A DNA stretch of 64,000 nucleotides from an uncultured Smithella sp. GTDB lineage: Bacteria; Desulfobacterota; Syntrophia; Syntrophales; Smithellaceae. The notes beneath the pieces are model-generated. The model was not told the origin of the DNA and searched no databases. It saw nothing but the letters and a program-made list of their open reading frames with translations. Each line of letters begins with the position of its first letter. Within the stretch, counting starts at the first letter, position 1. The stretch is from assembly GCA_964469905.1 (NCBI GenBank), contig CAYXZW010000001.1, forward strand, positions 134,783-198,782. Reading direction: 5' to 3'. Both the position numbers and the translations under genes were made by a program. Positions 1-64,000 of the stretch are shown here, one piece after another.

Positions 1-236
1 TGGAGAATGTAAATTTAAAATTTACTGACGGTGCTCTGCGCGCTGTGGCCAAGCTTTCCATGGAGAGAAAATCCGGCGCCCGTGGATTGCGGTCTATTCT
101 GGAAAATACCATGCTGGAAGTAATGTATGAAATTCCTTCTCAGCGTGACATTAAAGAATGTGTTATCAATGAAGAAGTGGTTACCAACAACGAGAAGCCA
201 ATTCTGATTTACGAAACAAAATCCGAATCAGCTTAA
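1..236 (+). CDS. clpX: ATP-dependent Clp protease ATP-binding subunit ClpX, C-terminal fragment (5' end outside window)
   Basis: Frame 3 is open from the window edge ([46 protein letters not shown]...). This matches the conserved ClpX C-terminal region, and lon follows as in the usual clpX-lon arrangement. Confidence 0.85.
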
Positions 237-256
237 GAAAATATATGGAATAAAAA

Positions 257-2665
257 ATGTTTGATCAAAATAATATGGCCAATGAAGAAGAAAAATCAGT
301 AGTAATCCCGCTGTTGCCGTTAAGAGACGTTGTAGTTTTTCCACACATGATCGTACCTCTGTTTGTCGGACGCGAAAGATCCATTGCCGCTTTGGAATCA
401 GCGATGAAGTACGAAAAAGGCATTTTTATGGTCGCTCAAAAAAATGCCAAAAAAGATGACCCGACTGAAGAAGATATCTACAGCGTTGGTACGATTGGTA
501 TTATTATTCAGCTTTTGCGTCTCCCTGATGGAACGGTTAAAGTACTTGTTGAAGGTAAGATGCGCGGGGAAATCAAAGAGTATTTACCGAATGATGATTT
601 TTTTCTCGTTAAAATAAATGAGATCAATGACATCGACGATCATAATGATGTAAAAAAGCAAGCGCTGATGCGCAGCATCAAAGAATCTTTCGAGCTTTAC
701 CTGAAATTAAGCAAGAAAATTCATGTCGAAATGATGGGTACAATTGCTGCGATTGATGAACCTTCCAAGCTCGCTGATGTAGTTGTCACTCATCTTAATG
801 TGAAATTGGAAGACAAGCAGAAGATCATGGAGATATTCAATGTTACTGAACGTCTCGAAGCAATTTACTCTCTGATGCTTTCGGAAATTGAGATTCTGCA
901 AGTTGAAGAAAAGATCAAGCGGCGCGTCAAAAAGCAGATGGAGAAGACGCAGAAGGATTATTATCTCAATGAACAGATGCGCGCTATTCAGAAGGAAATG
1001 GGCGACAAGGATGATTTCCGCAATGAAATAGTTGAACTGGAAAAGCGTCTGAAACAGAAGAAAATGTCGGAAGAGGCGACAAAAAAAGTCCGGCAGGAAA
1101 TAAAAAAATTACAGATGATGGCGCCTATGTCCGCAGAAGCAACGGTTGTAAGAAATTACATCGATTGGCTGCTAGACATGCCCTGGTCGGAAAAAACGGA
1201 AAATAAATACACTTTAAAAGAATCAGAAGCTATTTTAGAAGAAGACCATTACGGATTAAAAAAAGTTAAAGAGCGTATTATCGAATATCTTGCCGTACAA
1301 TCGCTGGTGAAAAAGAATAAGGGGCCCATTCTTTGTCTGGTCGGGCCTCCAGGAGTGGGTAAAACATCGATTGCCAAATCGGTTGCCCGGGCTACAAATA
1401 GAAAATTTGCACGTATATCTCTGGGTGGTGTGCGTGATGAAGCGGAAATACGCGGCCATCGCCGCACGTATATTGGTGCCATGCCCGGGAAGATTATTCA
1501 ATCGCTGAAGAAGACCGGTTCTAACAATCCTGTTTTCTGTCTTGATGAAGTGGATAAACTGACCTCCGATTTCCGGGGTGATCCTTCTTCTGCGCTGTTG
1601 GAAGTTCTTGATCCGGAGCAAAATTTTGCTTTCAACGATAATTATCTCGATGTAGATTATGACCTGTCGGATATTATGTTTATTACGACAGCAAACGTTT
1701 TGCAAACTATTCCGGCGCCTCTGCAGGACAGAATGGAAGTAATCCGTATTGCCGGATATACAGAACAGGAAAAATTGCAGATTGCCACGAAATTCCTGGT
1801 CAGCAAGGAAATGGAGGCCAATGGCTTACAGAAAGATAATGTTGAATTTTCCAAGGGGGCGTTGCTGAGAATAATCCGTCAATATACACGGGAAGCCGGT
1901 GTGCGTAATCTGGAAAGAGAAATTGCCTCTGTTTGCCGCAAAATAGCTAAAGAACTGGTTAGCAACGGTATCAAGAAAAAAATAAGCATTGCTGCTAAGT
2001 CGATTCCCAAATATCTCGGAGTCCCCAAATTCAGACATGGTGAAACAGAAGGTAAAAATGAAATTGGACTTACTATCGGTCTAGCATGGACTGAAGTTGG
2101 CGGCGAGCTTTTGGCTATTGAAGCTTCAATAATGGAAGGTACCGGCAGGATGGTTATGACCGGAAAATTGGGCGACGTTATGCAGGAATCAGTTCAAGCT
2201 GCACTAACTTATATTCGGGCAAGAGCGGAACAATTCGGTTTACCCAAGAATTTTTATAAAAAAATTGACATTCATGTTCATGTTCCTGAAGGAGCGATTC
2301 CCAAAGATGGTCCTTCAGCAGGTATTGCCATGGCCACAGCAATCGCTTCCGCTTTAATGAAGAAGAAGGTTAGATCCGATTTAGCCATGACCGGCGAAAT
2401 AACATTGAGAGGACGAGTATTGCCGATTGGAGGATTGAAGGAAAAAATTCTCGCTGCTCATCGTGGTAATATCAAAACCGTTATTATCCCGAAAGATAAT
2501 GAAAAAGACATCGCGGATGTACCGCAGAATGTGCAGAATGCTCTGGAAATTATTTTTGTTGAACATATCGATGAAGTATTGAAAATTGTATTCGTTCCGG
2601 AAGAAAATAATTTTATTAATGCTTGTGCAACAGAGATGCCGGCAGGTAATCCAGCTGTGAACTGA
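257..2665 (+). CDS. lon: ATP-dependent Lon protease
   Basis: 802-aa ORF with N-terminal [12 protein letters not shown], Walker [10 protein letters not shown] and the Lon catalytic-Ser motif [11 protein letters not shown]. An alternative start at 275 (MANEEEK) cannot be excluded. Confidence 0.95.
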
Positions 2666-2679
2666 ACACTATTTATCAC

Positions 2680-2708
2680 TTGACAAGTATTACCATTGTT
2701 GCTAGAAG
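2680..2708 (+). promoter_or_regulatory. Candidate sigma70-type promoter for the tRNA-Val/tRNA-Asp pair
   Basis: TTGACA (2680-2685), a 17-nt spacer, then TAGAAG (2703-2708), about 25 nt upstream of the tRNA-Val 5' end. The -10 element is weak (4/6). Confidence 0.3.
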
Positions 2709-2732
2709 CCTCACAATGTTTTTGGACATTGA

Positions 2733-2808
2733 GGGCGGGTAGCTCAGTTGGGAGAGCGCCACGCTTACACCGTGGATGTCACAGGTTCAAGTCCTGTTCC
2801 GCCTACCA
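2733..2808 (+). tRNA. tRNA-Val (anticodon TAC), CCA encoded
   Basis: Hand-folded 76-nt cloverleaf. Acceptor GGGCGGG/TCCGCCT has two G-U pairs. D arm is GCTC..GAGC, anticodon stem CCACG/CGTGG with loop CTTACAC, and T arm ACAGG-TTCAAGT-CCTGT, ending in ACCA. Confidence 0.9.
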
Positions 2809-2844
2809 TAAAAGTTGAGTTACAGATTTTAATAAAGATTTTTT

Positions 2845-2921
2845 GGGGTCATAGTTAAGTTGGTTATAACGCCGGCCTGTCACGCCGGAGGGCAGGGGTT
2901 CAAGTCCCCTTGGCCCCGCCA
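2845..2921 (+). tRNA. tRNA-Asp (anticodon GTC), CCA encoded
   Basis: Hand-folded 77-nt cloverleaf. Acceptor is GGGGTCA/TGGCCCC, anticodon stem CCGGC/GCCGG with loop CTGTCAC, and T arm AGGGG-TTCAAGT-CCCCT, ending in GCCA. Confidence 0.9.
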
Positions 2922-2931
2922 GAAAATCAAA

Positions 2932-2965
2932 GGGAGTCAGCTGATATAGTGACTCCCTTTTTTTT
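2932..2965 (+). terminator. Rho-independent terminator after the tRNA pair
   Basis: Stem GGGAGTCA (2932-2939) pairs with TGACTCCC (2950-2957) and is followed by T8 (2958-2965). Confidence 0.7.
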
Positions 2966-3096
2966 GAGATCATCCCAAAAAACATGGTGGATTGCTATTT
3001 CATGGCTGGATTATAGAGATGATTAAAGCATTTCCATGGACTTGCATTTTTAAAGGTAATCTAGTAATTTTATAATAAAAAAGAGGAAAGAAAAAA

Positions 3097-3969
3097 ATGG
3101 ATTATGAAGGAATGATAATGAGACCTCCCAGTGAGGCCTATAGTTTGTTAATACAGGTAACGACCGGTTGTTCTCATAATAAATGCACATTTTGCGGAGC
3201 CTATCAGGATAAAAAATTCAAAATAAAATCTTTAGATATTATAAAGAAAGATCTGCAAGAAGCGCGCTCCTATGGACATGTGGAAAAAGTATTTTTATGT
3301 GACGGAGATGCGCTGATAATACCCCAGGCCAGACTCGAAGAAATGCTGCAGTTAATTAATGCTTATCTGCCCAGTGTTAAAAGAATCGGCACATATGCCA
3401 ATGCCAAAAGCATATTGAGGAAATCCGTTGATGAACTTAAAATATTAAGAGAATTGGGTTTGAAAATAATTTATCTCGGCGTGGAAACGGGCAACGTTGA
3501 ACTGTTGAAAAAAGTTCAAAAAGGCGCAACTTACGAACAAATGGTCGAGGCGGCACAAAAGGTAAAGCAAGCTGGTATTATACTTTCCGTTACTGTGTTG
3601 ATCGGGTTGGGTGGAATAGAAAAGAGCATTGAGCATGCAATAGATACTGGCAAAATATTGACTGCTATGGATCCTGAGTATGTAGGGGCTTTGACAGTAA
3701 TGCTTGTGCCGAATACTCCACTTGCTCTTGATTATCAGGCCGGTAGATTTGTTCTTCCGGATAAATTTGGTTTTATAAGAGAATTATATTTGATGATAGC
3801 TAATTCCAATTTTACAAATTGCTTTTTTACATCCAATCACGCATCCAATTATTTGCCAATCAAAACATATCTGCCGCGGGAAAAAGAAAATATTTTAAAG
3901 ATGATCAGTTCGGTAATTGACAAGGAAGATATAAGCAGGTTAAGGCCGGAATCATTACGTGCTCTATAA
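3097..3969 (+). CDS. Radical SAM protein, function unknown
   Basis: 290-aa ORF with the canonical CxxxCxxC cluster motif in TTGCSHNKCTFCGAY, followed by a TIM-barrel-like GDALI / YLGVETG pattern. There is no B12-binding domain. Confidence 0.75.
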   Translation: MDYEGMIMRPPSEAYSLLIQVTTGCSHNKCTFCGAYQDKKFKIKSLDIIKKDLQEARSYGHVEKVFLCDGDALIIPQARLEEMLQLINAYLPSVKRIGTYANAKSILRKSVDELKILRELGLKIIYLGVETGNVELLKKVQKGATYEQMVEAAQKVKQAGIILSVTVLIGLGGIEKSIEHAIDTGKILTAMDPEYVGALTVMLVPNTPLALDYQAGRFVLPDKFGFIRELYLMIANSNFTNCFFTSNHASNYLPIKTYLPREKENILKMISSVIDKEDISRLRPESLRAL

Positions 3970-3972
3970 ATA

Positions 3973-4809
3973 ATGGGAGTTTCATTAATAATGATCAACA
4001 GGCAAAAGTATTTATTTTGGCAGAGTCATGAATATATAAAACAGGAAATTGAAACTGTCCTGAAAAAAGCGCAAAAATTCGGCTTAATGGACAAGTCTTC
4101 AAAAAAAATGATCGACAATATTTTAGATTTCACACATATTCTCGTTCGCGAGATAATGATTCCCCGTACCGAAATTCGAGCAGTAAGCACACAAGCGACA
4201 ATAGAGGAAATAATAGCCGAAGTAATAGAATCGCGACATACACGAATTCCGGTTTACCGCGATACAATCGACAATATTATCGGAATTTTAAACGTTAAAG
4301 ACTTGCTTGTTTTCTGGACAAAAGAAATTACGAAAGAAGACATCTTAACAATCCTGACAAAACCCTACTATATACCGGAGACAAAAAACACCCATTTGCT
4401 GTTCCAGGAATTAAAAGAGAATAAAAAACATATTGCCATTGTGATTGACGAATACGGTGGAACATCCGGCTTGGTGACTCTGGAAGATTTATTGGAAGAA
4501 ATTGTCGGTGAAATTCTTGATGAGCATGAAACAATCACCGCAGCGGATGGAATTTCTCCCGCAGCCGACGGGTCTTTGGTTGTTGACGGCAGAACGGAAA
4601 TTGAAAAGATTGAGGAGTATTTAAATGTCAGCCTGGAAAAGGGAAGGTATGAAACTCTCAGTGGGTTTATTTTAAATTCAACCAAGAGAATTCCTTTGAC
4701 CGGAGAAAAATTCCAAATAGAAGGTTTAGAAATATTGATAGAAAATGCCGATGAGCGGAGTATTAAAAAAGTAAAAATCAGGCTAAAAGAGAACCTTAGT
4801 GGTCGATAA
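3973..4809 (+). CDS. corC: CBS-pair plus CorC/HlyC C-terminal domain protein (CorC/YbeX-like Mg/Co efflux-associated protein)
   Basis: 278 aa. The pattern VREIMIPRTE...RIPVY...IIGIL..KDLL...HIAIVIDEYGGTSGLVTLEDLLEEIVGEI is typical of YbeX/CorC. It lies directly upstream of lnt, as in the ybeX-lnt arrangement. Confidence 0.85.
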   Translation: MGVSLIMINRQKYLFWQSHEYIKQEIETVLKKAQKFGLMDKSSKKMIDNILDFTHILVREIMIPRTEIRAVSTQATIEEIIAEVIESRHTRIPVYRDTIDNIIGILNVKDLLVFWTKEITKEDILTILTKPYYIPETKNTHLLFQELKENKKHIAIVIDEYGGTSGLVTLEDLLEEIVGEILDEHETITAADGISPAADGSLVVDGRTEIEKIEEYLNVSLEKGRYETLSGFILNSTKRIPLTGEKFQIEGLEILIENADERSIKKVKIRLKENLSGR

Positions 4810-6388
4810 AAACATCAAAATAAAAGAAAAAGAGTTTGCCTCTTATTCGCCCTTCAATAAGGCATTGTCTTGGGATGCCATTTTCTTAGCAGTCATCAGC
4901 GGAGTATTGCTTTTTTTCTCTTTTCCCAAATACGGTTCCGGCTGGCTGGCTTGGATTGCCCTGATTCCATTATTCCGGGCAATTAAGGATGTTGTTTCTA
5001 TAAGGCAGGGCTTGCTGCTAGGGTTTATTACCGGATTAGTCTGTCATGTCGGGTTGATATATTGGATTACTTATGTTGTAGTTAATTATGGATATCTGCC
5101 CGTATATACGGGAATTATTCTAATGCTTTTGCTGGCTTGTTACTTGAGCCTTTATACAGCAGTATTCACTGCGGGCATAGTGTTCTTCCGGCAAAAAATT
5201 GTTCTATACGCTCTGGCTCCAGTTTTATGGATTTGCCTGGAGTATTGTAAATCTCACCTGCTAACTGGCTTCCCCTGGGAGAATCTCGGCTATTCCCAAT
5301 ATTTGAATAATAATCTTATTCAGTGTGCCGATATTTCGGGTGTTTTTGGTCTATCGTTTTTAATTGTTCTGGTTAATGCTGCATTATTTGAAGTTATTGC
5401 TGGTAAATCAAAAAAGAGATTTGTATTAGCAGGCGTTGTTTTTTTTATCATTGCAGCTGTATTAATCTACGGAGCCCAGAGATCCCGGCAGGTTGATAAG
5501 GTTTTGCAGAACGCTGCGCAAACAGAAGTTTCAATAATCCAGGGCAATATTGATCAATCCATAAAATGGAATGAAGGTTTTCAAAAAGAAACCGTTAATA
5601 TTTATGAACGGCTTTCCCTGGATAATGCACCGGCAACAGGAGGTTTAATCGTCTGGCCGGAAACGGCATTGCCCTTTAATTACCAGGATGCAACTCATCT
5701 GCAAACGCAGGTTCGTAATATATCTCTGAAAACAAAAAGCTGGTTTGTCTTTGGTTCCACCAGCTATGAAAATACCGTTAATGATACAAATTATTATAAC
5801 AGCGCTTATCTCTTATCACCGGCCGGTGCAATATCCGGTAGGTACAATAAAGTTCACCTTGTTCCTTATGGTGAATATGTTCCATTGCGCAGCGTTTTCC
5901 CTTTCATTAAAAAACTCACTGCGGGCATGGGTGATTTCAGTACCGGAGGCGGTTATTATCCATTAACGGCGGATAGCCGAAAAATTGGAGTTTTAATTTG
6001 TTATGAAGGAATCTTGCCTTTTGCCGCAAGAGCATATAAGAAAGAGGGCGCGGAGTTATTGGTGAATATAACAAACGATGCCTGGTTTGGCGCTACCTCG
6101 GCACCTTATCAGCATTTCTCCATGTCTGTATTTCGGGCAGTAGAAACAAGACTTTATCTGGTCAGAGCCGCCAATACGGGAATCTCGGCAATTATTAATC
6201 CTAATGGCCAAATTGTTGCCCAGACAAATATTTTTAAAAAAGCGGCAATCAAAGAAATTGTTAAATATTCCAACATGCAAACCATCTACGTTCAATACGG
6301 TGATATCATTGTTTTTGTATGCTTTGGATTAATTATTTTATTTTTTGCATTAGTCCTAGGGAAGAGGAGGATAAATCATGGCAGTTGA
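4799..6388 (+). CDS. lnt: Apolipoprotein N-acyltransferase
   Basis: 529 aa with a multi-TM N-terminus, a C-terminal nitrilase-like domain (WPETA..., catalytic Cys context VLICYEG) and a final TM. GTG start overlaps the corC end by 11 nt. Confidence 0.9.
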   Translation: MVDKNIKIKEKEFASYSPFNKALSWDAIFLAVISGVLLFFSFPKYGSGWLAWIALIPLFRAIKDVVSIRQGLLLGFITGLVCHVGLIYWITYVVVNYGYLPVYTGIILMLLLACYLSLYTAVFTAGIVFFRQKIVLYALAPVLWICLEYCKSHLLTGFPWENLGYSQYLNNNLIQCADISGVFGLSFLIVLVNAALFEVIAGKSKKRFVLAGVVFFIIAAVLIYGAQRSRQVDKVLQNAAQTEVSIIQGNIDQSIKWNEGFQKETVNIYERLSLDNAPATGGLIVWPETALPFNYQDATHLQTQVRNISLKTKSWFVFGSTSYENTVNDTNYYNSAYLLSPAGAISGRYNKVHLVPYGEYVPLRSVFPFIKKLTAGMGDFSTGGGYYPLTADSRKIGVLICYEGILPFAARAYKKEGAELLVNITNDAWFGATSAPYQHFSMSVFRAVETRLYLVRAANTGISAIINPNGQIVAQTNIFKKAAIKEIVKYSNMQTIYVQYGDIIVFVCFGLIILFFALVLGKRRINHGS

Positions 6389-7509
6389 AAATATTCAAGA
6401 AACGATGAATGATCTAAAAAGGCGCATTTCATTTATAGGGGAATGTCTTTGACGTTCCGGAAATGGAATTAAAAATCAAAGATATGGAGATGTTGTCGTT
6501 AAAAAGCGATTTCTGGGATGATCAGGCCAAAGCCCGTGAAATGTTACAGAAGAAGACCAAACTGGCCGAAAAGGTAGATAATTGGAAAATATTCAGTAAT
6601 AATATTAATGACATCGAGCATCTGCTCGCAATAGCACTTCAAGAAAAAGATGATCAGGTACTGATAGACTTAAGCGCTGAATTAGATCATTTAGATTCTC
6701 TTGTTCGTCAGGATGAGTTGAAAATGATGCTCTCTTCAGAGCAGGATCCAATGAATGCGATTATGGCCATTAACGCCGGAGCAGGGGGGACAGAAGCTCA
6801 AGACTGGGTGGAAATGCTGCTAAGAATGTATTTGAGATGGGCGGAAAAAAGAGGATTCACAACAAATATTATTGATACTCTGCCTGGAGATGAAGCGGGA
6901 ATTAAAAGCGTATCCTTTACTCTGGAAGGAGAGTACGCTTATGGTTATGCCAAAGCGGAAATCGGCATTCATCGTCTGGTACGTATTTCCCCATTTGATG
7001 CCAGTGCCCGCCGTCACACTTCCTTTGCTTCTGTATTTGTCTATCCGGAAGTTGATGACGATATTGATATTGAAATTGATGAAAAAGAGTTACGTATAGA
7101 TACATTCCGCGCCGGTGGCAAAGGCGGGCAACATGTAAACAAGACAGATTCTGCAGTTAGAATTACCCATTTGCCTACAGGCATTGTTGTTCAATGTCAA
7201 AACGAACGTTCGCAGCATAAAAATAAATCAATGGCTATGAAATATTTAAAATCAAGGCTTTACGAAAAGGAACTGCAACAGAGAAATGATAAAATAAAAG
7301 AAGAAAATAAGCTGAAAAAGGATATTGCCTGGGGTAGCCAGATTAGATCATATGTTCTGCACCCCTATAAAATGGTCAAAGATCACAGGACAAATTTAGA
7401 AAATGGAAATGCCGGTAGGGTGCTAGACGGAGATATTGATGAATTTATTCAAGCTTATCTAATGAATTCGACAACTAATCAGGAAACTATGTCTGCCGGT
7501 CACGATTAA
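6378..7509 (+). CDS. prfB: Peptide chain release factor 2, requires programmed +1 frameshift at 6450
   Basis: Frame-0 ORF ATG 6378 ... ATA GGG GAA TGT CTT TGA (stop at 6450-6452). The +1 frame continues GAC GTT CCG GAA ATG... into the 348-aa track ORF, which carries RF2 motifs (SPF in RISPFDA, GGQ in GKGGQHVNKT). Confidence 0.9.
6435..6453 (+). promoter_or_regulatory. prfB autoregulatory +1 frameshift site (SD-like GGGG, slippery CTT, in-frame TGA followed by C)
   Basis: The sequence ATAGGGGAATGTCTTTGAC parallels the E. coli AGGGGGTATCTTTGAC site. The UGA-C stop context and the CUU P-site codon are both present. Confidence 0.85.
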
Positions 7510-7585
7510 ATGTATTTTTTTTTGGGAAAAACGTTAAAGTGTGCTATAAGACCGCTTTCGATCATATGTTAACCAATGCCACGGA

Positions 7586-7601
7586 AGAGGGTTTTCCCTC
7601 T
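7586..7601 (+). terminator. Weak hairpin downstream of prfB (possible terminator)
   Basis: AGAGGG-TTTT-CCCTCT forms a 6-bp stem with a tetraloop, followed by GCATTTCTGG, which is only modestly T-rich. Confidence 0.25.
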
Positions 7602-7639
7602 GCATTTCTGGAACTCAAATAAGTAAGGAGCCTTTGTTC

Positions 7640-9352
7640 ATGGTAAAAATAAAAAGTTCTATAGTTGTCACTAGTGTTGCCTTTTGTTTGTTTCTCCTCT
7701 TACCTTCCTTTGGCAACGCTCAAATTGCAATGGATAAAGTATTTGCCGAAAATAAAATCATCAATCCCGACCATCAGACAATAACCAGAAGCGAAGATAA
7801 AAAGACCCCTGTTGCCAAAGAAAAAACCGATAACCACCACGTGAAGAAGACACCATCTCCTCTGTCATTGAAAGAAGAGCAGGAGGAAGATGAACAGGAC
7901 ATGATGGAAAAAGCTCTGGATCTAATGGAAGTTGCTGACGATTACTGGGAAAAGGGAGATGTGGAAAACACAGTCAACATGTTGGATAAAGCATATGCTT
8001 TGATTCTTGATACTAACGGAGACCCTGCAGTTGCCCGCCAGAAAGATGATTTGCGTCTGCTAATATCAAAACGGATCTTGGCGGCATATTCGTCGAAGCA
8101 AACAGTAACAAATGGTAAAGCCAGTGAAATTCCTCTGATTATGAACCCTGATGTTGAGAAGGAAATTCGTTCTTTTCAAAACTATGAGCGCAATTTCTTT
8201 ATTTCATCGTATCAGCGATCGGGAATGTATCGTCCTATAATACTCAGAGAATTGAAAAAGGCAGGAATACCCGAAGAGCTCTCCTGGCTACCGCTGGTGG
8301 AAAGCGGCTTTAAAATACTGGCCCTATCGCGGGCGCGTGCTCTCGGTCTTTGGCAATTCATCCCTTCTACAGGCTATAAATTCGGCCTCAGCCGTGATGA
8401 ATGGATTGATGAGCGCATGGATGTGGAAAAATCTACAGAAGCCGCAATTGCCTACTTGAAGGAATTGCATGGTATGTTCGGAGACTGGCTGACAGTACTG
8501 GCTGCCTACAACTGCGGTGAGGGAAGGGTGTTGCGAGTTATTTCGCGTCAGCGCATCAATTACTTTGACCGTTTTTGGGACCTGTATAGAAACTTGCCTA
8601 ATGAAACGGCCCGTTACGTTCCCCGGTTTCTGGCTACGCTGCACATAATCAAAGATCCGAAGAAATACGGCATGGATTTGGGAAGCGATATTGAAAAGCC
8701 AATTGCTTACGAATTTGTTAAAGTTAATAAAATCATGAAACTTCAAGATATTGCGACTAAAATTGAAGCTCCTGAAGAAACATTGTATTTGCTTAATTCG
8801 GAGTTGCGCCACAAAATAACACCGGACAAAGAATATGATTTAAAAGTTCCCGTCGATTACGTAGCCAAATTTAATCTGGTCGTCGGTGAGATACCGGAAA
8901 CTGAAAAGCCGAGATTTCTTTCCAGTCGCACTGTATCCGCAAAGCACAGAGTAAAGAAAGGCGAAACCGTAGCATCCATTGCTAAAAGATATAATATTTC
9001 CGCTTCCACGCTTGCATCCTATAACAACATCAGCGCCAACAAAAAATTGGCTGTCGGACAAAAACTGAATGTGCCTGTGGTTCAGGTAACCCGCGTAGCG
9101 AAGAGCAAACCTGATTCAAAATCAAAGAAAAAAACGAGTACATTAGCCGAGACAAAGCAACATTATAAAGTTAAACAAGGAGACACTCTATTATTAATTT
9201 CCAAACGCTTTAATGTTCCTGTCGCTCAGCTCAAAAAAATTAATAATTTAAAGAGTAATTCCATCCGTGTTGGCCAGATATTAAGACTCTCCAAGGCTGA
9301 TACAGGCGATGTTTCCGAAGAAAAAAGTAATGCAGACAAAAAAAGCAGTTAG
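7640..9352 (+). CDS. Lytic murein transglycosylase with two C-terminal LysM domains (MltD-like)
   Basis: Signal peptide, then an SLT catalytic region (WLPLVESGFKILALSRARALGLWQFIPSTG...AYNCGEGRV) and two LysM repeats (HRVKKGETVASIAKRYNIS...; YKVKQGDTLLLISKRFNVP...). I prefer ATG 7640 (GGAG at 7627-7630) over the track's TTG at 7634. Confidence 0.85.
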   Translation: MVKIKSSIVVTSVAFCLFLLLPSFGNAQIAMDKVFAENKIINPDHQTITRSEDKKTPVAKEKTDNHHVKKTPSPLSLKEEQEEDEQDMMEKALDLMEVADDYWEKGDVENTVNMLDKAYALILDTNGDPAVARQKDDLRLLISKRILAAYSSKQTVTNGKASEIPLIMNPDVEKEIRSFQNYERNFFISSYQRSGMYRPIILRELKKAGIPEELSWLPLVESGFKILALSRARALGLWQFIPSTGYKFGLSRDEWIDERMDVEKSTEAAIAYLKELHGMFGDWLTVLAAYNCGEGRVLRVISRQRINYFDRFWDLYRNLPNETARYVPRFLATLHIIKDPKKYGMDLGSDIEKPIAYEFVKVNKIMKLQDIATKIEAPEETLYLLNSELRHKITPDKEYDLKVPVDYVAKFNLVVGEIPETEKPRFLSSRTVSAKHRVKKGETVASIAKRYNISASTLASYNNISANKKLAVGQKLNVPVVQVTRVAKSKPDSKSKKKTSTLAETKQHYKVKQGDTLLLISKRFNVPVAQLKKINNLKSNSIRVGQILRLSKADTGDVSEEKSNADKKSS

Positions 9353-9480
9353 CGATTTAGCAGAGATATCTTCATTAATTTGAATATAGAAAGCAGCATA
9401 ATGAGTCGTCCTGAAGAAAGGGCAGATCTTTCCGCCACAGCACAAAATCATTATGCAAGCTTGTTGCTTTAACTCTCGTT

Positions 9481-9508
9481 ATAAAAGAAAAGGCCTGGAA
9501 AACCAGGC
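9481..9508 (-). terminator. Rho-independent terminator of the phoH-pgpH-ybeY operon
   Basis: On the minus strand: GCCTGG-TTTT-CCAGGC followed by CTTTTCTTTTAT, 30 nt downstream of the ybeY stop. Confidence 0.5.
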
Positions 9509-9539
9509 AGGGGTTGTCAATAATAAGCATTCCGTTTTA

Positions 9540-9977
9540 TTAATTCAGAAATACGAATAATTCCTTTTCTTTTTTGCGCATTTTCCTTGCTTCATCTGGA
9601 GTCGTGTTTTCATGGTCGTAACCCAGCAGATGCAATAGTCCATGAATGATCAGAAAGTTTATTTCCTGATCAAAAGAAATATTGCCTTTCAATGCATTTG
9701 TCTTTGCCGTATCAACAGATATAACTATATCACCTAGAATATCCGGATTAATGTCTCCGAAGTCTCCCTCCTGTAAACAGAAGGAAAGAACATCCGTCGG
9801 TTTATTTTTATTTCTATACTGGTTGTTTAAATCTTGAATTATTTTGTCATTAACAAAGGAAAGACTGATTTCTTTATCTGCACAATCGAGGTATCTTAAA
9901 AGCTTTGCCACTTTGCTGCGAATTATTCGCCTATCGATTTTAATTTTGTTCTGATTATTATCTATCTGTATTTTCAT
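9540..9977 (-). CDS. ybeY: rRNA maturation endoribonuclease YbeY
   Basis: 145 aa with the zinc-binding signature HGLLHLLGYDH. Confidence 0.9.
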   Translation of the reverse strand: MKIQIDNNQNKIKIDRRIIRSKVAKLLRYLDCADKEISLSFVNDKIIQDLNNQYRNKNKPTDVLSFCLQEGDFGDINPDILGDIVISVDTAKTNALKGNISFDQEINFLIIHGLLHLLGYDHENTTPDEARKMRKKEKELFVFLN

Positions 9978-10033
9978 TATTTTCTTTTTTCCCGTCAGGG
10001 GACGTTACGAAATAACCACCCATACCTTTCTAA

Positions 10034-12409
10034 TCATTTCTCGTTACGATCCCTTATGCCGTTTACGATTTCCATGTTGCCGTTATTGTTGGACAACGGC
10101 TTAGAATCTTTCTGCATTTGATCGGGGTAATCAATCCGCTGATGAAATATTCCATTGAGTATTCTGGTAAAAGTTTCCGCAATAGTATTTAAGTTCTGAA
10201 GTGTCAACTCACAATCATCAAGTTGTCCGTCGGTATAAATTCGTTCAATTCTTTCTCGCACCAAAGAACGAATTCTGGAAGGAGTAGGATTAGAAAGAGT
10301 GCGCGACGAAGCCTCGACTACATCTCCGAGCATAACAAGTCCTGCTTCTTTTGTCTGCGGTTTCGGGCCGGGATAACGAAAATCGCTTTCAGACAAGGAA
10401 CGGATTGATTCGTCTTTATCCTTTTTTGCCTTATCATAAAAGTAACTGACAATACTGGTACCATGACTTTCACGGATGATGTTGATAATATTTCTTCCTA
10501 ATTTTGCCTCCTCCGCCAGTTCGCAGCCATCTTTGACATGAGAAATAATTATACGACTGCTCATTTTAGGGGATAGTTTGTCATGCTTATTTTCATTTTT
10601 CGGTTGATTTTCAATGAAATAGTGGGGCTTTTTGAGCTTCCCGATATCATGATAATAGGCGCTGACTTTAGCCAGAATGGAATTCGCGCCAATAGCTTCA
10701 CTTGCTGCTTCCACAAGAGAAGCAACAATAATACTGTGGTGATAAGTTCCCGGTGCTTCGATAATCATTTTCTGGAAAATCGGTTGATTAAGATTAGCCA
10801 GTTCTAATAGTTTAATGTCCGTCATAAAACCAAAAATGCTTTCGAATATAGGTGTAATTCCGGCAACGAAAATACCTGTTAAGATACCTCCGGCAAATCC
10901 AGCTCCAAGGCGCCAGAATAAATCAGTAAGAGGATTCCCCGATAATAGATTTAAACAAATAATTGCCGCCATATTAACTATACCCAGAAATACTCCCACT
11001 TTCAGGAAGGCAGATCGATGGCGGCTGTTGACAATTCGATAAGAAGCGGCAACTGAGCCTAAAAAAGAATATAAAGGATAGATAATTTTTCCATCATAGA
11101 GAAAACCAATTAAAAAGGATGAAAGCACGCCGATTATGAGAGCAACATTCCGGTTGATCAGGATGGCCATTATCATCGCTCCCATAGCAAATGGAATGGC
11201 AAAATAACAGGCTTCTACGGAGATAAAAGGAAAAGCCCTGTTTACGGCACTGGATATGAAAATTCCCATTTTAACGAAGATCATCTGCAAAATTATAATT
11301 AAACCGAATACAATCAGATCAACATTGGAGGCATGGGATGATTTAAGCCAGTTTCTTGTGCGCCAGAAATAAAGCACCAGACAGAGAAATAATGATATAA
11401 AGAATATACCGATAATCATGGCAATGCCGGAAAATCTATTATCGCCGGTAGCTTTATAGAAGGCATTTAACTTGGATAGCTCCAGTTGATTTATTTTTTC
11501 TCCCTCGCGAACAATCATTTCGTCTCTTTGAACTTGAAAAAAAACAGGCTTGACATCTTCTATTGCGAGAGCTTTTTTCTTTTCAGTCGCTTCTTTGTTG
11601 AATGTAAGATTGGGTTCGGATATTTTCTTGCAGATAGAGAATATAACTCGCCTCAGACTGTCCTCTTCTTTGGCAAAGTAGATATTTACTTTTTTCCTCA
11701 GTGCAGGATCGATATCTTTCGTATTAATTACCTGGCTAATGTCTCTGAGCTCTCCTTCAGTGCGCGTTTCGAGATTAATCAGAGTAATGCCTTTATCGAT
11801 CTCTTCTTTGCTGAAAGCAGCATTCGTAATATATCTGTTTTCGTAAAAGGAATTAATTAAACGGCTGATTTTCTGATGTAATTCTTTAGAATCCTTGTAG
11901 TCGATTAAAGTATTAAATTCTGCAGGACTCAATGAAAAACCGAACTTAGCTTCTAAGAGTATTTTTGCCCTCTGTCCTTCATTAACATTGATTAAGAGGT
12001 GTTCCGCCGGTTTCTCCTGAGAAAGGTTGCGGCGTAATTCAGATAGGGAATTAAAACCATTAAGCAATTTTGTTTTAATGTTAGTGACCGCGTTAATATC
12101 ATAATCATAGACGGATTTGATATTCTTTCCGGCATCAATCTGCTTTTGTTTTGTTGATTCTCCGTCTTCAACCAGAAATTCACGATCCGCTTTGATATCC
12201 CTGGAACTGATCATTCCTATTTTATATTTCGGCGTTAGTAAGTGAATTTCCGGAGCCAGAATAATTGATAGAATAAGGCAAAGGCCAATAGCAATAAACC
12301 AGCGCTGATAAACTGGATTATTAAGAATGCCAATGGAAAGAAGATGCTTCTCTATAAATATTTTTAATATATTAGAAGCTTTTTTAGCTATAGAATCAAT
12401 ATAATCCAT
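10034..12409 (-). CDS. 7TM-HD membrane phosphohydrolase (PgpH-like HDIG protein)
   Basis: 791 aa: an N-terminal extracytoplasmic region, about 7 TM helices, and a C-terminal HD domain (HHSIIVASL...YYHDIGK). It sits between phoH and ybeY, as in the phoH-yqfF-ybeY arrangement of many bacteria. Confidence 0.85.
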   Translation of the reverse strand: MDYIDSIAKKASNILKIFIEKHLLSIGILNNPVYQRWFIAIGLCLILSIILAPEIHLLTPKYKIGMISSRDIKADREFLVEDGESTKQKQIDAGKNIKSVYDYDINAVTNIKTKLLNGFNSLSELRRNLSQEKPAEHLLINVNEGQRAKILLEAKFGFSLSPAEFNTLIDYKDSKELHQKISRLINSFYENRYITNAAFSKEEIDKGITLINLETRTEGELRDISQVINTKDIDPALRKKVNIYFAKEEDSLRRVIFSICKKISEPNLTFNKEATEKKKALAIEDVKPVFFQVQRDEMIVREGEKINQLELSKLNAFYKATGDNRFSGIAMIIGIFFISLFLCLVLYFWRTRNWLKSSHASNVDLIVFGLIIILQMIFVKMGIFISSAVNRAFPFISVEACYFAIPFAMGAMIMAILINRNVALIIGVLSSFLIGFLYDGKIIYPLYSFLGSVAASYRIVNSRHRSAFLKVGVFLGIVNMAAIICLNLLSGNPLTDLFWRLGAGFAGGILTGIFVAGITPIFESIFGFMTDIKLLELANLNQPIFQKMIIEAPGTYHHSIIVASLVEAASEAIGANSILAKVSAYYHDIGKLKKPHYFIENQPKNENKHDKLSPKMSSRIIISHVKDGCELAEEAKLGRNIINIIRESHGTSIVSYFYDKAKKDKDESIRSLSESDFRYPGPKPQTKEAGLVMLGDVVEASSRTLSNPTPSRIRSLVRERIERIYTDGQLDDCELTLQNLNTIAETFTRILNGIFHQRIDYPDQMQKDSKPLSNNNGNMEIVNGIRDRNEK

Positions 12410-12411
12410 AT

Positions 12412-13449
12412 TTATCCATTGTGGTTATTTCTTTTAGCCTTATCCAGAGGGGCGTATGCTTTAATAATATCCTGCACCAACGGATGACGGACAACATCAA
12501 TATCAGAAAAATGAACAAAGCGAATGCGGTCTATTTTTCTTAAGATATTCTCAGCTTCGATTAAACCGGATTTTTTCTCCTGAGGTAAGTCAACCTGAGT
12601 AACATCTCCAGTAACAATAGCCTTGGATCCATACCCCAATCGTGTTAGAAACATTTTCATCTGTTCTGATGTAGTGTTTTGTGCTTCATCCAGGATGACA
12701 AAAGAATCGTTAAGTGTTCGCCCCCGCATGAACGCCAAAGGAGCTACCTCGATCAAGCCCTTGCTTATTAAAGCAGTTGCCCGCTCCATATCAACCATAT
12801 CATAAAGAGCATCATAGAGCGGACGCAAATAAGGATTAACTTTTTCGGCTAAATCACCGGGTAAAAACCCCAGCTTTTCACCTGCTTCCACAGCGGGACG
12901 TGCCAGGATAATCCTTTGAACTTTCTTTTCCAGCAGAAAGGATACTGCCATTGCCATCGCCAGATATGTTTTTCCCGTTCCGGCCGGACCAATGGCAAAT
13001 ACCATGTCATAATTTCTCATGTATTCGATATAAAGCCTCTGGGCAATGCTCTTGGGTGTTATTATCCTTTTCTTAGAAGATATGAATACAGTATCGAGGA
13101 ATATTCGGGACAACTCAAATGTTATATCTTCGGAAAGAATGCGGTGAGCATAGTCAATATCGGATAGATGAATGTGCCAGCCTTTTTCCATTATGGAATA
13201 AAGCTGTTGTAACAATGTAATAATTTTTTTAGCGTTTTTTTCCGGCCCGGAAACAGAGATATGATTTCCCCAGGCTTTTACCGAAACTGGTTCCAACTTC
13301 TGGATAAGTTTTAAATGCTTATCGCTTTCGCCACAGAGATTTTTCAGCAAATCGTGGTTCGAAAAGGAAAGCTTCTCTGTGAATAATGTTTTAGTTGTAT
13401 GCTTCAAAAGGTTATCTGCCTCTAACTTTAAAATATGGTTTACGTGCAT
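12412..13449 (-). CDS. phoH: PhoH-like ATPase (YbeZ)
   Basis: 345 aa with Walker A GPAGTGKTYLA and Walker B VILDEAQN. Its stop lies 2 nt before the next gene's start. Confidence 0.9.
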   Translation of the reverse strand: MHVNHILKLEADNLLKHTTKTLFTEKLSFSNHDLLKNLCGESDKHLKLIQKLEPVSVKAWGNHISVSGPEKNAKKIITLLQQLYSIMEKGWHIHLSDIDYAHRILSEDITFELSRIFLDTVFISSKKRIITPKSIAQRLYIEYMRNYDMVFAIGPAGTGKTYLAMAMAVSFLLEKKVQRIILARPAVEAGEKLGFLPGDLAEKVNPYLRPLYDALYDMVDMERATALISKGLIEVAPLAFMRGRTLNDSFVILDEAQNTTSEQMKMFLTRLGYGSKAIVTGDVTQVDLPQEKKSGLIEAENILRKIDRIRFVHFSDIDVVRHPLVQDIIKAYAPLDKAKRNNHNG

Positions 13450-13545
13450 ACTACCGGCGGCAAAACAGCCTGATCATTTCAATGCGGTGTTACCATAAAT
13501 TTAAGCGAAAGCTTCTATCACTGTAACTAGCTCATTGCAATACAA

Positions 13546-14787
13546 TTAATCCTGTAAAAATATGTGTGCAAACACTTTAGCGTCACCCAAAATATTGTCA
13601 ATCGGACAGCTTTCATCAGGTTGATGGGCGTTCAGGCTGCTTTTAGACCATACTGCCGCCGGATATCCTTTTCTGCGGAAATAAGAAGCCAACGTTCCGG
13701 CACCGACACCTCCGGTGAATGCTTTGCAGTCATAGACAGCGCTGATCGCTTCTTCCAGAGCCAATACAACCGCTGAATCGGGAGCAGTAGGAGGCGGAGC
13801 TTGTAAATACATAACCGGAGAAACCTCTATTTGCACTTTGAATTTCTTTTCAATTTTTCCTGTAATATTTTTTATTGCCGCAATAACGTCTTCCAGCATG
13901 TAATCAGGAAGTACACGGCAATCAAGATAAAATACATCTTCACCTGGTATTGTATTGATGTTGCCGACATTCGGTTCTTTCTTGGTTGCCTCGAAAGTGC
14001 TGGTCTCAGGATCATAGAGGGGATCAGCCTTAGGAAATATTTTTTTGAGCGAGGAGAGTTTTGTAACCAGGTGTGATGCGGCAACAAAAGCATTGTTGCC
14101 CAGTTGGGGTTTGCTGGCATGGCATTGCTTGCCTTTAGTTTTAAAGGACAGCCACAACATGCTTTTTTCGGCAATCTCTATTAGTGATCCTTGAGAATTT
14201 CCCGAATCCGGAATAATAATTAAATCTTCCCGTCCAAAGAGTTTATCGTTGGCTGCCATCATGGAGTAAAGCCCCTTATGGCCTGATGTTTCTTCATCAG
14301 CAACAAAACCCAAACCAATGGAGTTAGGAGTCGTCAGTCCTTCATCCAGAATTGCCTTGGCTGCAAAAATTGATGCCACCATATCCTGCTGATTATCCTC
14401 CACACCACGACCGAAAAGATGGCCGTTTTTCACATAAGCGGTATATGGATCATGGCTCCAGAGTTTGATTTCGCCGGGTGGAACGATATCGAGATGAGTT
14501 ATGATCCAGACAAATTTAGATTTGTTCCTGCCTTCAACGGTAGCTAGAAAATTAGGCCTGGTTTTCGATGTAACCCTCTCATCAAAAGCATCATAGTGCT
14601 GGAAGTTCTTAAATCCCAGATCGATGAGTCTTTTCTTTAAATAATCAGCTTTGGGTAATTCGCCATCTCCACCATTCTCCGGTCCAACTGCCGGAATTGC
14701 GGTAAGTCCGATCTGTAAATCAATAATGGCGTCTCTGTAGGAATCAATTCTATCTGATATTTTCTTGAATAAATGCTTGTCAATCAT
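13546..14787 (-). CDS. M20 family metallohydrolase (ArgE/DapE-like)
   Basis: 413 aa with an M20 pattern (ITHLDIVPPG, GRGVEDNQQ, FVADEETSG). Substrate is unknown. Confidence 0.8.
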   Translation of the reverse strand: MIDKHLFKKISDRIDSYRDAIIDLQIGLTAIPAVGPENGGDGELPKADYLKKRLIDLGFKNFQHYDAFDERVTSKTRPNFLATVEGRNKSKFVWIITHLDIVPPGEIKLWSHDPYTAYVKNGHLFGRGVEDNQQDMVASIFAAKAILDEGLTTPNSIGLGFVADEETSGHKGLYSMMAANDKLFGREDLIIIPDSGNSQGSLIEIAEKSMLWLSFKTKGKQCHASKPQLGNNAFVAASHLVTKLSSLKKIFPKADPLYDPETSTFEATKKEPNVGNINTIPGEDVFYLDCRVLPDYMLEDVIAAIKNITGKIEKKFKVQIEVSPVMYLQAPPPTAPDSAVVLALEEAISAVYDCKAFTGGVGAGTLASYFRRKGYPAAVWSKSSLNAHQPDESCPIDNILGDAKVFAHIFLQD

Positions 14788-14796
14788 ATTTCTTCC

Positions 14797-16233
14797 TTAA
14801 TCTTCCGGACTTATTAAAACCGGTTGCCCGATAGTGTTTGGTGGCTTTCCGGCTTTTTTGATATTACCTAAAATAAAGGTATTGTTATTTTTTTGATCAA
14901 GATATTTAACGGCAACCCGATACAAATCGTTAACATTGATATTGTCAATTTTTTGTCGATATGTCGTAAGATAATCTGCAGGTAAACCGTCATATTCAAT
15001 TTTCATTTGCTGCCAGGCAATTTGTTGGGGTGAAGTGAAAGAAAAAATAAAGCCATTATTAATGGATTTTTTAGCCCATTCTATTTCTCCATCTGTCATA
15101 GAGTTAGACTGAATATTTTTCAAAACCGAATCGATCAAAGTAAGTGTCTTGAAGGTGGATTCTGTTTTTGTAAAAGCATAGGCGGCAAAAACACCGTGAT
15201 CGGATCGAGCGCGGTAAAAACTACCGGCACTATAGGCCAGACCTTCATTATTACGAACTGCGCTGAATATTTTAGAAGGAAAACCGCCGCTGCCAATAAT
15301 AAAATCAAGAACGGTGAAAGCATAAAAATCCGGATTATTTTTGCCTGGCGCTAATTGGCCACTGATGATGGTTGATTGAGTGATATCTTTGTCAATATAA
15401 AAAAGCCCAGCAGTAGAATTCTGTGTCGGCAGAGGTGGGCGGTTGACAGAATTTTCTCGGTAGCGCCAATTACCAAAATATCGTTGAATTTTGCTTACAA
15501 CTTCTGCGCTACTTATATCGCCGGTTACGGCAAACATGATATTCTGCGGTTGAAAAAAGGTTTCGTGAAATTTGATCAGATCGGCCCTCTGAATATTATT
15601 CAGAGATTTTGCCGAGGCAAATCGGCCACGGGGATTATTGCGATAAATGAGTCGGTTGAATTCTCGAACAGCCAGCTTCTGGGGATCGTCTTTTAATCGG
15701 AGTAATTCTTCGTTTTTTAATCCTTTGGCCAGATTAAATTTGTTTTGCTCAAAAGCTGGAGCAATCAATATTTGCGATAATAGTTCCAGTCCCTGATCTA
15801 TATCATTTTTCAATAAAGAGAAATCGATCTGGGCGTAATCCAGAGCCATGGTGATGGAAGGAGATGCCGCAAGAGAATCAAACGCATTATCAATTTCTGT
15901 GCTACTTATTTTTTGAGTCCCTCCCGTCTTCATCACAGAGGCGGTTAAATCGGCAATACCTTCTTTACCGCTGGGATCAAACATTGTTCCCGTTTTAATC
16001 AGGGCATTGATTGTTACTAAAGGCAATTCATGATCTTCCAGAATATAAAGAATAATGCCGTTTTTAAGAACAATCCGACTGGCCTCAGGCAACTTAAATT
16101 GCAGCGGTGGATAGTGGAGTATGTCGGGAGCCGGCAAATTCGTAACTGCCAGTGCCGGCATTGCCAGAATGCCGATAAATATTATGGACATGATTACTCG
16201 TTGCATATTTAATCTAAGTATTATCAGCTTCAT
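14797..16233 (-). CDS. M16 family peptidase-like protein, lacks the HxxEH zinc motif (probable non-catalytic partner)
   Basis: 478 aa with a signal peptide and M16 fold-like repeats. The position equivalent to HxxEH reads GIADLTASVMKTGG. The start is uncertain (16233 or ATG 16206). Confidence 0.8.
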   Translation of the reverse strand: MKLIILRLNMQRVIMSIIFIGILAMPALAVTNLPAPDILHYPPLQFKLPEASRIVLKNGIILYILEDHELPLVTINALIKTGTMFDPSGKEGIADLTASVMKTGGTQKISSTEIDNAFDSLAASPSITMALDYAQIDFSLLKNDIDQGLELLSQILIAPAFEQNKFNLAKGLKNEELLRLKDDPQKLAVREFNRLIYRNNPRGRFASAKSLNNIQRADLIKFHETFFQPQNIMFAVTGDISSAEVVSKIQRYFGNWRYRENSVNRPPLPTQNSTAGLFYIDKDITQSTIISGQLAPGKNNPDFYAFTVLDFIIGSGGFPSKIFSAVRNNEGLAYSAGSFYRARSDHGVFAAYAFTKTESTFKTLTLIDSVLKNIQSNSMTDGEIEWAKKSINNGFIFSFTSPQQIAWQQMKIEYDGLPADYLTTYRQKIDNINVNDLYRVAVKYLDQKNNNTFILGNIKKAGKPPNTIGQPVLISPED

Positions 16234-16239
16234 TGATGT

Positions 16240-17736
16240 TTAATCTTTCGTTTTATATAACTGAGCGACGGTGCGGTTATCGTTGCTAAAATAAAGATTA
16301 ACCGCGTTCGAAATATCCTTTTGCGAAACCTGATCAAGAACATTTATATAATTAGCAAAATATTTGTAATCACCTAACAGCACTTCATAATAAGATAAAA
16401 TTGATGCTATTTCGGCATTGGAATCAAGGCTCTTAATATATCCCATTCTTAGATGGTTCTTTGCTTTGGTGAGTTCGGCTGCAGATACCGGCTCAGTTTT
16501 TATTTTTTCAATTTCACGGAAAATGACCTCTTCGATTTGAGAATTGGTATGAGGGAAGCGCGGCTGGGCTGATATGACAAACATATTAGGATATCTGGTT
16601 CCCGGAGTGCCATTGGAGGCATTGACGCTCTTGGCAATTCCCATTTCCGTCACCAGCAAGTTGTACAACCGGCTGGTGCGGCCTTTCGTCAGGATTGTTT
16701 CCAGAACATCGAGCACATAGTCGTCATAAGCGGGTGCTGTAGGTTTGTGATAGCCGATAAGCAACATCGGATTAGCATCAAAATTAACAGTTACTCTTCT
16801 TTCTTCTGTTTGTTTAGGTTCTAAATGTATTACAGAGGGCTCATGCTTCGTTGCGGGAATGTCACCAAAATATTTTTCTATAACTTTTAATGTATCGTTT
16901 GTTTTGATATCACCGACAACTGCAATCACAATGCCTTCCGGTGCTTTGTATTTTTGAAATATCTTCTTTACAGAGCTTGGCTTCAGATTAATCATGTCTT
17001 GGGTCCATCCCAGGATCGGCCTGCGATAAGGATGACTCCTATAAGCCGTAGCGAAGAATTGTTCATATAATTTTCCTTGTGGATCGGTTTCTATTCTCTG
17101 GCGCCTCTCTTCCATAATTACATCTCGTTCGGTATAAAATTCGCGGAACACCGGGTTCATCAAGCGATCGGATTCAATTCGGGCCCAGAGTTCAATTTTA
17201 TTGGCAGGAAGGCTGACCTGATATGTAGTTACATCCTGACCAGTCGAAGCATTCATATCCAGGCCGCCGTTTTCAGTGTAGAGCCGGTCTATTTCATTAG
17301 GGATAAGAAAATTTTTCTGACGCTTTTGCAGATTGTTTAACTTTGCAGTGAGCTTTTGAATGCGCTGTTGATCAGCCTTTTGTCCCCGACGTTTTTCTTC
17401 ATCCAGAGCATTGCCTGTCTTCTCTATTGCCGTTAGTATCTTTTTTTCGTGCGCGTAATTTTTTGTTCCGAGAGTTGTGGTGCCCTTGAACATCATATGT
17501 TCCAGAAAATGGGCGGCGCCACTCTCGCCATCAGCTTCATCAACAGCACCGACACGATGACGGATGTAAAGAGAAACAGTAGGGCTTGCATTTCTCTCCA
17601 GCATCAGGACAGTCAGTCCATTATTTAGTTTTGTTTTGATAACTTTCTTTTCCAGATCAAAGCCGTAAGAATTGCCGGCAATAATAAAGAAGAATAAAAA
17701 AGTAAAAATTAATTTAAGAAATTTATTCTCTTTCAT
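16240..17736 (-). CDS. M16 family zinc peptidase (catalytic subunit, HxxEH)
   Basis: 498 aa with a signal peptide (LIFTFLFFFIIAGNSYG) and the inverted zincin motif HFLEHMMFKG. Confidence 0.85.
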   Translation of the reverse strand: MKENKFLKLIFTFLFFFIIAGNSYGFDLEKKVIKTKLNNGLTVLMLERNASPTVSLYIRHRVGAVDEADGESGAAHFLEHMMFKGTTTLGTKNYAHEKKILTAIEKTGNALDEEKRRGQKADQQRIQKLTAKLNNLQKRQKNFLIPNEIDRLYTENGGLDMNASTGQDVTTYQVSLPANKIELWARIESDRLMNPVFREFYTERDVIMEERRQRIETDPQGKLYEQFFATAYRSHPYRRPILGWTQDMINLKPSSVKKIFQKYKAPEGIVIAVVGDIKTNDTLKVIEKYFGDIPATKHEPSVIHLEPKQTEERRVTVNFDANPMLLIGYHKPTAPAYDDYVLDVLETILTKGRTSRLYNLLVTEMGIAKSVNASNGTPGTRYPNMFVISAQPRFPHTNSQIEEVIFREIEKIKTEPVSAAELTKAKNHLRMGYIKSLDSNAEIASILSYYEVLLGDYKYFANYINVLDQVSQKDISNAVNLYFSNDNRTVAQLYKTKD

Positions 17737-17962
17737 TATTGTTTATCTCATCATTTTGCTTGGGAGGGAATATCCGGAAAAACAAGTAAATCAGACCGGC
17801 GACGCAAACCAGAATTAAAAGCGACGCAGAAAAGAAATACATGACAAATTCAATGGGGTTTTGTAAACGATAGCAGCCAATCAATGTGTTAATTCCAATA
17901 ATCAAAAAAAATAAAGAAATAAATAAAACTGCAATATTCTTAATCCAGATTAAAACGGTCAT
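17723..17962 (-). CDS. Small hypothetical membrane protein (2 predicted TM helices)
   Basis: 79-aa ORF. Its ATG directly abuts the upstream TAA (TAAATG), and its end overlaps the M16 start by 14 nt. It has two hydrophobic stretches and an acidic tail. No family recognised. Confidence 0.45.
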   Translation of the reverse strand: MTVLIWIKNIAVLFISLFFLIIGINTLIGCYRLQNPIEFVMYFFSASLLILVCVAGLIYLFFRIFPPKQNDEINNNERE

Positions 17963-19321
17963 TTATATTGTCCGAATTTTGTTTTTCCGCAGATCAGTTT
18001 TTAATTCATTATAAACAGCAACACTAAAATCATTGTTCCGGCAGGGCAGCAATGAATTGTTATGATATAGCGGTTCGCTCTGAATGTCAAAGGGTGATAA
18101 TGCAACTGCCTGATCCCACATTTTTGTTCCGGGAATCGGTGAATACTCCGCCAATATCGGTTTTGCTCCACATCTCCTCACATAATTAATACTGTCAATA
18201 ACTTCTTCCGCTTTTTGGCCTGGTAATCCGCAGAGCAAATATATACCGATATCATCTGTAGAATACCCGGCATTTTTTAGAAAATTTACAGCATGCTTCA
18301 ATTCTTCGTTTTTAACTTTTCCGCCTGTTTCCATTTGCCGCTTAAAATCGGAAGTTTCGAAGCCGAAACGAATAGTCTTAAATCCGGAATTGTAAAGTAA
18401 AATGCTAATATCTTGGTTGATTTCCCGTAAATGCAAACCGTTTGGGCAATGGAAACAACAGGATAAATTTCTTTTTTTAATCTCTCTGAGTAATACTGTA
18501 ATCATTTCTTCAGGATTGATGAGCAGAGCATCATCGTAAAAAGTAAAATTTTTTACACCGAAATATTTCTGCCAGTATTCGATTTCATCGACGACTTTCA
18601 GCGGATCACGTCGCCGGAATTTATCGTTAAAAATATGTGAAGCGCAGTAGCTGCAGTCAAAGGGACAGCCGCGTGATGTCATAATCGGGATCTGTTCGAG
18701 TCTGCTTGACAGATCAAATGCAGGGTAGGGGAGCGCGTCGAGACTATCCGGATCATATTCAAAAGACGTTTGTTCATTAAATAAATCTTTCATCAGTTGG
18801 AGAACGCTTTTTTCACCACTTCCTTTGATAACATAATCAGCCCCGGCATATTTAACTGCATGCTCGTAACATAAAGTAGCGTATTTTCCACCCAAAACAA
18901 TGGGTACATGCGGCATAATCTCCTTAATTATTTTAATCGCTTCTAAAACACCGGGATACCAGTAGGTCATCAGCGTGGTAATTAAAATAATGTCGGTATC
19001 TTGATGACAGCTAAGCTCGTAGCGAAAAACATCCGGCGTAATTCCATAGCGGCAGTAATTTCTGGTCATCATTTTTAATTTTTCCGGTTTTTCAATGACC
19101 TGCCGGAAGAATTTACCGTCTCCATAAGCCTGACGTCTAGGCTTTTTACCGATATTTTTCATGGCGGGATGGTAGGGATCAAGACAGTCAATAAAACATA
19201 TTTTATGATTATTCTGACGCAGCAGGGAGCCAATATATAGAAGTCCCAGAGGTTTTAACCAGAAATCGTATGCTGCAAAATCGTGTATCCAGGGATTGAT
19301 CAAAAGGATTTTCTTGCTCAT
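17963..19321 (-). CDS. B12-binding-domain radical SAM protein
   Basis: The N-terminal KILLINPW...LGLLYIGSLL is a cobalamin-binding-like Rossmann region. The radical SAM motif is SRGCPFDCSYCAS. I prefer ATG 19321 (MSKKILLINP), 1 nt after the PilT-like stop, over the track start at 19360. Confidence 0.8.
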   Translation of the reverse strand: MSKKILLINPWIHDFAAYDFWLKPLGLLYIGSLLRQNNHKICFIDCLDPYHPAMKNIGKKPRRQAYGDGKFFRQVIEKPEKLKMMTRNYCRYGITPDVFRYELSCHQDTDIILITTLMTYWYPGVLEAIKIIKEIMPHVPIVLGGKYATLCYEHAVKYAGADYVIKGSGEKSVLQLMKDLFNEQTSFEYDPDSLDALPYPAFDLSSRLEQIPIMTSRGCPFDCSYCASHIFNDKFRRRDPLKVVDEIEYWQKYFGVKNFTFYDDALLINPEEMITVLLREIKKRNLSCCFHCPNGLHLREINQDISILLYNSGFKTIRFGFETSDFKRQMETGGKVKNEELKHAVNFLKNAGYSTDDIGIYLLCGLPGQKAEEVIDSINYVRRCGAKPILAEYSPIPGTKMWDQAVALSPFDIQSEPLYHNNSLLPCRNNDFSVAVYNELKTDLRKNKIRTI

Positions 19322-19322
19322 T

Positions 19323-20594
19323 TCATTTATATTTATCGCCGTTATTATCCGTTTTGCCATCCTCCGGTTGGTCGTATTGGGCGATAATATCTTTTAGCTC
19401 CATTTCATCATGATTTTCCAGAATAACATAGGACAGGCCGTCATCATCTTTAAGAGTCAATGATGGAATCTTGTAGGCATCATCAACTGAGGATGTATAG
19501 ACAACATCCTGAACGGCGTTGGGATCAATCAACGAAGAAATGTAATCCGTTTCTTTGGAAGAATCCGCCCCCATGCCAAAACTTTTATGGGGATGAATGA
19601 AGGAACTTATATTGTTGATAAATTCCTTCTTGTAAAGATCCATGGTAAACATGCCTTCATTTCTGCTTGTGAGCATTGTTGTTTCTAATTGGGTAAGTTT
19701 GTTCTCCCGAATGCTGCTCCGCACCGAGGAAGAACCGCGGGTTATTGATAGCAGGGGGACTCGAAAACCGGCCTTCTCGATAAATGTCAGTTGTTGAACA
19801 ATCAACCAGGAAAGTGTTGAAGCAAACTGGTAGCGAATAACCTCCTGGTTTTCACCGGACACAGAATTATTGATCCGGTAGATCGCATCTTCCGCATCAG
19901 TAGCATGGAGAGTCCCGAATACGAGATGCCCGGACTCAGCTGCATTGAGGGTAAGACGGATTGTATCCGGCTCCCTTAATTCCCCAACAAAAATCACATC
20001 AGGATTTTCCCGAAGAACATCCAGCAGTCCCTGCTCAAAAGACGGTACATGAATGCCAACTTCCCGTTGTTCAATAAAAGCTTTTTTGGGCTTAAAACGG
20101 TATTCTATGGGGTCTTCAATCGTAATAATATGCACTGGTCTGGTTCGATTTATTTCTTCAATAATTGCCGCGACTGTAGTAGACTTGCCTGACCCTGTGC
20201 CACCGCAGACTAGAATGAGACCAGACTTGAGATCCCGAATCTGGTTAAGTGAGGGATGTAAATTCAGTGATGTAATATCCGGAATCGTCTCTGGTAGGAG
20301 GCGTATGGCTAAGCTTAATCCGCGCGTTGTATAAAAAGCATTGATTCTTACCCGGACATGGTTGAATGAAACGGCGTAATCGACAGACCATCTTTTTCGA
20401 AGAGTAAGTAACTGTCGTTCACTCAACATCTCTTTGACCATATTATCTATTTCAGTAGCCGACCATTTAACGTTTTTATCGAAATGGATTTCTCCCTCAC
20501 TGCGGAAAATCAAGGGAAAGCCTCCGGTAATGTGAAGATCGGAAATTCTCTGTTTAATAGCGGCTAAAATCAAGTCTTGGAAGCGTTTGTTCAT
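19323..20594 (-). CDS. PilT-family (type IV pilus retraction-like) hexameric ATPase with an acidic C-terminal extension
   Basis: 423 aa with Walker A GGTGSGKSTT, Walker B VIFVGELRE and His box GHLVFGTLHA. About 80 extra C-terminal residues are rich in D/E. No other pilus genes are present in the window. Confidence 0.85.
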   Translation of the reverse strand: MNKRFQDLILAAIKQRISDLHITGGFPLIFRSEGEIHFDKNVKWSATEIDNMVKEMLSERQLLTLRKRWSVDYAVSFNHVRVRINAFYTTRGLSLAIRLLPETIPDITSLNLHPSLNQIRDLKSGLILVCGGTGSGKSTTVAAIIEEINRTRPVHIITIEDPIEYRFKPKKAFIEQREVGIHVPSFEQGLLDVLRENPDVIFVGELREPDTIRLTLNAAESGHLVFGTLHATDAEDAIYRINNSVSGENQEVIRYQFASTLSWLIVQQLTFIEKAGFRVPLLSITRGSSSVRSSIRENKLTQLETTMLTSRNEGMFTMDLYKKEFINNISSFIHPHKSFGMGADSSKETDYISSLIDPNAVQDVVYTSSVDDAYKIPSLTLKDDDGLSYVILENHDEMELKDIIAQYDQPEDGKTDNNGDKYK

Positions 20595-20739
20595 ATAGTA
20601 TCCCTCTTTGTTTTATCAGCCGAGGATATGAGAAAAGCCTTGCGGCGTCAAGCATAAATGATTATTAAAAAAACAATATATACCTGAAACCATCACTTAA
20701 ACTAATTTCAGAGAAATTACACTGTTTCAGAGAAATGAC

Positions 20740-20768
20740 TTGAACAGAGTGCAATTTGTTGGTAACAT
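20740..20768 (+). promoter_or_regulatory. Candidate promoter upstream of dtd
   Basis: TTGAAC (20740-20745), a 17-nt spacer, then TAACAT (20763-20768), 25 nt before the dtd ATG. Confidence 0.25.
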
Positions 20769-20792
20769 GATTTTATATAGGCGAGATCGTCA

Positions 20793-21242
20793 ATGCGTGC
20801 AGTAATTCAGAGAGTCAACAGGGCAAGCGTCAAAATTAACAACAAAGAAATCTCCTCGATCAGCGAAGGGATACTCGTATTTTTAGGTGTGGAAAAAGAA
20901 GACTCAAAATCTGATGCTGATTATATTCTGGATAAAATTATCAATCTACGTATCTTTGAGGACGATCAAAGCAGGATGAATTTGTCTTTGCTTGATGTCA
21001 GCGGCGATATGATGGTGGTTTCTCAATTCACTTTACTTGGCGATTGTACAAAAGGTCGTCGGCCGTCTTTTTTTCGGGCGGAAGATCCTGTTCCGGCTAA
21101 TGAACTATATGAATATTTTGTCGGGAAAGCGGCCGCAAAAGTAAAAAATCTGGCTTGCGGGAAATTTCAGGAAATGATGCAAATTGAATTGGTCAATAAT
21201 GGGCCGGTAACAATATTGCTGGACAGTAAAAAGAGTTTTTAA
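20793..21242 (+). CDS. dtd: D-aminoacyl-tRNA deacylase
   Basis: 149 aa. MRAVIQRV...SQFTLLGD...KGRRPSF...NNGPVT is the canonical Dtd pattern. Confidence 0.9.
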   Translation: MRAVIQRVNRASVKINNKEISSISEGILVFLGVEKEDSKSDADYILDKIINLRIFEDDQSRMNLSLLDVSGDMMVVSQFTLLGDCTKGRRPSFFRAEDPVPANELYEYFVGKAAAKVKNLACGKFQEMMQIELVNNGPVTILLDSKKSF

Positions 21243-21250
21243 AAGAATAA

Positions 21251-21736
21251 ATGGAAAATTGTGACATTAAAATTGACAAAGAAGGAACATGGTACTATCG
21301 CGGTGCCCATATGTTTCGTAAGGATATATTGTGTATTTTTTTTGAAAATATTAAAATTGATGCATATGGAAATTACCTGATAGAATTGGGCGAAGAGATC
21401 TGTTATCTTGATGTTGAAGACACCGCTTTTGTTGTGACGGCAGTCTATAAGACAAGGCAAGAAGATGATACTACTGATCAAATTGATGTTCTTTTGACCG
21501 ATGATTCACTGGAAAAATTAGATTTAAACACTCTATATGTCGGTAAAGAAAATGTCCTGTATTGCTCGGTTAAGGATAAAAAATTTAAAGCAAGATTTTC
21601 GCGGAATAGTTACTATCAATTGGCCCAGTTCATTGAACCGGATGAAAAAGAAAATTGTTTTTTTATCAGCTTAAATAATGAAAAATATTATATTGAGCCG
21701 TTGTTTAACAATAACTGTAGCATTGTACCGGCATAA
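21251..21736 (+). CDS. DUF1285-like hypothetical protein
   Basis: 161 aa. The N-terminal IDKEGTWYYRGAHMFRKDILCIFF resembles the DUF1285 signature as I recall it. Assignment is from memory only. Confidence 0.55.
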   Translation: MENCDIKIDKEGTWYYRGAHMFRKDILCIFFENIKIDAYGNYLIELGEEICYLDVEDTAFVVTAVYKTRQEDDTTDQIDVLLTDDSLEKLDLNTLYVGKENVLYCSVKDKKFKARFSRNSYYQLAQFIEPDEKENCFFISLNNEKYYIEPLFNNNCSIVPA

Positions 21737-21812
21737 AAGGCCGAAATGTAATTGTCAGTAATAAATGGTCTCGCCACCGGAATGGTGGTTATTGCATAAC
21801 ATTTCCATATAA

Positions 21813-23300
<1,488 letters not shown>

Positions 23301-23323
23301 TAAATTATTATTTATTTTCATTA

Positions 23324-23360
23324 CCTGCAAGTTATCACACTCCAATTGGTAACTTGCAGG
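23324..23360 (+). terminator. Hairpin downstream of guaB (possible terminator, no clear U-tract)
   Basis: An 11-bp perfect stem, CCTGCAAGTTA (23324-23334) with TAACTTGCAGG (23350-23360), and a 15-nt loop. It is followed by TGAAACG. Confidence 0.35.
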
Positions 23361-23436
23361 TGAAACGTAATGATTATTAAGTTAATTATTTATTCTTCCT
23401 TCAAATTTTTTTATTCTTAAAGATGTGTAACCAACA

Positions 23437-26400
23437 ATGAAACATTCTGATTTTGTTCATCTTCATGTCCATACTCAATATAGCCTTCTCGACGGTATGA
23501 TCCGTCTTCATGAACTATTCAAAAAGGCCAAGGAATTTGCCATGCCGGCAATTGCCATCACCGACCACGGTAATATGTTCGGTGCTATAGATTTTTATAA
23601 ACAGGCTTATGCCGGTGGCATTAAACCAATTATTGGTTGCGAACTCTATGTCGCACCGCGTAGTCGTTTTGATAAGACACCATCATCAATCGGGGAAGCC
23701 ACACGTCATTTAGTTGTCCTGGTCAAAAACATGCAAGGTTATAAGAATTTAATGAAACTTACCTCTGCAGCTCACATTGAAGGTTTTTATTACCGGCCTC
23801 GTGTGGATAAAGAATTACTCAAACAATATTCTGATGGTCTGATCGTGTCGAGCGCCTGTCTGCATGGTGAAGTCGCCGCTCATATCATCCGTGGTAATAT
23901 GGACGAAGCGAGGAGAGCCGCCTGCGAATTCCGCGAAATATTCGGTGAGGATAATTTCTATCTGGAAATAATGGAGAACGGAATTCCCGAGCAGTCTATT
24001 GCCAACAGGGGACTGATAGAACTGAGCAAAGAACTTTCCATTCCTCTTATTGCCACAAACGATTGCCATTACCTTAATGCCGACCATGCCGAGGCGCACA
24101 ACATACTTTTGTGCATCCAAACAGGTAAAACCATTGAAGATAGCGACCGTATGTCTATGACATCGGATCAGTTTTATGTCAAATCCCCGGCGGAAATGCA
24201 TGCACTTTTTGCCGCAATACCGGAAGCGATAGCCAATACGGTGAGCATAGCGGAAAGATGCAATCTAACTTTTGAATTCGGTAAGTTCTATTTGCCAAAA
24301 TTTGAAGTCAAGAATCCAGAAGAAACTCTGGAAGATTATTTGCAGCGCAAAGCCTTGGAAGGCCTGGAAAAGCTGATGCCGAGTATTCTTAAATACCAGA
24401 AAGAAGATGAGGCTGTTGTTCGTGAGAAATATAATAAGCGTCTACATACAGAGTTGGAAATTATTAAAAAAATGGGGTTTTCGGGATATTTTTTAATCGT
24501 TTCGGATTTTATTAAGCATGCCAAACACAATGATGTTCCTGTCGGCCCTGGCCGTGGTTCCGCTGCAGGTTCTCTTGTTGCCTATGCCATACGTATTACA
24601 GATATTGATCCTCTCCGTTACGGCTTGTTTTTTGAAAGATTTCTTAATCCGGATAGAATAAGCATGCCGGATATTGATATTGATTTTTGCCAGGAACGCC
24701 GTGGTGAAATTATTAAATACGTAACTGATAAATACGGCAAGGATAAAGTTACGCAAATTTGCACTTTCGGGAAAATGATGGCCAAAGGTGTAATCCGGGA
24801 TGTAGGGCGAGCGCTCAACATTCCTTATGGCGATGCGGATCGTATCGCCAAACTTGTACCAAATGTTTTAAATATCACGCTTGCCGATGCTTTTAAAATG
24901 GAGCCTCGATTTGAAGAGGAACGCAGGAAGAATCCGCAAATTGACAAAATGCTGTCTCTTTCAGTTATACTGGAAGGTCTAAATCGACACTCATCGATAC
25001 ATGCCGCCGGCGTTGTTATTTCCGATGCACCATTGGTCGAAAGGGTCCCTTTGTTCGCACCGAAAGACGATATCGTTTCGCAATACTCGATGAAAGATAT
25101 CGAGGCAGTTGGACTTACAAAATTTGATTTTCTTGGTCTCAAGACCCTCACAGTTATAAAAAATACAGTTAATTTTATCAAGGAATCACATAATATTGAC
25201 ATTGATATCAATGACCTGCCGTTAGATAATAAAGAAACATATCATCTTTTGATGAAGGGCGACACTGACGGCGTTTTCCAACTGGAAAGTTCCGGTATGA
25301 AGGATCTTCTGGTAAATTTTAAACCTGATCACATTGAAGATATAATTGCTTTGATTGCGGCTTATCGTCCCGGCCCGATGAAAATGATACCCGATTTTAT
25401 TGCCCGCAAGCATGGAAAACAGCAAATAATTTATGAATTACCACAGTTAGAATCGATTTTGAAAGAAACATACGGCATCATCCTGTATCAGGAACAGGTC
25501 ATGCAAATTGCCAATGTGATTGGCGGTTACACAATGGCTCAGGCCGACACGCTACGCAAAGTCATGGGTAAAAAGCAGGTTTCGGCGATGGAAAAGGAGA
25601 AACCAAAATTTCTCGACGGCGCGAAGAAGCAAAAAATCAATGAAGTCAAAGCGAAAACTATTTGGGACCAGATGGAGACATTTGCCGAATATGGCTTCAA
25701 TAAATCACACAGTGCCGCCTATGCCATTATTACATATCAGACTGCCTATTTAAAGACCCACTATCCTGTTTGTTTTATGGCTGCATTACTTACATCGGAA
25801 AAAGACAACCGCGACAAGATTATCAGACACATGAATAACTGTAAAGAGATGGGAATTAATGTTTTACCGCCGGATATTAATGAATCACAAAAAGATTTTA
25901 GTATTTCCGGAGATAATATCCGTTTTGGTCTCGCGGCAGTTAAAAATGTAGGAGAAGCAGCTATTGAATCAATTATCGCTGTGCGCCAGGAAGCATTTTT
26001 CCCCTCATTCATGGATTTTTTGAACCGAGTTGATCTGCGCAAAGTCAATAAAAGGGTTATTGAAAGTTTAATCAAGTGTGGTTCTTTTGATTCATTGGGT
26101 TATTACCGACGTCAACTAATCGAATCTCTGGACCAATCCATGGAAGAGGCTCAACGTAAACAAAAAGAATTGCTGAGTAATCAATCAAGTTTCTTCGATG
26201 ACCTTGATGGTTCCGGTTCATCGAAGGAAAATGGGAATAATGGATCATACTCGATTCCTGTTCTTCCTGAATGGGATCGTAAACAACTCCTCTCGCTTGA
26301 GAAAGAAACCCTTGGTTTTTATATCTCCGGACATCCTTTACATGGTTATTCCGACAAATTAAAACTGGTAACAAACACAAATTCCAGTACTTTGAATATG

Positions 26401-26907
26401 AAACGGGATAAAGATACCATCATTATTGCAGGAGTAATAAGTTCTCTCAACGAAAGACCAACCAAGCGAAAAGACATAATGTGTAATGTTGTTCTGGAAG
26501 ATTTACAGGGTTCGGTGAATATTATTTTCTGGGCGGACACGTATAAAAAATATTATGATCTTCTGCATGCAGATGAACCGATTGTCGTTCAGGGAATGAT
26601 TGACGTTGGTGACGAATCCCTCAAGATCATTGCTCAGGAGGTCATCTCGCTGGCCAAATCACTGGAAAACCCCTATAAGCAAATTCGATTTATGATCGAT
26701 TCGGAAAAGATTTCGCCTGATATTATTACTTGCCTTTACAATTCCATAAAAAATTATACAGGTAAATATGATAGTTATATTCATATTATCAATGGAAAAA
26801 GTGAAACAATCGTTTACTTAGGTGATAATTTACGGCTGGATATTAATGACAATTTAAAGCGAGAAGTTGATAGTATATTAGGGGAGGGCGCAACAACTTA
26901 TTGTTAA
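23437..26907 (+). CDS. dnaE: DNA polymerase III alpha subunit
   Basis: 1156 aa with an N-terminal PHP domain (FVHLHVHTQYSLLDG), the polymerase core (PDIDIDF) and a C-terminal OB fold. Confidence 0.95.
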   Translation: MKHSDFVHLHVHTQYSLLDGMIRLHELFKKAKEFAMPAIAITDHGNMFGAIDFYKQAYAGGIKPIIGCELYVAPRSRFDKTPSSIGEATRHLVVLVKNMQGYKNLMKLTSAAHIEGFYYRPRVDKELLKQYSDGLIVSSACLHGEVAAHIIRGNMDEARRAACEFREIFGEDNFYLEIMENGIPEQSIANRGLIELSKELSIPLIATNDCHYLNADHAEAHNILLCIQTGKTIEDSDRMSMTSDQFYVKSPAEMHALFAAIPEAIANTVSIAERCNLTFEFGKFYLPKFEVKNPEETLEDYLQRKALEGLEKLMPSILKYQKEDEAVVREKYNKRLHTELEIIKKMGFSGYFLIVSDFIKHAKHNDVPVGPGRGSAAGSLVAYAIRITDIDPLRYGLFFERFLNPDRISMPDIDIDFCQERRGEIIKYVTDKYGKDKVTQICTFGKMMAKGVIRDVGRALNIPYGDADRIAKLVPNVLNITLADAFKMEPRFEEERRKNPQIDKMLSLSVILEGLNRHSSIHAAGVVISDAPLVERVPLFAPKDDIVSQYSMKDIEAVGLTKFDFLGLKTLTVIKNTVNFIKESHNIDIDINDLPLDNKETYHLLMKGDTDGVFQLESSGMKDLLVNFKPDHIEDIIALIAAYRPGPMKMIPDFIARKHGKQQIIYELPQLESILKETYGIILYQEQVMQIANVIGGYTMAQADTLRKVMGKKQVSAMEKEKPKFLDGAKKQKINEVKAKTIWDQMETFAEYGFNKSHSAAYAIITYQTAYLKTHYPVCFMAALLTSEKDNRDKIIRHMNNCKEMGINVLPPDINESQKDFSISGDNIRFGLAAVKNVGEAAIESIIAVRQEAFFPSFMDFLNRVDLRKVNKRVIESLIKCGSFDSLGYYRRQLIESLDQSMEEAQRKQKELLSNQSSFFDDLDGSGSSKENGNNGSYSIPVLPEWDRKQLLSLEKETLGFYISGHPLHGYSDKLKLVTNTNSSTLNMKRDKDTIIIAGVISSLNERPTKRKDIMCNVVLEDLQGSVNIIFWADTYKKYYDLLHADEPIVVQGMIDVGDESLKIIAQEVISLAKSLENPYKQIRFMIDSEKISPDIITCLYNSIKNYTGKYDSYIHIINGKSETIVYLGDNLRLDINDNLKREVDSILGEGATTYC

Positions 26908-26908
26908 T

Positions 26909-27628
26909 ATGAAATATGAAGAAAAAATATATAGATCATTAATTAATAAAGATAATTTAATTTCATATAACGTAAAAATTGCCGAGAGCGATCTGTTCAT
27001 CAGCTCGGATATAAACTTGGCAGAGTCAGCCGAAAAATCATTATTAAAACATCGCAATTCTTTAGAATCATACATTAATAATTATCCGGAATTTCGCACG
27101 GCGCTTTTACCACTACACAAAGACGATTTAGCGCCACCGATTATCCGCGATATGCTCAGCAAATCAAAAATCTGCGGGGTAGGACCCATGGCCTCGGTTG
27201 CTGGCGCCATATCCGAATTTGTGGGTTATGATCTTCTCAATCAGACAGAAAATCTCATTATCGAAAATGGCGGGGACATCTTTCTTCGGTCTAAAAACAA
27301 ACTAACAGTTTCCATTTATGCAGGAGAATCTGCTTTAAGTTATAAGCTCAATATGCTTATAAAACCAGAGGAAACACCTCTGGGAATATGCACGTCATCC
27401 GCCACGGTTGGACCATCGTTAAGCTTTGGAAAAGCGGATGCGATTTGTGTCATTTCCCAATCCGCGACACTCGCCGACGCCGCAGCCTCAGCCGTCGGTA
27501 ATCGTGTAAAAAGTAAAAAAGACATAAAAACATCTCTGGATTACGGAATCAAAATACCTGGTGTGACAGGTATAATAATCATCTGCGGCAAAGATATGGG
27601 CATAATCGGGAATGTCGAGTTAGTTTAA
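26909..27628 (+). CDS. UPF0280 / ApbE-like family protein
   Basis: 239 aa. GVGPMASVAGAISEFVG...ENGGDIF is ApbE-superfamily-like. The ATG lies 1 nt after the dnaE stop. Confidence 0.6.
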   Translation: MKYEEKIYRSLINKDNLISYNVKIAESDLFISSDINLAESAEKSLLKHRNSLESYINNYPEFRTALLPLHKDDLAPPIIRDMLSKSKICGVGPMASVAGAISEFVGYDLLNQTENLIIENGGDIFLRSKNKLTVSIYAGESALSYKLNMLIKPEETPLGICTSSATVGPSLSFGKADAICVISQSATLADAAASAVGNRVKSKKDIKTSLDYGIKIPGVTGIIIICGKDMGIIGNVELV

Positions 27629-27851
27629 TATGATTATTTTTGTTTCAGTGTAACGGTGAGTAAGTCGGATTTTAAACACTACCATATTAATGTTTACATA
27701 ACATATCTTATTAGACGTAATATAAATATTATATATTCAGAAAAATGGGGCCATAAAACGATAAAATCGGCATATCATCTTGTAATCAGATAAAATATAC
27801 CGATCTCCAATTAAGCCTTCAGTCAAACAGCTTCGGTCTTCAGTCTTTTTC

Positions 27852-28817
27852 TTAAATCCCATCCTCAGCCAACTGCTTAATAAGTTTTTGCTGACGGTCA
27901 GACAGTTTTGAAGGAACATCAACATTTATCTTGACATATTGATCACCTTTTAATGCCCCTTTAAGACCGGGAACGCCGAACCCCTTCATACGTATTTTTG
28001 TATTGTTTTGTGTGCCCGGAGAAATTTTCAATCTTTTTATTGTACCATCCAGAGTGGGAATGTCAATTATAGTTCCCAGCACTGCCTGTGAAAATTTTAT
28101 ACTTTTTTCAATATACAAATCATTTCCGTCTCGGGAGAATATTGGATGGGGCAATACATTAATGTTAAGATATAAATCTCCATTAGGCCCACCGTTATAG
28201 CCGGTAAGCCCCTTTCCTGGTAAGCGCAGTTTTTTCCCCGTGCTGATGCCAGCTGGAATCTTAACATTGATTTCTTCAATTCTATTTTCGATTTGCAGCG
28301 AAAGCTTCTTATCTGCGCCTAAAACAGATTCTTCCAATGATATCGATAAATTATATTCAACATCCTGTCCTTTTTCTTGCATTGGATCATATTGCTGACC
28401 ACCGCGACCCATTCCACCAAACAGTCCGGCGAAAGGATCTTCATAATCACGCGAACCGGTGCCTCCCCTTCTGCCGCTTGTGCGAAATGTCGTTGATCGG
28501 CCTCCTCCTCTCATACCTCCGAACCCAAAACTACGTAATATTTCATCAAGATCAACGCCCCGGAAAATATCCTCCTGAGAATACTGCTGGCGGTACTGGT
28601 CTGCAGAGCCAAACTGATCATATTGTTGACGTTTTTCCGGGTCACTTAAAACAGCGTAAGCTTCACTGATTTTTTTAAATTTTTCTTCTGAGGCAGCTTT
28701 ATTATTAGGATTTTTATCGGGATGCCATTTTACAGCTAACTTTCGATAAGCTTTTTTAATTTCATCGGCAGATGCCTGCTTAGATAAACCAAGTATTTGA
28801 TAATAATCTTCAGACAT
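27852..28817 (-). CDS. cbpA: DnaJ-class co-chaperone without zinc finger (CbpA-like)
   Basis: 321 aa: a J domain with HPD (YYQILGL...WHPDKN), a G-rich linker and DnaJ C-terminal domains. There is no CxxCxGxG repeats. Confidence 0.85.
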
Positions 28818-28907
28818 AGATCACCTAATCCAATGATTTAAGTATGTAATACAACATTTAGCATTATAAGTGTATTTTAAATATTTATTCTTAATTATAC
28901 ACAATAT

Positions 28908-29492
28908 TTATGTATTTAGGCCGCTTTGGAAAGCAGCTAAATTGACTTTGGTTAACTTCTCTGGAAATGCCTTTCTTATTACATTTTCCCAGATTGATAA
29001 TGGTATTTCCATTAATTTAGCTATTGCACCAATAAGCACAACATTTGCAGTTTTTATATTACCCGACTGTTTGGCCAATGCTGTCGCGTCTATTTCCTTT
29101 ACCAGTCCATAATTACTTTTCAATAAAGGAATGGCATTTTCAGGATAAGGAACATCTCCGGAATTAACTGCCGGCGGATATATCTCCTCGGTATTAATGA
29201 TTATTGTGGCATCTTTGGTTAAATAATTTAAGTATCGGAGACTTTCCATCTTCTCGAAAGCAACCAAGAGATCAATACTTCCCAGTTTAGCCAGCGGTGA
29301 ATAGACTTTATTGCCATAACGAACGTGACTGGTTACACAACCTCCGCGTTGTGCCATTCCATGAACTTCGCTCTTCTTAACATCAAGACCAGCTTCCATA
29401 ATTGCCATACACATAATATCGCTGGCTCTAAGAATGCCCTGTCCGCCAACGCCTGCAAGCAAAATACTTCTTACGTTTTTATCCGCCATCAA
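28908..29492 (-). CDS. iorB: Indolepyruvate:ferredoxin oxidoreductase beta subunit
   Basis: 194 aa. GVGGQGILRASDI...HGMAQRGG is typical of the 2-oxoacid:Fd oxidoreductase gamma-type domain. It lies downstream of iorA. Confidence 0.85.
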   Translation of the reverse strand: MMADKNVRSILLAGVGGQGILRASDIMCMAIMEAGLDVKKSEVHGMAQRGGCVTSHVRYGNKVYSPLAKLGSIDLLVAFEKMESLRYLNYLTKDATIIINTEEIYPPAVNSGDVPYPENAIPLLKSNYGLVKEIDATALAKQSGNIKTANVVLIGAIAKLMEIPLSIWENVIRKAFPEKLTKVNLAAFQSGLNT

Positions 29493-29605
29493 ATTGACCT
29501 CTTCATTAAAAATAGAATTTTGAGATCCCTAATGTTTCGCTTTAGGGATCGATTCCGCCAGCGCTTCAATCTTGCTTCAGTACGCTCGCTTTCAGCAAGT
29601 ATAAT

Positions 29606-31366
29606 TTATTGAATCGCATTAAATTTACATACTTGCAGGCATAAGCCGCAACCGTTGCAGAGATTTTCGTCGATTATCGATATACCTTCCCTCTTAGAGC
29701 CCTCTTTCTTCTCCATTTTTTTCCAGGAAATCGGCGGGCATCCCAGACCAAGACATATTTTACAGCCTGTGCATTTATCCGGATCAACCTGTAATGGCTT
29801 TTGCGGTTCCGATTTTGCCCGCTTGAATAAAACGCAAGGCCTTTTTGAAATTACTACTGAAGGACCGTCTTTGTCCAGTTCTTCCTTAATAACAGCTCTG
29901 GTGCTTTTGAGATCATAAGGATCAACAATTCTTATATTCTCGATACCCAACGCCGATACTAAAACCTTTAAATCAAGTTGGATTGATTCTTCTCCCAGAA
30001 TTGTGTAGCCGGTTCCCGGATGCTCCTGCATACCAGTCATTGCTGTTGTGCTGTTGTCGCATATTATGATAACTGCATTACTCTTGTTGTATGCCATATT
30101 TAAGAGAGGAGTAATTCCGGAATGGATAAAAGTAGAATCACCAATAACGCCGACTATCTTGCCCTTCCCTTTTTCCTTTAAAGCTTTGCTCATCCCATGA
30201 GCCATGCCAATGCTAGCCCCCATACAGATACAGGAATGCAATCCTTCTAAGGGTTTCATATAAGAAAGTGTATAACATCCGATATCTCCGGTCACAAATA
30301 GCTTAAGTTTGTTTAATGTATAAAATAAGCCACGGTGTGGACAACCAGGACAGAGATTTGGCGGACGTGGCGGAATACCCTTCGCTGGAACATTCTCCTG
30401 TTTGTCGAGTTTATTTATTGCGGCCTGGATAATTCCGGGATCGAACTCATTAGTGTAGGGGAAAATGTCCTTCCCTATTACCTTGATACCCATTGCCTTA
30501 ATTTGTTCTTCCAGAAAGGGGTCTAACTCTTCAACAACATAAATATTCTTAACTTTGGAGGCAAAATCTCTAATCATTTTTTCCGGTAATGGATGAACCA
30601 TGCCCAATTTCAGATAGGAGTAATCCGGGAAAACATCTTTGGCGTAATTATAAGGCATACCTGCTGTGATGATACCGACATCCGGATTGTTAATCTCCAT
30701 TCTATTTTCGCTGAATTTTTCGGCAAAATCTTTTAAATGCTGCATACGTTTTTCAACTTCAATACGCCGGATACGTGCATTAACCGGCACCATAACGAAT
30801 TTTGCCGAATTATAGCTTATGTTTGTCTTATCCTGATATGGCAGGGGATCTTCCAAAGAAACAACCGCTTTGGAATGAGAAACTCTTGTTGTAGAACGTA
30901 AAAATACAGGCGTATCGAATTTTTCGCTGATCTCAAAGGCCAGTTTAATGAATTCTTTTGCTTCCTGAGGATCTGACGGTTCCAGCATGGGAATTTTTGC
31001 AAACTTCGCATAGTTACGATTGTCTTGTTCGTTCTGTGAACTGTGAAGGGAAGGATCGTCGGCAGTTATGATGACAAGCGCTCCGTTAGTGCCTGTATAG
31101 CTGACGGTAAAAAGAGGATCCGCAGCAACGTTAACACCTACGTGTTTCATGATGGCAATTGCTTTTTCACCAGCTAAAGCAGCCCCGATAGCTACTTCCA
31201 AAGCAACTTTTTCATTGGGCGACCATTCAGCATACACTCCTTCATATTTGGAATATTCTTCCATAATTTCTGTGCTGGGAGTCCCTGGGTATGCTGCCGC
31301 AAATCTTACCCCAGCTTCATACACACCACGGGCAATTGCTTCGTTTCCTGACATTAGTATCTTCAA
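29606..31366 (-). CDS. iorA: Indolepyruvate:ferredoxin oxidoreductase alpha subunit
   Basis: 586 aa with a TPP-binding region (GDIGCY, GDSTFIHSG) and a C-terminal 2x[4Fe-4S] region (CTGCKICL...CNGCGLCLQVC). Confidence 0.9.
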   Translation of the reverse strand: MKILMSGNEAIARGVYEAGVRFAAAYPGTPSTEIMEEYSKYEGVYAEWSPNEKVALEVAIGAALAGEKAIAIMKHVGVNVAADPLFTVSYTGTNGALVIITADDPSLHSSQNEQDNRNYAKFAKIPMLEPSDPQEAKEFIKLAFEISEKFDTPVFLRSTTRVSHSKAVVSLEDPLPYQDKTNISYNSAKFVMVPVNARIRRIEVEKRMQHLKDFAEKFSENRMEINNPDVGIITAGMPYNYAKDVFPDYSYLKLGMVHPLPEKMIRDFASKVKNIYVVEELDPFLEEQIKAMGIKVIGKDIFPYTNEFDPGIIQAAINKLDKQENVPAKGIPPRPPNLCPGCPHRGLFYTLNKLKLFVTGDIGCYTLSYMKPLEGLHSCICMGASIGMAHGMSKALKEKGKGKIVGVIGDSTFIHSGITPLLNMAYNKSNAVIIICDNSTTAMTGMQEHPGTGYTILGEESIQLDLKVLVSALGIENIRIVDPYDLKSTRAVIKEELDKDGPSVVISKRPCVLFKRAKSEPQKPLQVDPDKCTGCKICLGLGCPPISWKKMEKKEGSKREGISIIDENLCNGCGLCLQVCKFNAIQ

Positions 31367-31396
31367 ATCTTAAGCCTCCGGATTAATTATTTTTCA

Positions 31397-32077
31397 TCAG
31401 CTAAGAGTGGCTATCTTGCGTTTTATAAAAAGGGTCATTGAAGGATCTGTAGTTTTCTGCAAAGCACTTGAATAATTCTCTAATGCTTTTTTCTTGTCGT
31501 TCATCAGTTCATATATGCGGGCAATGTTGCGATAGCCAATCGCTTCAAATCCGCTGTTGTTAATTTTTTGAGCCTGCTCAAAATAACTAAGCGCCAATTT
31601 AAAATCCTTCTTATTTTCATAACAGTATCCTAAAGAAGTAAATGCCAAAAATCTTATTCCGGCATTATCTGCTGTCGTAGCAGCAATGTAGTTTTTGTAG
31701 GAGTCAATAGCACCATCAATATCGCCCTGATTATGATAAATATTACCAAGATTGTACCACGCAATTTTTGCACTCCAGCTGCGCGGATATTTGTCGATCA
31801 ATTCTTTAAAAAGTGGAATACTATCTTTTGCCGCCTGCGGTTTTTCTGCATTTCTAATCAGATTATCCTGAGCTTTTGTGTATAACACTAATGCGGACGT
31901 CTGATAATTGCTCCAGTAAAAATAAGTAGATAGCGCAATTACGATTGCCAAGCAGATCGCGCTGACAATTACATAAACGCGTGTCTTATTCTCCACAAAG
32001 TAATTTGTAAGTCTTTCAATGGTTGATTGAAAAGCATCCGGGCCTTCCAGTTCTTTTTTGGACAATTTTGCTGCCAT
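31397..32077 (-). CDS. Membrane-anchored TPR protein (YfgM-like)
   Basis: 226 aa with one N-terminal TM (VYVIVSAICLAIVIALSTYFYW) followed by TPR-like repeats. Confidence 0.65.
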   Translation of the reverse strand: MAAKLSKKELEGPDAFQSTIERLTNYFVENKTRVYVIVSAICLAIVIALSTYFYWSNYQTSALVLYTKAQDNLIRNAEKPQAAKDSIPLFKELIDKYPRSWSAKIAWYNLGNIYHNQGDIDGAIDSYKNYIAATTADNAGIRFLAFTSLGYCYENKKDFKLALSYFEQAQKINNSGFEAIGYRNIARIYELMNDKKKALENYSSALQKTTDPSMTLFIKRKIATLS

Positions 32078-32078
32078 C

Positions 32079-32495
32079 TTATTCCCCTTTAATATTATAT
32101 TTATCTTTCAGGTCGAGAAGTATCTGAGGTATTCTACGTACTTTGCCTTCTTTATTTGTGCAGGCGTGCATTGTATAGCCGGAGGCGTGCTGATGCCGCT
32201 TTTCTTCATCCCAGATAATATATTTAAATTTGATTAGAACTCTTGATATGTATTCTATCATTGTTTCCACAACCAATAACTGATCGTATTTTGCAGGCAG
32301 AATATAATTGCAATATGCCTCGGTTAAAGGCAGATTAAATCCATGTTTTTCTACTTCAGTATAGAGAAGACCCATTTGCCGTAAGATTTCAGTACGACCG
32401 ATTTCAAACCATTTGATATAGTTCGTGTGATAAACTATACCCATAGCGTCCGTATCTGCATAAATAACTCTTACTTTTGTCAGATTATGAACCAA
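32079..32495 (-). CDS. Acyl-CoA thioesterase, 4HBT/YbgC family
   Basis: 138 aa. VIYADTDAMGIVYHTNY is the hot-dog-fold YbgC signature. Confidence 0.8.
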   Translation of the reverse strand: MVHNLTKVRVIYADTDAMGIVYHTNYIKWFEIGRTEILRQMGLLYTEVEKHGFNLPLTEAYCNYILPAKYDQLLVVETMIEYISRVLIKFKYIIWDEEKRHQHASGYTMHACTNKEGKVRRIPQILLDLKDKYNIKGE

Positions 32496-33711
32496 CGAAA
32501 GATCTCCAATCGGAAATAAACTTCTCCATAAGCAAGTGACCGGGAGAAATTATTATACCACTTTCTTTCGCGGCAAATTCATCAAAAGCTCTCCCTGATA
32601 CTATATTTTCTTCTTTACGTGATGATAAAACAGCAAAAGGACTAGGATCACTTGTATGTGTTTTTAAATCAAGCGGTGTAGGATGATCACTCAAGACCAA
32701 TAATCTGAAATCACCGAATGAACTTATATTGTTCAAAATAGTTCCAACGATCTTTTCATCAAAAAATTCTATAGCCTGAATTTTACCTTCAACATTGCCT
32801 TCGTGCCCCATTTCGTCAGGAGCTTCTAAATGAACAAAAATAAAATCCATGAAATTCAAAGCATCTAGTGCCGCTTTAGCTTTACCTTCATAATTAGTGT
32901 CGATGTATCCGGTTGCTCCCGGCACACGGATTATTTTTAATCCGGCAAGTACTCCGATACCGTTGAGTAAATCAACAGCAGAAATCATCCCACCCTGCAA
33001 TCCGAATTTCTTGGTAAGAGGAGTTATCTGAGGCTTCCCACCCTGCCCCCAAAGCCAAATGGAATTAGCGGATTTTTTCCCGTTTTTTAGTCTGGTAATA
33101 TTAATGCGATGGTTTTTTAATACTTCTGAAGCATTCTTCATTAGCAAGTTAACTTCATCAGCCATAGCGCCATTAGGCACGTAAGAGGCAATGGCTTTTC
33201 CAGATATATCATGCGGTGGTGTGGTTTGTGGTGATGATGTTGCGTTACGCCAGACAAGCAAATGCCGATAACCGACACCCGGATAAAACTGATATTGAGC
33301 AGATCCCAGTTGTTTGTTGAGATCACTGATAATTTCAGCAGCTTCGCTACTGGAAATATGCCCGGCAGTAAAATCGTCCATGAACGCATCGGCAGTGTCT
33401 TTTGCACCTACTGAGATCAGATTGCAACGATATGCAATATCATTTGGACCAAGATTTATCCCCATGCTGGCGGCTTCCAGAGGCCCCCTGCCGGTATATG
33501 TTTGCAGCGGGTCATACCCGAGAACTGATAAATTCGCAACATCGCTACCCGGAGTAAAACCTGCTGGAATTGTGTCAACCAGACCAATTGTACCGCAAGA
33601 GGATATCTCATCAAGATGAGGCGTAAAAGCACATTGCAGCGGTGTTTTTCCACCAAGTTTGTCTGTGGGATAGTCAGCCATCCCATCGCCGAGTAAAACT
33701 ACGTATTTCAT
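32485..33711 (-). CDS. Cofactor-independent phosphoglycerate mutase family (ApgM-like); 'proposed homoserine kinase' subgroup
   Basis: 408 aa. It has the alkaline-phosphatase-superfamily metal site pattern (LGDGMADYP...; HLEAPDEMGHEG; SDHPTP). It lies immediately downstream of hom. Confidence 0.8.
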   Translation of the reverse strand: MKYVVLLGDGMADYPTDKLGGKTPLQCAFTPHLDEISSCGTIGLVDTIPAGFTPGSDVANLSVLGYDPLQTYTGRGPLEAASMGINLGPNDIAYRCNLISVGAKDTADAFMDDFTAGHISSSEAAEIISDLNKQLGSAQYQFYPGVGYRHLLVWRNATSSPQTTPPHDISGKAIASYVPNGAMADEVNLLMKNASEVLKNHRINITRLKNGKKSANSIWLWGQGGKPQITPLTKKFGLQGGMISAVDLLNGIGVLAGLKIIRVPGATGYIDTNYEGKAKAALDALNFMDFIFVHLEAPDEMGHEGNVEGKIQAIEFFDEKIVGTILNNISSFGDFRLLVLSDHPTPLDLKTHTSDPSPFAVLSSRKEENIVSGRAFDEFAAKESGIIISPGHLLMEKFISDWRSFVGS

Positions 33712-33762
33712 TGCTAAATGGTCCTTATGTCCTTTGGATGAATGTCAGTTATTATTCGAATA

Positions 33763-35073
33763 TTATTGCAACTCATCCTCAATGCGCACGATAATAGTCT
33801 TATCCATAACTATATCCAGCTTGTCTATTAATTTTAAAGCCTTCCGCACATTCTTTTCTTTTGCCATATAAGTAGTCATAACTACAGGTACTGACCCTTC
33901 TTCCTGTCTTGCCTTTTGGATAACTGTGGCAATGCTGATATGATTATCACCGAGGATACCTGATATTTTTGAAAGAACACCGGGTCTATCAACTGCAGTA
34001 AAGCGAAAATAATATTTGGTTTCGACATCATCCATTGGCAGAAGCTTAATATCAGACATTGATGTTTCTTTTTGTGTTCTCAACGGCGATGATCTATGAA
34101 CACCTTGCAGTATATTACGTGATATATCAATGACATCACTGACTACAGCACTAGCCGTAGGCATCATTCCCGCACCTTGGCCGTAAAGGAAAACGGGTCC
34201 GGAAGCATCACCTATCAGATGAAACGCATTATAATTGCGGTTAACATTAGCCAGAAGATGCTGAGAAGGAATCATCGTCGCATGAATTCTTGCCTCTACT
34301 ACATCGCTGTGTAAAATAGCAATTGCCAGTAACTTAATACGATAACCCAATTCTCTGGCAAAGACCACATCCTGCCGGCTGATTGCCGAAATACCTTCCA
34401 GGAAAATCTCCTTCATATTTACTTTACAGCCATAAGCCAGCGAGAGAATAATAGCAAGCTTATGCGCCGTATCTATACCCTCGATGTCATACGTAGGGTC
34501 GGCTTCGGCATAACCTAGTTTTTGTGCCTCTTTTAAAACAACATCAAAATCTTTCCCCTCGTCAGTCATCTTGGTCAGAATGAAATTAGCTGTACCATTC
34601 ATAATGCCGTAAATTGATTTGATGTTATTGGCAATGAGTGATTCTTTGAGTGTTCTAATAATGGGGATTGTTCCGCCAACAGATGCTTCAAAACCGATGT
34701 CAGTCTTATTTTTCTCTGCTGCTTTAAAGATTTCATTGCCGTGTGCTGCAAGTAAAGCTTTATTCGCTGTTACAACCTGTTTCCCATTGGCAATAGCCTC
34801 CAGAATAAAAGTCCTTGCGGGTTCATATCCGCCCATCAATTCGATAATTATATCTATATTTTTATCCTGGAGTACTTCCCTAACATCAGTAGTAAGGATA
34901 TTTTTATTTACCTTTACCGGCCGGGGTGTCGTTATATCAATATCGGCGATTTTTTTGAGCAGTAATCTGGCGGAAAGCTTTTTTTCGATCAGCTTTTCAT
35001 TATCCTGCAACAGCTTAATAACGCCGCAGCCGATAGTACCAAAACCGATTAAGCCTATATTAATATTTTTCAT
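33763..35073 (-). CDS. hom: Homoserine dehydrogenase
   Basis: 436 aa with N-terminal GLIGFGTIGCG, a catalytic domain and a C-terminal ACT domain (YYFRFTAVDRPGVLSKISGILG). Confidence 0.9.
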   Translation of the reverse strand: MKNINIGLIGFGTIGCGVIKLLQDNEKLIEKKLSARLLLKKIADIDITTPRPVKVNKNILTTDVREVLQDKNIDIIIELMGGYEPARTFILEAIANGKQVVTANKALLAAHGNEIFKAAEKNKTDIGFEASVGGTIPIIRTLKESLIANNIKSIYGIMNGTANFILTKMTDEGKDFDVVLKEAQKLGYAEADPTYDIEGIDTAHKLAIILSLAYGCKVNMKEIFLEGISAISRQDVVFARELGYRIKLLAIAILHSDVVEARIHATMIPSQHLLANVNRNYNAFHLIGDASGPVFLYGQGAGMMPTASAVVSDVIDISRNILQGVHRSSPLRTQKETSMSDIKLLPMDDVETKYYFRFTAVDRPGVLSKISGILGDNHISIATVIQKARQEEGSVPVVMTTYMAKEKNVRKALKLIDKLDIVMDKTIIVRIEDELQ

Positions 35074-35347
35074 TATTCACACCTGAATCCCTTTACATTT
35101 CACTGATAATTTTATATCAGATTGATCAGTTTCAGCACTTTTTCTTATAACAGTTACTCCTGTTTTGTCAAACATATATAAACCTGAACCAATTGAAATA
35201 ATGGACGTGCTGAAGAATAAGTTACAATCGAACAATAAATCGGCAGCTGGATTTAGCAATGAATTGGTAATAATATGTCGGAATGATAGCTTATTGTGAT
35301 TAGCCGTGTATAGTGAGGTTTCTTGTTGTCCTGCTCCTATATAACAT

Positions 35348-35383
35348 AAAAAAGGGGAGTATGCGCTCATCGCTCATCTCCCC
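35348..35383 (-). terminator. Rho-independent terminator downstream of tRNA-Pro
   Basis: On the minus strand: GGGGAG (35383-35378), an 18-nt loop, CTCCCC (35359-35354), then T6. The plus strand also has a T-run, so it may act bidirectionally. Confidence 0.6.
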
Positions 35384-35395
35384 TTTTTGCTTTTT

Positions 35396-35472
35396 TGGTC
35401 GGGGCGAGTGGATTTGAACCACCGGCCCTCTGAACCCCATTCAGATACGCTACCAGACTGCGCCACGCCCCG
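35396..35472 (-). tRNA. tRNA-Pro (anticodon GGG), CCA encoded
   Basis: Hand-folded 77-nt cloverleaf on the minus strand. Acceptor is CGGGGCG/CGCCCCG, anticodon stem TCTGA/TCAGA with loop ATGGGGT, and T arm GGTGG-TTCAAAT-CCACT, ending in ACCA. Confidence 0.9.
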
Positions 35473-35501
35473 ACAATTTGTAATGTTTTAAAGTGTTGAG
35501 G

Positions 35502-35530
35502 TCATTACCATCATCATAAAATCGTGTCAA
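35502..35530 (-). promoter_or_regulatory. Candidate promoter for tRNA-Pro
   Basis: On the minus strand: TTGACA (35530-35525), a 17-nt spacer, then TAATGA (35507-35502), about 30 nt upstream of the tRNA 5' end. Confidence 0.3.
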
Positions 35531-35649
35531 GAACAAACAAATAACGCTGCGATATTTAGAAAGATTAATATATTTTTAATTACGTATAATTGAGAAGAAC
35601 AGTAAAAATATATCTTGAACTAATACGAGCAATAAAGTAACCTTCAAGT

Positions 35650-36276
35650 ATGGATAATAATTCATACATGTTAAAAGTATTTAACAAAAATAAAGTTCTA
35701 CACATATTCTATTTGCTGATTGCTACGTTTTGTCTCCTTATAACAGCTAATCAGGCAAAGGCCGACATTTTCAAATACGTTGATGACGAAGGCGTATTGC
35801 ATTTGACGAATGTTCCTTCCATTCCTAATGCCAGGTATGTTCTTGTCTTGAAAGAAAAAAGGGTTCTTTTCCGTAAAAATATAGATATAAACAATTTTGA
35901 CCAAATTATTATGAGGGCAGCTGACAAGCACAAAATGGATCCCGCTTTAATCAAAGCGGTTATTAAAGCAGAATCAAATTTTAACCATCAGGCAGTTTCG
36001 CCTGTCGGTGCTCAAGGCCTGATGCAACTCATGCCGGCTACGGCTTCTCAACTGCAAGTTGACGATGCTTTTCATCCCGAAAAAAATATTGAAGGTGGAG
36101 TGCGTTATCTCCGATATCTTCTCACTCTTTATCGTGGAAATTTAACACTTGCCTTGGCTGCATATAATGCCGGTGAAGGGGCAGTTGCCAAATACCATAA
36201 CCAGGTGCCTCCCTATCGGGAAACTAAAAATTATGTGAATCGTGTTTTGAGTTTATATAACTCTTTCAGTAGATAG
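35650..36276 (+). CDS. Soluble lytic transglycosylase-domain protein with a DUF4124-like N-terminus
   Basis: 208 aa with a signal/TM segment, IFKYVDDEGVLHLTN (DUF4124-like) and an SLT core (KAESNFNHQAVSPVGAQGLMQLMP...AYNAGEGAV). Confidence 0.8.
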   Translation: MDNNSYMLKVFNKNKVLHIFYLLIATFCLLITANQAKADIFKYVDDEGVLHLTNVPSIPNARYVLVLKEKRVLFRKNIDINNFDQIIMRAADKHKMDPALIKAVIKAESNFNHQAVSPVGAQGLMQLMPATASQLQVDDAFHPEKNIEGGVRYLRYLLTLYRGNLTLALAAYNAGEGAVAKYHNQVPPYRETKNYVNRVLSLYNSFSR

Positions 36277-36829
36277 ATTTCCCGCTTTTTTGTACGTATA
36301 AATATTTTTTCAATTTAACCAGTTTCTTTTCTTTTATCCCGTCTGCTTCCATTAATTCTTCGATGTTCGTAAAGCGTTTTTTCTTGTTTCTTAATGCTAT
36401 TATTTTTTGTGCTGTCATTTCACCGATGCCGGGAATTAGAATCAATTCATCTTGCGTAGCCAAATTAACATCCACGGGCATTCCCAGCGCCAACCTGCGG
36501 GAATTGTCAATTCTTGAACATGATATTATCTCTGCTTTATCGTAATCTATGGACAACTTCATTCCATTTTCAAGTTTAAAATCTTGCAAACTTCTGTATT
36601 CAATACCCACAAGATATAACAGCTCATTGGCAGTTGTGCCGCGTTCGGTAAAATAGATAACTTCTCCCATATTTTTTTTCTGAACAGAAACAATTAATGC
36701 ATTTTCATGCTGATTGGCGAGCAGAGGTGTTTTATATTTCAAGAAAATATTAGAAAAGAAAATAATAAAGGGAATAATTGCCAGAATTAAAATTATTGCA
36801 ATTATTCCCTTCGTTTGGTTCTCAAACAT
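36266..36829 (-). CDS. comEA: ComEA-like helix-hairpin-helix DNA-binding protein
   Basis: 187 aa with an N-terminal TM and a C-terminal HhH pair (VNLATQDELILIPGIGEMTAQKII). Its 3' end overlaps the convergent SLT gene by 11 nt. Confidence 0.75.
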   Translation of the reverse strand: MFENQTKGIIAIILILAIIPFIIFFSNIFLKYKTPLLANQHENALIVSVQKKNMGEVIYFTERGTTANELLYLVGIEYRSLQDFKLENGMKLSIDYDKAEIISCSRIDNSRRLALGMPVDVNLATQDELILIPGIGEMTAQKIIALRNKKKRFTNIEELMEADGIKEKKLVKLKKYLYVQKSGKSIY

Positions 36830-36848
36830 ATATTAACTTATATAGTTG

Positions 36849-38072
36849 CTACGAAGATTTTTTTTCCAAACCGAAAGCATCATGGAGAACCATTATAGCA
36901 AGTTCCGTATATTTTCTTTGAATTACACAGGAAATCTTAATCTCGGATGTGCTAATCATCATGATATTAATACCTTCATCAGCCAATGCGGAAAACATTT
37001 TTGCGGCAACACCAGCATGACTGGCCATACCAACACCGATTATTGATACTTTGGATACCTGATCATCCACTTCGACCCTTTTAGCTCCAATTGTCTCAGC
37101 TGCTTTCTGGATTATTTGTTGTGCTTCTTTTAAATCTTTTTTGGAAACCGTAAATGTAACATCTGTATAATCTTCCAAACTTACATTTTGAATAATCATG
37201 TCAACAATAATATTTTTTTCAGATAAAGGCGTAAACAAACTGGCTGCTATACCGGGTTTATCCGGAACATGAACTACAGTGATTTTAGCCTGATCTCGAT
37301 CGTATGTTATTCCCGACACAATTTCTTTTTCCATATCCTTATCCTCCTTAGTTACAAGCGTTCCGCCTTCATCGGAAAATGTTGATTTTACATATACCGG
37401 CACATCGTATTTCTTAGCCATTTCCACAGAACGCGGCTGTAACACCTTTGCTCCGGTCATGGCCATCTCCAGCATTTCATCATATGATATTTTATCCAGC
37501 CGCCTTGCTTTACTGCAGATATTAGGATCAGTTGTATAAACGCCATCCACATCGGTATAAATATCACACTGATCGGCATTTAAAACTGCCGCCAGAGCTA
37601 CCGCGCTGGTATCAGATCCACCGCGACCGAGAGTTGTTATATTGTCATCCTTATCTACACCTTGAAAACCGGCGACGACAATAACTGTTCCCTTATTTAA
37701 TTCTTTTCTAATTTTTTCGGTATCAACAGATAAAATTCTAGCTTTTTTGTGAGCCTTATCAGTCAGAAATTTAACCTGGGAGCCCAAAAATGATTTCGCC
37801 CGATAACCCATCGAATTCAAGACTATTGCCAGTAAAGTTATAGTAACCTGTTCACCGGTAGAAATTAAAGCATCATATTCTCTCTCATCGGGGAATTCCG
37901 CAGCCTTATGAGCCAGGGCTATTAATTTGTCTGTTTCACCGGACATTGCCGACAACACGACAACAACTTCATTACCGGCCTTTTTTTCACGGATTACTTT
38001 TGCAGCTACATTTTTTATTTTATCTATATCCGCAACCGATGTTCCGCCATATTTTTGCACAACCAATGCCAT
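36849..38072 (-). CDS. lysC: Aspartate kinase (monofunctional, two ACT domains)
   Basis: Starts [13 protein letters not shown] with a GGAGGG RBS that lies inside the tsaE stop region. The track's longer start (38105) would overlap tsaE. ACT repeats are present at the C-terminus. Confidence 0.9.
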
Positions 38073-38077
38073 TTGTC

Positions 38078-38560
38078 CTACCCTCCGTTTTTTATATCTA
38101 AGCAAAATTCCTTAAGCCTACTCTGCGGGCCGTTAATGGTAATTCTTCGTTTATTGTCATCAACGTATTCAAAATTAATAAAAAATGCCTTCTCCGGAAT
38201 AATCTCGGCAATTTTTTCAGCCCATTCAATAACAACCACACCACATCCTGCAAAATATTCTTCGTATCCTAAATCTTCCATATCAGAATAATCGTTAAGC
38301 CGGTATACATCAAAATGATACAATTTATATTTGGCCGGATACTCATTTATTAAAGTAAATGTAGGACTTGTAATTTGATAGTTTTCGCTGACTCCCAATC
38401 CACGGGCCAGTCCACCGGTAAAGCAGGTCTTACCGGAACCGAGCTCACCCGATAACGCAAGTATATCGCCTTTTGCTAATCTTTCTCCAATGCTGCGGGC
38501 AAATATAAAAGTTTCCTGCGCACTGCATGTGATTATCGAAATTGATTTTTCATTTATCAT
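38078..38560 (-). CDS. tsaE: tRNA t6A37 biosynthesis ATPase TsaE
   Basis: 160 aa with P-loop GELGSGKT and SPTFTL...HFDVYRL. Confidence 0.85.
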
Positions 38561-38584
38561 AGAATATCAGTGTAATCCATCAAC

Positions 38585-38968
38585 TTATTTGTTATTTTCC
38601 AGTAAAACAACAGCAGAGGCATATCTGCGAGTATGAGTTAAACTCAAATGCACTTTCACAATATTTCTTTTTTCAATCTGAGCTTTGGCTTCACCGCACA
38701 AAATCAGATCAGGCTTGCCGTATTTATCATTCACAACTTCAATTTCCTTTAACTTTACACCCATTCCCAGGCCGATACCCAATGCTTTAACGAAAGACTC
38801 TTTTGCAGCAAATCGCGCTCCATAATTTACCGATGCCAGTGCGTGCTTCTCGCAGTAATTTATTTCGCTATCGGAGAACACTCTTTGAAGAAATTTCTGG
38901 CCCCATTTGGCAATAATTCTGTCCAAACGATCATTCTCCACCAAATCTATACCAATCCCACAGATCAT
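38585..38968 (-). CDS. acpS: Holo-[acyl-carrier-protein] synthase
   Basis: Starts MICGIGIDLVE (the canonical AcpS N-terminus) with an AAGGAA RBS. It also has FAAKESFVKA and SLTHT. The track start at 39013 would overlap folP. Confidence 0.85.
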   Translation of the reverse strand: MICGIGIDLVENDRLDRIIAKWGQKFLQRVFSDSEINYCEKHALASVNYGARFAAKESFVKALGIGLGMGVKLKEIEVVNDKYGKPDLILCGEAKAQIEKRNIVKVHLSLTHTRRYASAVVLLENNK

Positions 38969-38978
38969 TTTTTCCTTC

Positions 38979-40172
38979 TTATGTATGGAAAATTGCATCA
39001 GTGACAGCCGCAATTTTTTTCATTTCGACGACATCATGGACTCGAACAATATGACAGCCATTCATTATTGATGCAACAACTGTAGCCGCCGTACCTTCTA
39101 TCCTCTGTTTAGGTTCTTCGCCTGTAATTTTACCAATAAACGCTTTACGGGATGTTCCGATCATTATCGGCAAACCCAGTGTTTTCAATTCACCAAGGTT
39201 GTTGATGATCCTGTAATTATCTTCCAAAATTTTTCCGAAGCCGATGCCCGGATCGAGAACTAAAGATTGTTTTTCAATCCCTGCAATCATAGCTTTTTCG
39301 ATACTTTTTCTCAGATAATCTATTATTTCCCCCATCAAATTGCTGTATTTTAAATCTCCCTTTTGCATGGTTTGCGGCTTACCGCGCATATGCATAAGAA
39401 TCATCGCAGCCCGGCCTTCGCTGACAGCAGGCATCATCTTCTTATCTTTATGGCCGGCGCTTATATCATTCACTATTTCCGCGCCCGCGGCAATTGCTTC
39501 TCTGGCAACGGCAGCTTTGGTAGTGTCAATAGAAATTGGTGTCTTGGACTGTCGGGAAATCTCTTTGATTACAGTGATGACTCTTTTTAATTCTTCCTTT
39601 ACAGAAACTGGTGCGGCACCAGGCCGAGATGATTCTCCGCCGATATCGATGATATCTGCTCCCTGGGCGATCATCTGCAATCCATGATCTACTGCTTTAT
39701 GCTGATTATAATAAAGGTCGCCATCAGAAAAAGAATCAGGAGTCACATTCAGGATACCCATTATCTGTGTTTTGTGCCCTAATGGAATTTCCCGGTGTGA
39801 TGTCTTTAAAATAAATTTTGTTTGCTGCGCATTCATCAGGACTTCCAGGAGCTCCTGCGAAATCTGATTTAGCCCAAAAGGTTGTCTGGCGAGTTTTCCG
39901 GCCAGCGCCATAATCTGCTTAATCGTCCCCATAATTAAAACATCGGTCGAAGCAACACTGTTTCCGACACTTCCCCGCGCTACAGCTGCATCTCCACCAA
40001 CTGATAACATTTCCTGCTTGATGATATTTCCTATCCTGCATGATTTGTTTTCCAGTAAGATATTGATATGAATAGTTTTTGGCAGCATAGCGTCAACACC
40101 ATAGGGATCAACGCCGATTTTTTTCATAATCGCTGTTGCTTGAGCTGAATCTCTAATACTAATGATTTTCAC
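38979..40172 (-). CDS. folP: Dihydropteroate synthase with a ~130-aa N-terminal extension
   Basis: The C-terminal 265 aa are a pterin-binding domain (IMGILNVTPDSFSDG...IIDIGGESSRPGA...VNDISAG...DPGIGFGK). The N-terminal 130 aa form an additional domain. Confidence 0.85.
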   Translation of the reverse strand: MKIISIRDSAQATAIMKKIGVDPYGVDAMLPKTIHINILLENKSCRIGNIIKQEMLSVGGDAAVARGSVGNSVASTDVLIMGTIKQIMALAGKLARQPFGLNQISQELLEVLMNAQQTKFILKTSHREIPLGHKTQIMGILNVTPDSFSDGDLYYNQHKAVDHGLQMIAQGADIIDIGGESSRPGAAPVSVKEELKRVITVIKEISRQSKTPISIDTTKAAVAREAIAAGAEIVNDISAGHKDKKMMPAVSEGRAAMILMHMRGKPQTMQKGDLKYSNLMGEIIDYLRKSIEKAMIAGIEKQSLVLDPGIGFGKILEDNYRIINNLGELKTLGLPIMIGTSRKAFIGKITGEEPKQRIEGTAATVVASIMNGCHIVRVHDVVEMKKIAAVTDAIFHT

Positions 40173-40227
40173 ACGGATATCTCAAATTTAATTTATTCAG
40201 AGATAAATCTGCCACAGAATTAAATTA

Positions 40228-42057
40228 CTATGAAACGCTTTTGAAATCCTCTACTGGCGGCTGTTTGGGTAAAGCATCACCGATCAGGGCATCGATTTCC
40301 GCCCCGTTTAACACTTCCTTCTCCAGAAGTTCATTAGCTATTTTGTGCAGTATATCAATATTTCCATTTAATAGTTCTTTTGCTTTCTCATAATTACCCA
40401 TTACTAAGGTCTGAACTTCGATGTCGATAGTTCTTGCAGTTTCTTCGCTGTAATCCTTATGGGTTGCAAATTCCCTACCCAGGAATATTTGTTCTTCTTT
40501 TTTTCCATAGCTTAAAGGCCCCAACTTCTTGCTCATTCCCCATTCACAAACCATTTTTCGGGCAAGATTGGTCGCCCGCTCTATATCATTGCCCGCACCT
40601 GTTGTGAAATCATGCAGGACTATTTCTTCCGCAGCCCGCCCGCCTAAAAGGATTGTGATGTTATTGTCTAAATATTGTCGGGGATAAGTATGCTTTTCGT
40701 CTATAGGCAATTGCTGGGTTAAGCCCAAAGCTCTTCCTCTTGGTATAATCGTCACTTTATGAATAGGATCGGTGCCCAGCATCAAACGGGCAACCAGAGC
40801 GTGTCCAGTTTCATGGTAAGCCGTATTGCGCTTTTCCAGATCACTTATGACCATAGTCCTTCTTTCGGTACCCATTAATATTTTATCTTTAGCAAATTCA
40901 AAATCGCTCATATTGACTTTGTCTTTATTTACACGGGCAGCACAAAGAACAGCTTCATTAACCAGATTTTCAATATCTGCTCCTGATGTTCCGGGTGTTC
41001 CTCTGGCCAGCACGGCAAAATCAACATCCTCGGCAATGGGAGCTTTACGCGAATGCACCTCAAAAATCATTTCCCGCCCTTTAACATCCGGCAGAGGTAC
41101 AATGACCTGGCGATCAAACCTTCCGGGGCGCAAAAGCGCAGGATCAAGAACATCGGGACGGTTTGTCGCCGAAATGAGGATCACTCCTTCATTGGATTCA
41201 AATCCATCCATTTCCACCAGTAATTGATTGAGTGTTTGTTCTCTTTCATCATGGCCGCCGCCTAAGCCCGCTCCGCGATGCCGGCCTACTGCATCTATTT
41301 CATCGATAAAAATAATGCAGGGCGCATTTTTTTTTGCCTGGCCAAATAAGTCGCGGACACGCGATGCTCCAACACCGACAAACATTTCCACAAAATCAGA
41401 ACCGCTGATACTCAAAAAGGGGACATCAGCTTCGCCGGCAATTGCACGTGCCAGAAGAGTTTTACCGGTTCCTGGAGGACCGACCAGCAATAAACCTTTG
41501 GGAATTCTTCCACCGAGTTTAGTGTATTTTTTGGGATCTTTTAAAAAATCAATAACTTCTTCCAATTCGGCCTTCGCTTCATCGATACCGGCAACATCGG
41601 CAAAAGTTACTTTTTTTGATTTATCAGTAATTAAACGTGCCCTGCTTTTTCCGAAAGCCATTGCTTTACCGCCACCGGACTGCATCTGACGCATAAAGAA
41701 AATCCAGACACCGATAAGTAAAAGCATCGGAAACCAGGAAACGAGAAGAGTCATGTACCAGGGAGATTCTTCCGGCGGCCTGGCTGTAATTTTTACGCCT
41801 TTTTCCCGAAACTGGGTGACAACTTTATCATCTTTGGGTGCATATGTTTTAAAAATGTTACCATTGGTCAATTTTCCGGTTATGTTTTCACCTTGTATTG
41901 TTACTTCGCTGATCTCATTTTTTTCCAGAGATAACAGCATTTCACTATAGATTATATCCTTTTGCGAATTTTTAGGCTGATTAAAAAGCTGCCAGACCAG
42001 TAAAAATACCAGTAGGACAGTTAGTGCAAGAGCGATGTTTTTTTGAAGCTGGTTCAA
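40228..42057 (-). CDS. ftsH: ATP-dependent zinc metalloprotease FtsH
   Basis: 609 aa with two TMs, an AAA module ([20 protein letters not shown]) and the HEXXH motif in [10 protein letters not shown]. Confidence 0.95.
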
Positions 42058-42115
42058 GATTATTCTCCTTAAAGTGATTACGTTAAAAAACCTTTATAAT
42101 AATATCTAATTAATC

Positions 42116-43489
42116 TCAAATAATTTCTAGCTCCAGCACATTTTTTGTTTCCGGGGTAATTTTCACCTGTTCGTTCATATGCATATTTTCTATCCAGATT
42201 ACCGCTTGCTGATCCACCACTAACATAATTTCACCCCGTTTTTGTTGAGTAATTTTATGATCAATAAAGAATGACTTAAGCTTTTTCCTTCCGGCCATAC
42301 CCAGCGGCTGAAACCAGTCCCCTTCCCTGCGATTTCGCAAAACCAGGGGAAAATGAATTTTATCCAGATCGAAATAATCTTTATTCTTCAAGGTGAAATC
42401 AATCTTATTTTTTTTCACTAACTGGAAACGGACGTTTAAATTTCTTTGTGCAAGATATACCGTGCCCGGGATTTCAACCGGATATAGATATTCCATCTGT
42501 TTTTTGCCTTCTTTGGTTCTCTCCAGAATTATATTTTCATATTCGCGTCTTGCTTCAATTCCAAAAGGAAGACTCAGTTTTTTTCCTGATTCCAGTTTAT
42601 GTAAAAGTTTGCTCAGAGAGTTGACATGTAAAAATGTGATTCCATTTTTCTGTGAACTGAAATTTTCCAGAAGCTCTTTTAGTAACCTGCGTTGAATAGC
42701 CAGCGGCAACATGCATATATACTCTATGTTTAATATAATTTTATTTTTCTGCTTTTTGATACAGGTTGTCTTTAATGCACTATTAACACTTTCCCTGATG
42801 AACTTATTCTCCTCACGCAGAATTTCAGCCATCTGTGCCAGGGCTTCATCAATTTTCGGATTATATTCATTTTTTAAATAGGGCAGAAGCTCCAGACGAA
42901 TTTTATTACGCAGATGAATGTTACTTTCATTCGAGCTGTCCTGACGAAAAGCAATGCCTGATTTATTAAGGAAATGAATTATCTCGTCGCGTGATACATC
43001 AATCAGTGGACGGATATATTTACCGTCACGCAGAGGCGTAATTCCTTTGAGTCCCTCTAAACCGCTGCCTCTCAACAGATGGAGTAATACGGTTTCCGCC
43101 TGATCCTGTAAATTATGTCCCAGGGCAATCTTGCAGGCATGATTACTTTTAGCCACTTCGTCAAAAAACTGATATCTCTGACGGCGGTAAAAATCTTCCG
43201 GGGAAAGCCCCTGCGGCACTGCTGTGTTCTCCATTTTTCGGGAAACAAAAAGCAAGCCTAATTTTTTTGCCAACCTGCTGGCCGAACGTTCGTCTTCATT
43301 AGCTTCGCGGCCCCGCAATCCGTGATTAAAATGAGCAACTACAACTTTTAGACCCATTGATGGAGCTATTTGTGCAAGGGTTACGGTGAGCGCAACAGAA
43401 TCAGGACCGCCGGAGAGTCCTATTACAACTCGCTCGTTTTGTTTTAATAAGTCGTGTTTGATTATAGTTTGTTTTACTTTTTCAATCAT
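42116..43489 (-). CDS. tilS: tRNA(Ile)-lysidine synthase
   Basis: PP-loop SGGPDSVAL and a TilS C-terminal domain. I prefer ATG 43489 (MIEKVK), 2 nt after the upstream TGA. The track start at 43495 is TTG. Confidence 0.85.
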   Translation of the reverse strand: MIEKVKQTIIKHDLLKQNERVVIGLSGGPDSVALTVTLAQIAPSMGLKVVVAHFNHGLRGREANEDERSASRLAKKLGLLFVSRKMENTAVPQGLSPEDFYRRQRYQFFDEVAKSNHACKIALGHNLQDQAETVLLHLLRGSGLEGLKGITPLRDGKYIRPLIDVSRDEIIHFLNKSGIAFRQDSSNESNIHLRNKIRLELLPYLKNEYNPKIDEALAQMAEILREENKFIRESVNSALKTTCIKKQKNKIILNIEYICMLPLAIQRRLLKELLENFSSQKNGITFLHVNSLSKLLHKLESGKKLSLPFGIEARREYENIILERTKEGKKQMEYLYPVEIPGTVYLAQRNLNVRFQLVKKNKIDFTLKNKDYFDLDKIHFPLVLRNRREGDWFQPLGMAGRKKLKSFFIDHKITQQKRGEIMLVVDQQAVIWIENMHMNEQVKITPETKNVLELEII

Positions 43490-43491
43490 AA

Positions 43492-44136
43492 TCAATAAAA
43501 TATTGAACTAATCTCTGAAAGGTTTTCACAATAATAATCTGCAGACGCTGCCAATAAAATTTCTCGCCTTGTCAGGCCATTTAAATACGCGCAACTCAAT
43601 ATTCCTGAGTATTTAGCCAACGTAATATCGTTTATGCCATCACCAACGATAACCGTTTTTCCTTTTTCCATGCCGTATTTCTCTAACAAATAATCCACTA
43701 AACGCTTATCGGGTTTCTTATAGGGTAGTGTACCATCTCCCACTATTTCCACAAAATACTTTTCTATGCCTAAACCCTTACTGATGGCCTGTGTGAAATC
43801 ATACCTCTTATTGGTGAGAATGACCTTCTTTTTATTTTGAAAATATTGCAACAGATCTTCTGCTCCTGGATGTAGCGTAGTATTATCAAGTAGATGTTCG
43901 CTATAGTAGCCGCTGAATATTTTAATCGCCTCCTGATAAAAATGAAGATGATCGGCCCCTAGTGCTCTTTCAATTAATTTTCTTACACCATCGCCGACAA
44001 AGGATATTATTTCTTCTTCCTTTTTGACCCTGAAACCAAACTGTTCCAATGTGTAATTAACTGCAGCGACCAGATCAGTGCCTGTAGAAACCAGTGTGCC
44101 ATCGAAATCAAATATCACGAAATCAATTTCTTTCAT
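43492..44136 (-). CDS. HAD-superfamily phosphatase (phosphoglycolate phosphatase-like)
   Basis: Has the DxDGT motif in FDFDGTLV, plus TNK and GDGINDI. I prefer the start at MKEIDFVIFDFDGT (44136, GGGAGA upstream). An alternative ATG is at 44154. Confidence 0.75.
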   Translation of the reverse strand: MKEIDFVIFDFDGTLVSTGTDLVAAVNYTLEQFGFRVKKEEEIISFVGDGVRKLIERALGADHLHFYQEAIKIFSGYYSEHLLDNTTLHPGAEDLLQYFQNKKKVILTNKRYDFTQAISKGLGIEKYFVEIVGDGTLPYKKPDKRLVDYLLEKYGMEKGKTVIVGDGINDITLAKYSGILSCAYLNGLTRREILLAASADYYCENLSEISSIFY

Positions 44137-44397
44137 CACATCTCCCGTCTCCATTATATCGCCAAGTAATTACTAAATACAAGGCCGTTTATTCTAATGA
44201 AACATACGATTAGACTTTATGGAAATAAACCGTCTGAATATCCGGACAACGTCAAGCCTTTATGGAATAAACTTGTAAGTGATTGGAATATTATGGTAGA
44301 AGATCCTTACACCATAATTAGAATGCGGCTTCCAGATGTGCCGTTGACCGTGCCCCCAGCTTAAAGCAATGATCTCTTAATAGAGGAATTATTCAAA

Positions 44398-46260
44398 ATG
44401 ATTGCCCTACCCGGTTATCAAATCAATCAACTTCTTTATGAGGACAGTACAAGGTTAGTATATCGGGCAACGCGCACTCACGATGATGCGGGCGTCATCA
44501 TCAAGACACTAAGCAAGGAATATCCTTCACCGGTAGATCTGGCAGAATGCAGAAAGGAATATGAAATAACTTCCTCTCTGCAAGGTGAAGGAATTATCCG
44601 GGCTTACGGTCTGGAAAAATTTGATAATCGTCAGGCTTTAATTCTGGAGGATATTGGCGGGGAATCACTGGACAGGCTGCTTGCCGCGCGCCAACTTAAT
44701 CTGCAGGAAGCACTGACACTGGCCATAAAAATTGCAGACATCATCGCGTTGATTCACGAACAGAGAGTAATTCATAGGGATATAAATCCATCAAATATTA
44801 TTTATAATCCGGAGACCGGCCAGGTCCGTATATTTGATTTCAGTCTTTCCACTAAACTATCCAGGGAAAATGTAGAAATCAGCAATCCCGATATGCTGGA
44901 AGGCACATTAGCATATATTTCTCCCGAACAAACAGGACGGATGAACAGGGCCGTTGATTACCGCACTGACATTTATTCTTTCGGTGTGACTTTGTATATG
45001 ATGCTGACAGGTTCTTTGCCTTTTACAGCGAATGATCCGATGGAGCTTATTCATGCCCATATTGCCAGACAACCGCGAGTGCCTCAGGAAATAAATCCAA
45101 TAATCCCGCCTGTTCTTACAAATGTTGTTTTAAAGCTGCTGTCCAAGATGGCCGAAGACCGTTACCAGAGCGCGTCCGGACTTAAATACGATCTGATGAA
45201 TTGCCAGGAACAATTAAACACTGCGGGTACGATAGCGTCATTTGAATTAGGCAGACATGATTTTTCCGACAGATTGCAGATATCCCAAAAACTTTATGGC
45301 CGACAAGCCCAGATAGAAATCTTACTTAAATCATTCGATTCTGTTTGTGACGGTAAGACAGAGTTGCTGCTTGTATCAGGTTATTCCGGTATCGGCAAGA
45401 CGGCGCTCATCAATGAGATCCACAAAAGGATTTCCGGCAAACAGAGTTATTTTATATCAGGCAAGTTCGATCAATATAAACGCGACCTGCCCTATTCCGC
45501 GCTCACTCAGGCGCTGGTTGATTTAATGAGACAGTTGCTGTCCGAGAAAGACGAAACCCTGGAGTTATGGCAGGCCGGTTTCCTGGGTGCATTAGGTACG
45601 AATGCCCGGCTGATGGTAGATATTGTGCCCAATCTGGAGCTGATTATTGGCCGGCAACCGGACGTTCCGGAACTTTCTGCTGAAGAAAGCAAAAATCGTT
45701 TTAATATTGTCTTTCATAATTTTATTAATGTTATTGCCACACGTGACCATCCCCTTGTTATATTTATTGATGACCTGCAATGGGCGGATTCCGCCACACT
45801 GAAACTTTTGGAAATGCTGCTCAGGAATCCGGCAGCGGGACATTTACTTTTTATCGGCGCCTATCGGAATAACGAAGTCACAGACATTCACCCACTGATG
45901 CTGACGGTGGAAGAAATCAGACAATCCGGCGCTACGGTCAACCCGATAGTCCTGAACCCGCTCACCACGGAATATATAGAACAACTGATTGGAGAGACGC
46001 TGAACTGCGATCGGGAAAAGGCACAACCGCTTGCCCTGCTTATTTTCAAAAAAACCGGTGGCAATCCATTCTTTATTAATGAATTCCTGAAGAAGCTTTA
46101 CCGGGATGAAATGATTCTTTTTGATCAAAAACAAGAGGGCTGGATATGGGATGCAAATAGCATTCAACAGATCGATATAACTGATAATGTGGTTTCGTTA
46201 ATAACTGAAAAGATAAATAAACTCCCTTCAAAAGTTCAAAGCACCCTCATGATCGCTTAG
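44398..46260 (+). CDS. N-terminal part of a giant multi-kinase: Ser/Thr protein kinase domain plus AAA_16-type ATPase, ending at an in-frame TAG
   Basis: Kinase motifs are VIIK, HRDINPSNII, DFS and SPEQTGR. P-loop is GYSGIGKTAL and Walker B is FIDDLQWAD. The ORF ends at TAG 46258-46260 but continues in the same frame (see next feature). Confidence 0.85.
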   Translation: MIALPGYQINQLLYEDSTRLVYRATRTHDDAGVIIKTLSKEYPSPVDLAECRKEYEITSSLQGEGIIRAYGLEKFDNRQALILEDIGGESLDRLLAARQLNLQEALTLAIKIADIIALIHEQRVIHRDINPSNIIYNPETGQVRIFDFSLSTKLSRENVEISNPDMLEGTLAYISPEQTGRMNRAVDYRTDIYSFGVTLYMMLTGSLPFTANDPMELIHAHIARQPRVPQEINPIIPPVLTNVVLKLLSKMAEDRYQSASGLKYDLMNCQEQLNTAGTIASFELGRHDFSDRLQISQKLYGRQAQIEILLKSFDSVCDGKTELLLVSGYSGIGKTALINEIHKRISGKQSYFISGKFDQYKRDLPYSALTQALVDLMRQLLSEKDETLELWQAGFLGALGTNARLMVDIVPNLELIIGRQPDVPELSAEESKNRFNIVFHNFINVIATRDHPLVIFIDDLQWADSATLKLLEMLLRNPAAGHLLFIGAYRNNEVTDIHPLMLTVEEIRQSGATVNPIVLNPLTTEYIEQLIGETLNCDREKAQPLALLIFKKTGGNPFFINEFLKKLYRDEMILFDQKQEGWIWDANSIQQIDITDNVVSLITEKINKLPSKVQSTLMIA

Positions 46261-51561
<5,301 letters not shown>

Positions 51562-51576
51562 AAGTGGGGGTGAAAA

Positions 51577-52230
51577 ATGCCGGAGCAGATTCAGAAACAG
51601 ACAGTTCTTATTGTCGATGATGATATTGTTAATATTAAAATACTTGGTTCAGCACTAATATCAGATTATGAAATCCTTTTTGCACTGAGTGCACAAGAAG
51701 GAATTAATAGTGCAATTTCCAATCAACCCGACATTATTCTACTTGACATTTTGATGCCGTTTATGGATGGATATGAGGCCTGCCGAAAATTAAAAGATGA
51801 TGAACGAACCAGGGACATCCCGGTAATCTTCATCACGGCAAAAGACTCTGAAGAAGATGAAGCGAAGGGATTTGATGCCGGCGCTGTTGATTATATTACT
51901 AAACCATTCAGTCTGATTGTTGCAAAGGCAAGGATAAGGACACATATCTCTCTTAATCTTACGAGTCAGGAGTTGGCAAGTAAGAATGTCATGCTTGCCG
52001 CCCGCTTAGAGGAACTGGAGAATGCCCGAAAAGAGATTAAGGACATTGAATCAATTATTCCTATCTGCTCCTATTGCAAAAAGATCCGCGACGATAAAAA
52101 TTACTGGGAACAACTGGAAAGCTATATGTATAAATATTCAGAAATGAAGTTCAGCCACAGCATCTGTCCGGATTGTTATGAAATGCACATCATACCTCAA
52201 TTGTTGCCTGATCGTGTCAAAGGGAAATGA
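51577..52230 (+). CDS. Response regulator: REC, coiled-coil linker, Cys-rich C-terminal domain (CxxC...HxxCxxC), paralog 1
   Basis: 217 aa with an intact REC (IVDDD, LLDILMP, FITAK, ITKPF). The C-terminus is IIPICSYCKKIRDDKNYWEQLESYMYKYSEMKFSHSICPDCYE. GGGGGTG RBS lies 15 nt after the giant kinase stop. Confidence 0.85.
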   Translation: MPEQIQKQTVLIVDDDIVNIKILGSALISDYEILFALSAQEGINSAISNQPDIILLDILMPFMDGYEACRKLKDDERTRDIPVIFITAKDSEEDEAKGFDAGAVDYITKPFSLIVAKARIRTHISLNLTSQELASKNVMLAARLEELENARKEIKDIESIIPICSYCKKIRDDKNYWEQLESYMYKYSEMKFSHSICPDCYEMHIIPQLLPDRVKGK

Positions 52231-52292
52231 ATTAAAACATATGGAATGATTTTAATAACATCGGCTCAAGAAGCAATAAGGAATGACAAACT

Positions 52293-52946
52293 ATGGTTGA
52301 GGATATCCCAACACAAGTGATTCTAATAATAGATGATGCCATTGCCGACATTAAGATTCTTGGATCCACATTACAGTCTAATTATAAAATACTATTTGCC
52401 CTCAATGCCCAGGAAGGAATTACCAGTGCAATTGCCAATCAACCCGATCTTATCCTTCTGGACATAATTATGCCGGGGATGGACGGATATGAGGCCTGCC
52501 GTCAATTACAAACCGATGAAAGAACCAGACACATCCCGATCATCTTTATTACCGCCAAAACCGCTGAGGAAGATGAGATAAAGGGCTTTGCCCTGGGAGC
52601 GTTGGACTATATAACCAAGCCTTTTAACCCCATTATTGTAAAAGCTCGAGTGCGTACTCATATATCGCTCAGACTTGCCACCCTTGATTTGGCAAGAAAG
52701 AATATCATGCTTGCCGCTCGTGTAGAAGAACTGGAGAAAGCCAGAAACGAGATCAAGGCCATTGAGTCAATTATTCCTATCTGTTCATATTGCAAAAAGA
52801 TTCGTGACGATAAAAATTACTGGGATCAGTTGGAAAGCTATCTGCGCAGAAATACGGAACTTAAGTTCAGTCATAGCGTTTGTCCGAGTTGTTACGAACA
52901 GCACGTCATACCTCAAATTTCACCTGTTGTTGGTAAAGAAAAGTAG
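52293..52946 (+). CDS. Response regulator: REC, coiled-coil linker, Cys-rich C-terminal domain, paralog 2
   Basis: 217 aa, colinear with paralog 1 over its full length. The C-terminus is IIPICSYCKKIRDDKNYWDQLESYLRRNTELKFSHSVCPSCYE. AAGGAA RBS is present. Confidence 0.85.
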   Translation: MVEDIPTQVILIIDDAIADIKILGSTLQSNYKILFALNAQEGITSAIANQPDLILLDIIMPGMDGYEACRQLQTDERTRHIPIIFITAKTAEEDEIKGFALGALDYITKPFNPIIVKARVRTHISLRLATLDLARKNIMLAARVEELEKARNEIKAIESIIPICSYCKKIRDDKNYWDQLESYLRRNTELKFSHSVCPSCYEQHVIPQISPVVGKEK

Positions 52947-53006
52947 CAGGTTCAATAATCATGAGTATTGACGGAGACATCACCATTAAACACCTATCAT
53001 ATTCCC

Positions 53007-53036
53007 TTGACAAGGCCTGATTTACCTTCCTATACT
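53007..53036 (+). promoter_or_regulatory. Near-consensus sigma70-type promoter inside the track ORF's 5' extension
   Basis: TTGACA (53007-53012), an 18-nt spacer, then TATACT (53031-53036), 37 nt upstream of ATG 53073. Confidence 0.4.
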
Positions 53037-53072
53037 CCAAAAGTACGAAATCGATTGGAGAAGTTACGGCAA

Positions 53073-54917
53073 ATGACTCATAAACACTCTCTTACGAAAT
53101 ATGTCAGCGAGCACTTGGTAGTAGGCGACGGCGCAATGGCCAGTTGGCTTTACCAGAAAGGCATACCCATTGGCTTGTGCTGCGAGGAATTGAACATCTC
53201 CCGACCGGATATCATCCGGGATACCCATCGGGAATACTACGAAGCCGGTGCCCGCCTGATTGAGACCAATACCTTCGGGGCCAACCGTGACGCCCTGTCC
53301 CGTCACGGCCTGGAAGACAGTGTTTACCGCATTAACTGGAAAGCGGCGAATCTGGCCCGGGAAGCGGTAGGCGCAGATGCCTGGGTGATGGGCAGTATGA
53401 CAGCCATCAGCACCGGAAGAGTCCGTCATGAACTTCTGCCGGGACACCGCGAAATGTTCATTGAACAGGCTGAAGCATTGCTCGCCGGGGGTGTCGATGG
53501 TTTAATTCTGGAAACTTTCCTCGATCTGGCAGAACTTCTCCTTGCCCTGACTACCCTGCGCTCCCTCACGAATTTACCGATCATTGCTCAACTGGCTTGT
53601 ATGGAGGTGGGAAAAACCCGTGACGGCTATACAGTCACAGAATCTTTTCGGCAGCTCCTGGATTCCGGGGCAGATATTCTGGGTATCAACTGCCGTCTTG
53701 GTCCCGGCGAAATATTGCGCACAATGGAACAGACTTACGTTCCGGAAGGTACGATTCTTTCCGTTTTTCCCAACGCCGGTCGCCTGGGTATAATAGAAGG
53801 GGAATTCGGCTATACTTCATCGCCCGAATACTTCGCCGATCGCGCTTTGAGTTTCCGCGATCAAGGGGTCAGGATCATCGGCGGCTGTTGCGGCACAACA
53901 CCAGACCATATCCGCGCCGTAGCCTCCACTTTGAGGGAATTGCCTCCCCTGCCCCGTATTAATCCTGAGCATATTCAGGAGCCAGCGCAGATATCAATAA
54001 TGACTGATGTCAGTGTAAGAGGAAAAACAGACACAATTCTGGATAAGGTAAAACGACGTTCAACGGTGCTGGTCGAATTCGACCCGCCGAAAGACCTCGA
54101 CATCGAACAATACATGATTGGTGCAGCCTCTCTGCAGGATGCGGGGGCTGATGCCATCACCATGGCTGATAACTCACTGGCCCAGACGAGGATGAGTAAT
54201 CTGGCCCTGGGAGCCATCGTAAAAATGCGCCTCGGAATCGATCCCCTCGTCCACATCGCCTGCCGGGACCGCAACTTAATTGGCCAGCAGTCCCATCTCA
54301 TGGGACTGCATGCTCTGGGCATTCATAATATCCTTGTTGTCACGGGTGACCCCGCTCGCATCGGCGATCTCCCCGGCGCCAGTTCGGTCTTTGACGTCTC
54401 GTCCTTTGACCTTATCCGCATGGTTAAACAGCTCAATTGCGGCATCTCTTTCTCCGGTCAGTCTCTCCGGGAACATGGACGTTTCGTAGTCGGGGCTGCC
54501 TTCAATCCTCACGTTAACAATTTGGATAATGCTTTAAAACGACTGGAAAGAAAAATAGAGGCGGGTGCAGATTTTATTTTGACTCAACCTGTTTACGATC
54601 AGGCGACAATCGAGATGCTTGCCACAAAGACCCAAAATCTTCCCGTACCAATCTTCATTGGCATTATGCCCATCACCAGCGCCCGCAACGCCGTATTTCT
54701 CCACAACGAAGTGCCTGGAATCAGACTCTCGGAAGAATCTTTGAAACGAATGGCCCAATATCCTGTAGCCGGCCCTGAAGCCAGGAGAGCCGGTCTGGAA
54801 ATTGCCAGGGAACTGGTGGATGTTGCCCGGGTTTACTTCCCGGGACTTTATTTGATGACCCCCTTTGCCTATTACGATATGACTGCAGAGTTGACCAGGT
54901 ACGCCAAGAATAAGTAA
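53073..54917 (+). CDS. Bifunctional homocysteine S-methyltransferase / 5,10-methylenetetrahydrofolate reductase (YitJ-like fusion)
   Basis: The N-terminal Hcy-binding domain has [19 protein letters not shown] and the Zn site [11 protein letters not shown]. The C-terminal MTHFR domain has [21 protein letters not shown] and LTQPVYD. I prefer ATG 53073 over TTG 52968 because of the internal promoter. Confidence 0.85.
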
Positions 54918-55089
54918 CGGAGCACTTATTTGCTGTCCGGTAATTGTAATGAAGTTTGACCAGCACACAACTCCATCGTCTTCAATTATTGTTTGACTAT
55001 ATCCATCGCTTATGCTATCGATTGGCACCGCTTGGATCACTTTATTAGACTGAGACGGCATGTAAAGTTTATTCACCTGTCTTGACCAA

Positions 55090-55120
55090 GGTCTTCCGCG
55101 TGCGGGAGACCTTTTTATTT
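55090..55120 (+). terminator. Strong rho-independent terminator (or attenuator) abutting the next start codon
   Basis: GGTCTTCCG-CGTG-CGGGAGACC forms a 9-bp stem including one G-U pair (55090-55111), followed by TTTTTATTTT. It lies 172 nt after the yitJ-like stop and 9 nt before ATG 55129. Confidence 0.7.
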
Positions 55121-55128
55121 TGGGGACT

Positions 55129-56031
55129 ATGAAAAATAAAACATCTTATAAATTTGCCATTATCGGCCTGGGTATGGTGGGAACGGCTGTAGGTCATTTA
55201 CTGAAGAAATCCGGCCACGAGATAATCGCTATTTCGGACAAATCCGCTGCTGCCCTGAAGAATGCCCTGCCCTACACCGGAGGGACAGCTTTTCGTGATC
55301 CTAAAAAAGCTGCATTGGATGCTGATTGCATTTTGATTACTACTCCTGATGATAATATTCGAAGTGCCTGTATTGAAATTGCGGATTCTGAACTTCTAAA
55401 AAATAAATTTGTTTTTCATATGAGCGGCGCCGGAGGCCTTGATCTTCTGGATTCGGCTAAAGAAGCCGGCGCTGTTATCGCCAGTATTCATCCTGTGCAA
55501 AGTTTTTCTTCAATCGACACCGCCATTAATAGCATTCCCGGCAGCATTTTTGGCATAACAGCTGATAAAAGAGCAAGAAAGCTCTCTGAAATAATTGTCC
55601 TTGATCTCAGGGGTATTCCAATATTCATTAAACCTGCGCAGAAGCCTCTCTACCATGCTGCGGCTTGTATTGCTTCCAATTATCTGGTTTCATTATTGAG
55701 CATTGTCGAGTCCACCTATGAGTCCATCGGCATAAGTAATACAAATGCCCGCAAAGCATATTTACCTTTGATTTACGGTACGCTGAACAATGTCGAAAAA
55801 TCGGGTTTGATTTCAGCTCTCACCGGTCCGATCGCCCGTGGTGATGCCGGTACGGTAAAAAAACATATTGAAGCAATGGATAATACACAACCGCAGTATT
55901 CTGCTCTCTACGCATCACTGGGACTTATTGCAGTGGGGATTGCCCAACAAAAAGGTACATTGTCCTCGAAGCAGGCAAAAACAATTAATGATCTTTTGAA
56001 AGGAGTTCATGAAGATGAGTACTCAAAATAA
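55129..56031 (+). CDS. Rossmann-fold plus DUF2520 domain oxidoreductase
   Basis: Has the dinucleotide-binding motif [12 protein letters not shown]. The C-terminal [12 protein letters not shown]...LTGPIARGD is the DUF2520 signature as I recall it. Its 3' end overlaps panB by 23 nt. Confidence 0.7.
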
Positions 56032-56833
56032 AAGCAGCCGTAAAACTATTCTGGATATTAAGAAAATGAAAGCGCTTGGTGAAAAAATTACCGTACTTAC
56101 CGCCTACGATTATGCCATTTCTTCCATTCTGGACGAATGCGGTGTTGATATGATCCTCGTGGGAGATTCACTGGGCATGGTTGTTTTAGGATATGACACC
56201 ACTCTCCCGGTCACGATGGAAGATATGCTGCACCACACAAAAGCAGTTTCCCGGGCAGCACACAATTCGCTGGTCATTGCCGATATGCCTTTTCTTTCCT
56301 ATCAAGTCTCACCCCAGTTGGCATTAGCTAATGCCGGCCGTTTTCTGCAAGAAGCTGGAGCGCAAGCGGTCAAACTGGAAGGCGGCAGGGAAACTGCTGA
56401 AACTGTTCGCAAAATAACTTCCGCCGGGATTCCCGTTATGGCGCATGTCGGTTTGACACCCCAGTCGATTCACCAAATCGGCGGATTTAAAGTCCAAGGA
56501 AAAAAAGAAGATGCGGCCCTGCGAATAATTGAAGATGCCAAAATACTGGAGGAAGCCGGTGCTTTTTCGATTGTTCTGGAATTAGTACCGGAAAAACTAG
56601 CTGAAGAAATAACCAAAACAATTGGCATTCCCACAATTGGCATTGGCGGTGGAGTGCACTGCGACGGCCAGGTGCTGGTAATAAATGATATGTTGGGACT
56701 GTATGACAAATTCACACCAAAGCATGTAAAAAAATACGCCAACTTAAATCCGGAGATTAAAAAAGCGGTCAAAAGTTACATAACCGATGTGAAAAATTGT
56801 ACTTTCCCGGATGCTGAACATAGCTTTAAATAG
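56009..56833 (+). CDS. panB: 3-methyl-2-oxobutanoate hydroxymethyltransferase
   Basis: 274 aa. [24 protein letters not shown] and GHVGLTPQS are canonical PanB motifs. Confidence 0.9.
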
Positions 56834-56887
56834 CTGATAGATTATAAATTGGTTTTGTTCGATACATTCGTCAGTATCTGAAATTAT

Positions 56888-56928
56888 AAATCCCGGGATT
56901 CATTCCAATAAGAAACGAATTCCGGGAT
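56888..56928. terminator. Hairpin between convergent panB and the PPIase gene (possible bidirectional terminator)
   Basis: AATCCCGG (56888-56895) pairs with CCGGGATT (56921-56928), and inner ATTC/GAAT pairs extend the stem. Both flanks are A/T-rich. Confidence 0.4.
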
Positions 56929-56975
56929 TATTATTGTAATCAACAGTATTTAGTTTAGACTAACCAGCGATATAA

Positions 56976-58046
56976 TTATTTTTCAAAAACCATAATTTTC
57001 GCATTATCGCGCAATTTCTTCAATAAAGTGTTGAATGCTTCTGTTTGCTTTTGCTGTTCCAGGTAAGATGATATTTTCCCTTTAACTTCTTCCAGCTCCA
57101 CTGTCTTCTGGGGATTGCGCGCCAATACCTGGATTATATGATAACCGTATTCTGTAGCAACTACAGGCCCAACGGCATTAATTTCCTGGGAAAAAGCCGC
57201 ATCTTCAAAAGGCTTCACTGTTTGGTCTTTTCTTATCTGACCGAGGTCGCCGCCATTATCTTTACTGGGGCAATCGGAATTTTTACGAGCAATTTCGCCA
57301 AAATCGGCACCTTCAACTATTTGCTTCCGTAAACCATCTATCTTTAACTTTTTTTCTGCTTTGACGTTATCATTATCTTCTTTGGCAAATGCGGTCAGTA
57401 TGTGGCGGACATGAACATTCTCCGGAATAAGAAATTGATCCTTATTTTCATCATAGAATTTACTGATCTCTTTTGGCGAAGGTTTTCCCTTGCTACCCAA
57501 TTCCTGAGCCACCATTTTTTTTACTTTAATCCCCAGTGCGATATGTTCCCTGGTAATTTTATTGTCTTTCATAAATTTATCCAGTTTCTGATCCGGCGGA
57601 AGACTGGCTTTAATTTGATCCATTATCATTGCTATTTCTTTATCAGTTGCCGGAATTTTTCTTTTTTCCACTTCGTTCGCCAGAAGAGTACGCATGACGA
57701 ATTCATCAATGATCTGTTTCTTCAGAGTCGTCCGCGCTTCTTTCATTTTATCAGCCGGAATCTGACCTTTATACGCAGCAAGTCTCTGTTTGATATCTCC
57801 ATCCATTTGCGCTTTCTTTAAGATACTACCATCAACATTCACGGCAATATCGGTTGATTCGGCATTGGTAGATGCTGCCGGCGGTGCAGCGCTGGCCACT
57901 GGAACTAACGGTTGAACTTGATTAGTGCTTACTGCCGGACTTTGAGCATTCTTCTTTTTCTCTTCCGTGTTACCGCAACCCGTCATAATAGCAAATGTGG
58001 CTACAAGAAATATTATCGACCACTTCTTATTAATCCTGCTTTTCAT
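56976..58046 (-). CDS. Parvulin-type peptidyl-prolyl isomerase lipoprotein (SurA/PrsA-like)
   Basis: 356 aa with lipobox FAIMTGC, SurA-N-like helices and a PpiC domain (VRHILT...GGDLG...GYHIIQV). Confidence 0.8.
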   Translation of the reverse strand: MKSRINKKWSIIFLVATFAIMTGCGNTEEKKKNAQSPAVSTNQVQPLVPVASAAPPAASTNAESTDIAVNVDGSILKKAQMDGDIKQRLAAYKGQIPADKMKEARTTLKKQIIDEFVMRTLLANEVEKRKIPATDKEIAMIMDQIKASLPPDQKLDKFMKDNKITREHIALGIKVKKMVAQELGSKGKPSPKEISKFYDENKDQFLIPENVHVRHILTAFAKEDNDNVKAEKKLKIDGLRKQIVEGADFGEIARKNSDCPSKDNGGDLGQIRKDQTVKPFEDAAFSQEINAVGPVVATEYGYHIIQVLARNPQKTVELEEVKGKISSYLEQQKQTEAFNTLLKKLRDNAKIMVFEK

Positions 58047-58159
58047 TAAAATCCTCCAGAAAGTTGTTAGTCAGCACTGTGTTTTACTATCCGCGAGATA
58101 TATTCAATATACCCATATACGTCAAGAAGATAATCATATCTAAGATATGCTTAATTCAT

Positions 58160-59512
58160 TTAAGTAAATTGTCGCAAATATTGGACGATTTCCTGCTGCT
58201 GAGCTAATTCCGGATGATTGGTTGCCAGAATACATGCGGGAATAGCCATTTGCTGCATCTGCAAGATATCCTTTAAAGCGGCAAACATATTGACGGGAGG
58301 ATAAAATTCTCTGGACAAATAGTTAATCAGCTTTAATGTTTTAAAACCGTCAAACCAGCAGTGAAACTGTTTAATCAATCCAGTTTCATCTTTAACGTTT
58401 CGGCGAATTTTCGTCCACGTCTGCACAAAGGAGCAATCTTTCAAAAAAGATGCCAACAGAGGATGAATTAATCCGGCATTATTCAAGATATCTTTGGTAT
58501 CATAATGGAAAGGCTTTTCCATAAGCAGCAGCCAATTAGCCAATATTTGAAATATCATTGGATCATACAAAACGTATTCTTCCTGCTCGTGCGTCAGAAA
58601 TCTTTGTATTCTTTTGCCTGTGCCAAAGGGAACGCGCTGAGATGGCCGTGCTGATGGAAAGACACATGTATTTTTAACATAGTTTATCTTTCCGACTTTA
58701 GCCAGTTTGTTAAGAAAATAAAAGTCCTCACCTGCTTCCCGCCGGTTCATTCCCCGAACATCCAGATAGGCATCGGCAGAACAAGCCATTGCGGAACCTA
58801 TAGAATGAAAAGCATAGGGAGATTTTGCATATTTCAATCCTAATATCCAGTAACGCAAGAATATTTCATAGCAATAAATAGCCGCTCTTTCTTCATCACT
58901 AATCGGTTCCTGATGCTCGTAAGCAACGACGGCAGTTTTTACTTTACTGGTAAAGTAATCATTTATTACTGCCAAATAATTGTTTTGCACTAATGTATCG
59001 GCGTCAAGACTTAGAATAATCCTTTGGGCAGAAGAGCTCTTTGCCAGCATACTCAGTGCCCAATCCATTCCAATCTTGCGCGCCATTCCCACGCCACCTT
59101 CATCAGCAGATATTTCCTTTCCTTTTGATGAGGCATCTATATATCCGATCCTTAATCCTGAATCGGCAATGAGCTGTAATTTATCTTTCAAATCATAAGT
59201 GAGATTCCACTTTTTCAGGCTGGCTTTATTAACCAATGCTTGAAGATATTCCAGCGTTTGCTGATTATTACTGATTACTTCATCCGGGGAATTATTCTTA
59301 TTATTGATTACGCATAAGACCAATGAATCATCTAAAGACGAAGATGAATTTAGCGCAAGAGATGCCAGGGTGGAAAAAAGCATATTCTTTTCGGCATAAG
59401 CAGGTATTACCACAACCTGAGATATGCTTTCAGTATTCGTCGCAATCAGCTTCCAGCGTCCTGCCACCGAATATTTATCCAGATATTGAATCAATGAAGA
59501 AGATTTAGTCAT
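58160..59512 (-). CDS. GT-A fold (family 2-like) glycosyltransferase, substrate unknown
   Basis: 450 aa. VVVIPAYAEKN is the GT2 N-terminal motif and SLDADTLV is the DxD motif. Its start overlaps the miaA end by 8 nt. Confidence 0.6.
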   Translation of the reverse strand: MTKSSSLIQYLDKYSVAGRWKLIATNTESISQVVVIPAYAEKNMLFSTLASLALNSSSSLDDSLVLCVINNKNNSPDEVISNNQQTLEYLQALVNKASLKKWNLTYDLKDKLQLIADSGLRIGYIDASSKGKEISADEGGVGMARKIGMDWALSMLAKSSSAQRIILSLDADTLVQNNYLAVINDYFTSKVKTAVVAYEHQEPISDEERAAIYCYEIFLRYWILGLKYAKSPYAFHSIGSAMACSADAYLDVRGMNRREAGEDFYFLNKLAKVGKINYVKNTCVFPSARPSQRVPFGTGKRIQRFLTHEQEEYVLYDPMIFQILANWLLLMEKPFHYDTKDILNNAGLIHPLLASFLKDCSFVQTWTKIRRNVKDETGLIKQFHCWFDGFKTLKLINYLSREFYPPVNMFAALKDILQMQQMAIPACILATNHPELAQQQEIVQYLRQFT

Positions 59513-60419
59513 TTAAATATTTCAATACACCTTCTTTAAGTAATGTATAATCATCTCCGTTAATCCAATTAATTTTAATTCCCTTTCTTTCCATACGTCG
59601 AAACCACGTTTCCTGACGTTTGGCAAATTGATGAATGCTGGTATTTAATTGTGCAAACATCTCGGCATAAGTGATTTTCCCTTGCAGATAACGGGAAACA
59701 TAACGATATTCCAACCCGAAGCTATCGAGCCTTGCCCAGGATAATCCGGATATTTCTAATGTCCTTATTTCTTCAATCATTCCCATTTCCAGTCTTTGTG
59801 TTAACCGGTCTGTAATGCGTTGGCGCAGTACTGATCGGTCCCAGCGGACACCGAATACAGCGGCATTCAAATTCGGCACTGCTGATGTTGCTGCAGGCTG
59901 TCGTAATCGCGCTCTTTCTATCTCTATAGCCCGAATCAATCTGTCTTTATCCTCGATGTCCGTCTTATTATGAAGTTGACTTTTCAAGGCGAAAAGATTT
60001 TTTTGTAAATCCTCGATTGATTTAGTTTGCAAATTGTTTCTTAATTCCTGATCCGGTGGCGCCTCGGGTAACTGGTAATTCAGAATAATTGATTCTAAAT
60101 AAAGCCCGGTGCCTCCAACCACTACCGGCAGAACATTTCTTTTTTTAAGATCGGAGTAAACTTCATAAAAACCGGTCTGAAATTCAAAAAGATTAAATTC
60201 TTCTGCCGGACTGATAATATCGATCAAATAATATGGTATCCTGAAGCCATTAATTATATATTCACTTAAATCTTTGCCTGTACCAATATCCAGGCCTTGA
60301 TAAACTTGTCGGGAATCTGCAGAAATTATTTCACCTTTCAGCTCGTAGGCCAGACGAGCAGACAGTTTTGTTTTACCCGACGCAGTCGCTCCCAGAAGAA
60401 TTATGGTTTTTTTAACCAC
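59505..60419 (-). CDS. miaA: tRNA dimethylallyltransferase
   Basis: 304 aa with P-loop GATASGKT, plus SADSRQVYQGLDIGT and VVGGTGLY. Confidence 0.9.
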   Translation of the reverse strand: MVKKTIILLGATASGKTKLSARLAYELKGEIISADSRQVYQGLDIGTGKDLSEYIINGFRIPYYLIDIISPAEEFNLFEFQTGFYEVYSDLKKRNVLPVVVGGTGLYLESIILNYQLPEAPPDQELRNNLQTKSIEDLQKNLFALKSQLHNKTDIEDKDRLIRAIEIERARLRQPAATSAVPNLNAAVFGVRWDRSVLRQRITDRLTQRLEMGMIEEIRTLEISGLSWARLDSFGLEYRYVSRYLQGKITYAEMFAQLNTSIHQFAKRQETWFRRMERKGIKINWINGDDYTLLKEGVLKYLND

Positions 60420-60500
60420 TTTATTGCCTTGAATTTATCTTTTATTAATGAAATGTAATACAATAATTAACTTAATTTTACCATTACCGGCTGAAAATAA

Positions 60501-61847
60501 ATGAACAAACGACTCGATTTGGGCAAGGAAGCAATCTTCCCGTTGATTATTAAGATGAGCTGGCCATCGATGATAGCAATGGTGGCTATGTCCATTTACA
60601 ACTTTATTGATACTTTCTGGCTTTCCAGATTAAGCCCTCAGGCTCTGGCCGCATTGACAATTTGCTTCCCCATTCAAATGATTTTTGCTGCTGTCGGCAT
60701 TGGTACCGGCGTTGGTGCCGGCTCCTTTTCGGCAAGAATGTTTGGCGCGGGTAAATTATTCCAGGCAAAGCAAGCCGCCGGCCATATATTTACCCTTTCC
60801 CTGTTTTTTGGCATCGTAATGATTATTTCCGTCCTGTATTTTCATGACGGGATTCTCCGTATTTTTGGCGCAGATGCCGAAATAATGCCTCTTTGCCGCG
60901 ATTATCTGATTGTTGTCACCTTCAGTTCGCCTTTTCTTTTCTTTTCCATGATGTCCAATAATTTGTTACGCGCCGAGGGAAGACCTCTTTTATCCATGTG
61001 GGTTGTTCTGATTTCTTCAATTCTCAGTGCAATTATCGATCCTTTTTTAATTTTCGGTATAGGACCTTTCCCACGTATGGGCATCAAAGGAGCTGCTCTG
61101 GCAGCAGTTATTGCTCAATTTGCAGCCTGCATCTTCTCCGTCTATTTTATGTTATTAAAAACATCAATTTATGATCTTAAATGGCAATATCTAATACCAA
61201 ACATATCCGTAATTAAATCAATATTTTCTACCGGATTTCCCTCGATTGTCATTAATATGATTGTAAGTATAGTTTTAGTTTTTTACAATCATACGCTATC
61301 TCAGTTCGGTTCACTCGCTATAGCTGCTTTAGGCATCTGCTTTCGAGTAAACGGACTTGTAACAATGATTTTATTTGGAATTGGTTTTGGACTAATGCCT
61401 ATTGTTGGTTACAGCGAAGGAGCTAAACTTTACGGGCGTCTGAAAGAATCTGTCTTCGTGGCGACAAAAGCAGCCATTGTGATTGCTGTAATCGCTACCG
61501 TCTTCCTGGAAATATATGCTGAATCAATAGTCGGTATTTTTTCTAATGATCCGGCGCTCACGGCAATTGCCACAACAGCCTTGAGGCTCTATGTGTCAGT
61601 TTTGATATTTACGGCGCCATCGATAATTTTCATTAACATGTTTATGGGATTGGGAAAGGGAAATCTGGCAATGGTTTTACTTTTCTTCCGCGATGTCCTT
61701 TTACTTATTCCGTTTTTAATTGTTTTTTCTTCTTGGCTTGGTCTTTTTGGCGCCTGGCTGGCCTTACCGATTGCCAACATAATTGCTTTTTTTGCAATTT
61801 TGTACTGGACGAAAAAAGAACTTAACCGGTTTGATATTAAGTCATAA
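60501..61847 (+). CDS. MATE family efflux transporter
   Basis: 448 aa with about 12 TM helices. The N-terminal IIKMSWPSMIAMVAMSIYNFIDTFW is typical of NorM/MATE. Confidence 0.85.
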   Translation: MNKRLDLGKEAIFPLIIKMSWPSMIAMVAMSIYNFIDTFWLSRLSPQALAALTICFPIQMIFAAVGIGTGVGAGSFSARMFGAGKLFQAKQAAGHIFTLSLFFGIVMIISVLYFHDGILRIFGADAEIMPLCRDYLIVVTFSSPFLFFSMMSNNLLRAEGRPLLSMWVVLISSILSAIIDPFLIFGIGPFPRMGIKGAALAAVIAQFAACIFSVYFMLLKTSIYDLKWQYLIPNISVIKSIFSTGFPSIVINMIVSIVLVFYNHTLSQFGSLAIAALGICFRVNGLVTMILFGIGFGLMPIVGYSEGAKLYGRLKESVFVATKAAIVIAVIATVFLEIYAESIVGIFSNDPALTAIATTALRLYVSVLIFTAPSIIFINMFMGLGKGNLAMVLLFFRDVLLLIPFLIVFSSWLGLFGAWLALPIANIIAFFAILYWTKKELNRFDIKS

Positions 61848-61852
61848 TAAAA

Positions 61853-61879
61853 AAAATGCCCCTTTAATCGGGGCATTTT
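61853..61879. terminator. Bidirectional rho-independent terminator between the MATE gene and cspA
   Basis: AAAATGCCCC (61853-61862) pairs with GGGGCATTTT (61870-61879) around a 7-nt loop. There are A/T runs on both sides. Confidence 0.7.
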
Positions 61880-61904
61880 AATTCGGAGATAAATTGATTA
61901 AATA

Positions 61905-62105
61905 TTACAGTGGTTGCACATTGGTTGCGCTGGGACCTTTATTGCCCTGCTCAATGTCAAAACGAATTCTCTGACCCTCATAAAGAGTTTTGAATCCGGT
62001 TCCTGCGATAGCGCTATAATGAACAAATACATCGCCACCTTCATCGTTTTCAATAAAACCAAACCCCTTCTTCTCGTTGAACCACTTTACTTTTCCTTCT
62101 GCCAC
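61905..62105 (-). CDS. cspA: Cold-shock protein (CspA family), GTG start
   Basis: 66 aa: (M)[17 protein letters not shown]...VFVHYSAI, carrying the RNP1/RNP2 motifs. AAAGGAGGA RBS lies 9 nt before GTG 62105. The track's 95-aa version extends upstream through the leader. Confidence 0.9.
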
Positions 62106-62163
62106 AGTTAAAAATCCTCCTTTCAAATATTCGTTTCTGTACAGGTTGATTCCTGCCAGAAAC

Positions 62164-62212
62164 AAAAAAACCGCACGAATTCTCTTTCTCAATTCAAGAA
62201 TTCTCAGCGGTT
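62164..62212 (-). terminator. Hairpin plus T7 in the hydrolase-cspA intergenic region (terminator of the hydrolase gene or a csp leader element)
   Basis: On the minus strand: AACCGC...GCGGTT with inner GAATTC/GAATTC pairing, followed by TTTTTTT. It lies about 60 nt upstream of the csp start. Confidence 0.45.
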
Positions 62213-62356
62213 AATTTTTATTATTGCAAAACTCAGCACTAACTACTTCCTAATAATCATTACACTTTTTACATCCTGTTAAACTCAGGACCGACATACG
62301 TTAGTAGAGCAACTAACATCATTTTTTTTAAAAATCAAGCTTTTTTTATAATTTAG

Positions 62357-62977
62357 TCAATTTTTTTCGTTATTTATAGCTGAACGTAAAATATTTTTTA
62401 ACTCGTCTTCTTTTTCGATATAAAAATGATCTGTATAGGGGATTATTTTTAAATTCAAGTTAACATTATTTACTTGCTGTTTTAAAATACCAATATCGCA
62501 GAACTGATCGTTGTTTCCGCAGACAATCATATCGATTTTATTGGCTAATTTAAAAAAATTAAAATCAAAATAACTGATTGGTGGTGAGATAAATATGGTG
62601 GCGGCAAACGGATGATCACCTTTTTCAATAATTTTTGAGCCAACCCAGGAACCAAAAGAATAGCCTGCAAAAGATATTTCCGATATTCCAATACCCTGTA
62701 AATATTTACACGCAGCTAAAATATCTTCCTGCTCACCCCGGCCTTCATCATAAACGCCTGTACTGCCGCCCACGCCCCGGAAATTAAATCTCAATGTGGA
62801 ATATTGTTCAGCGGCATAAGCTTCCTGAATAGCTTGCACAACGTTATTATGCATGGAGCCACCCATCAAAGAATGCGGATGGCAAATAACGACCCCTTTG
62901 TCTTCTGTTGATTTGTTTAATAATCCTTCAATCAGTAATTCATTATTTTTTATATGAATATGTTCCTCGCTCATCAT
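62357..62977 (-). CDS. Alpha/beta hydrolase fold protein
   Basis: 206 aa with nucleophile elbow GYSFGS and an upstream HPHSLMGGSMHNNVV. A C-terminal HF motif is also present. Confidence 0.65.
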   Translation of the reverse strand: MMSEEHIHIKNNELLIEGLLNKSTEDKGVVICHPHSLMGGSMHNNVVQAIQEAYAAEQYSTLRFNFRGVGGSTGVYDEGRGEQEDILAACKYLQGIGISEISFAGYSFGSWVGSKIIEKGDHPFAATIFISPPISYFDFNFFKLANKIDMIVCGNNDQFCDIGILKQQVNNVNLNLKIIPYTDHFYIEKEDELKNILRSAINNEKN

Positions 62978-63063
62978 CGTTCCTCTTTATTAATTCCGGT
63001 TAAACCGTTATTTAACAATAAGCTTAATCAATGTAACAATCATAATAAACCGTAACTAAATTG

Positions 63064-64000
63064 CTATTTCGCCACTTCTCCCCTGTGACAGGCACAAAAT
63101 CTGTTATCTTTAACCTCCTTTAATACCGGTTGCTGTTTTTCGCAAACGGTCATTTTATAGAGGCAGCGGTTTTGAAAATTACAACCTTGAGCTCCTTCCA
63201 TCCGCGCTTCCCCTTTTATTGTTACTTTATTTGTTTTTTTCTGCGGGTCGCAGTTAGGCACTGCCGCAAGCAGCATTTGCGTATAAGGATGGAGCGGGGA
63301 ATTATAAATATCCTGATTTTGCGCCAGTTCAACAATTTGGCCCAAATACATCACCGCAATGCGATCAGACATATGGCGGATCACATTAAGATCGTGTGAA
63401 ACAAACAAATATGTCAGGCCAAACTCCTGTTTTAAGTCTTTCAGTAAATTCAATATTTGCGCCTGTATGGACACATCTAATGCGGAGACAGGCTCATCTG
63501 CAACAATCATTTCCGGCCGGAGAATAAGTGCGCGGGCAATTCCGATGCGTTGTCTCTGTCCGCCGCTGAATTCATGCGGATAGCGGCCAGCCTGCTCGGC
63601 ACTTAAACCGACTTTCGCCATTAACTCTAATACTGACTCCCGACGAGAATTTCTATCGCCTATTTGATGGATTGTTAATGGTTCTTTAATTATTACGGAT
63701 GCTGATTTGCGAGGATTGAGTGAAGAATAAGGATCCTGAAATATCAGCTGGACATTGCGTCGGTATGCCTTCAGGGATTCCGTGTTATAAGAATTTATAT
63801 TTTCACCTTTAAAACTGATAAAGCCCGACGATGGTTTTTCCAGCCTTGTTATCAGGCGCGCAAGTGTTGACTTACCGCAACCCGATTCACCAACCAGGCC
63901 TAATGTTTCTCCTCGATATATTTGTAGAGTTAAATTATTAACCGCATTAACAACTCTGTTTTTGGAATTCAACATACCACTTGTGAGAGAATATTTTTTA
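63064..64000 (-). CDS. Oligopeptide/dipeptide ABC transporter ATP-binding protein (OppF/DppF-like), 5' end outside window
   Basis: Has Walker A GESGCGKST, signature FSGGQRQR, Walker B IVADEP and the C-terminal Cys-rich oligopeptide-ABC tail. The frame stays open upstream of the track ATG (..KKYSLTSGMLN..) to the window edge. Confidence 0.85.
   Translation of the reverse strand, partial: KKYSLTSGMLNSKNRVVNAVNNLTLQIYRGETLGLVGESGCGKSTLARLITRLEKPSSGFISFKGENINSYNTESLKAYRRNVQLIFQDPYSSLNPRKSASVIIKEPLTIHQIGDRNSRRESVLELMAKVGLSAEQAGRYPHEFSGGQRQRIGIARALILRPEMIVADEPVSALDVSIQAQILNLLKDLKQEFGLTYLFVSHDLNVIRHMSDRIAVMYLGQIVELAQNQDIYNSPLHPYTQMLLAAVPNCDPQKKTNKVTIKGEARMEGAQGCNFQNRCLYKMTVCEKQQPVLKEVKDNRFCACHRGEVAK

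Follow-up and report, generated by a model that had tools for sequence, protein, structure and literature searches.

A recent nonsense mutation, from TCG to TAG, has very probably cut what was a single dual-kinase gene of about 2,387 residues and, going by its sequence, the locus would now be a pseudogene in the making or a null allele that segregates within the population. As reconstructed here, 44398-51561 would represent one gene coding for a Ser/Thr kinase, an AAA_16 NTPase, a helical/TPR region, GAF and PAS domains and a hybrid histidine kinase with two receivers and an Hpt domain, in which a single C-to-A transversion at 46259 would have turned Ser codon 621 from TCG into TAG in this strain. 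Translation from the ATG at 44398 is predicted to end after residue 620, yielding at most a kinase and NTPase stub that is cut in a conserved helical arm and is devoid of the sensor and histidine-kinase modules. Those modules would be made only through re-initiation, while the full-length protein, and its function with it, would be lost. Positions are those of the window, i.e., the whole 64-kb stretch of DNA that was analysed, and the features of the locus are collected in Table 1. For annotation, the two ORFs should be recorded as a single disrupted gene, be it a pseudogene or a truncated allele, and neither as two proteins nor as a recoding candidate, with the intact 2,389-aa orthologue of HGW-Deltaproteobacteria-10 serving as the reference form. 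The TCG-to-TAG event as such would be ordinary biology.

Table 1. Coordinates of the interrupted kinase gene, its downstream neighbours and two intact orthologues
Feature	Position	Strand	Content or source
5' segment, 620 codons	44398..46257	+	Ser/Thr protein kinase (aa 20-259), AAA_16 P-loop NTPase (aa 298-486), start of conserved helical arm
Premature in-frame TAG	46258..46260	+	Derived from Ser TCG via C-to-A at 46259
3' segment, 1,766 codons and natural TAG stop	46261..51561	+	Remainder of helical/TPR region, GAF, PAS, HisKA, HATPase_c, two REC, Hpt; open
Internal ATG, candidate re-initiation site	46366..46368	+	Start used by gene callers; 1,731-aa product
Response regulator gene 1	51577..52230	+	Pfam Response_reg, 2.2e-24; 16 nt past the kinase gene
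Response regulator gene 2	52293..52946	+	Pfam Response_reg, 5.6e-24; 71% identical paralogue of gene 1; 732 nt past the kinase stop
Intact orthologue L163	1865-9034 of PHBM01000062.1		GCA_002840605.1, HGW-Deltaproteobacteria-10
Intact orthologue L162	1914-9083		GCA_017973855.1

Architecture of the frame and position of the stop

The ORF 44398-46260 (620 aa) and the TTG-started ORF 46291-51561 share one frame, and translation of 44398-51561 gives 2,387 sense-or-TAG codons followed by a terminal stop, with one internal stop. The window reads ATC GCT TAG TGT TTT GGC at 46252-46269 on the plus strand, which places the TAG at 46258-46260. This arrangement had been described in an earlier note on the same DNA, the coordinates, frame arithmetic and peptide context of which all proved correct on recheck.

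Pfam searches of the upstream part (44398-46257) recover Pkinase (4.3e-35) and AAA_16 (2.6e-45), and the Ser/Thr kinase domain at aa 20-259 possesses HRD and DFS motifs. In the downstream segment, a GAF domain (2.2e-13; aa 724-866 of the segment), located between the Ser/Thr kinase and histidine kinase modules, is followed by a PAS domain, by a histidine kinase core with HisKA (1.2e-19), HATPase_c (2.9e-29) and an intact H-box, SHEIRTPMN, and by matches to two receiver domains and an Hpt domain; the catalytic domains downstream of the TAG are all recognisable by Pfam. No specific NCBIfam model was found for the gene; models such as BarA and TorS matched only in part and below the cutoff.

This organization is comparable to that of the cyanobacterial "dual protein kinases", i.e., STK family III, which includes HstK/Alr2258, Pkn40 and Pkn41 of Anabaena PCC 7120 (PMC2176072). 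Like the HstK-type proteins (PMC2176072), the window gene combines an N-terminal STK, a GAF domain and C-terminal HisKA and HATPase_c domains; unlike them, it carries two receiver domains and an Hpt domain in addition, as in hybrid kinases, belongs to an uncultured deltaproteobacterium (a relative of HGW-Deltaproteobacteria-10) and is interrupted by a premature TAG. A dual kinase is expected to have all its modules on a single polypeptide; the TAG breaks this continuity in the window copy, and the 2,389-aa orthologues and 127 homologous loci retain it. The window copy is a disrupted member of the dual protein kinase family, which is already known. Beyond the organism's own clade, most of the nearest homologues are from cyanobacteria, with 40-49% identity in the junction region, and no experimental study of any member of this deltaproteobacterial clade was found in the literature.

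The TAG lies in a conserved segment that follows the KTxGNPFF motif, about 135 residues past the Pfam match to AAA_16, and there is no linker at this point. Alignment of the junction with 18 relatives yields the family consensus LxLAACIGNxFDLxTLA, with the TAG falling on its second A/S. The earlier note had given this motif as L.LAACIGN.F.L..LA, which agrees with the computed form, and its claim that the stop lies inside a conserved segment rather than at a domain boundary is borne out by the alignment, which puts the TAG in the LAACIGN motif. Further, residues 1-620 of an intact homologue (L084:7896-14636; 2,246 aa) align without gaps to the upstream ORF at 57% identity, the TAG is opposite Ser621 of the homologue, and from its residue 622 onward the homologue matches the first post-TAG codon and those after it, again with no gap. 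The ten codons after the TAG match uninterrupted homologues residue for residue (CFGSHFNLSN in L084 and CFGNSFKLSD in the orthologue), and their gapless alignment to L084 implies that this apparent spacer is coding sequence.

Intact orthologues and the ancestral codon

Species-representative genomes and metagenomes were scanned with the junction peptide, and the codon aligned to the TAG was read by tblastn. The resulting column is occupied by Ala in 141 and by Ser in 26 of 167 homologous loci, with Ser present in all of the closest ones. The 438-aa junction region is free of stops in all 167, and in 127 distinct loci the junction lies within an open frame of at least 1,500 aa. These scans returned relatives of at most 61% identity only, exact-peptide patterns being bound to miss an 80% orthologue; they were dropped as a route to the ancestral codon and served the column census alone. 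A protein search spanning the junction likewise gave matches of no more than 766 aa, though members of the family have 1.8-2.4 thousand residues. The best of these (P0001; 78% identity) has Ser at the TAG column, which provides the residue and not the codon.

Protein-search matches were enriched in fragments and partial proteins, which masked the true orthologue. P0001 itself, the identity of which (78%) is close to the 80% that the orthologue shows over its whole length, is a 554-aa fragment encoded on a 2,615-nt contig from sample ERZ1426830; its first residue is an internal Met, and towards the C-terminus it gives way to unrelated sequence, which overlaps a MazE antitoxin gene of the opposite strand. 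P0001 may represent a further disrupted copy or a chimeric contig.

Orthologues were instead located with the neighbouring response regulator (51577-52230) as the query. It is 92% identical to PKN76469.1 of HGW-Deltaproteobacteria-10, and this counterpart sits right after a single 2,389-aa gene in GCA_017973855.1, GCA_002840605.1 and an ENA contig. The 2,389-aa orthologue shows 80% amino-acid and 85% nucleotide identity to the window gene and the same domain order, with the L162 version being 83% identical to the 5' segment and 79% to the 3' segment. A more distant syntenic copy (L168; 2,385 aa, 57% identity) was also recovered, and a further ENA/NCBI contig with a 2,386-aa gene has the same layout. 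The practical lesson is that an orthologue missed both by the protein search and by the pattern-based genome scan was reached only via a short neighbouring gene.

At the site of the stop, the three closest orthologues (L162, L163 and L164) read GCT TCG TGC and L168 reads GCG TCA TGT, as against GCT TAG TGT in the window. The orthologous TCG is one base away from TAG, hence a single C-to-A change accounts for the stop. The check proposed in the earlier note, i.e., an alignment with orthologues to read the residue in this column, gives Ser (TCG/TCA) in the orthologues alongside the Ala or Ser of the 167 loci. The intact syntenic orthologues, together with the 127 homologous loci open across the junction, confirm the single long multi-kinase gene which that note had postulated.

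Synteny 3' of the kinase gene is conserved across three orthologue assemblies, where both response regulators are followed by MTHFR-like, DUF2520, panB, SurA-like, miaA and MatE genes (window 52968-61847). The intact kinase gene of L162-L164 and L168 is followed by the first response regulator in the same place, and the second (52293-52946) likewise keeps its place behind the kinase gene in all orthologues. The regulator at 51577-52230 is a probable operon partner of the kinase gene, and the stop may exert polarity on both downstream regulator genes. Each of these tandem regulators comprises a REC domain and about 100 C-terminal residues without a Pfam match.

Sequencing error, recoding or a functional split

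The earlier note had offered three explanations for the stop, namely a very recent nonsense mutation, a sequencing error and recoding or readthrough. The first is favoured by the orthologous TCG codon, by the reproducibility of the TAG in two runs and by the absence of signs of recoding. For the A at 46259 to be artefactual, the organism would need to have TCG or another sense codon at this site, which is highly improbable. Single-base errors do occur in metagenome-assembled genomes, but consensus-level substitution errors are rare, and site 46259 lies outside any homopolymer. Moreover, separate Logan assemblies of SRR13723396 and SRR13723393 each yielded a contig that encodes the exact 620-aa product; these contigs match the window at 100% identity over 7,872 and 6,941 bases (i.e., 7-8 kb), TAG included. 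The two runs are independent read sets that probably come from the same project as the assembly, and perhaps do not represent independent populations; SRR13723394 and SRR13723397 contain the strain as well. The recurrence of the TAG in the assemblies of two separate runs makes this option of the earlier note unlikely. An exact look-up in a collection of 15 billion proteins did not return the repaired full-length protein with Ser621, which again argues against an error, though it is a weak test and was taken as a weak negative only with regard to an intact allele in the same strain.

The Logan contigs from the two runs break at 49329-49331, where L001 and L002 end and L169 and L171 start. This point corresponds to the HisKA H-box, a motif common to many histidine-kinase genes, so that a branch in the de Bruijn graph probably explains the break. 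A relationship to the TAG was considered and rejected, since the conserved H-box accounts for it.

Programmed decoding of the UAG, whether as pyrrolysine, by a suppressor tRNA or by stimulated readthrough, would restore a full-length protein, but is the least probable of the explanations considered. Some deltaproteobacteria do encode the Pyl system, and the search for decoding genes covered the 64 kb of the window. Within it, no tRNA(CUA) was detected, the tRNAs being tRNA-Val(TAC), tRNA-Asp(GTC) and tRNA-Pro(GGG), and pylSBCD were likewise not found there. Against decoding, none of the relatives shares the TAG, with the orthologues having TCG or TCA and the 167 homologues Ala or Ser. Additionally, TAG behaves as an ordinary stop in the window, terminating 10 of its 44 long ORFs (23%), the kinase gene's own end included, and a scan of the 64 kb revealed only this one pair of long same-frame ORFs joined by a TAG. 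Recoding signals close to the stop were sought and rejected: the fold of the 120 nt 3' of the TAG is weaker than that of shuffled controls (z = +1.39), and Rfam gave no match within 44000-52500. Stop-codon recoding at 46258-46260, as entertained in the earlier note, is not supported on account of this non-conservation, the ordinary usage of TAG in the window and the lack of a structural or Rfam signal.

The remaining alternative is that the gene has been split into two proteins, both partly active: the 620-aa kinase and NTPase protein and a re-initiated histidine kinase of 1,731 aa (from ATG 46366) or 1,756 aa (from TTG 46291). In contrast to the statement in the earlier note that no ATG or Shine-Dalgarno (SD) sequence follows the stop, there is an ATG at 46366, 35 codons on, with an SD-like pairing of -3.4 kcal/mol, which equals the typical value in the window (gene median -3.2); the TTG at 46291 has no such pairing (+0.7 kcal/mol). 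This ATG is also the called gene start in L001, L002 and P0121 (1,731 aa). An SD-based argument against re-initiation was dropped as uninformative, given that SD pairing is weak across the window and that ATG 46366 is average in this regard. A split is also consistent with the recognisable state of all the downstream catalytic domains and with the 1,766 intact downstream codons, which show a dN/dS of 0.27 and no acceleration in rate, but the recency of the event fully accounts for this intactness. Further, the cut is positioned not in a linker but within a conserved helical segment that continues directly from the NTPase. Met 46366 is replaced by Ile or Val in the orthologues, and hence is neither a conserved start nor one that evolved as such. 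Orthologues genuinely divided here, with an independent downstream start, had been set by the earlier note against its own single-gene reading; neither these nor any divided homologue were found, as 0 of the 167 loci are split. On balance, a functional split is unlikely. Slightly less likely still is its selected counterpart, in which the TAG is fixed and a gene fission is in progress, with the stub and a hybrid histidine kinase re-initiated at ATG 46366 both being expressed and under selection. If it were true, this would constitute a natural experiment on the need for the Ser/Thr-kinase/STAND module in cis.

Age of the nonsense mutation and the genomic neighbourhood

Returning to the nonsense mutation, the event would be evolutionarily very recent, because the 1,766 downstream codons still form an open frame in which amino-acid changes are not in excess. 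The kinase gene contains no second stop or frameshift. Of the possible single-base changes in 46261-51558, 4.8% would create a stop, and the absence of a second stop downstream bounds the neutral divergence since the event at less than approximately 0.012 substitutions per site (95%; if the downstream part evolves neutrally and with indels ignored). Compared with the divergence from the orthologue (dS 0.34-0.42), this bound amounts to a few per cent.

No decay or relaxation of selection was detectable by dN/dS, by the relative-rate test or in near-invariant columns. For the part upstream of the TAG, dN/dS relative to the orthologue is 0.26 (dS 0.34), and for the downstream part it is 0.27 (dS 0.42). 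In a Tajima relative-rate test with L168 as the outgroup, 117 amino-acid changes are unique to the window and 122 to the orthologue, the counts downstream of the stop being 92 and 90. Near-invariant columns of the family are violated at 11 of 232 positions in the window protein and at 12 of 232 in the intact L084. The DFG-to-DFS change in the kinase domain was examined as a sign of decay and rejected, as it is also present in the intact orthologue and in 11 of 128 family members. This absence of decay is equally what is expected if both halves still function, and it leaves the loss of function as a prediction. In these respects the window gene resembles young bacterial nonsense pseudogenes, with one disabling substitution, an otherwise intact frame, constraint that is not measurably relaxed and an intact orthologue in a close relative; nothing sets it apart from others of that kind, and it is conspicuous only by its 7.2-kb length.

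Gene order relative to the orthologues is retained downstream of the kinase gene up to about 61.8 kb, but not upstream (window 38979-44154 versus L162:1-1879 and L168:1-2480). In the window, the upstream genes encode a HAD hydrolase, TilS, FtsH and a pterin-binding enzyme on the opposite strand, whereas in the orthologues the kinase gene is preceded by a patatin-like gene or by two radical-SAM genes; specifically, the intact orthologues in HGW-Deltaproteobacteria-10 and GCA_017973855.1 have the patatin-like gene in place of HAD/TilS/FtsH. A rearrangement breakpoint is located just 5' of the kinase gene. The G+C content is 0.44-0.47 in 44001-56000, compared with 0.38-0.41 in most of the window, and this region spans the kinase gene, the two response regulators and a homocysteine S-methyltransferase/MTHFR fusion gene.

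Elsewhere in the window, the minus strand of 13546-17736 displays three successive same-frame ORFs (498, 478 and 413 aa), each with its own ATG and separated by TAA stops and a few bases; these look like a run of paralogous genes and not like an interrupted gene. The product of a Lon protease gene (257-2665) shares a 90%-identity cluster with PKN77514.1 of HGW-Deltaproteobacteria-10, and it is on this match that the placement of the organism is based. The genes for tRNA-Val(TAC) and tRNA-Asp(GTC) occur in tandem at 2733-2921, just past the Lon gene.

What the first reader, a model, noticed from the sequence alone, without database searches (positions are those of the whole stretch)
44398..52946. 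Candidate self-contained phosphorelay: Hpt-terminated hybrid multi-kinase feeding two Cys-rich response regulators
The hybrid kinase ends in an Hpt domain (HTVKG). The first response regulator starts 15 nt after its stop, behind a GGGGGTG SD, and the second follows 62 nt later. I saw no terminator hairpin between them. The simplest reading is a His-Asp-His-Asp relay from the giant sensor to two near-identical REC-CxxC outputs. The STK/AAA module would add a second input or output layer. If the in-frame TAG at 46258 is real, the histidine-kinase half might be made only by readthrough. That would make relay activity conditional. This last point is speculative.
Basis: inference. Interest (0 to 1): 0.65.

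Follow-up and report, generated by a model that had tools for sequence, protein, structure and literature searches.

The report
Conserved kinase–regulator relay, sensor gene broken
This is a conserved three-gene bacterial signalling unit (a giant sensor kinase followed by two regulator genes) whose sensor gene carries a recent stop-codon mutation in this genome; the most interesting part is the regulators' small four-cysteine end domain, which is very widespread but has no family assignment or known function.

Summary
The observations hold. One 2,388-codon frame (44398-51561) encodes Ser/Thr-kinase-like, AAA_16 NTPase, GAF, PAS, HisKA/HATPase, two REC and an Hpt domain (HTVKG). It has a single in-frame TAG at 46258. 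Two 217-aa response regulators follow after 15 and 62 nt, with no terminator between them.

Related genomes settle the interpretation. Three other lineages (regulators 92%, 75% and 70% identical) carry the same kinase as one uninterrupted 2,385-2,389-aa gene, followed directly by regulator genes of this kind and, where the contig continues, the same downstream genes. The kinase–regulator linkage is therefore conserved, which supports the phosphorelay reading.

At the TAG position the orthologues have Ser (TCG or TCA). The TAG is a single C>A nonsense mutation specific to this lineage. It recurs in independent assemblies, so it is not an assembly error. Nothing indicates recoding or programmed readthrough, and nothing indicates relaxed selection, so the mutation is recent.

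The regulators are 71% identical, not near-identical. They are old paralogues under purifying selection.

Their C-terminal C-x2-C…H-x2-C-P-x-C domain matches about 24,000 protein clusters, always in the output position. It has no Pfam, NCBIfam or PDB match. That domain is the real unknown here.

The parts
44398..46257 (+). 5' part of the sensor kinase gene (codons 1-620). Ser/Thr-kinase-like domain about 44455-45174 (HRDINPSN at 44773-44796, DFS at 44836-44844). AAA_16/STAND-type NTPase about 45289-45855 (Walker A GYSGIGKT at 45379-45402).
   Evidence: Pfam Pkinase 4e-35 and AAA_16 3e-45. The motif variants are typical of the family. The exact 620-aa product is called in two independent assemblies.
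46258..46260 (+). In-frame TAG (codon 621): a lineage-specific nonsense mutation of a Ser codon.
   Evidence: Orthologues have TCG (L171-L173) or TCA (L177) here. Wider homologues have Ala in 115 and Ser in 4 of 119. DNA including the TAG is identical in assemblies of SRR13723393 and SRR13723396.
46261..51561 (+). 3' part of the same gene (codons 622-2387 plus stop).
- TPR-like helical region
- GAF 48430-48858
- PAS 48901-49245
- HisKA 49303-49500 (H-box SHEIRTPMN 49330-49356, His1646)
- HATPase_c 49639-49998
- REC1 from 50062 (Asp1943 at 50224-50226)
- REC2 50515-50874 (Asp2088 at 50659-50661)
- Hpt 51046-51258 (His2245 in HTVKG, 51130-51144)
   Evidence: Pfam and motif positions. It is collinear with uninterrupted 2,385-2,389-aa orthologues. 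dN/dS is 0.27 against L171.
51566..51572 (+). Shine-Dalgarno-like GGGGGTG, 4 nt before the RR1 start. In the closest orthologue the same bases lie inside the end of the kinase ORF, which stops 3 nt before the RR start.
51577..52230 (+). Response regulator 1 (217 aa).
- REC: Asp14-16, Asp57, Thr87, Lys109
- Long linker helix about residues 113-158
- C-terminal four-Cys domain, residues about 159-205 (52051-52191): C164-x2-C167 … H194-x2-C197-P-x-C200
   Evidence: Pfam Response_reg 2e-24. AF2 model. Domain alignment invariants. 92% orthologue P0387.
52293..52946 (+). Response regulator 2 (217 aa), an old paralogue of RR1 with the same architecture. Four-Cys domain at 52767-52907.
   Evidence: 71% identity to RR1. 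dN/dS 0.12 with saturated dS. It has its own 92% orthologue in L171.
53007..53036 (+). Strong promoter-like site (TTGACA-18-TATACT). It probably marks the start of a separate transcription unit for the next gene.
   Evidence: 11 of 12 matches. Gene callers start the next gene at 53073.
53073..54917 (+). Homocysteine S-methyltransferase/MTHFR fusion gene. It is a conserved downstream neighbour, not a signalling component. The first + strand terminator-like hairpin follows at 55088-55113.
   Evidence: Pfam, synteny, terminator scan.

Best explanation
The region is a vertically inherited three-gene signalling module. It consists of a ~2,388-aa cytoplasmic hybrid sensor and two paralogous response regulators.

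Sensor domain order: Ser/Thr-kinase-like, AAA_16 NTPase, TPR-like, GAF, PAS, HisKA/HATPase, REC, REC, Hpt. Each regulator is a REC domain, a long dimerising helix and a ~45-residue four-Cys (probably Zn-binding) output domain.

Inferred mechanism:
1. Signals integrated by the N-terminal modules control autophosphorylation at His1646.
2. The phosphoryl group passes to an internal receiver Asp (Asp1943 or Asp2088).
3. It then passes to Hpt His2245.
4. It finally reaches Asp57 of RR1 and RR2.
5. Phosphorylation changes the geometry of the coiled-coil dimer, and with it the two C-terminal four-Cys domains. These act on a target that is not encoded next to them.

In this genome the sensor gene has suffered a recent C>A nonsense mutation (Ser621 TCG to TAG). 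At best, the cell makes a 620-aa N-terminal fragment, and possibly a re-initiated fragment of about 1,730-1,756 aa running from the TPR-like region to Hpt. The full-length sensor is not made.

Shown: domain content, residues, gene order, conservation of the module, the nature and reality of the TAG, and purifying selection.
Inferred: operon transcription, phosphotransfer route and partners, metal binding, and output mechanism.
For: - Domains and catalytic residues are present.
- The kinase-RR1 junction is tight and carries an SD. No terminator is seen before 55088.
- Orthologous loci in three other lineages have an intact 2,385-2,389-aa kinase followed by REC-CxxC regulator genes and, where the contig continues, the same downstream genes. 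The tandem pair is visible in two of these lineages.
- Orthologues have Ser (TCG/TCA) at the TAG position.
- Amino-acid changes are equal on the window and sister branches (25 vs 32 before the TAG, 92 vs 90 after). dN/dS is 0.26 and 0.27 in the two halves.
- The TAG is reproduced with 100% identical DNA in assemblies of two separate runs.
- RR1 and RR2 each have a 92% orthologue, and dN/dS between them is 0.12.
- Independent REC-CxxC genes elsewhere follow Hpt-terminated hybrid kinases: L007 and L044, 13 of 51 metagenome loci (Pfam 13 of 43), and L168 and L170.
- The four-Cys domain always follows sensor or receiver domains. It has invariant C, C, W, Y, F, H, C, P, C.
Against: - There are no expression or phosphotransfer data.
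- Enrichment of Hpt neighbours for REC-CxxC genes over the closest REC-only relatives is modest and not significant (13/51 vs 9/75, odds ratio 2.5, p = 0.06).
- With the sensor truncated, the relay may be dead or run by cross-talk in this organism.
- Metal binding and the fold of the output domain are not established. AF2 pLDDT is about 71, and Foldseek against the PDB gives nothing below E = 2.
- The Ser/Thr-kinase-like domain has a degenerate Gly-rich loop and an HRDIN catalytic loop, so it may not be an active kinase.
Confidence: 0.72

Rival explanations
1. The module is dead in this genome. The nonsense codon, through loss of the full-length protein and transcriptional polarity over 5.3 kb, abolishes sensor function. 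The two regulators are then orphaned, silent, or served only by cross-talk from other Hpt proteins.
For: - The TAG lies in a conserved helix just after the NTPase domain, not at a domain boundary.
- No convincing SD precedes the next in-frame starts, TTG 46291 and ATG 46366.
- TAG-T is a strong termination context (established knowledge).
Against: - No second disabling mutation occurs in 2,388 codons, and no rate acceleration is seen. This is equally expected if the mutation is very recent.
- Bacterial re-initiation after nonsense codons is common (established knowledge).
- The regulators are intact.
Confidence: 0.4
2. Programmed recoding: the TAG is read through or decoded (pyrrolysine or a suppressor tRNA), so that the histidine-kinase half is made conditionally.
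For: - The frame stays open for 1,766 codons after the TAG, and both halves show purifying selection.
- The TAG is real in independent assemblies.
Against: - Orthologues encode Ser with TCG or TCA, so the TAG is not conserved.
- TAG ends 9 of 41 long ORFs in the window, including ftsH, the kinase gene itself and RR2.
- There is no downstream structure (z +1.44).
- No tRNA-Pyl or suppressor tRNA is found in the window.
- The position is a small buried residue in the family: Ala in 115 and Ser in 4 of 119 homologues.
Confidence: 0.04
3. The regulators are not the kinase's partners. Adjacency reflects shared ancestry of the locus, and the Hpt domain feeds other regulators.
For: - Phosphotransfer is untested.
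- Most REC-CxxC genes elsewhere (about 70%) are not next to an Hpt protein.
- The closest REC relatives pair similar hybrid kinases with other outputs: HD-GYP, GGDEF, or REC alone.
Against: - The kinase–regulator arrangement persists across lineages whose kinases are only 57-80% identical, while the upstream neighbours change.
- In the closest orthologue only 3 nt separate the kinase stop from the regulator start, which implies coupling.
Confidence: 0.1

Closest known systems
Multi-step His-Asp-His-Asp phosphorelays with unorthodox or hybrid kinases (ArcB, BarA, TorS, EvgS type)
   Same: The HisKA-HATPase-REC-Hpt order is shared, with a separate cognate response regulator encoded next to the kinase. 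The best NCBIfam similarities of the C-terminal half are to BarA, TorS and ArcB.
   Different: All scores fall far below those families' cut-offs, so this is not an orthologue of any of them. It has two tandem REC domains before Hpt, no membrane sensor, and a 1,300-aa STK/NTPase/TPR/GAF N-terminal half. It has two paralogous regulators, whose output domain is not DNA-binding.
Cyanobacterial 'dual protein kinases' (HstK, Pkn40/41; cbSTKIII), which NCBI names 'trifunctional serine/threonine-protein kinase/ATP-binding protein/sensor histidine kinase'
   Same: It shares an N-terminal Ser/Thr-kinase-like domain, an AAA_16 NTPase, a GAF domain in between and a C-terminal histidine kinase. Identity is 43-48% over 1,007 aa to many such proteins. 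The family is described in PMC2176072. The HKDINPSNI-type catalytic loop and degenerate Gly loop are shared.
   Different: This gene comes from a deltaproteobacterial lineage and is extended by REC-REC-Hpt. It is coupled to dedicated regulators, and in this genome it is interrupted by a nonsense codon.
REC-GGDEF (PleD/WspR) and REC-HD-GYP (RpfG) response regulators
   Same: The REC domain and linker helix of RR1 and RR2 are most similar to these (PleD 7e-36 in NCBIfam; PleD structures 3e-34). The closest REC relatives in genomes carry GGDEF or HD-GYP outputs behind similar hybrid kinases.
   Different: The output domain is replaced by a ~45-residue four-Cys module with no similarity to any nucleotide cyclase or phosphodiesterase.
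Small Zn-binding modules (zinc ribbon or treble-clef type, such as the Nmd3 N-terminal Zn domain or the C4 finger of DNA polymerase delta)
   Same: It has two CxxC pairs about 29 residues apart, and the second pair lies at the start of a helix in the AF2 model.
   Different: Matches are only sub-threshold: zf-C4pol E 0.015-0.03, Rua1_C 0.002, Foldseek Nmd3 E = 2. It also has an invariant His, Trp, Tyr and Phe and a basic CKKIR stretch. Homology is not established.

Membership tests
Multi-step phosphorelay (hybrid HK + Hpt + cognate RR) | HisKA H-box histidine and an HATPase_c catalytic domain | tested here: met
   HisKA 1e-19 and HATPase_c 3e-29. SHEIRTPMN at 49330-49356.
Multi-step phosphorelay (hybrid HK + Hpt + cognate RR) | Internal receiver domain with a phospho-acceptor Asp | tested here: met
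   Two Response_reg stretches. FMDWKMP and FMDIQMP carry the Asp, and both domains keep the conserved Lys. REC1 appears to lack the conserved Thr/Ser, read from the sequence.
Multi-step phosphorelay (hybrid HK + Hpt + cognate RR) | Hpt domain with the HxxKG histidine | tested here: met
   Pfam Hpt 5e-9. HTVKG at 51130-51144.
Multi-step phosphorelay (hybrid HK + Hpt + cognate RR) | Terminal response regulator with a complete receiver active site, genetically linked to the kinase | tested here: met
   RR1 and RR2 have the DD pair, Asp57, Thr87 and Lys109. The linkage is conserved in three other lineages.
Multi-step phosphorelay (hybrid HK + Hpt + cognate RR) | Demonstrated phosphotransfer His to Asp to His to Asp | not testable with these tools
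   Needs biochemistry.
HstK-type dual/trifunctional kinases | N-terminal Ser/Thr-kinase domain, AAA_16 NTPase, GAF, and C-terminal histidine kinase in one polypeptide | tested here: met
   Pfam. 43-48% identity over 1,007 aa to many such proteins. The definition is in PMC2176072. In this genome the polypeptide is cut by the TAG; the orthologues are intact.
HstK-type dual/trifunctional kinases | Active Ser/Thr kinase (Gly-rich loop, VAIK Lys, HRDxK, DFG) | tested here: inconclusive
   The Lys, the catalytic Asp and the SPE motif are present. The Gly-rich loop is degenerate, the catalytic loop is HRDIN and DFG is DFS. These are the same variants found across the family.
Programmed UAG recoding (pyrrolysine or readthrough) | The TAG is conserved at the site in orthologues | tested here: not met
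   TCG or TCA (Ser) in four orthologous genes.
Programmed UAG recoding (pyrrolysine or readthrough) | Stimulatory downstream RNA structure, or scarcity of TAG as a stop codon | tested here: not met
   z +1.44. TAG ends 9 of 41 long ORFs.
Known response-regulator output families (Pfam, NCBIfam) | Significant match of the C-terminal region to a curated model | tested here: not met
   Nothing reaches a gathering score in Pfam. NCBIfam gives no match. PDB sequences give a best E of 0.03.
Zinc-ribbon or treble-clef metal-binding modules | Two CxxC knuckles forming one tetrahedral site | tested here: inconclusive
   Four invariant Cys plus an invariant His. The AF2 model is of moderate confidence. 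There is no significant structural neighbour. Metal content cannot be tested here.

The most novel reading that the evidence does not exclude
The ~45-residue C-x2-C…F-x-H-x2-C-P-x-C module on RR1 and RR2 may be a major, so far undescribed output domain of bacterial signal transduction. It matches about 24,000 protein clusters at 50% identity. It sits behind REC, PAS, HAMP, 7TM, MASE6 and beta-propeller sensors. Its mode of action would be new, for example a coiled-coil-positioned Zn (or redox/Fe-S) finger that binds nucleic acid or a core cellular machine. This conserved kinase plus two-regulator module would be a tractable entry point. The two co-inherited paralogues might even work as a heterodimer.
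Probability: 0.4. Interest if true: 0.7.

Novelty: new variant of a known kind. Interest (0 to 1): 0.42.

Why it matters
As a phosphorelay, this is standard two-component logic and would not surprise a specialist. Three things give it some value.

1. It is a clean natural example of an HstK-type Ser/Thr-kinase/NTPase sensor fused to a full HK-REC-REC-Hpt transmitter with dedicated regulators. This gives that poorly understood kinase family a defined downstream pathway to test.
2. The regulators' output domain belongs to a very large family with no Pfam, NCBIfam or PDB assignment. I found no description of it in the searchable literature. Learning what it does would annotate tens of thousands of signalling proteins.
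3. The nonsense allele, next to intact orthologues at 80% identity, is a natural loss-of-function comparison.

Tried and rejected
- **Pyrrolysine or readthrough.** Rejected on orthologue codons, TAG usage, sequence context and folding.
- **Sequencing or assembly error.** Rejected. The DNA is identical in assemblies of separate runs.
- **Natural gene split.** Rejected. The break is in a conserved helix just after the NTPase domain, and the orthologues are single genes.
- **Genome-contig scan with RR1.** It returned almost only REC-only relatives. Only L007 and L044 carry the four-Cys domain. I reused the rest as a control set.
- **First kinase homologue search.** It listed nothing closer than 48% identity and nothing longer than 1,763 aa, so it missed the 80% orthologues. 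These were found later through the regulator.
- **Family and fold assignment of the four-Cys domain.** Pfam at E ≤ 10, NCBIfam, PDB sequence search and Foldseek against the PDB gave no significant hit.
- **Literature.** Searches by motif (CKKIR…), by 'zinc ribbon/output domain', by 'cysteine-rich/CXXC response regulator' and by SRA run numbers found nothing relevant. The halobacterial HalOD2 and TackOD1 Cys-rich outputs in PMC5847659 have a different spacing and distribution.
- **Recurrent target gene next to REC-CxxC genes.** None found. Downstream neighbours are heterogeneous.
- **Association with the STK/AAA half elsewhere.** Absent outside this clade.
Full report
**1. Observation**

Positions 44398-51561 form a single reading frame of 2,388 codons. 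Its only internal stop is TAG at 46258-46260, codon 621.

Pfam places the domains as follows:
- before the TAG: Pkinase (residues 20-259) and AAA_16 (298-486);
- after the TAG: GAF, PAS, HisKA, HATPase_c, two Response_reg domains and an Hpt domain. The Hpt domain contains HTVKG at 51130-51144.

The kinase stop is followed after 15 nt by the ATG of a 217-aa response regulator, RR1 (51577-52230). GGGGGTG sits at 51566-51572. A second 217-aa regulator, RR2 (52293-52946), starts 62 nt after RR1 ends.

No terminator-like hairpin lies on the + strand between 51561 and 55088. The 62-nt spacer folds no better than shuffled sequence.

The one overstatement is 'near-identical'. The regulators are 71% identical in protein and 73% in DNA.

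**2. The TAG**

- *Wider homologues.* Among 119 homologues of the NTPase/TPR region, the aligned residue is Ala in 115 and Ser in 4.
- *True orthologues.* A full-length RR1 search found regulators of 92%, 75%/72% and 70% identity. Their contigs carry one uninterrupted gene of 2,385-2,389 aa with the same Pfam architecture, followed directly by the regulator genes. These are L171-L174, including HGW-Deltaproteobacteria-10 (GCA_002840605.1); a 125-kb ENA contig; and L177. At the window's TAG these genes have TCG (80% identical protein) or TCA (57% identical), both Ser. The TAG is therefore one C>A change specific to this lineage.
- *Not an assembly artefact.* The exact 620-aa product, and DNA 100% identical over 41460-49260, occur in assemblies of two separate sequencing runs.
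- *Not recoding.* TAG terminates 9 of 41 long ORFs in the window, including ftsH, the kinase gene itself and RR2. The base after the TAG is T. The 120 nt downstream are less structured than shuffled sequence (z +1.44). No unusual tRNA is present.
- *Recent.* With L177 as outgroup, amino-acid changes on the window branch equal those on the sister branch (25 vs 32 before the TAG, 92 vs 90 after). dN/dS is 0.26 and 0.27 in the two halves. No other lesion occurs in 2,388 codons.

Whether a TPR-to-Hpt fragment of about 1,730-1,756 aa is re-initiated is unknown. The candidate starts are TTG 46291 and ATG 46366, and neither has a good SD.

**3. Linkage of kinase and regulators**

The module of kinase plus regulators is conserved in three further lineages, and two of them show the regulator pair; in the third (L177) the contig ends after the first regulator. 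Where the contig continues, the module is followed by the same S-methyltransferase/MTHFR, KARI-like, PanB and SurA genes. The upstream neighbours differ (patatin, radical-SAM genes; HAD/TilS/FtsH here).

In the closest orthologue the kinase ORF ends 3 nt before the regulator ATG, and the SD-like GGGGGT lies inside the kinase ORF.

RR1 and RR2 each have their own 92% orthologue. Between the two paralogues dN/dS is 0.12 and synonymous sites are saturated. The duplication is therefore old, and both copies are maintained.

Beyond this clade I used a profile of the C-terminal domain to fetch 80 metagenome loci, plus two genome loci:
- Of 51 REC-CxxC genes with at least 600 nt upstream, 13 are directly preceded by an Hpt domain and 17 have one within 6 kb on the same strand. 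Pfam confirms Hpt in 13 of 43 upstream neighbours.
- Typical partners are HK-REC-REC-Hpt proteins (L007, L085, L086, L114, L148). L168 and L170 are similar.
- None of these partners has the STK/AAA half.
- Against a control of the 75 closest REC-only relatives (9 with Hpt directly upstream), the enrichment is modest: odds ratio 2.5, p = 0.06. Those relatives themselves often follow similar hybrid kinases, but carry HD-GYP, GGDEF or no output.

The conclusion is that the kinase–regulator pairing here is conserved and plausible as a relay. The general association is with the HK-REC-(REC)-Hpt transmitter, not with the multi-kinase architecture.

**4. The sensor**

The N-terminal 1,300 aa belong to the family known from cyanobacteria as dual protein kinases (HstK, Pkn40/41; PMC2176072). 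NCBI names them 'trifunctional serine/threonine-protein kinase/ATP-binding protein/sensor histidine kinase'.

The odd kinase motifs are family-typical: a degenerate Gly-rich loop, HRDINPSN and DFS. Catalytic competence of this domain is therefore open.

The C-terminal half has a canonical H-box, HATPase_c, two receivers with their Asp, and Hpt.

**5. The regulators' output domain**

After REC, the AF2 model shows one long helix (residues 113-158) and then a small beta-alpha-alpha-beta-alpha unit (pLDDT 73). The domain modelled alone has pLDDT 71.

Alignment gives an invariant pattern: P-I-C-x2-C … W … Y … F-x-H-x2-C-P-x-C, with a basic CKKIR stretch.

It has no match in Pfam (even at E ≤ 10), NCBIfam, PDB sequences or Foldseek against the PDB. 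Yet a profile search of 1.84 billion representative proteins finds 23,998 proteins at E ≤ 1e-3 and 19,401 at E ≤ 1e-10.

The domain is always C-terminal to sensor or receiver modules. Examples are REC, REC-PAS, HAMP-PAS, 7TM-PAS, MASE6 and Reg_prop/Y_Y_Y. It is sometimes duplicated, and once it is followed by PilZ.

Neighbouring genes show no recurrent target.

I infer a dimeric, coiled-coil-positioned, probably Zn-binding output module acting on a non-adjacent target. Its function is unknown. I found no description of it in the searchable literature, but I cannot exclude one elsewhere.

**6. Verdict**

The readthrough idea is not supported.

The object is a new variant of a known kind: an ordinary His-Asp-His-Asp relay with an HstK-type sensor and regulators bearing an unassigned output domain. 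In this genome it carries a fresh nonsense allele.

Interest is moderate. It rests mainly on the unassigned but very widespread output domain.

Noticed in passing
window 52051-52191 and 52767-52907; proteins P0241-P0386: The four-Cys domain family is very large: 23,998 representative proteins at E ≤ 1e-3. It includes proteins of about 520-550 aa with two copies (some with MASE6), a REC-CxxC-PilZ protein (P0289) and a 1,405-aa Reg_prop/Y_Y_Y protein (P0246). No curated family covers it.
   Followed up: partly
window 53007-53073: The mechanical ORF of the S-methyltransferase/MTHFR fusion starts at TTG 52968. However, a near-consensus promoter (TTGACA-18-TATACT) lies inside it, and gene callers start the protein at ATG 53073. 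This gene probably has its own promoter and is not part of the signalling operon.
   Followed up: partly
window 49260-49329: Short-read assemblies of two runs break their contigs exactly in front of the HisKA H-box (contigs end at 49260 and restart at 49329). This suggests the conserved H-box sequence is repeated among many kinase paralogues in this genome.
   Followed up: no
window 44197-44364: A 55-aa ORF is called by gene finders between the divergent HAD-hydrolase gene and the kinase start. It has no Pfam match and may be spurious or a leader peptide.
   Followed up: partly
output: The word-indexed homologue search returned no protein longer than 1,763 aa. It missed the 2,385-2,389-aa orthologues (80% identity) that exist in public assemblies. 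Negative results from that tool for very long proteins should be treated with care.
   Followed up: yes
L167, L168 and other metagenome loci: Several REC-CxxC genes sit next to ftsK (3 of 47 downstream neighbours) or ribosomal protein L19 (3 of 43 upstream). In L168 one is followed by a REC-GGDEF gene. These are possible lineage-specific conserved contexts.
   Followed up: no
window 10034-12424 (- strand): A 7TM receptor with an intracellular HD hydrolase (7TMR-HDED/7TM-7TMR_HD/HD) is another signalling protein in the window. The rest of the window is housekeeping: Lon, DnaE, aspartokinase, M16 and M20 peptidases, FtsH, TilS.
   Followed up: no

Follow-up and report, generated by a model that had tools for sequence, protein, structure and literature searches.

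In the response regulators WspR and PleD, helix α5 of the receiver continues as a long stalk, and the output, a GGDEF domain, is controlled by the dimer geometry that the stalk mediates. Regulators of the ANTAR type (AmiR and EutV) have a very small and highly conserved output that is carried on a coiled coil, is placed behind several sensor types, and is activated by dimerization to bind a conserved RNA motif; this output is a metal-free three-helix bundle. Signaling helices (S-helices) are a feature of histidine kinases and PAS proteins, and the engineered kinase YF1 makes use of the heptad-periodic linkers between PAS domain and kinase. Small metal domains, often near coiled coils or dimeric, that bind invariant machines are known from DksA/TraR (the finger), ClpX (the N-terminal zinc-binding domain), and ZAS; the partners of such Cys4 modules include RNA polymerase, adaptors, and sigma factors, and some of the modules double as redox switches. 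Among halobacterial response regulators, HalOD2 was described as a predicted Zn-finger output with no experimental function, in which CxxC motifs 20-25 residues apart follow a HalX-like helix and which is present only in a few halobacteria (Galperin et al. 2018, PMC5847659).

The locus compared here with these systems lies in a 64,000-nt stretch of DNA from an uncultured Smithella sp. (the window, that is, the whole stretch analyzed). It encodes two response regulators, RR1 and RR2, which follow a hybrid histidine kinase and end in a small Cys4 module. The features considered were as follows:

44398 to 46260, + strand: ORF for a Ser/Thr protein kinase with an AAA_16 (STAND-type) ATPase, from Pfam; upstream of the hybrid kinase
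46291 to 51561, + strand: hybrid histidine kinase, GAF-PAS-HisKA-HATPase_c-REC-REC-Hpt, from Pfam
51577 to 52230, + strand: RR1, 217-aa response regulator with receiver, coiled-coil stalk, and Cys4 module
51604 to 51918, + strand: RR1 receiver, residues 10-114 (Pfam PF00072), with D14, D15, D57, T87, and K109
51913 to 52050, + strand: RR1 signaling helix, residues 113-158, α5 continued as one 46-residue helix in the AF2 model
52051 to 52203, + strand: RR1 Cys4 module, residues 159-209, with C164, C167, W177, H194, C197, and C200
52231 to 52292, + strand: spacer of 62 nt between the RR1 and RR2 genes, read from the sequence
52293 to 52946, + strand: RR2, 217-aa paralogue with the architecture of RR1
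52320 to 52649, + strand: RR2 receiver, residues 10-119 (Pfam PF00072), with D14, D15, D57, T87, and K109
52629 to 52766, + strand: RR2 signaling helix, residues 113-158, colinear with that of RR1
52767 to 52919, + strand: RR2 Cys4 module, residues 159-209, assigned from sequence

An earlier note on this DNA had described tandem paralogous response regulators, two colinear proteins of 217 aa separated by 62 nt, with an intact receiver in each, and the present comparison agrees with it on all of these points. RR1 and RR2 are 71% identical (84% positives), and their alignment is colinear with a single 2-residue gap at the extreme C-terminus. Both proteins matched Pfam Response_reg (RR1, E 2e-24 and 86.2 bits; RR2, E 6e-24 and 84.9 bits; curated cut-off for PF00072, 30.2 bits) and both retain all catalytic residues, namely the D14-D15 pair, D57 within LLDI[L/I]MP, T87, and K109. 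RR1 and RR2 are thus predicted to be canonical phospho-accepting response regulators. The source annotations 'RsbU' and 'RpfG' were set aside, as the similarity behind them is confined to the receiver and linker. A protein identical to RR1 is present in public assemblies, with PKN76469.1 as the representative of its 90%-identity cluster, and the 90%-identity cluster of RR2 also includes PKN76468.1. The 62-nt spacer has a ribosome-binding-like AAGGAA ahead of the RR2 start codon and no terminator-like site on the + strand. Upstream of the pair, the stop codon of the hybrid kinase lies 15 nt ahead of the RR1 start codon; this kinase is, via its Hpt domain, the probable phosphodonor for both regulators, with phosphotransfer inferred. 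The ORF that precedes the kinase (Pkinase, E 4e-35; AAA_16, E 3e-45) terminates at an in-frame TAG and shares the reading frame of the ORF that follows it. Homologues of the two regulators were likewise found within two-component clusters.

The C-terminal module of RR1 and RR2 is about 50 aa in length and has the form CxxC-x29-CxxC. The near-invariant block that the earlier note recognized there was quoted correctly: its 26-residue core, SIIPICSYCKKIRDDKNYW(E/D)QLESY, differs between the paralogues by one conservative residue, and module residues 158-203 are 78% identical. The same note had held that the DNA of this block differs mainly at third codon positions, as expected of purifying selection, and the counts bear this out. 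Positions 52051-52130 and 52767-52846 differ at 10 of 80 nt; the core DNA has 7 differences, six of them synonymous and one responsible for the E/D exchange. By the Nei-Gojobori estimate for the two modules (dS 1.23, dN 0.127, ω 0.10), the module is under strong purifying selection. Across the wider family, 264 of 267 members retain all four Cys with unchanged spacing, and Trp22 is present in every member examined, such that a loss of the Cys/His ligands in most homologues, a possibility raised beforehand, was not observed. Of the four Cys plus one His singled out in the earlier note, the His is kept in 88% of members only and is therefore probably not an obligate ligand. For the same reason, and because the prediction places it within a β-strand, this His was rejected both as an obligate fifth ligand and as a HisKA-like phospho-acceptor. 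Around 30 of the 45 module positions are more than 80% conserved over phyla and architectures, including the charged residues K13, K14, R16, and D18. The exposed charged residues (K13, K14, R16, D17, D18, and E26) are 71-96% conserved, with K13 at 95%, K14 at 72%, and R16 at 96% in the basic CKKIR knuckle, and the aromatic residues W22, Y21, Y28, and Y46 are conserved as well. Overall, the module carries a negative charge (median -2; pI 5.75). The four Cys, the 29-residue spacer, P7, W22, R16, D18, and Y28 are carried by the modules of both RR1 and RR2.

When modeled alone by AF2 (pLDDT 85), the module has a β-α-α-β-α topology with each CxxC at a strand-to-helix junction. In the model of full-length RR1, residues 113-158 form a continuous helix (pLDDT 93-96 up to residue 150), and the pLDDT of the module is down to 54-68. 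A Foldseek search of the module model against PDB and BFVD gave nothing below E 0.96 and query-normalized TM-scores of at most 0.47, values to be read with the limited sensitivity of such searches for small domains; with the same limit, Foldseek gave no ribbon or treble-clef match. The description of the fold as zinc-ribbon-like in the earlier note is hence not upheld, and metal binding by the module is plausible. Two sets of weak matches were discarded: scattered thioredoxin-like Foldseek matches at E of ~1 or higher, taken as noise, and homology to the L36 zinc knuckle, which was the best PDB-profile match (12 residues, E 0.27).

No match covering the module was found in Pfam, NCBIfam, PADLOC, PDB sequences, or Foldseek; the first three returned sub-threshold noise only (Rua1_C at E 0.006-0.02, zf-C4pol, and L32p). 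The PADLOC anti-phage profiles had no module match, and the weak matches of the full-length proteins map to the receiver region. A literature search found nothing on the module. The profile search that had been proposed as a check thus returned no characterized domain, and in the libraries and literature searched no curated family, solved structure, or paper covers the module.

The known systems resemble RR1 and RR2 in part. To the PleD model of NCBIfam (PRK09581), RR1 and RR2 match over positions 3/4-140/145 of 457, corresponding to the receiver and linker, at E 7e-36 and 3e-35 and far below the cut-off. Of the structural matches that extend past the receiver, WspR (3bre and 3i5a) ranked first (TMq 0.62-0.63 over ~155 columns), and PleD also matched. 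RR1 and RR2 share with these proteins the continuation of α5 as a stalk but, according to Pfam, lack GGDEF and have in its place the Cys4 module, for which no enzymatic activity is predicted. EutV (6ww6 and 6wsh) was among the fold matches of the full-length model, with poor superposition; in contrast to the ANTAR bundle, the module is β-α-α-β-α, has four Cys, and is often found on membrane sensors, and there was no ANTAR Pfam match. The linkers of the module fall into discrete heptad classes (see below), as in S-helix proteins and YF1, yet the module is not a DHp/CA kinase core and has neither a phosphoacceptor nor an ATP-binding domain. The order of receiver, helical segment, and C-terminal CxxC pair recalls HalOD2, from whose description the module is set apart by an invariant spacing of 29 and a pan-bacterial range. 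The module differs from the DksA and ClpX domains (spacing 17-19 residues; CxxC-x17-CxxC in DksA/TraR) and from ZAS (HxxxCxxC) in its spacing of 29 and its HxxCxxC motif; no sequence or profile match to any of the three was found, and the predicted topology differs. Specifically, Pfam gave no zf-dskA_traR match to the module at E≤1 and no match to the ZAS anti-sigma family zf-HC2; the His of the HxxCxxC motif is only 88% conserved. The module is an output variant within known signaling frameworks.

With a profile built from the motif, as the earlier note suggested, we mapped the phyletic and architectural distribution of the module and found it to be pan-bacterial and C-terminal behind many sensors. 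The family comprises 23,700 representative clusters (50% identity) at E≤1e-3 and 18,958 at E≤1e-10; in GTDB species genomes there are at least 593 matches in more than 10 phyla, including Acidobacteriota, Verrucomicrobiota, Planctomycetota, Bacteroidota, Chloroflexota, Nitrospirota, Cloacimonadota, Myxococcota, Desulfobacterota, and others. That the motif recurs C-terminally in REC and PAS proteins was confirmed, and many further sensor types carry it as well. The range first proposed, Desulfobacterota and spirochaetes, was right as to Desulfobacterota and too narrow in its restriction to two lineages; no spirochaete was among the 80 loci retrieved. Carriers include strict anaerobes and aerobes. 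In a sample of 100, the domains preceding the module were REC (28), MASE6 (19), and PAS (~13), with GAF, HAMP, CHASE3, PocR, Reg_prop/Y_Y_Y propeller, MHYT, and HisKA_7TM also found, so that the module occurs on membrane-anchored sensors too. It is nearly always C-terminal in the representatives examined. In one protein (P0185), the module is inserted between REC and the c-di-GMP-binding PilZ. HisKA, HATPase, GGDEF (cyclase), and HTH were absent from the 25 most frequent of the 40 Pfam families in the architecture sample, and no other candidate output domain was seen there in the proteins that join PAS, GAF, MASE6, or propeller to the module; this sample consists of the best-scoring 150 of the 23,700 clusters and may therefore miss rare informative fusions. 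The module was absent from a phage collection, and plasmids yielded one partial match and no plasmid association. Stand-alone module minigenes were dismissed as a route to partners: each follows a receiver-only ORF, for which reason they are read as full-length genes split by frameshifts in long-read assemblies.

The connection between sensor and module proved to be quantized. In 112 of 115 REC-type members, the distance from the receiver Lys to the first Cys is 34, 41, 48, 55, or 69 residues (34+7n), and in all 11 PAS-type members the distance from the PAS DIT to the first Cys is 28, 35, 42, or 49 (7n). RR1 and RR2 both have a Lys-to-Cys distance of 55 (34+21), and the module begins directly after the last heptad (LxGLLPIC). 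This heptad quantization of the linker is new in this analysis. The heptad-like linker of ~45 aa described in the earlier note is not a separate element: in the AF2 model, receiver helix α5 runs on into the module as the single helix of residues 113-158. The quantized linker suggests that a dimeric coiled coil locked in register drives the module as an effector, in the manner of WspR-type cyclases, kinases, and ANTAR regulators.

Evidence for pairing of the regulators came from natural REC-module-REC-module fusions (P0126, P0133, and P0137), which suggest that the tandem pair RR1/RR2 works together. An independent adjacent tandem pair was found at a further locus (L046) in Opitutaceae bacterium EW11, which is a cultured carrier of the module, as is Desulfatirhabdium butyrativorans. 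Two-copy proteins and fusions account for ~40 of the best-scoring 150 clusters. Paired partners share their linker class in 8 of 8 pairs, an agreement that could be inherited from the duplication. The clustering of neighbors at 80 loci gave signaling genes and lineage-specific synteny only, with no partner and no conserved downstream target gene; the candidate partner signals at these loci (receiver/kinase genes, Opitutaceae-specific synteny, an antisense-ORF artifact, and an HDOD-like gene at 7 loci) were rejected.

The module sits where a signal output belongs and probably marks a major uncharacterized signaling output. As a whole, the explanation we tentatively favor, with prospects a little short of even, is a phosphorelay that acts through the coiled-coil stalk on paired metal modules, which serve as the effector on an invariant partner. 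The hybrid kinase would pass phosphate via its Hpt domain to Asp57 of RR1 and RR2, and phosphorylation would change how the two stalks pair, or how they are rotated, in a parallel dimeric coiled coil. This dimer may be a homodimer or an RR1-RR2 heterodimer, the latter being possible in view of the natural fusions. The stalk would set the relative geometry of two metal-stabilized modules (most likely Zn-Cys4) at its tip, and the paired modules would most likely bind and release one invariant macromolecule, probably a protein, and a wide variety of sensors would in this way share one target. That the modules act as operator-specific DNA-binding domains is unlikely; an invariant partner is favored by the conservation of the module, its net acidity, its presence on membrane sensors, and the ω of 0.10. 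A bolder version, possible if somewhat doubtful, is that the module defines a so far unrecognized, pan-bacterial class of signal transmitters in which the register-locked coiled coil presents two metal-organized modules to an invariant hub or to each other, with RR1 and RR2 as a heterodimeric terminal node of the phosphorelay. If true, thousands of sensors (receiver, PAS, GAF, and membrane types) would feed an output network that runs beside phosphotransfer, cyclic-nucleotide turnover, and DNA binding.

Counting against the favored explanation are the lack of a partner at the 80 loci, the lower pLDDT of the module in the full-length model, and the conserved KKxR knuckle and aromatic residues, which a nucleic-acid-binding protein could use equally well. 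The module could accordingly be a finger whose coiled-coil dimer recognizes conserved nucleic acid, either an RNA element in antitermination or translation control or a DNA site, which would make these proteins transcriptional or post-transcriptional regulators. We regard this as unlikely. The near-invariant CKKIR knuckle and the conserved W22, Y21, Y28, and Y46 are consistent with it, but the acidity of the module speaks against it, and paralogue-specific operators are excluded by a surface that is near-identical over paralogues and phyla. A short local likeness to the rRNA-binding L36 zinc knuckle (PICEYCKVIRR, E 0.27) is not significant, and neither Pfam nor PDB gave similarity to any nucleic-acid-binding finger. 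The design of REC, coiled coil, and small output is common to EutV/ANTAR (rmsd ~11 Å in the poor superposition), and DNA/RNA binding was predicted for the conceptually similar HalOD2 (PMC5847659); against these parallels, the module is often found on membrane-embedded sensors (MASE6, Reg_prop/Y_Y_Y, MHYT, and HisKA_7TM), and a conserved downstream target gene was absent at the 80 loci.

Quite improbable, in our judgment, is a reading of the module as a second input, in which a thiol, metal, or redox switch (labile Zn-Cys4, rubredoxin-like Fe, or Fe-S) gates the protein and the receiver contacts partners in the manner of single-domain regulators. The CPxC form of the second knuckle is typical of rubredoxins, and DksA, RsrA, and Hsp33 are precedents for Zn-Cys4 redox switches; the two CxxC are predicted at strand-to-helix junctions, as in thiol-disulfide oxidoreductases, and the weak, non-significant sequence and fold matches are enriched in thioredoxin, glutaredoxin, and DsbC. 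The occurrence of the module in strict anaerobes and aerobes alike argues against such a switch, as do the sampled PAS, GAF, MASE6, and propeller proteins, which have no other candidate output, and the heptad-locked coupling to the upstream sensor, which is typical of an effector. The module might instead be a structural cap, a metal 'clasp' without a target of its own that holds the coiled-coil end together and stabilizes dimers or oligomers, possibly across module-bearing proteins. We consider this very unlikely. The start of the module right after the last heptad, the frequency of two-copy proteins and fusions, and the lack of a partner gene at the 80 loci agree with a cap, but plain dimerization needs no register-locked linker, the conservation of the exposed charged residues exceeds the needs of a fold or metal site, and the sensor-module proteins would remain without an output. 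Least credible is small-molecule binding (e.g., of a nucleotide second messenger) or catalysis by the module itself, for although extreme cross-phylum conservation fits an invariant small ligand, P0185 places the module next to PilZ, and the receiver and stalk are closest to cyclic-di-GMP network regulators (PleD, WspR, and RpfG-type annotations), some 50 residues around a metal site can hardly accommodate a pocket, known nucleotide-binding motifs are absent, and no similarity to any enzyme was found in Pfam, NCBIfam, PDB, or Foldseek.

Surveys of bacterial signaling sort proteins by output domain, and carriers of the module bear no annotation beyond 'response regulator' or 'PAS domain protein'. 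With no family model in Pfam, NCBIfam, or PADLOC, no PDB match by sequence or fold, and nothing on the module in the literature searched, a sizeable share of the sensors of Acidobacteriota, Verrucomicrobiota, Planctomycetota, Desulfobacterota, and other environmental phyla is left without a known output. The heptad rule provides an experimental handle, as linker variants of ±n residues should switch or invert the output, and a small module of fixed register could become a compact building block in sensor engineering. Finding the partner or ligand of the module would assign an output to all such sensors at once.

Two adjacent open reading frames, RR1 and RR2, were found to encode paralogous response regulators composed of a receiver, a stalk and a C-terminal Cys4 module. 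The features of this region (window coordinates) are:

44398-51561, two kinase ORFs in the same frame: a Pkinase-AAA_16 ORF followed by a 1756-aa hybrid kinase ORF (GAF-PAS-HisKA-HATPase_c-REC-REC-Hpt), which ends at 51561, its stop 15 nt before RR1
46258-46260, the single TAG stop codon between the two kinase ORFs
46291, TTG, the first possible start of the hybrid kinase ORF
51577..52230, + strand, RR1, 217 aa
52293..52946, + strand, RR2, 217 aa, 62 nt after RR1
52968-54917, homocysteine S-methyltransferase/MTHFR fusion gene downstream of RR2 (start placed at ATG 53073 by gene callers)
53007-53036, strong, near-consensus predicted σ70-like promoter (TTGACA-18-TATACT, 11/12) before the fusion gene

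RR1 and RR2 are 71% identical (84% similar) and colinear except for a 2-residue gap at the extreme end. Both score well over the Pfam receiver threshold, match no other Pfam model and retain the acidic pair D14-D15, the phospho-acceptor D57, T87 and K109; in every feature examined they are bona fide response regulators. Re-reading the two sequences gave the C-terminal block just as the earlier note had written it: ..ESIIPICSYCKKIRDDKNYW(E/D)QLESY..(M/L)KFSHS(I/V)CP(D/S)CYE... That note had also claimed purifying selection at the DNA level, which was borne out: the 7 nucleotide differences in the 26-residue core comprise 6 synonymous changes and one E/D replacement, and the module as a whole has a dS of 1.23, a dN of 0.127 and an ω of 0.10 (Nei-Gojobori). 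Synonymous sites of the receiver are saturated; the paralogues thus go back to an old duplication, and selection has kept both. At the nucleotide level, they are most alike (83-88% identity) at the stalk end and module start (52051-52130 versus 52767-52846), compared with only 58-72% over most of the receiver, and synonymous divergence is locally below that of the receiver; this peak could partly reflect constraint at the codon level or an old, partial gene conversion. The exact RR1 and RR2 proteins are present in public assemblies, and their 90%-identity clusters contain PKN76469.1 and PKN76468.1 from 'Deltaproteobacteria bacterium HGW-Deltaproteobacteria-10', which has the same tandem pair.

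The module was found to define a very large family. At E≤1e-3 its profile matched 23,700 representative clusters (50% identity), of which 18,958 remained at E≤1e-10, and a scan across GTDB species, each represented by one genome, gave at least 593 confirmed loci. Organisms named in 80 retrieved homologue loci represent Acidobacteriota, Verrucomicrobiota/Opitutae, Planctomycetota, Bacteroidota, Chloroflexota, Nitrospirota, Cloacimonadota, Myxococcota, Desulfobacterota, Ignavibacteria, Marinimicrobia and several candidate phyla, while the module is essentially missing from plasmid and phage collections. The exact CxxC-x29-CxxC spacing occurs in 264 of 267 family proteins (mostly best-scoring matches), the deviants being two with a single Cys substitution and one truncated N-terminally. 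Among 301 unique module cores, W22 (module-alignment numbering) is present in 100%, P7, R16, K13, D18 and Y28 each in >90%, and H39 in 88%. The Cys part of the proposed Cys/His ligand block is therefore kept rather than lost in most homologues, but the less constant His looks accessory from the alignment.

The module lies outside every family tested here. No module model was present in Pfam-A (2025 copy), NCBIfam 20.0 or PADLOC, which returned only sub-threshold CxxC noise. A profile of 61 module sequences matched no PDB chain, the top match being 12 residues of the L36 zinc knuckle at E 0.27. When modeled alone from the 61-sequence alignment, the module was predicted confidently by AlphaFold2 (pLDDT 85, pTM 0.61) as β-α-α-β-α with both CxxC motifs at strand-to-helix junctions, and Foldseek found no match to this model in PDB (best E 2.1) or BFVD (best E 0.96). 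The CxxC motifs of the proposed zinc-ribbon-like module are there, but neither predicted fold nor searches support a zinc ribbon or treble clef. A ZAS domain was rejected on motif (HxxCxxC versus HxxxCxxC in ZAS) and a DksA-type finger on spacing (29 versus 17 in DksA). Full-text literature searches, motif string included, found no paper on the module, the main risk being a description outside the literature and databases covered. The nearest published concept is HalOD2, a halobacterial receiver-linked domain that is a Zn finger by prediction only (PMC5847659); its two CxxC motifs are 20-25 residues apart, versus 29 in the module.

In 100 representatives of ≥150 aa, the module follows REC (28), MASE6 (19) or PAS (about 13), the REC and PAS contexts in which it had been noted to recur at C-termini, as well as GAF, HAMP, CHASE3, PocR, Reg_prop/Y_Y_Y propellers, TPR, MHYT, HisKA_7TM and Tll0287. 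Apart from two-copy proteins, one REC-module-PilZ protein and a few longer-tailed members, it lies within ~10-50 residues of the C-terminus, and the 25 commonest of the 40 matched Pfam families included no kinase core, GGDEF/EAL or HTH. This C-terminal placement after sensors puts the module at the output/transmitter position, also on membrane-embedded sensors. Carriers bear generic source annotations ('response regulator' or 'PAS domain S-box protein'); the names 'RsbU' and 'RpfG' mirror receiver and linker similarity only. About 40 of the top 150 representatives carry two modules (P0128-P0164), including P0155 (module-MASE6-module) and P0131, a 1405-aa Reg_prop/Y_Y_Y propeller sensor; in these membrane sensors, the module takes the place of the whole kinase-receiver-HTH output of Bacteroidetes-type hybrid systems. 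In P0185 (343 aa, Logan assembly), which has a rare architecture, the module is flanked by a receiver and the c-di-GMP-binding PilZ domain, the sole fusion to a domain with a known ligand among the proteins scanned. Apparent free-standing genes of 63-114 aa encoding a coil and Cys4 module (L085 5586-6192, L086 5640-6255, L087 5134-5783 and L088 1598-2477) were rejected as such: each lies directly after or overlaps a receiver-only ORF on ENA long-read contigs, and they are best read as full-length regulator genes split by frameshift. Many short database entries of the family are probably such fragments.

The main new result of the analysis is that the linker to the module is heptad-quantised. 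Counted from the conserved receiver Lys, the first module Cys lies 34+7n residues away in 112 of 115 REC-type members, with values of 34 (29 members), 41 (7), 48 (66), 55 (8) and 69 (1); in PAS-type members, the DIT motif lies 28, 35, 42 or 49 residues from the first Cys, a multiple of 7 in 11/11. Such strict quantisation means that the helix forms a coiled coil and that selection acts on its register relative to sensor and module alike. Heptad-locked linkers are a hallmark of effectors on dimeric signalling helices, including histidine kinases, GGDEF cyclases and class III cyclases. In the full-length AlphaFold2 model of RR1, receiver α5 extends as a single helix (residues 113-158; pLDDT 93-96 up to residue 150) directly into the module. 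Receiver plus stalk is structurally closest to WspR (TMq 0.62-0.63) and matches PleD as well, and these model-based matches are in line with a dimeric-helix reading; EutV has a design in common with RR1 but superposes poorly (rmsd ~11 Å).

Paired units were also found elsewhere. Opitutaceae bacterium EW11 has an independent adjacent tandem pair (L046 5347-6910), and three unrelated metagenomic proteins (P0126, P0133 and P0137) each fuse two complete receiver-stalk-module units, with halves ~40% identical to RR1. Partners have equal Lys-to-Cys linker classes in 8/8 pairs examined, though the class varies between lineages: 55/55 in RR1/RR2 and in the HGW-10 cluster relatives P0122/P0124, 34/34 at three loci, and 48/48, 41/41 and 41/41 within the fusions. 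This equality would fit an RR1-RR2 heterodimer in which the stalks form one in-register coiled coil, but it is no more than suggestive, as shared ancestry could also produce it.

With an Hpt-containing kinase directly upstream, RR1 and RR2 are likely the last acceptors in a multistep phosphorelay. TTG 46291 has no obvious ribosome-binding site before it; 44398-51561 may be one ~2,390-aa Ser/Thr-kinase/STAND/hybrid-histidine-kinase gene broken by a nonsense mutation, sequencing error or read-through, or may be two separate genes. Since the fusion gene has its own predicted promoter, the transcription unit of the pair probably ends at 52946. Neighbour clustering of the 80 loci revealed that the fusion gene is not kept beside homologues, and it is thus probably unrelated to the pair. 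The sole recurrent cross-phylum neighbour other than kinases and regulators is a ~300-aa protein, HDOD-like by eye, encoded 0.2-5 kb from the regulator gene in 7/80 loci of several phyla (L006 3065-4036, L020 7419-8348, L035 6372-7265, L056 3370-4260, and L068, L072 and L084), an association too loose and too rare for a module partner.

We propose that the Hpt domain of the kinase would phosphorylate D57 of both regulators, that phosphorylation would re-pair or rotate the dimeric stalk, and that this change would set the mutual geometry of two metal-organised modules, probably Zn-Cys4, which as a pair would engage their target. WspR/PleD and ANTAR regulators follow the scheme of receiver, stalk and dimer-controlled output that RR1/RR2 would share; membership in either family was rejected, as the GGDEF and ANTAR domains are missing. 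Our favoured target is an invariant macromolecule, with a protein as the most likely kind, because (i) conservation exceeds 80% at ~30 of 45 positions, the charged K13, K14, R16 and D18 among them, and does so between phyla, architectures and paralogues alike; (ii) the module is net acidic (median charge -2, pI 5.75); (iii) it is often membrane-tethered; and (iv) no target gene is conserved near module genes in the 80 loci. A rival is that the module, like ANTAR, binds a conserved element in RNA or DNA, with which the KKxR knuckle and aromatic residues would be compatible. Alternatively, it may be an input that senses redox state or metals, serve purely as a structural clasp or bind a small ligand.

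Overall, the earlier reading was essentially right and its observation real: the Cys4 module is a new output variant inside the familiar frameworks of two-component and one-component signalling. Interest is high both because this unannotated family is so large and so broad and because the heptad rule together with the Cys4 site makes the question of what the module does directly testable.
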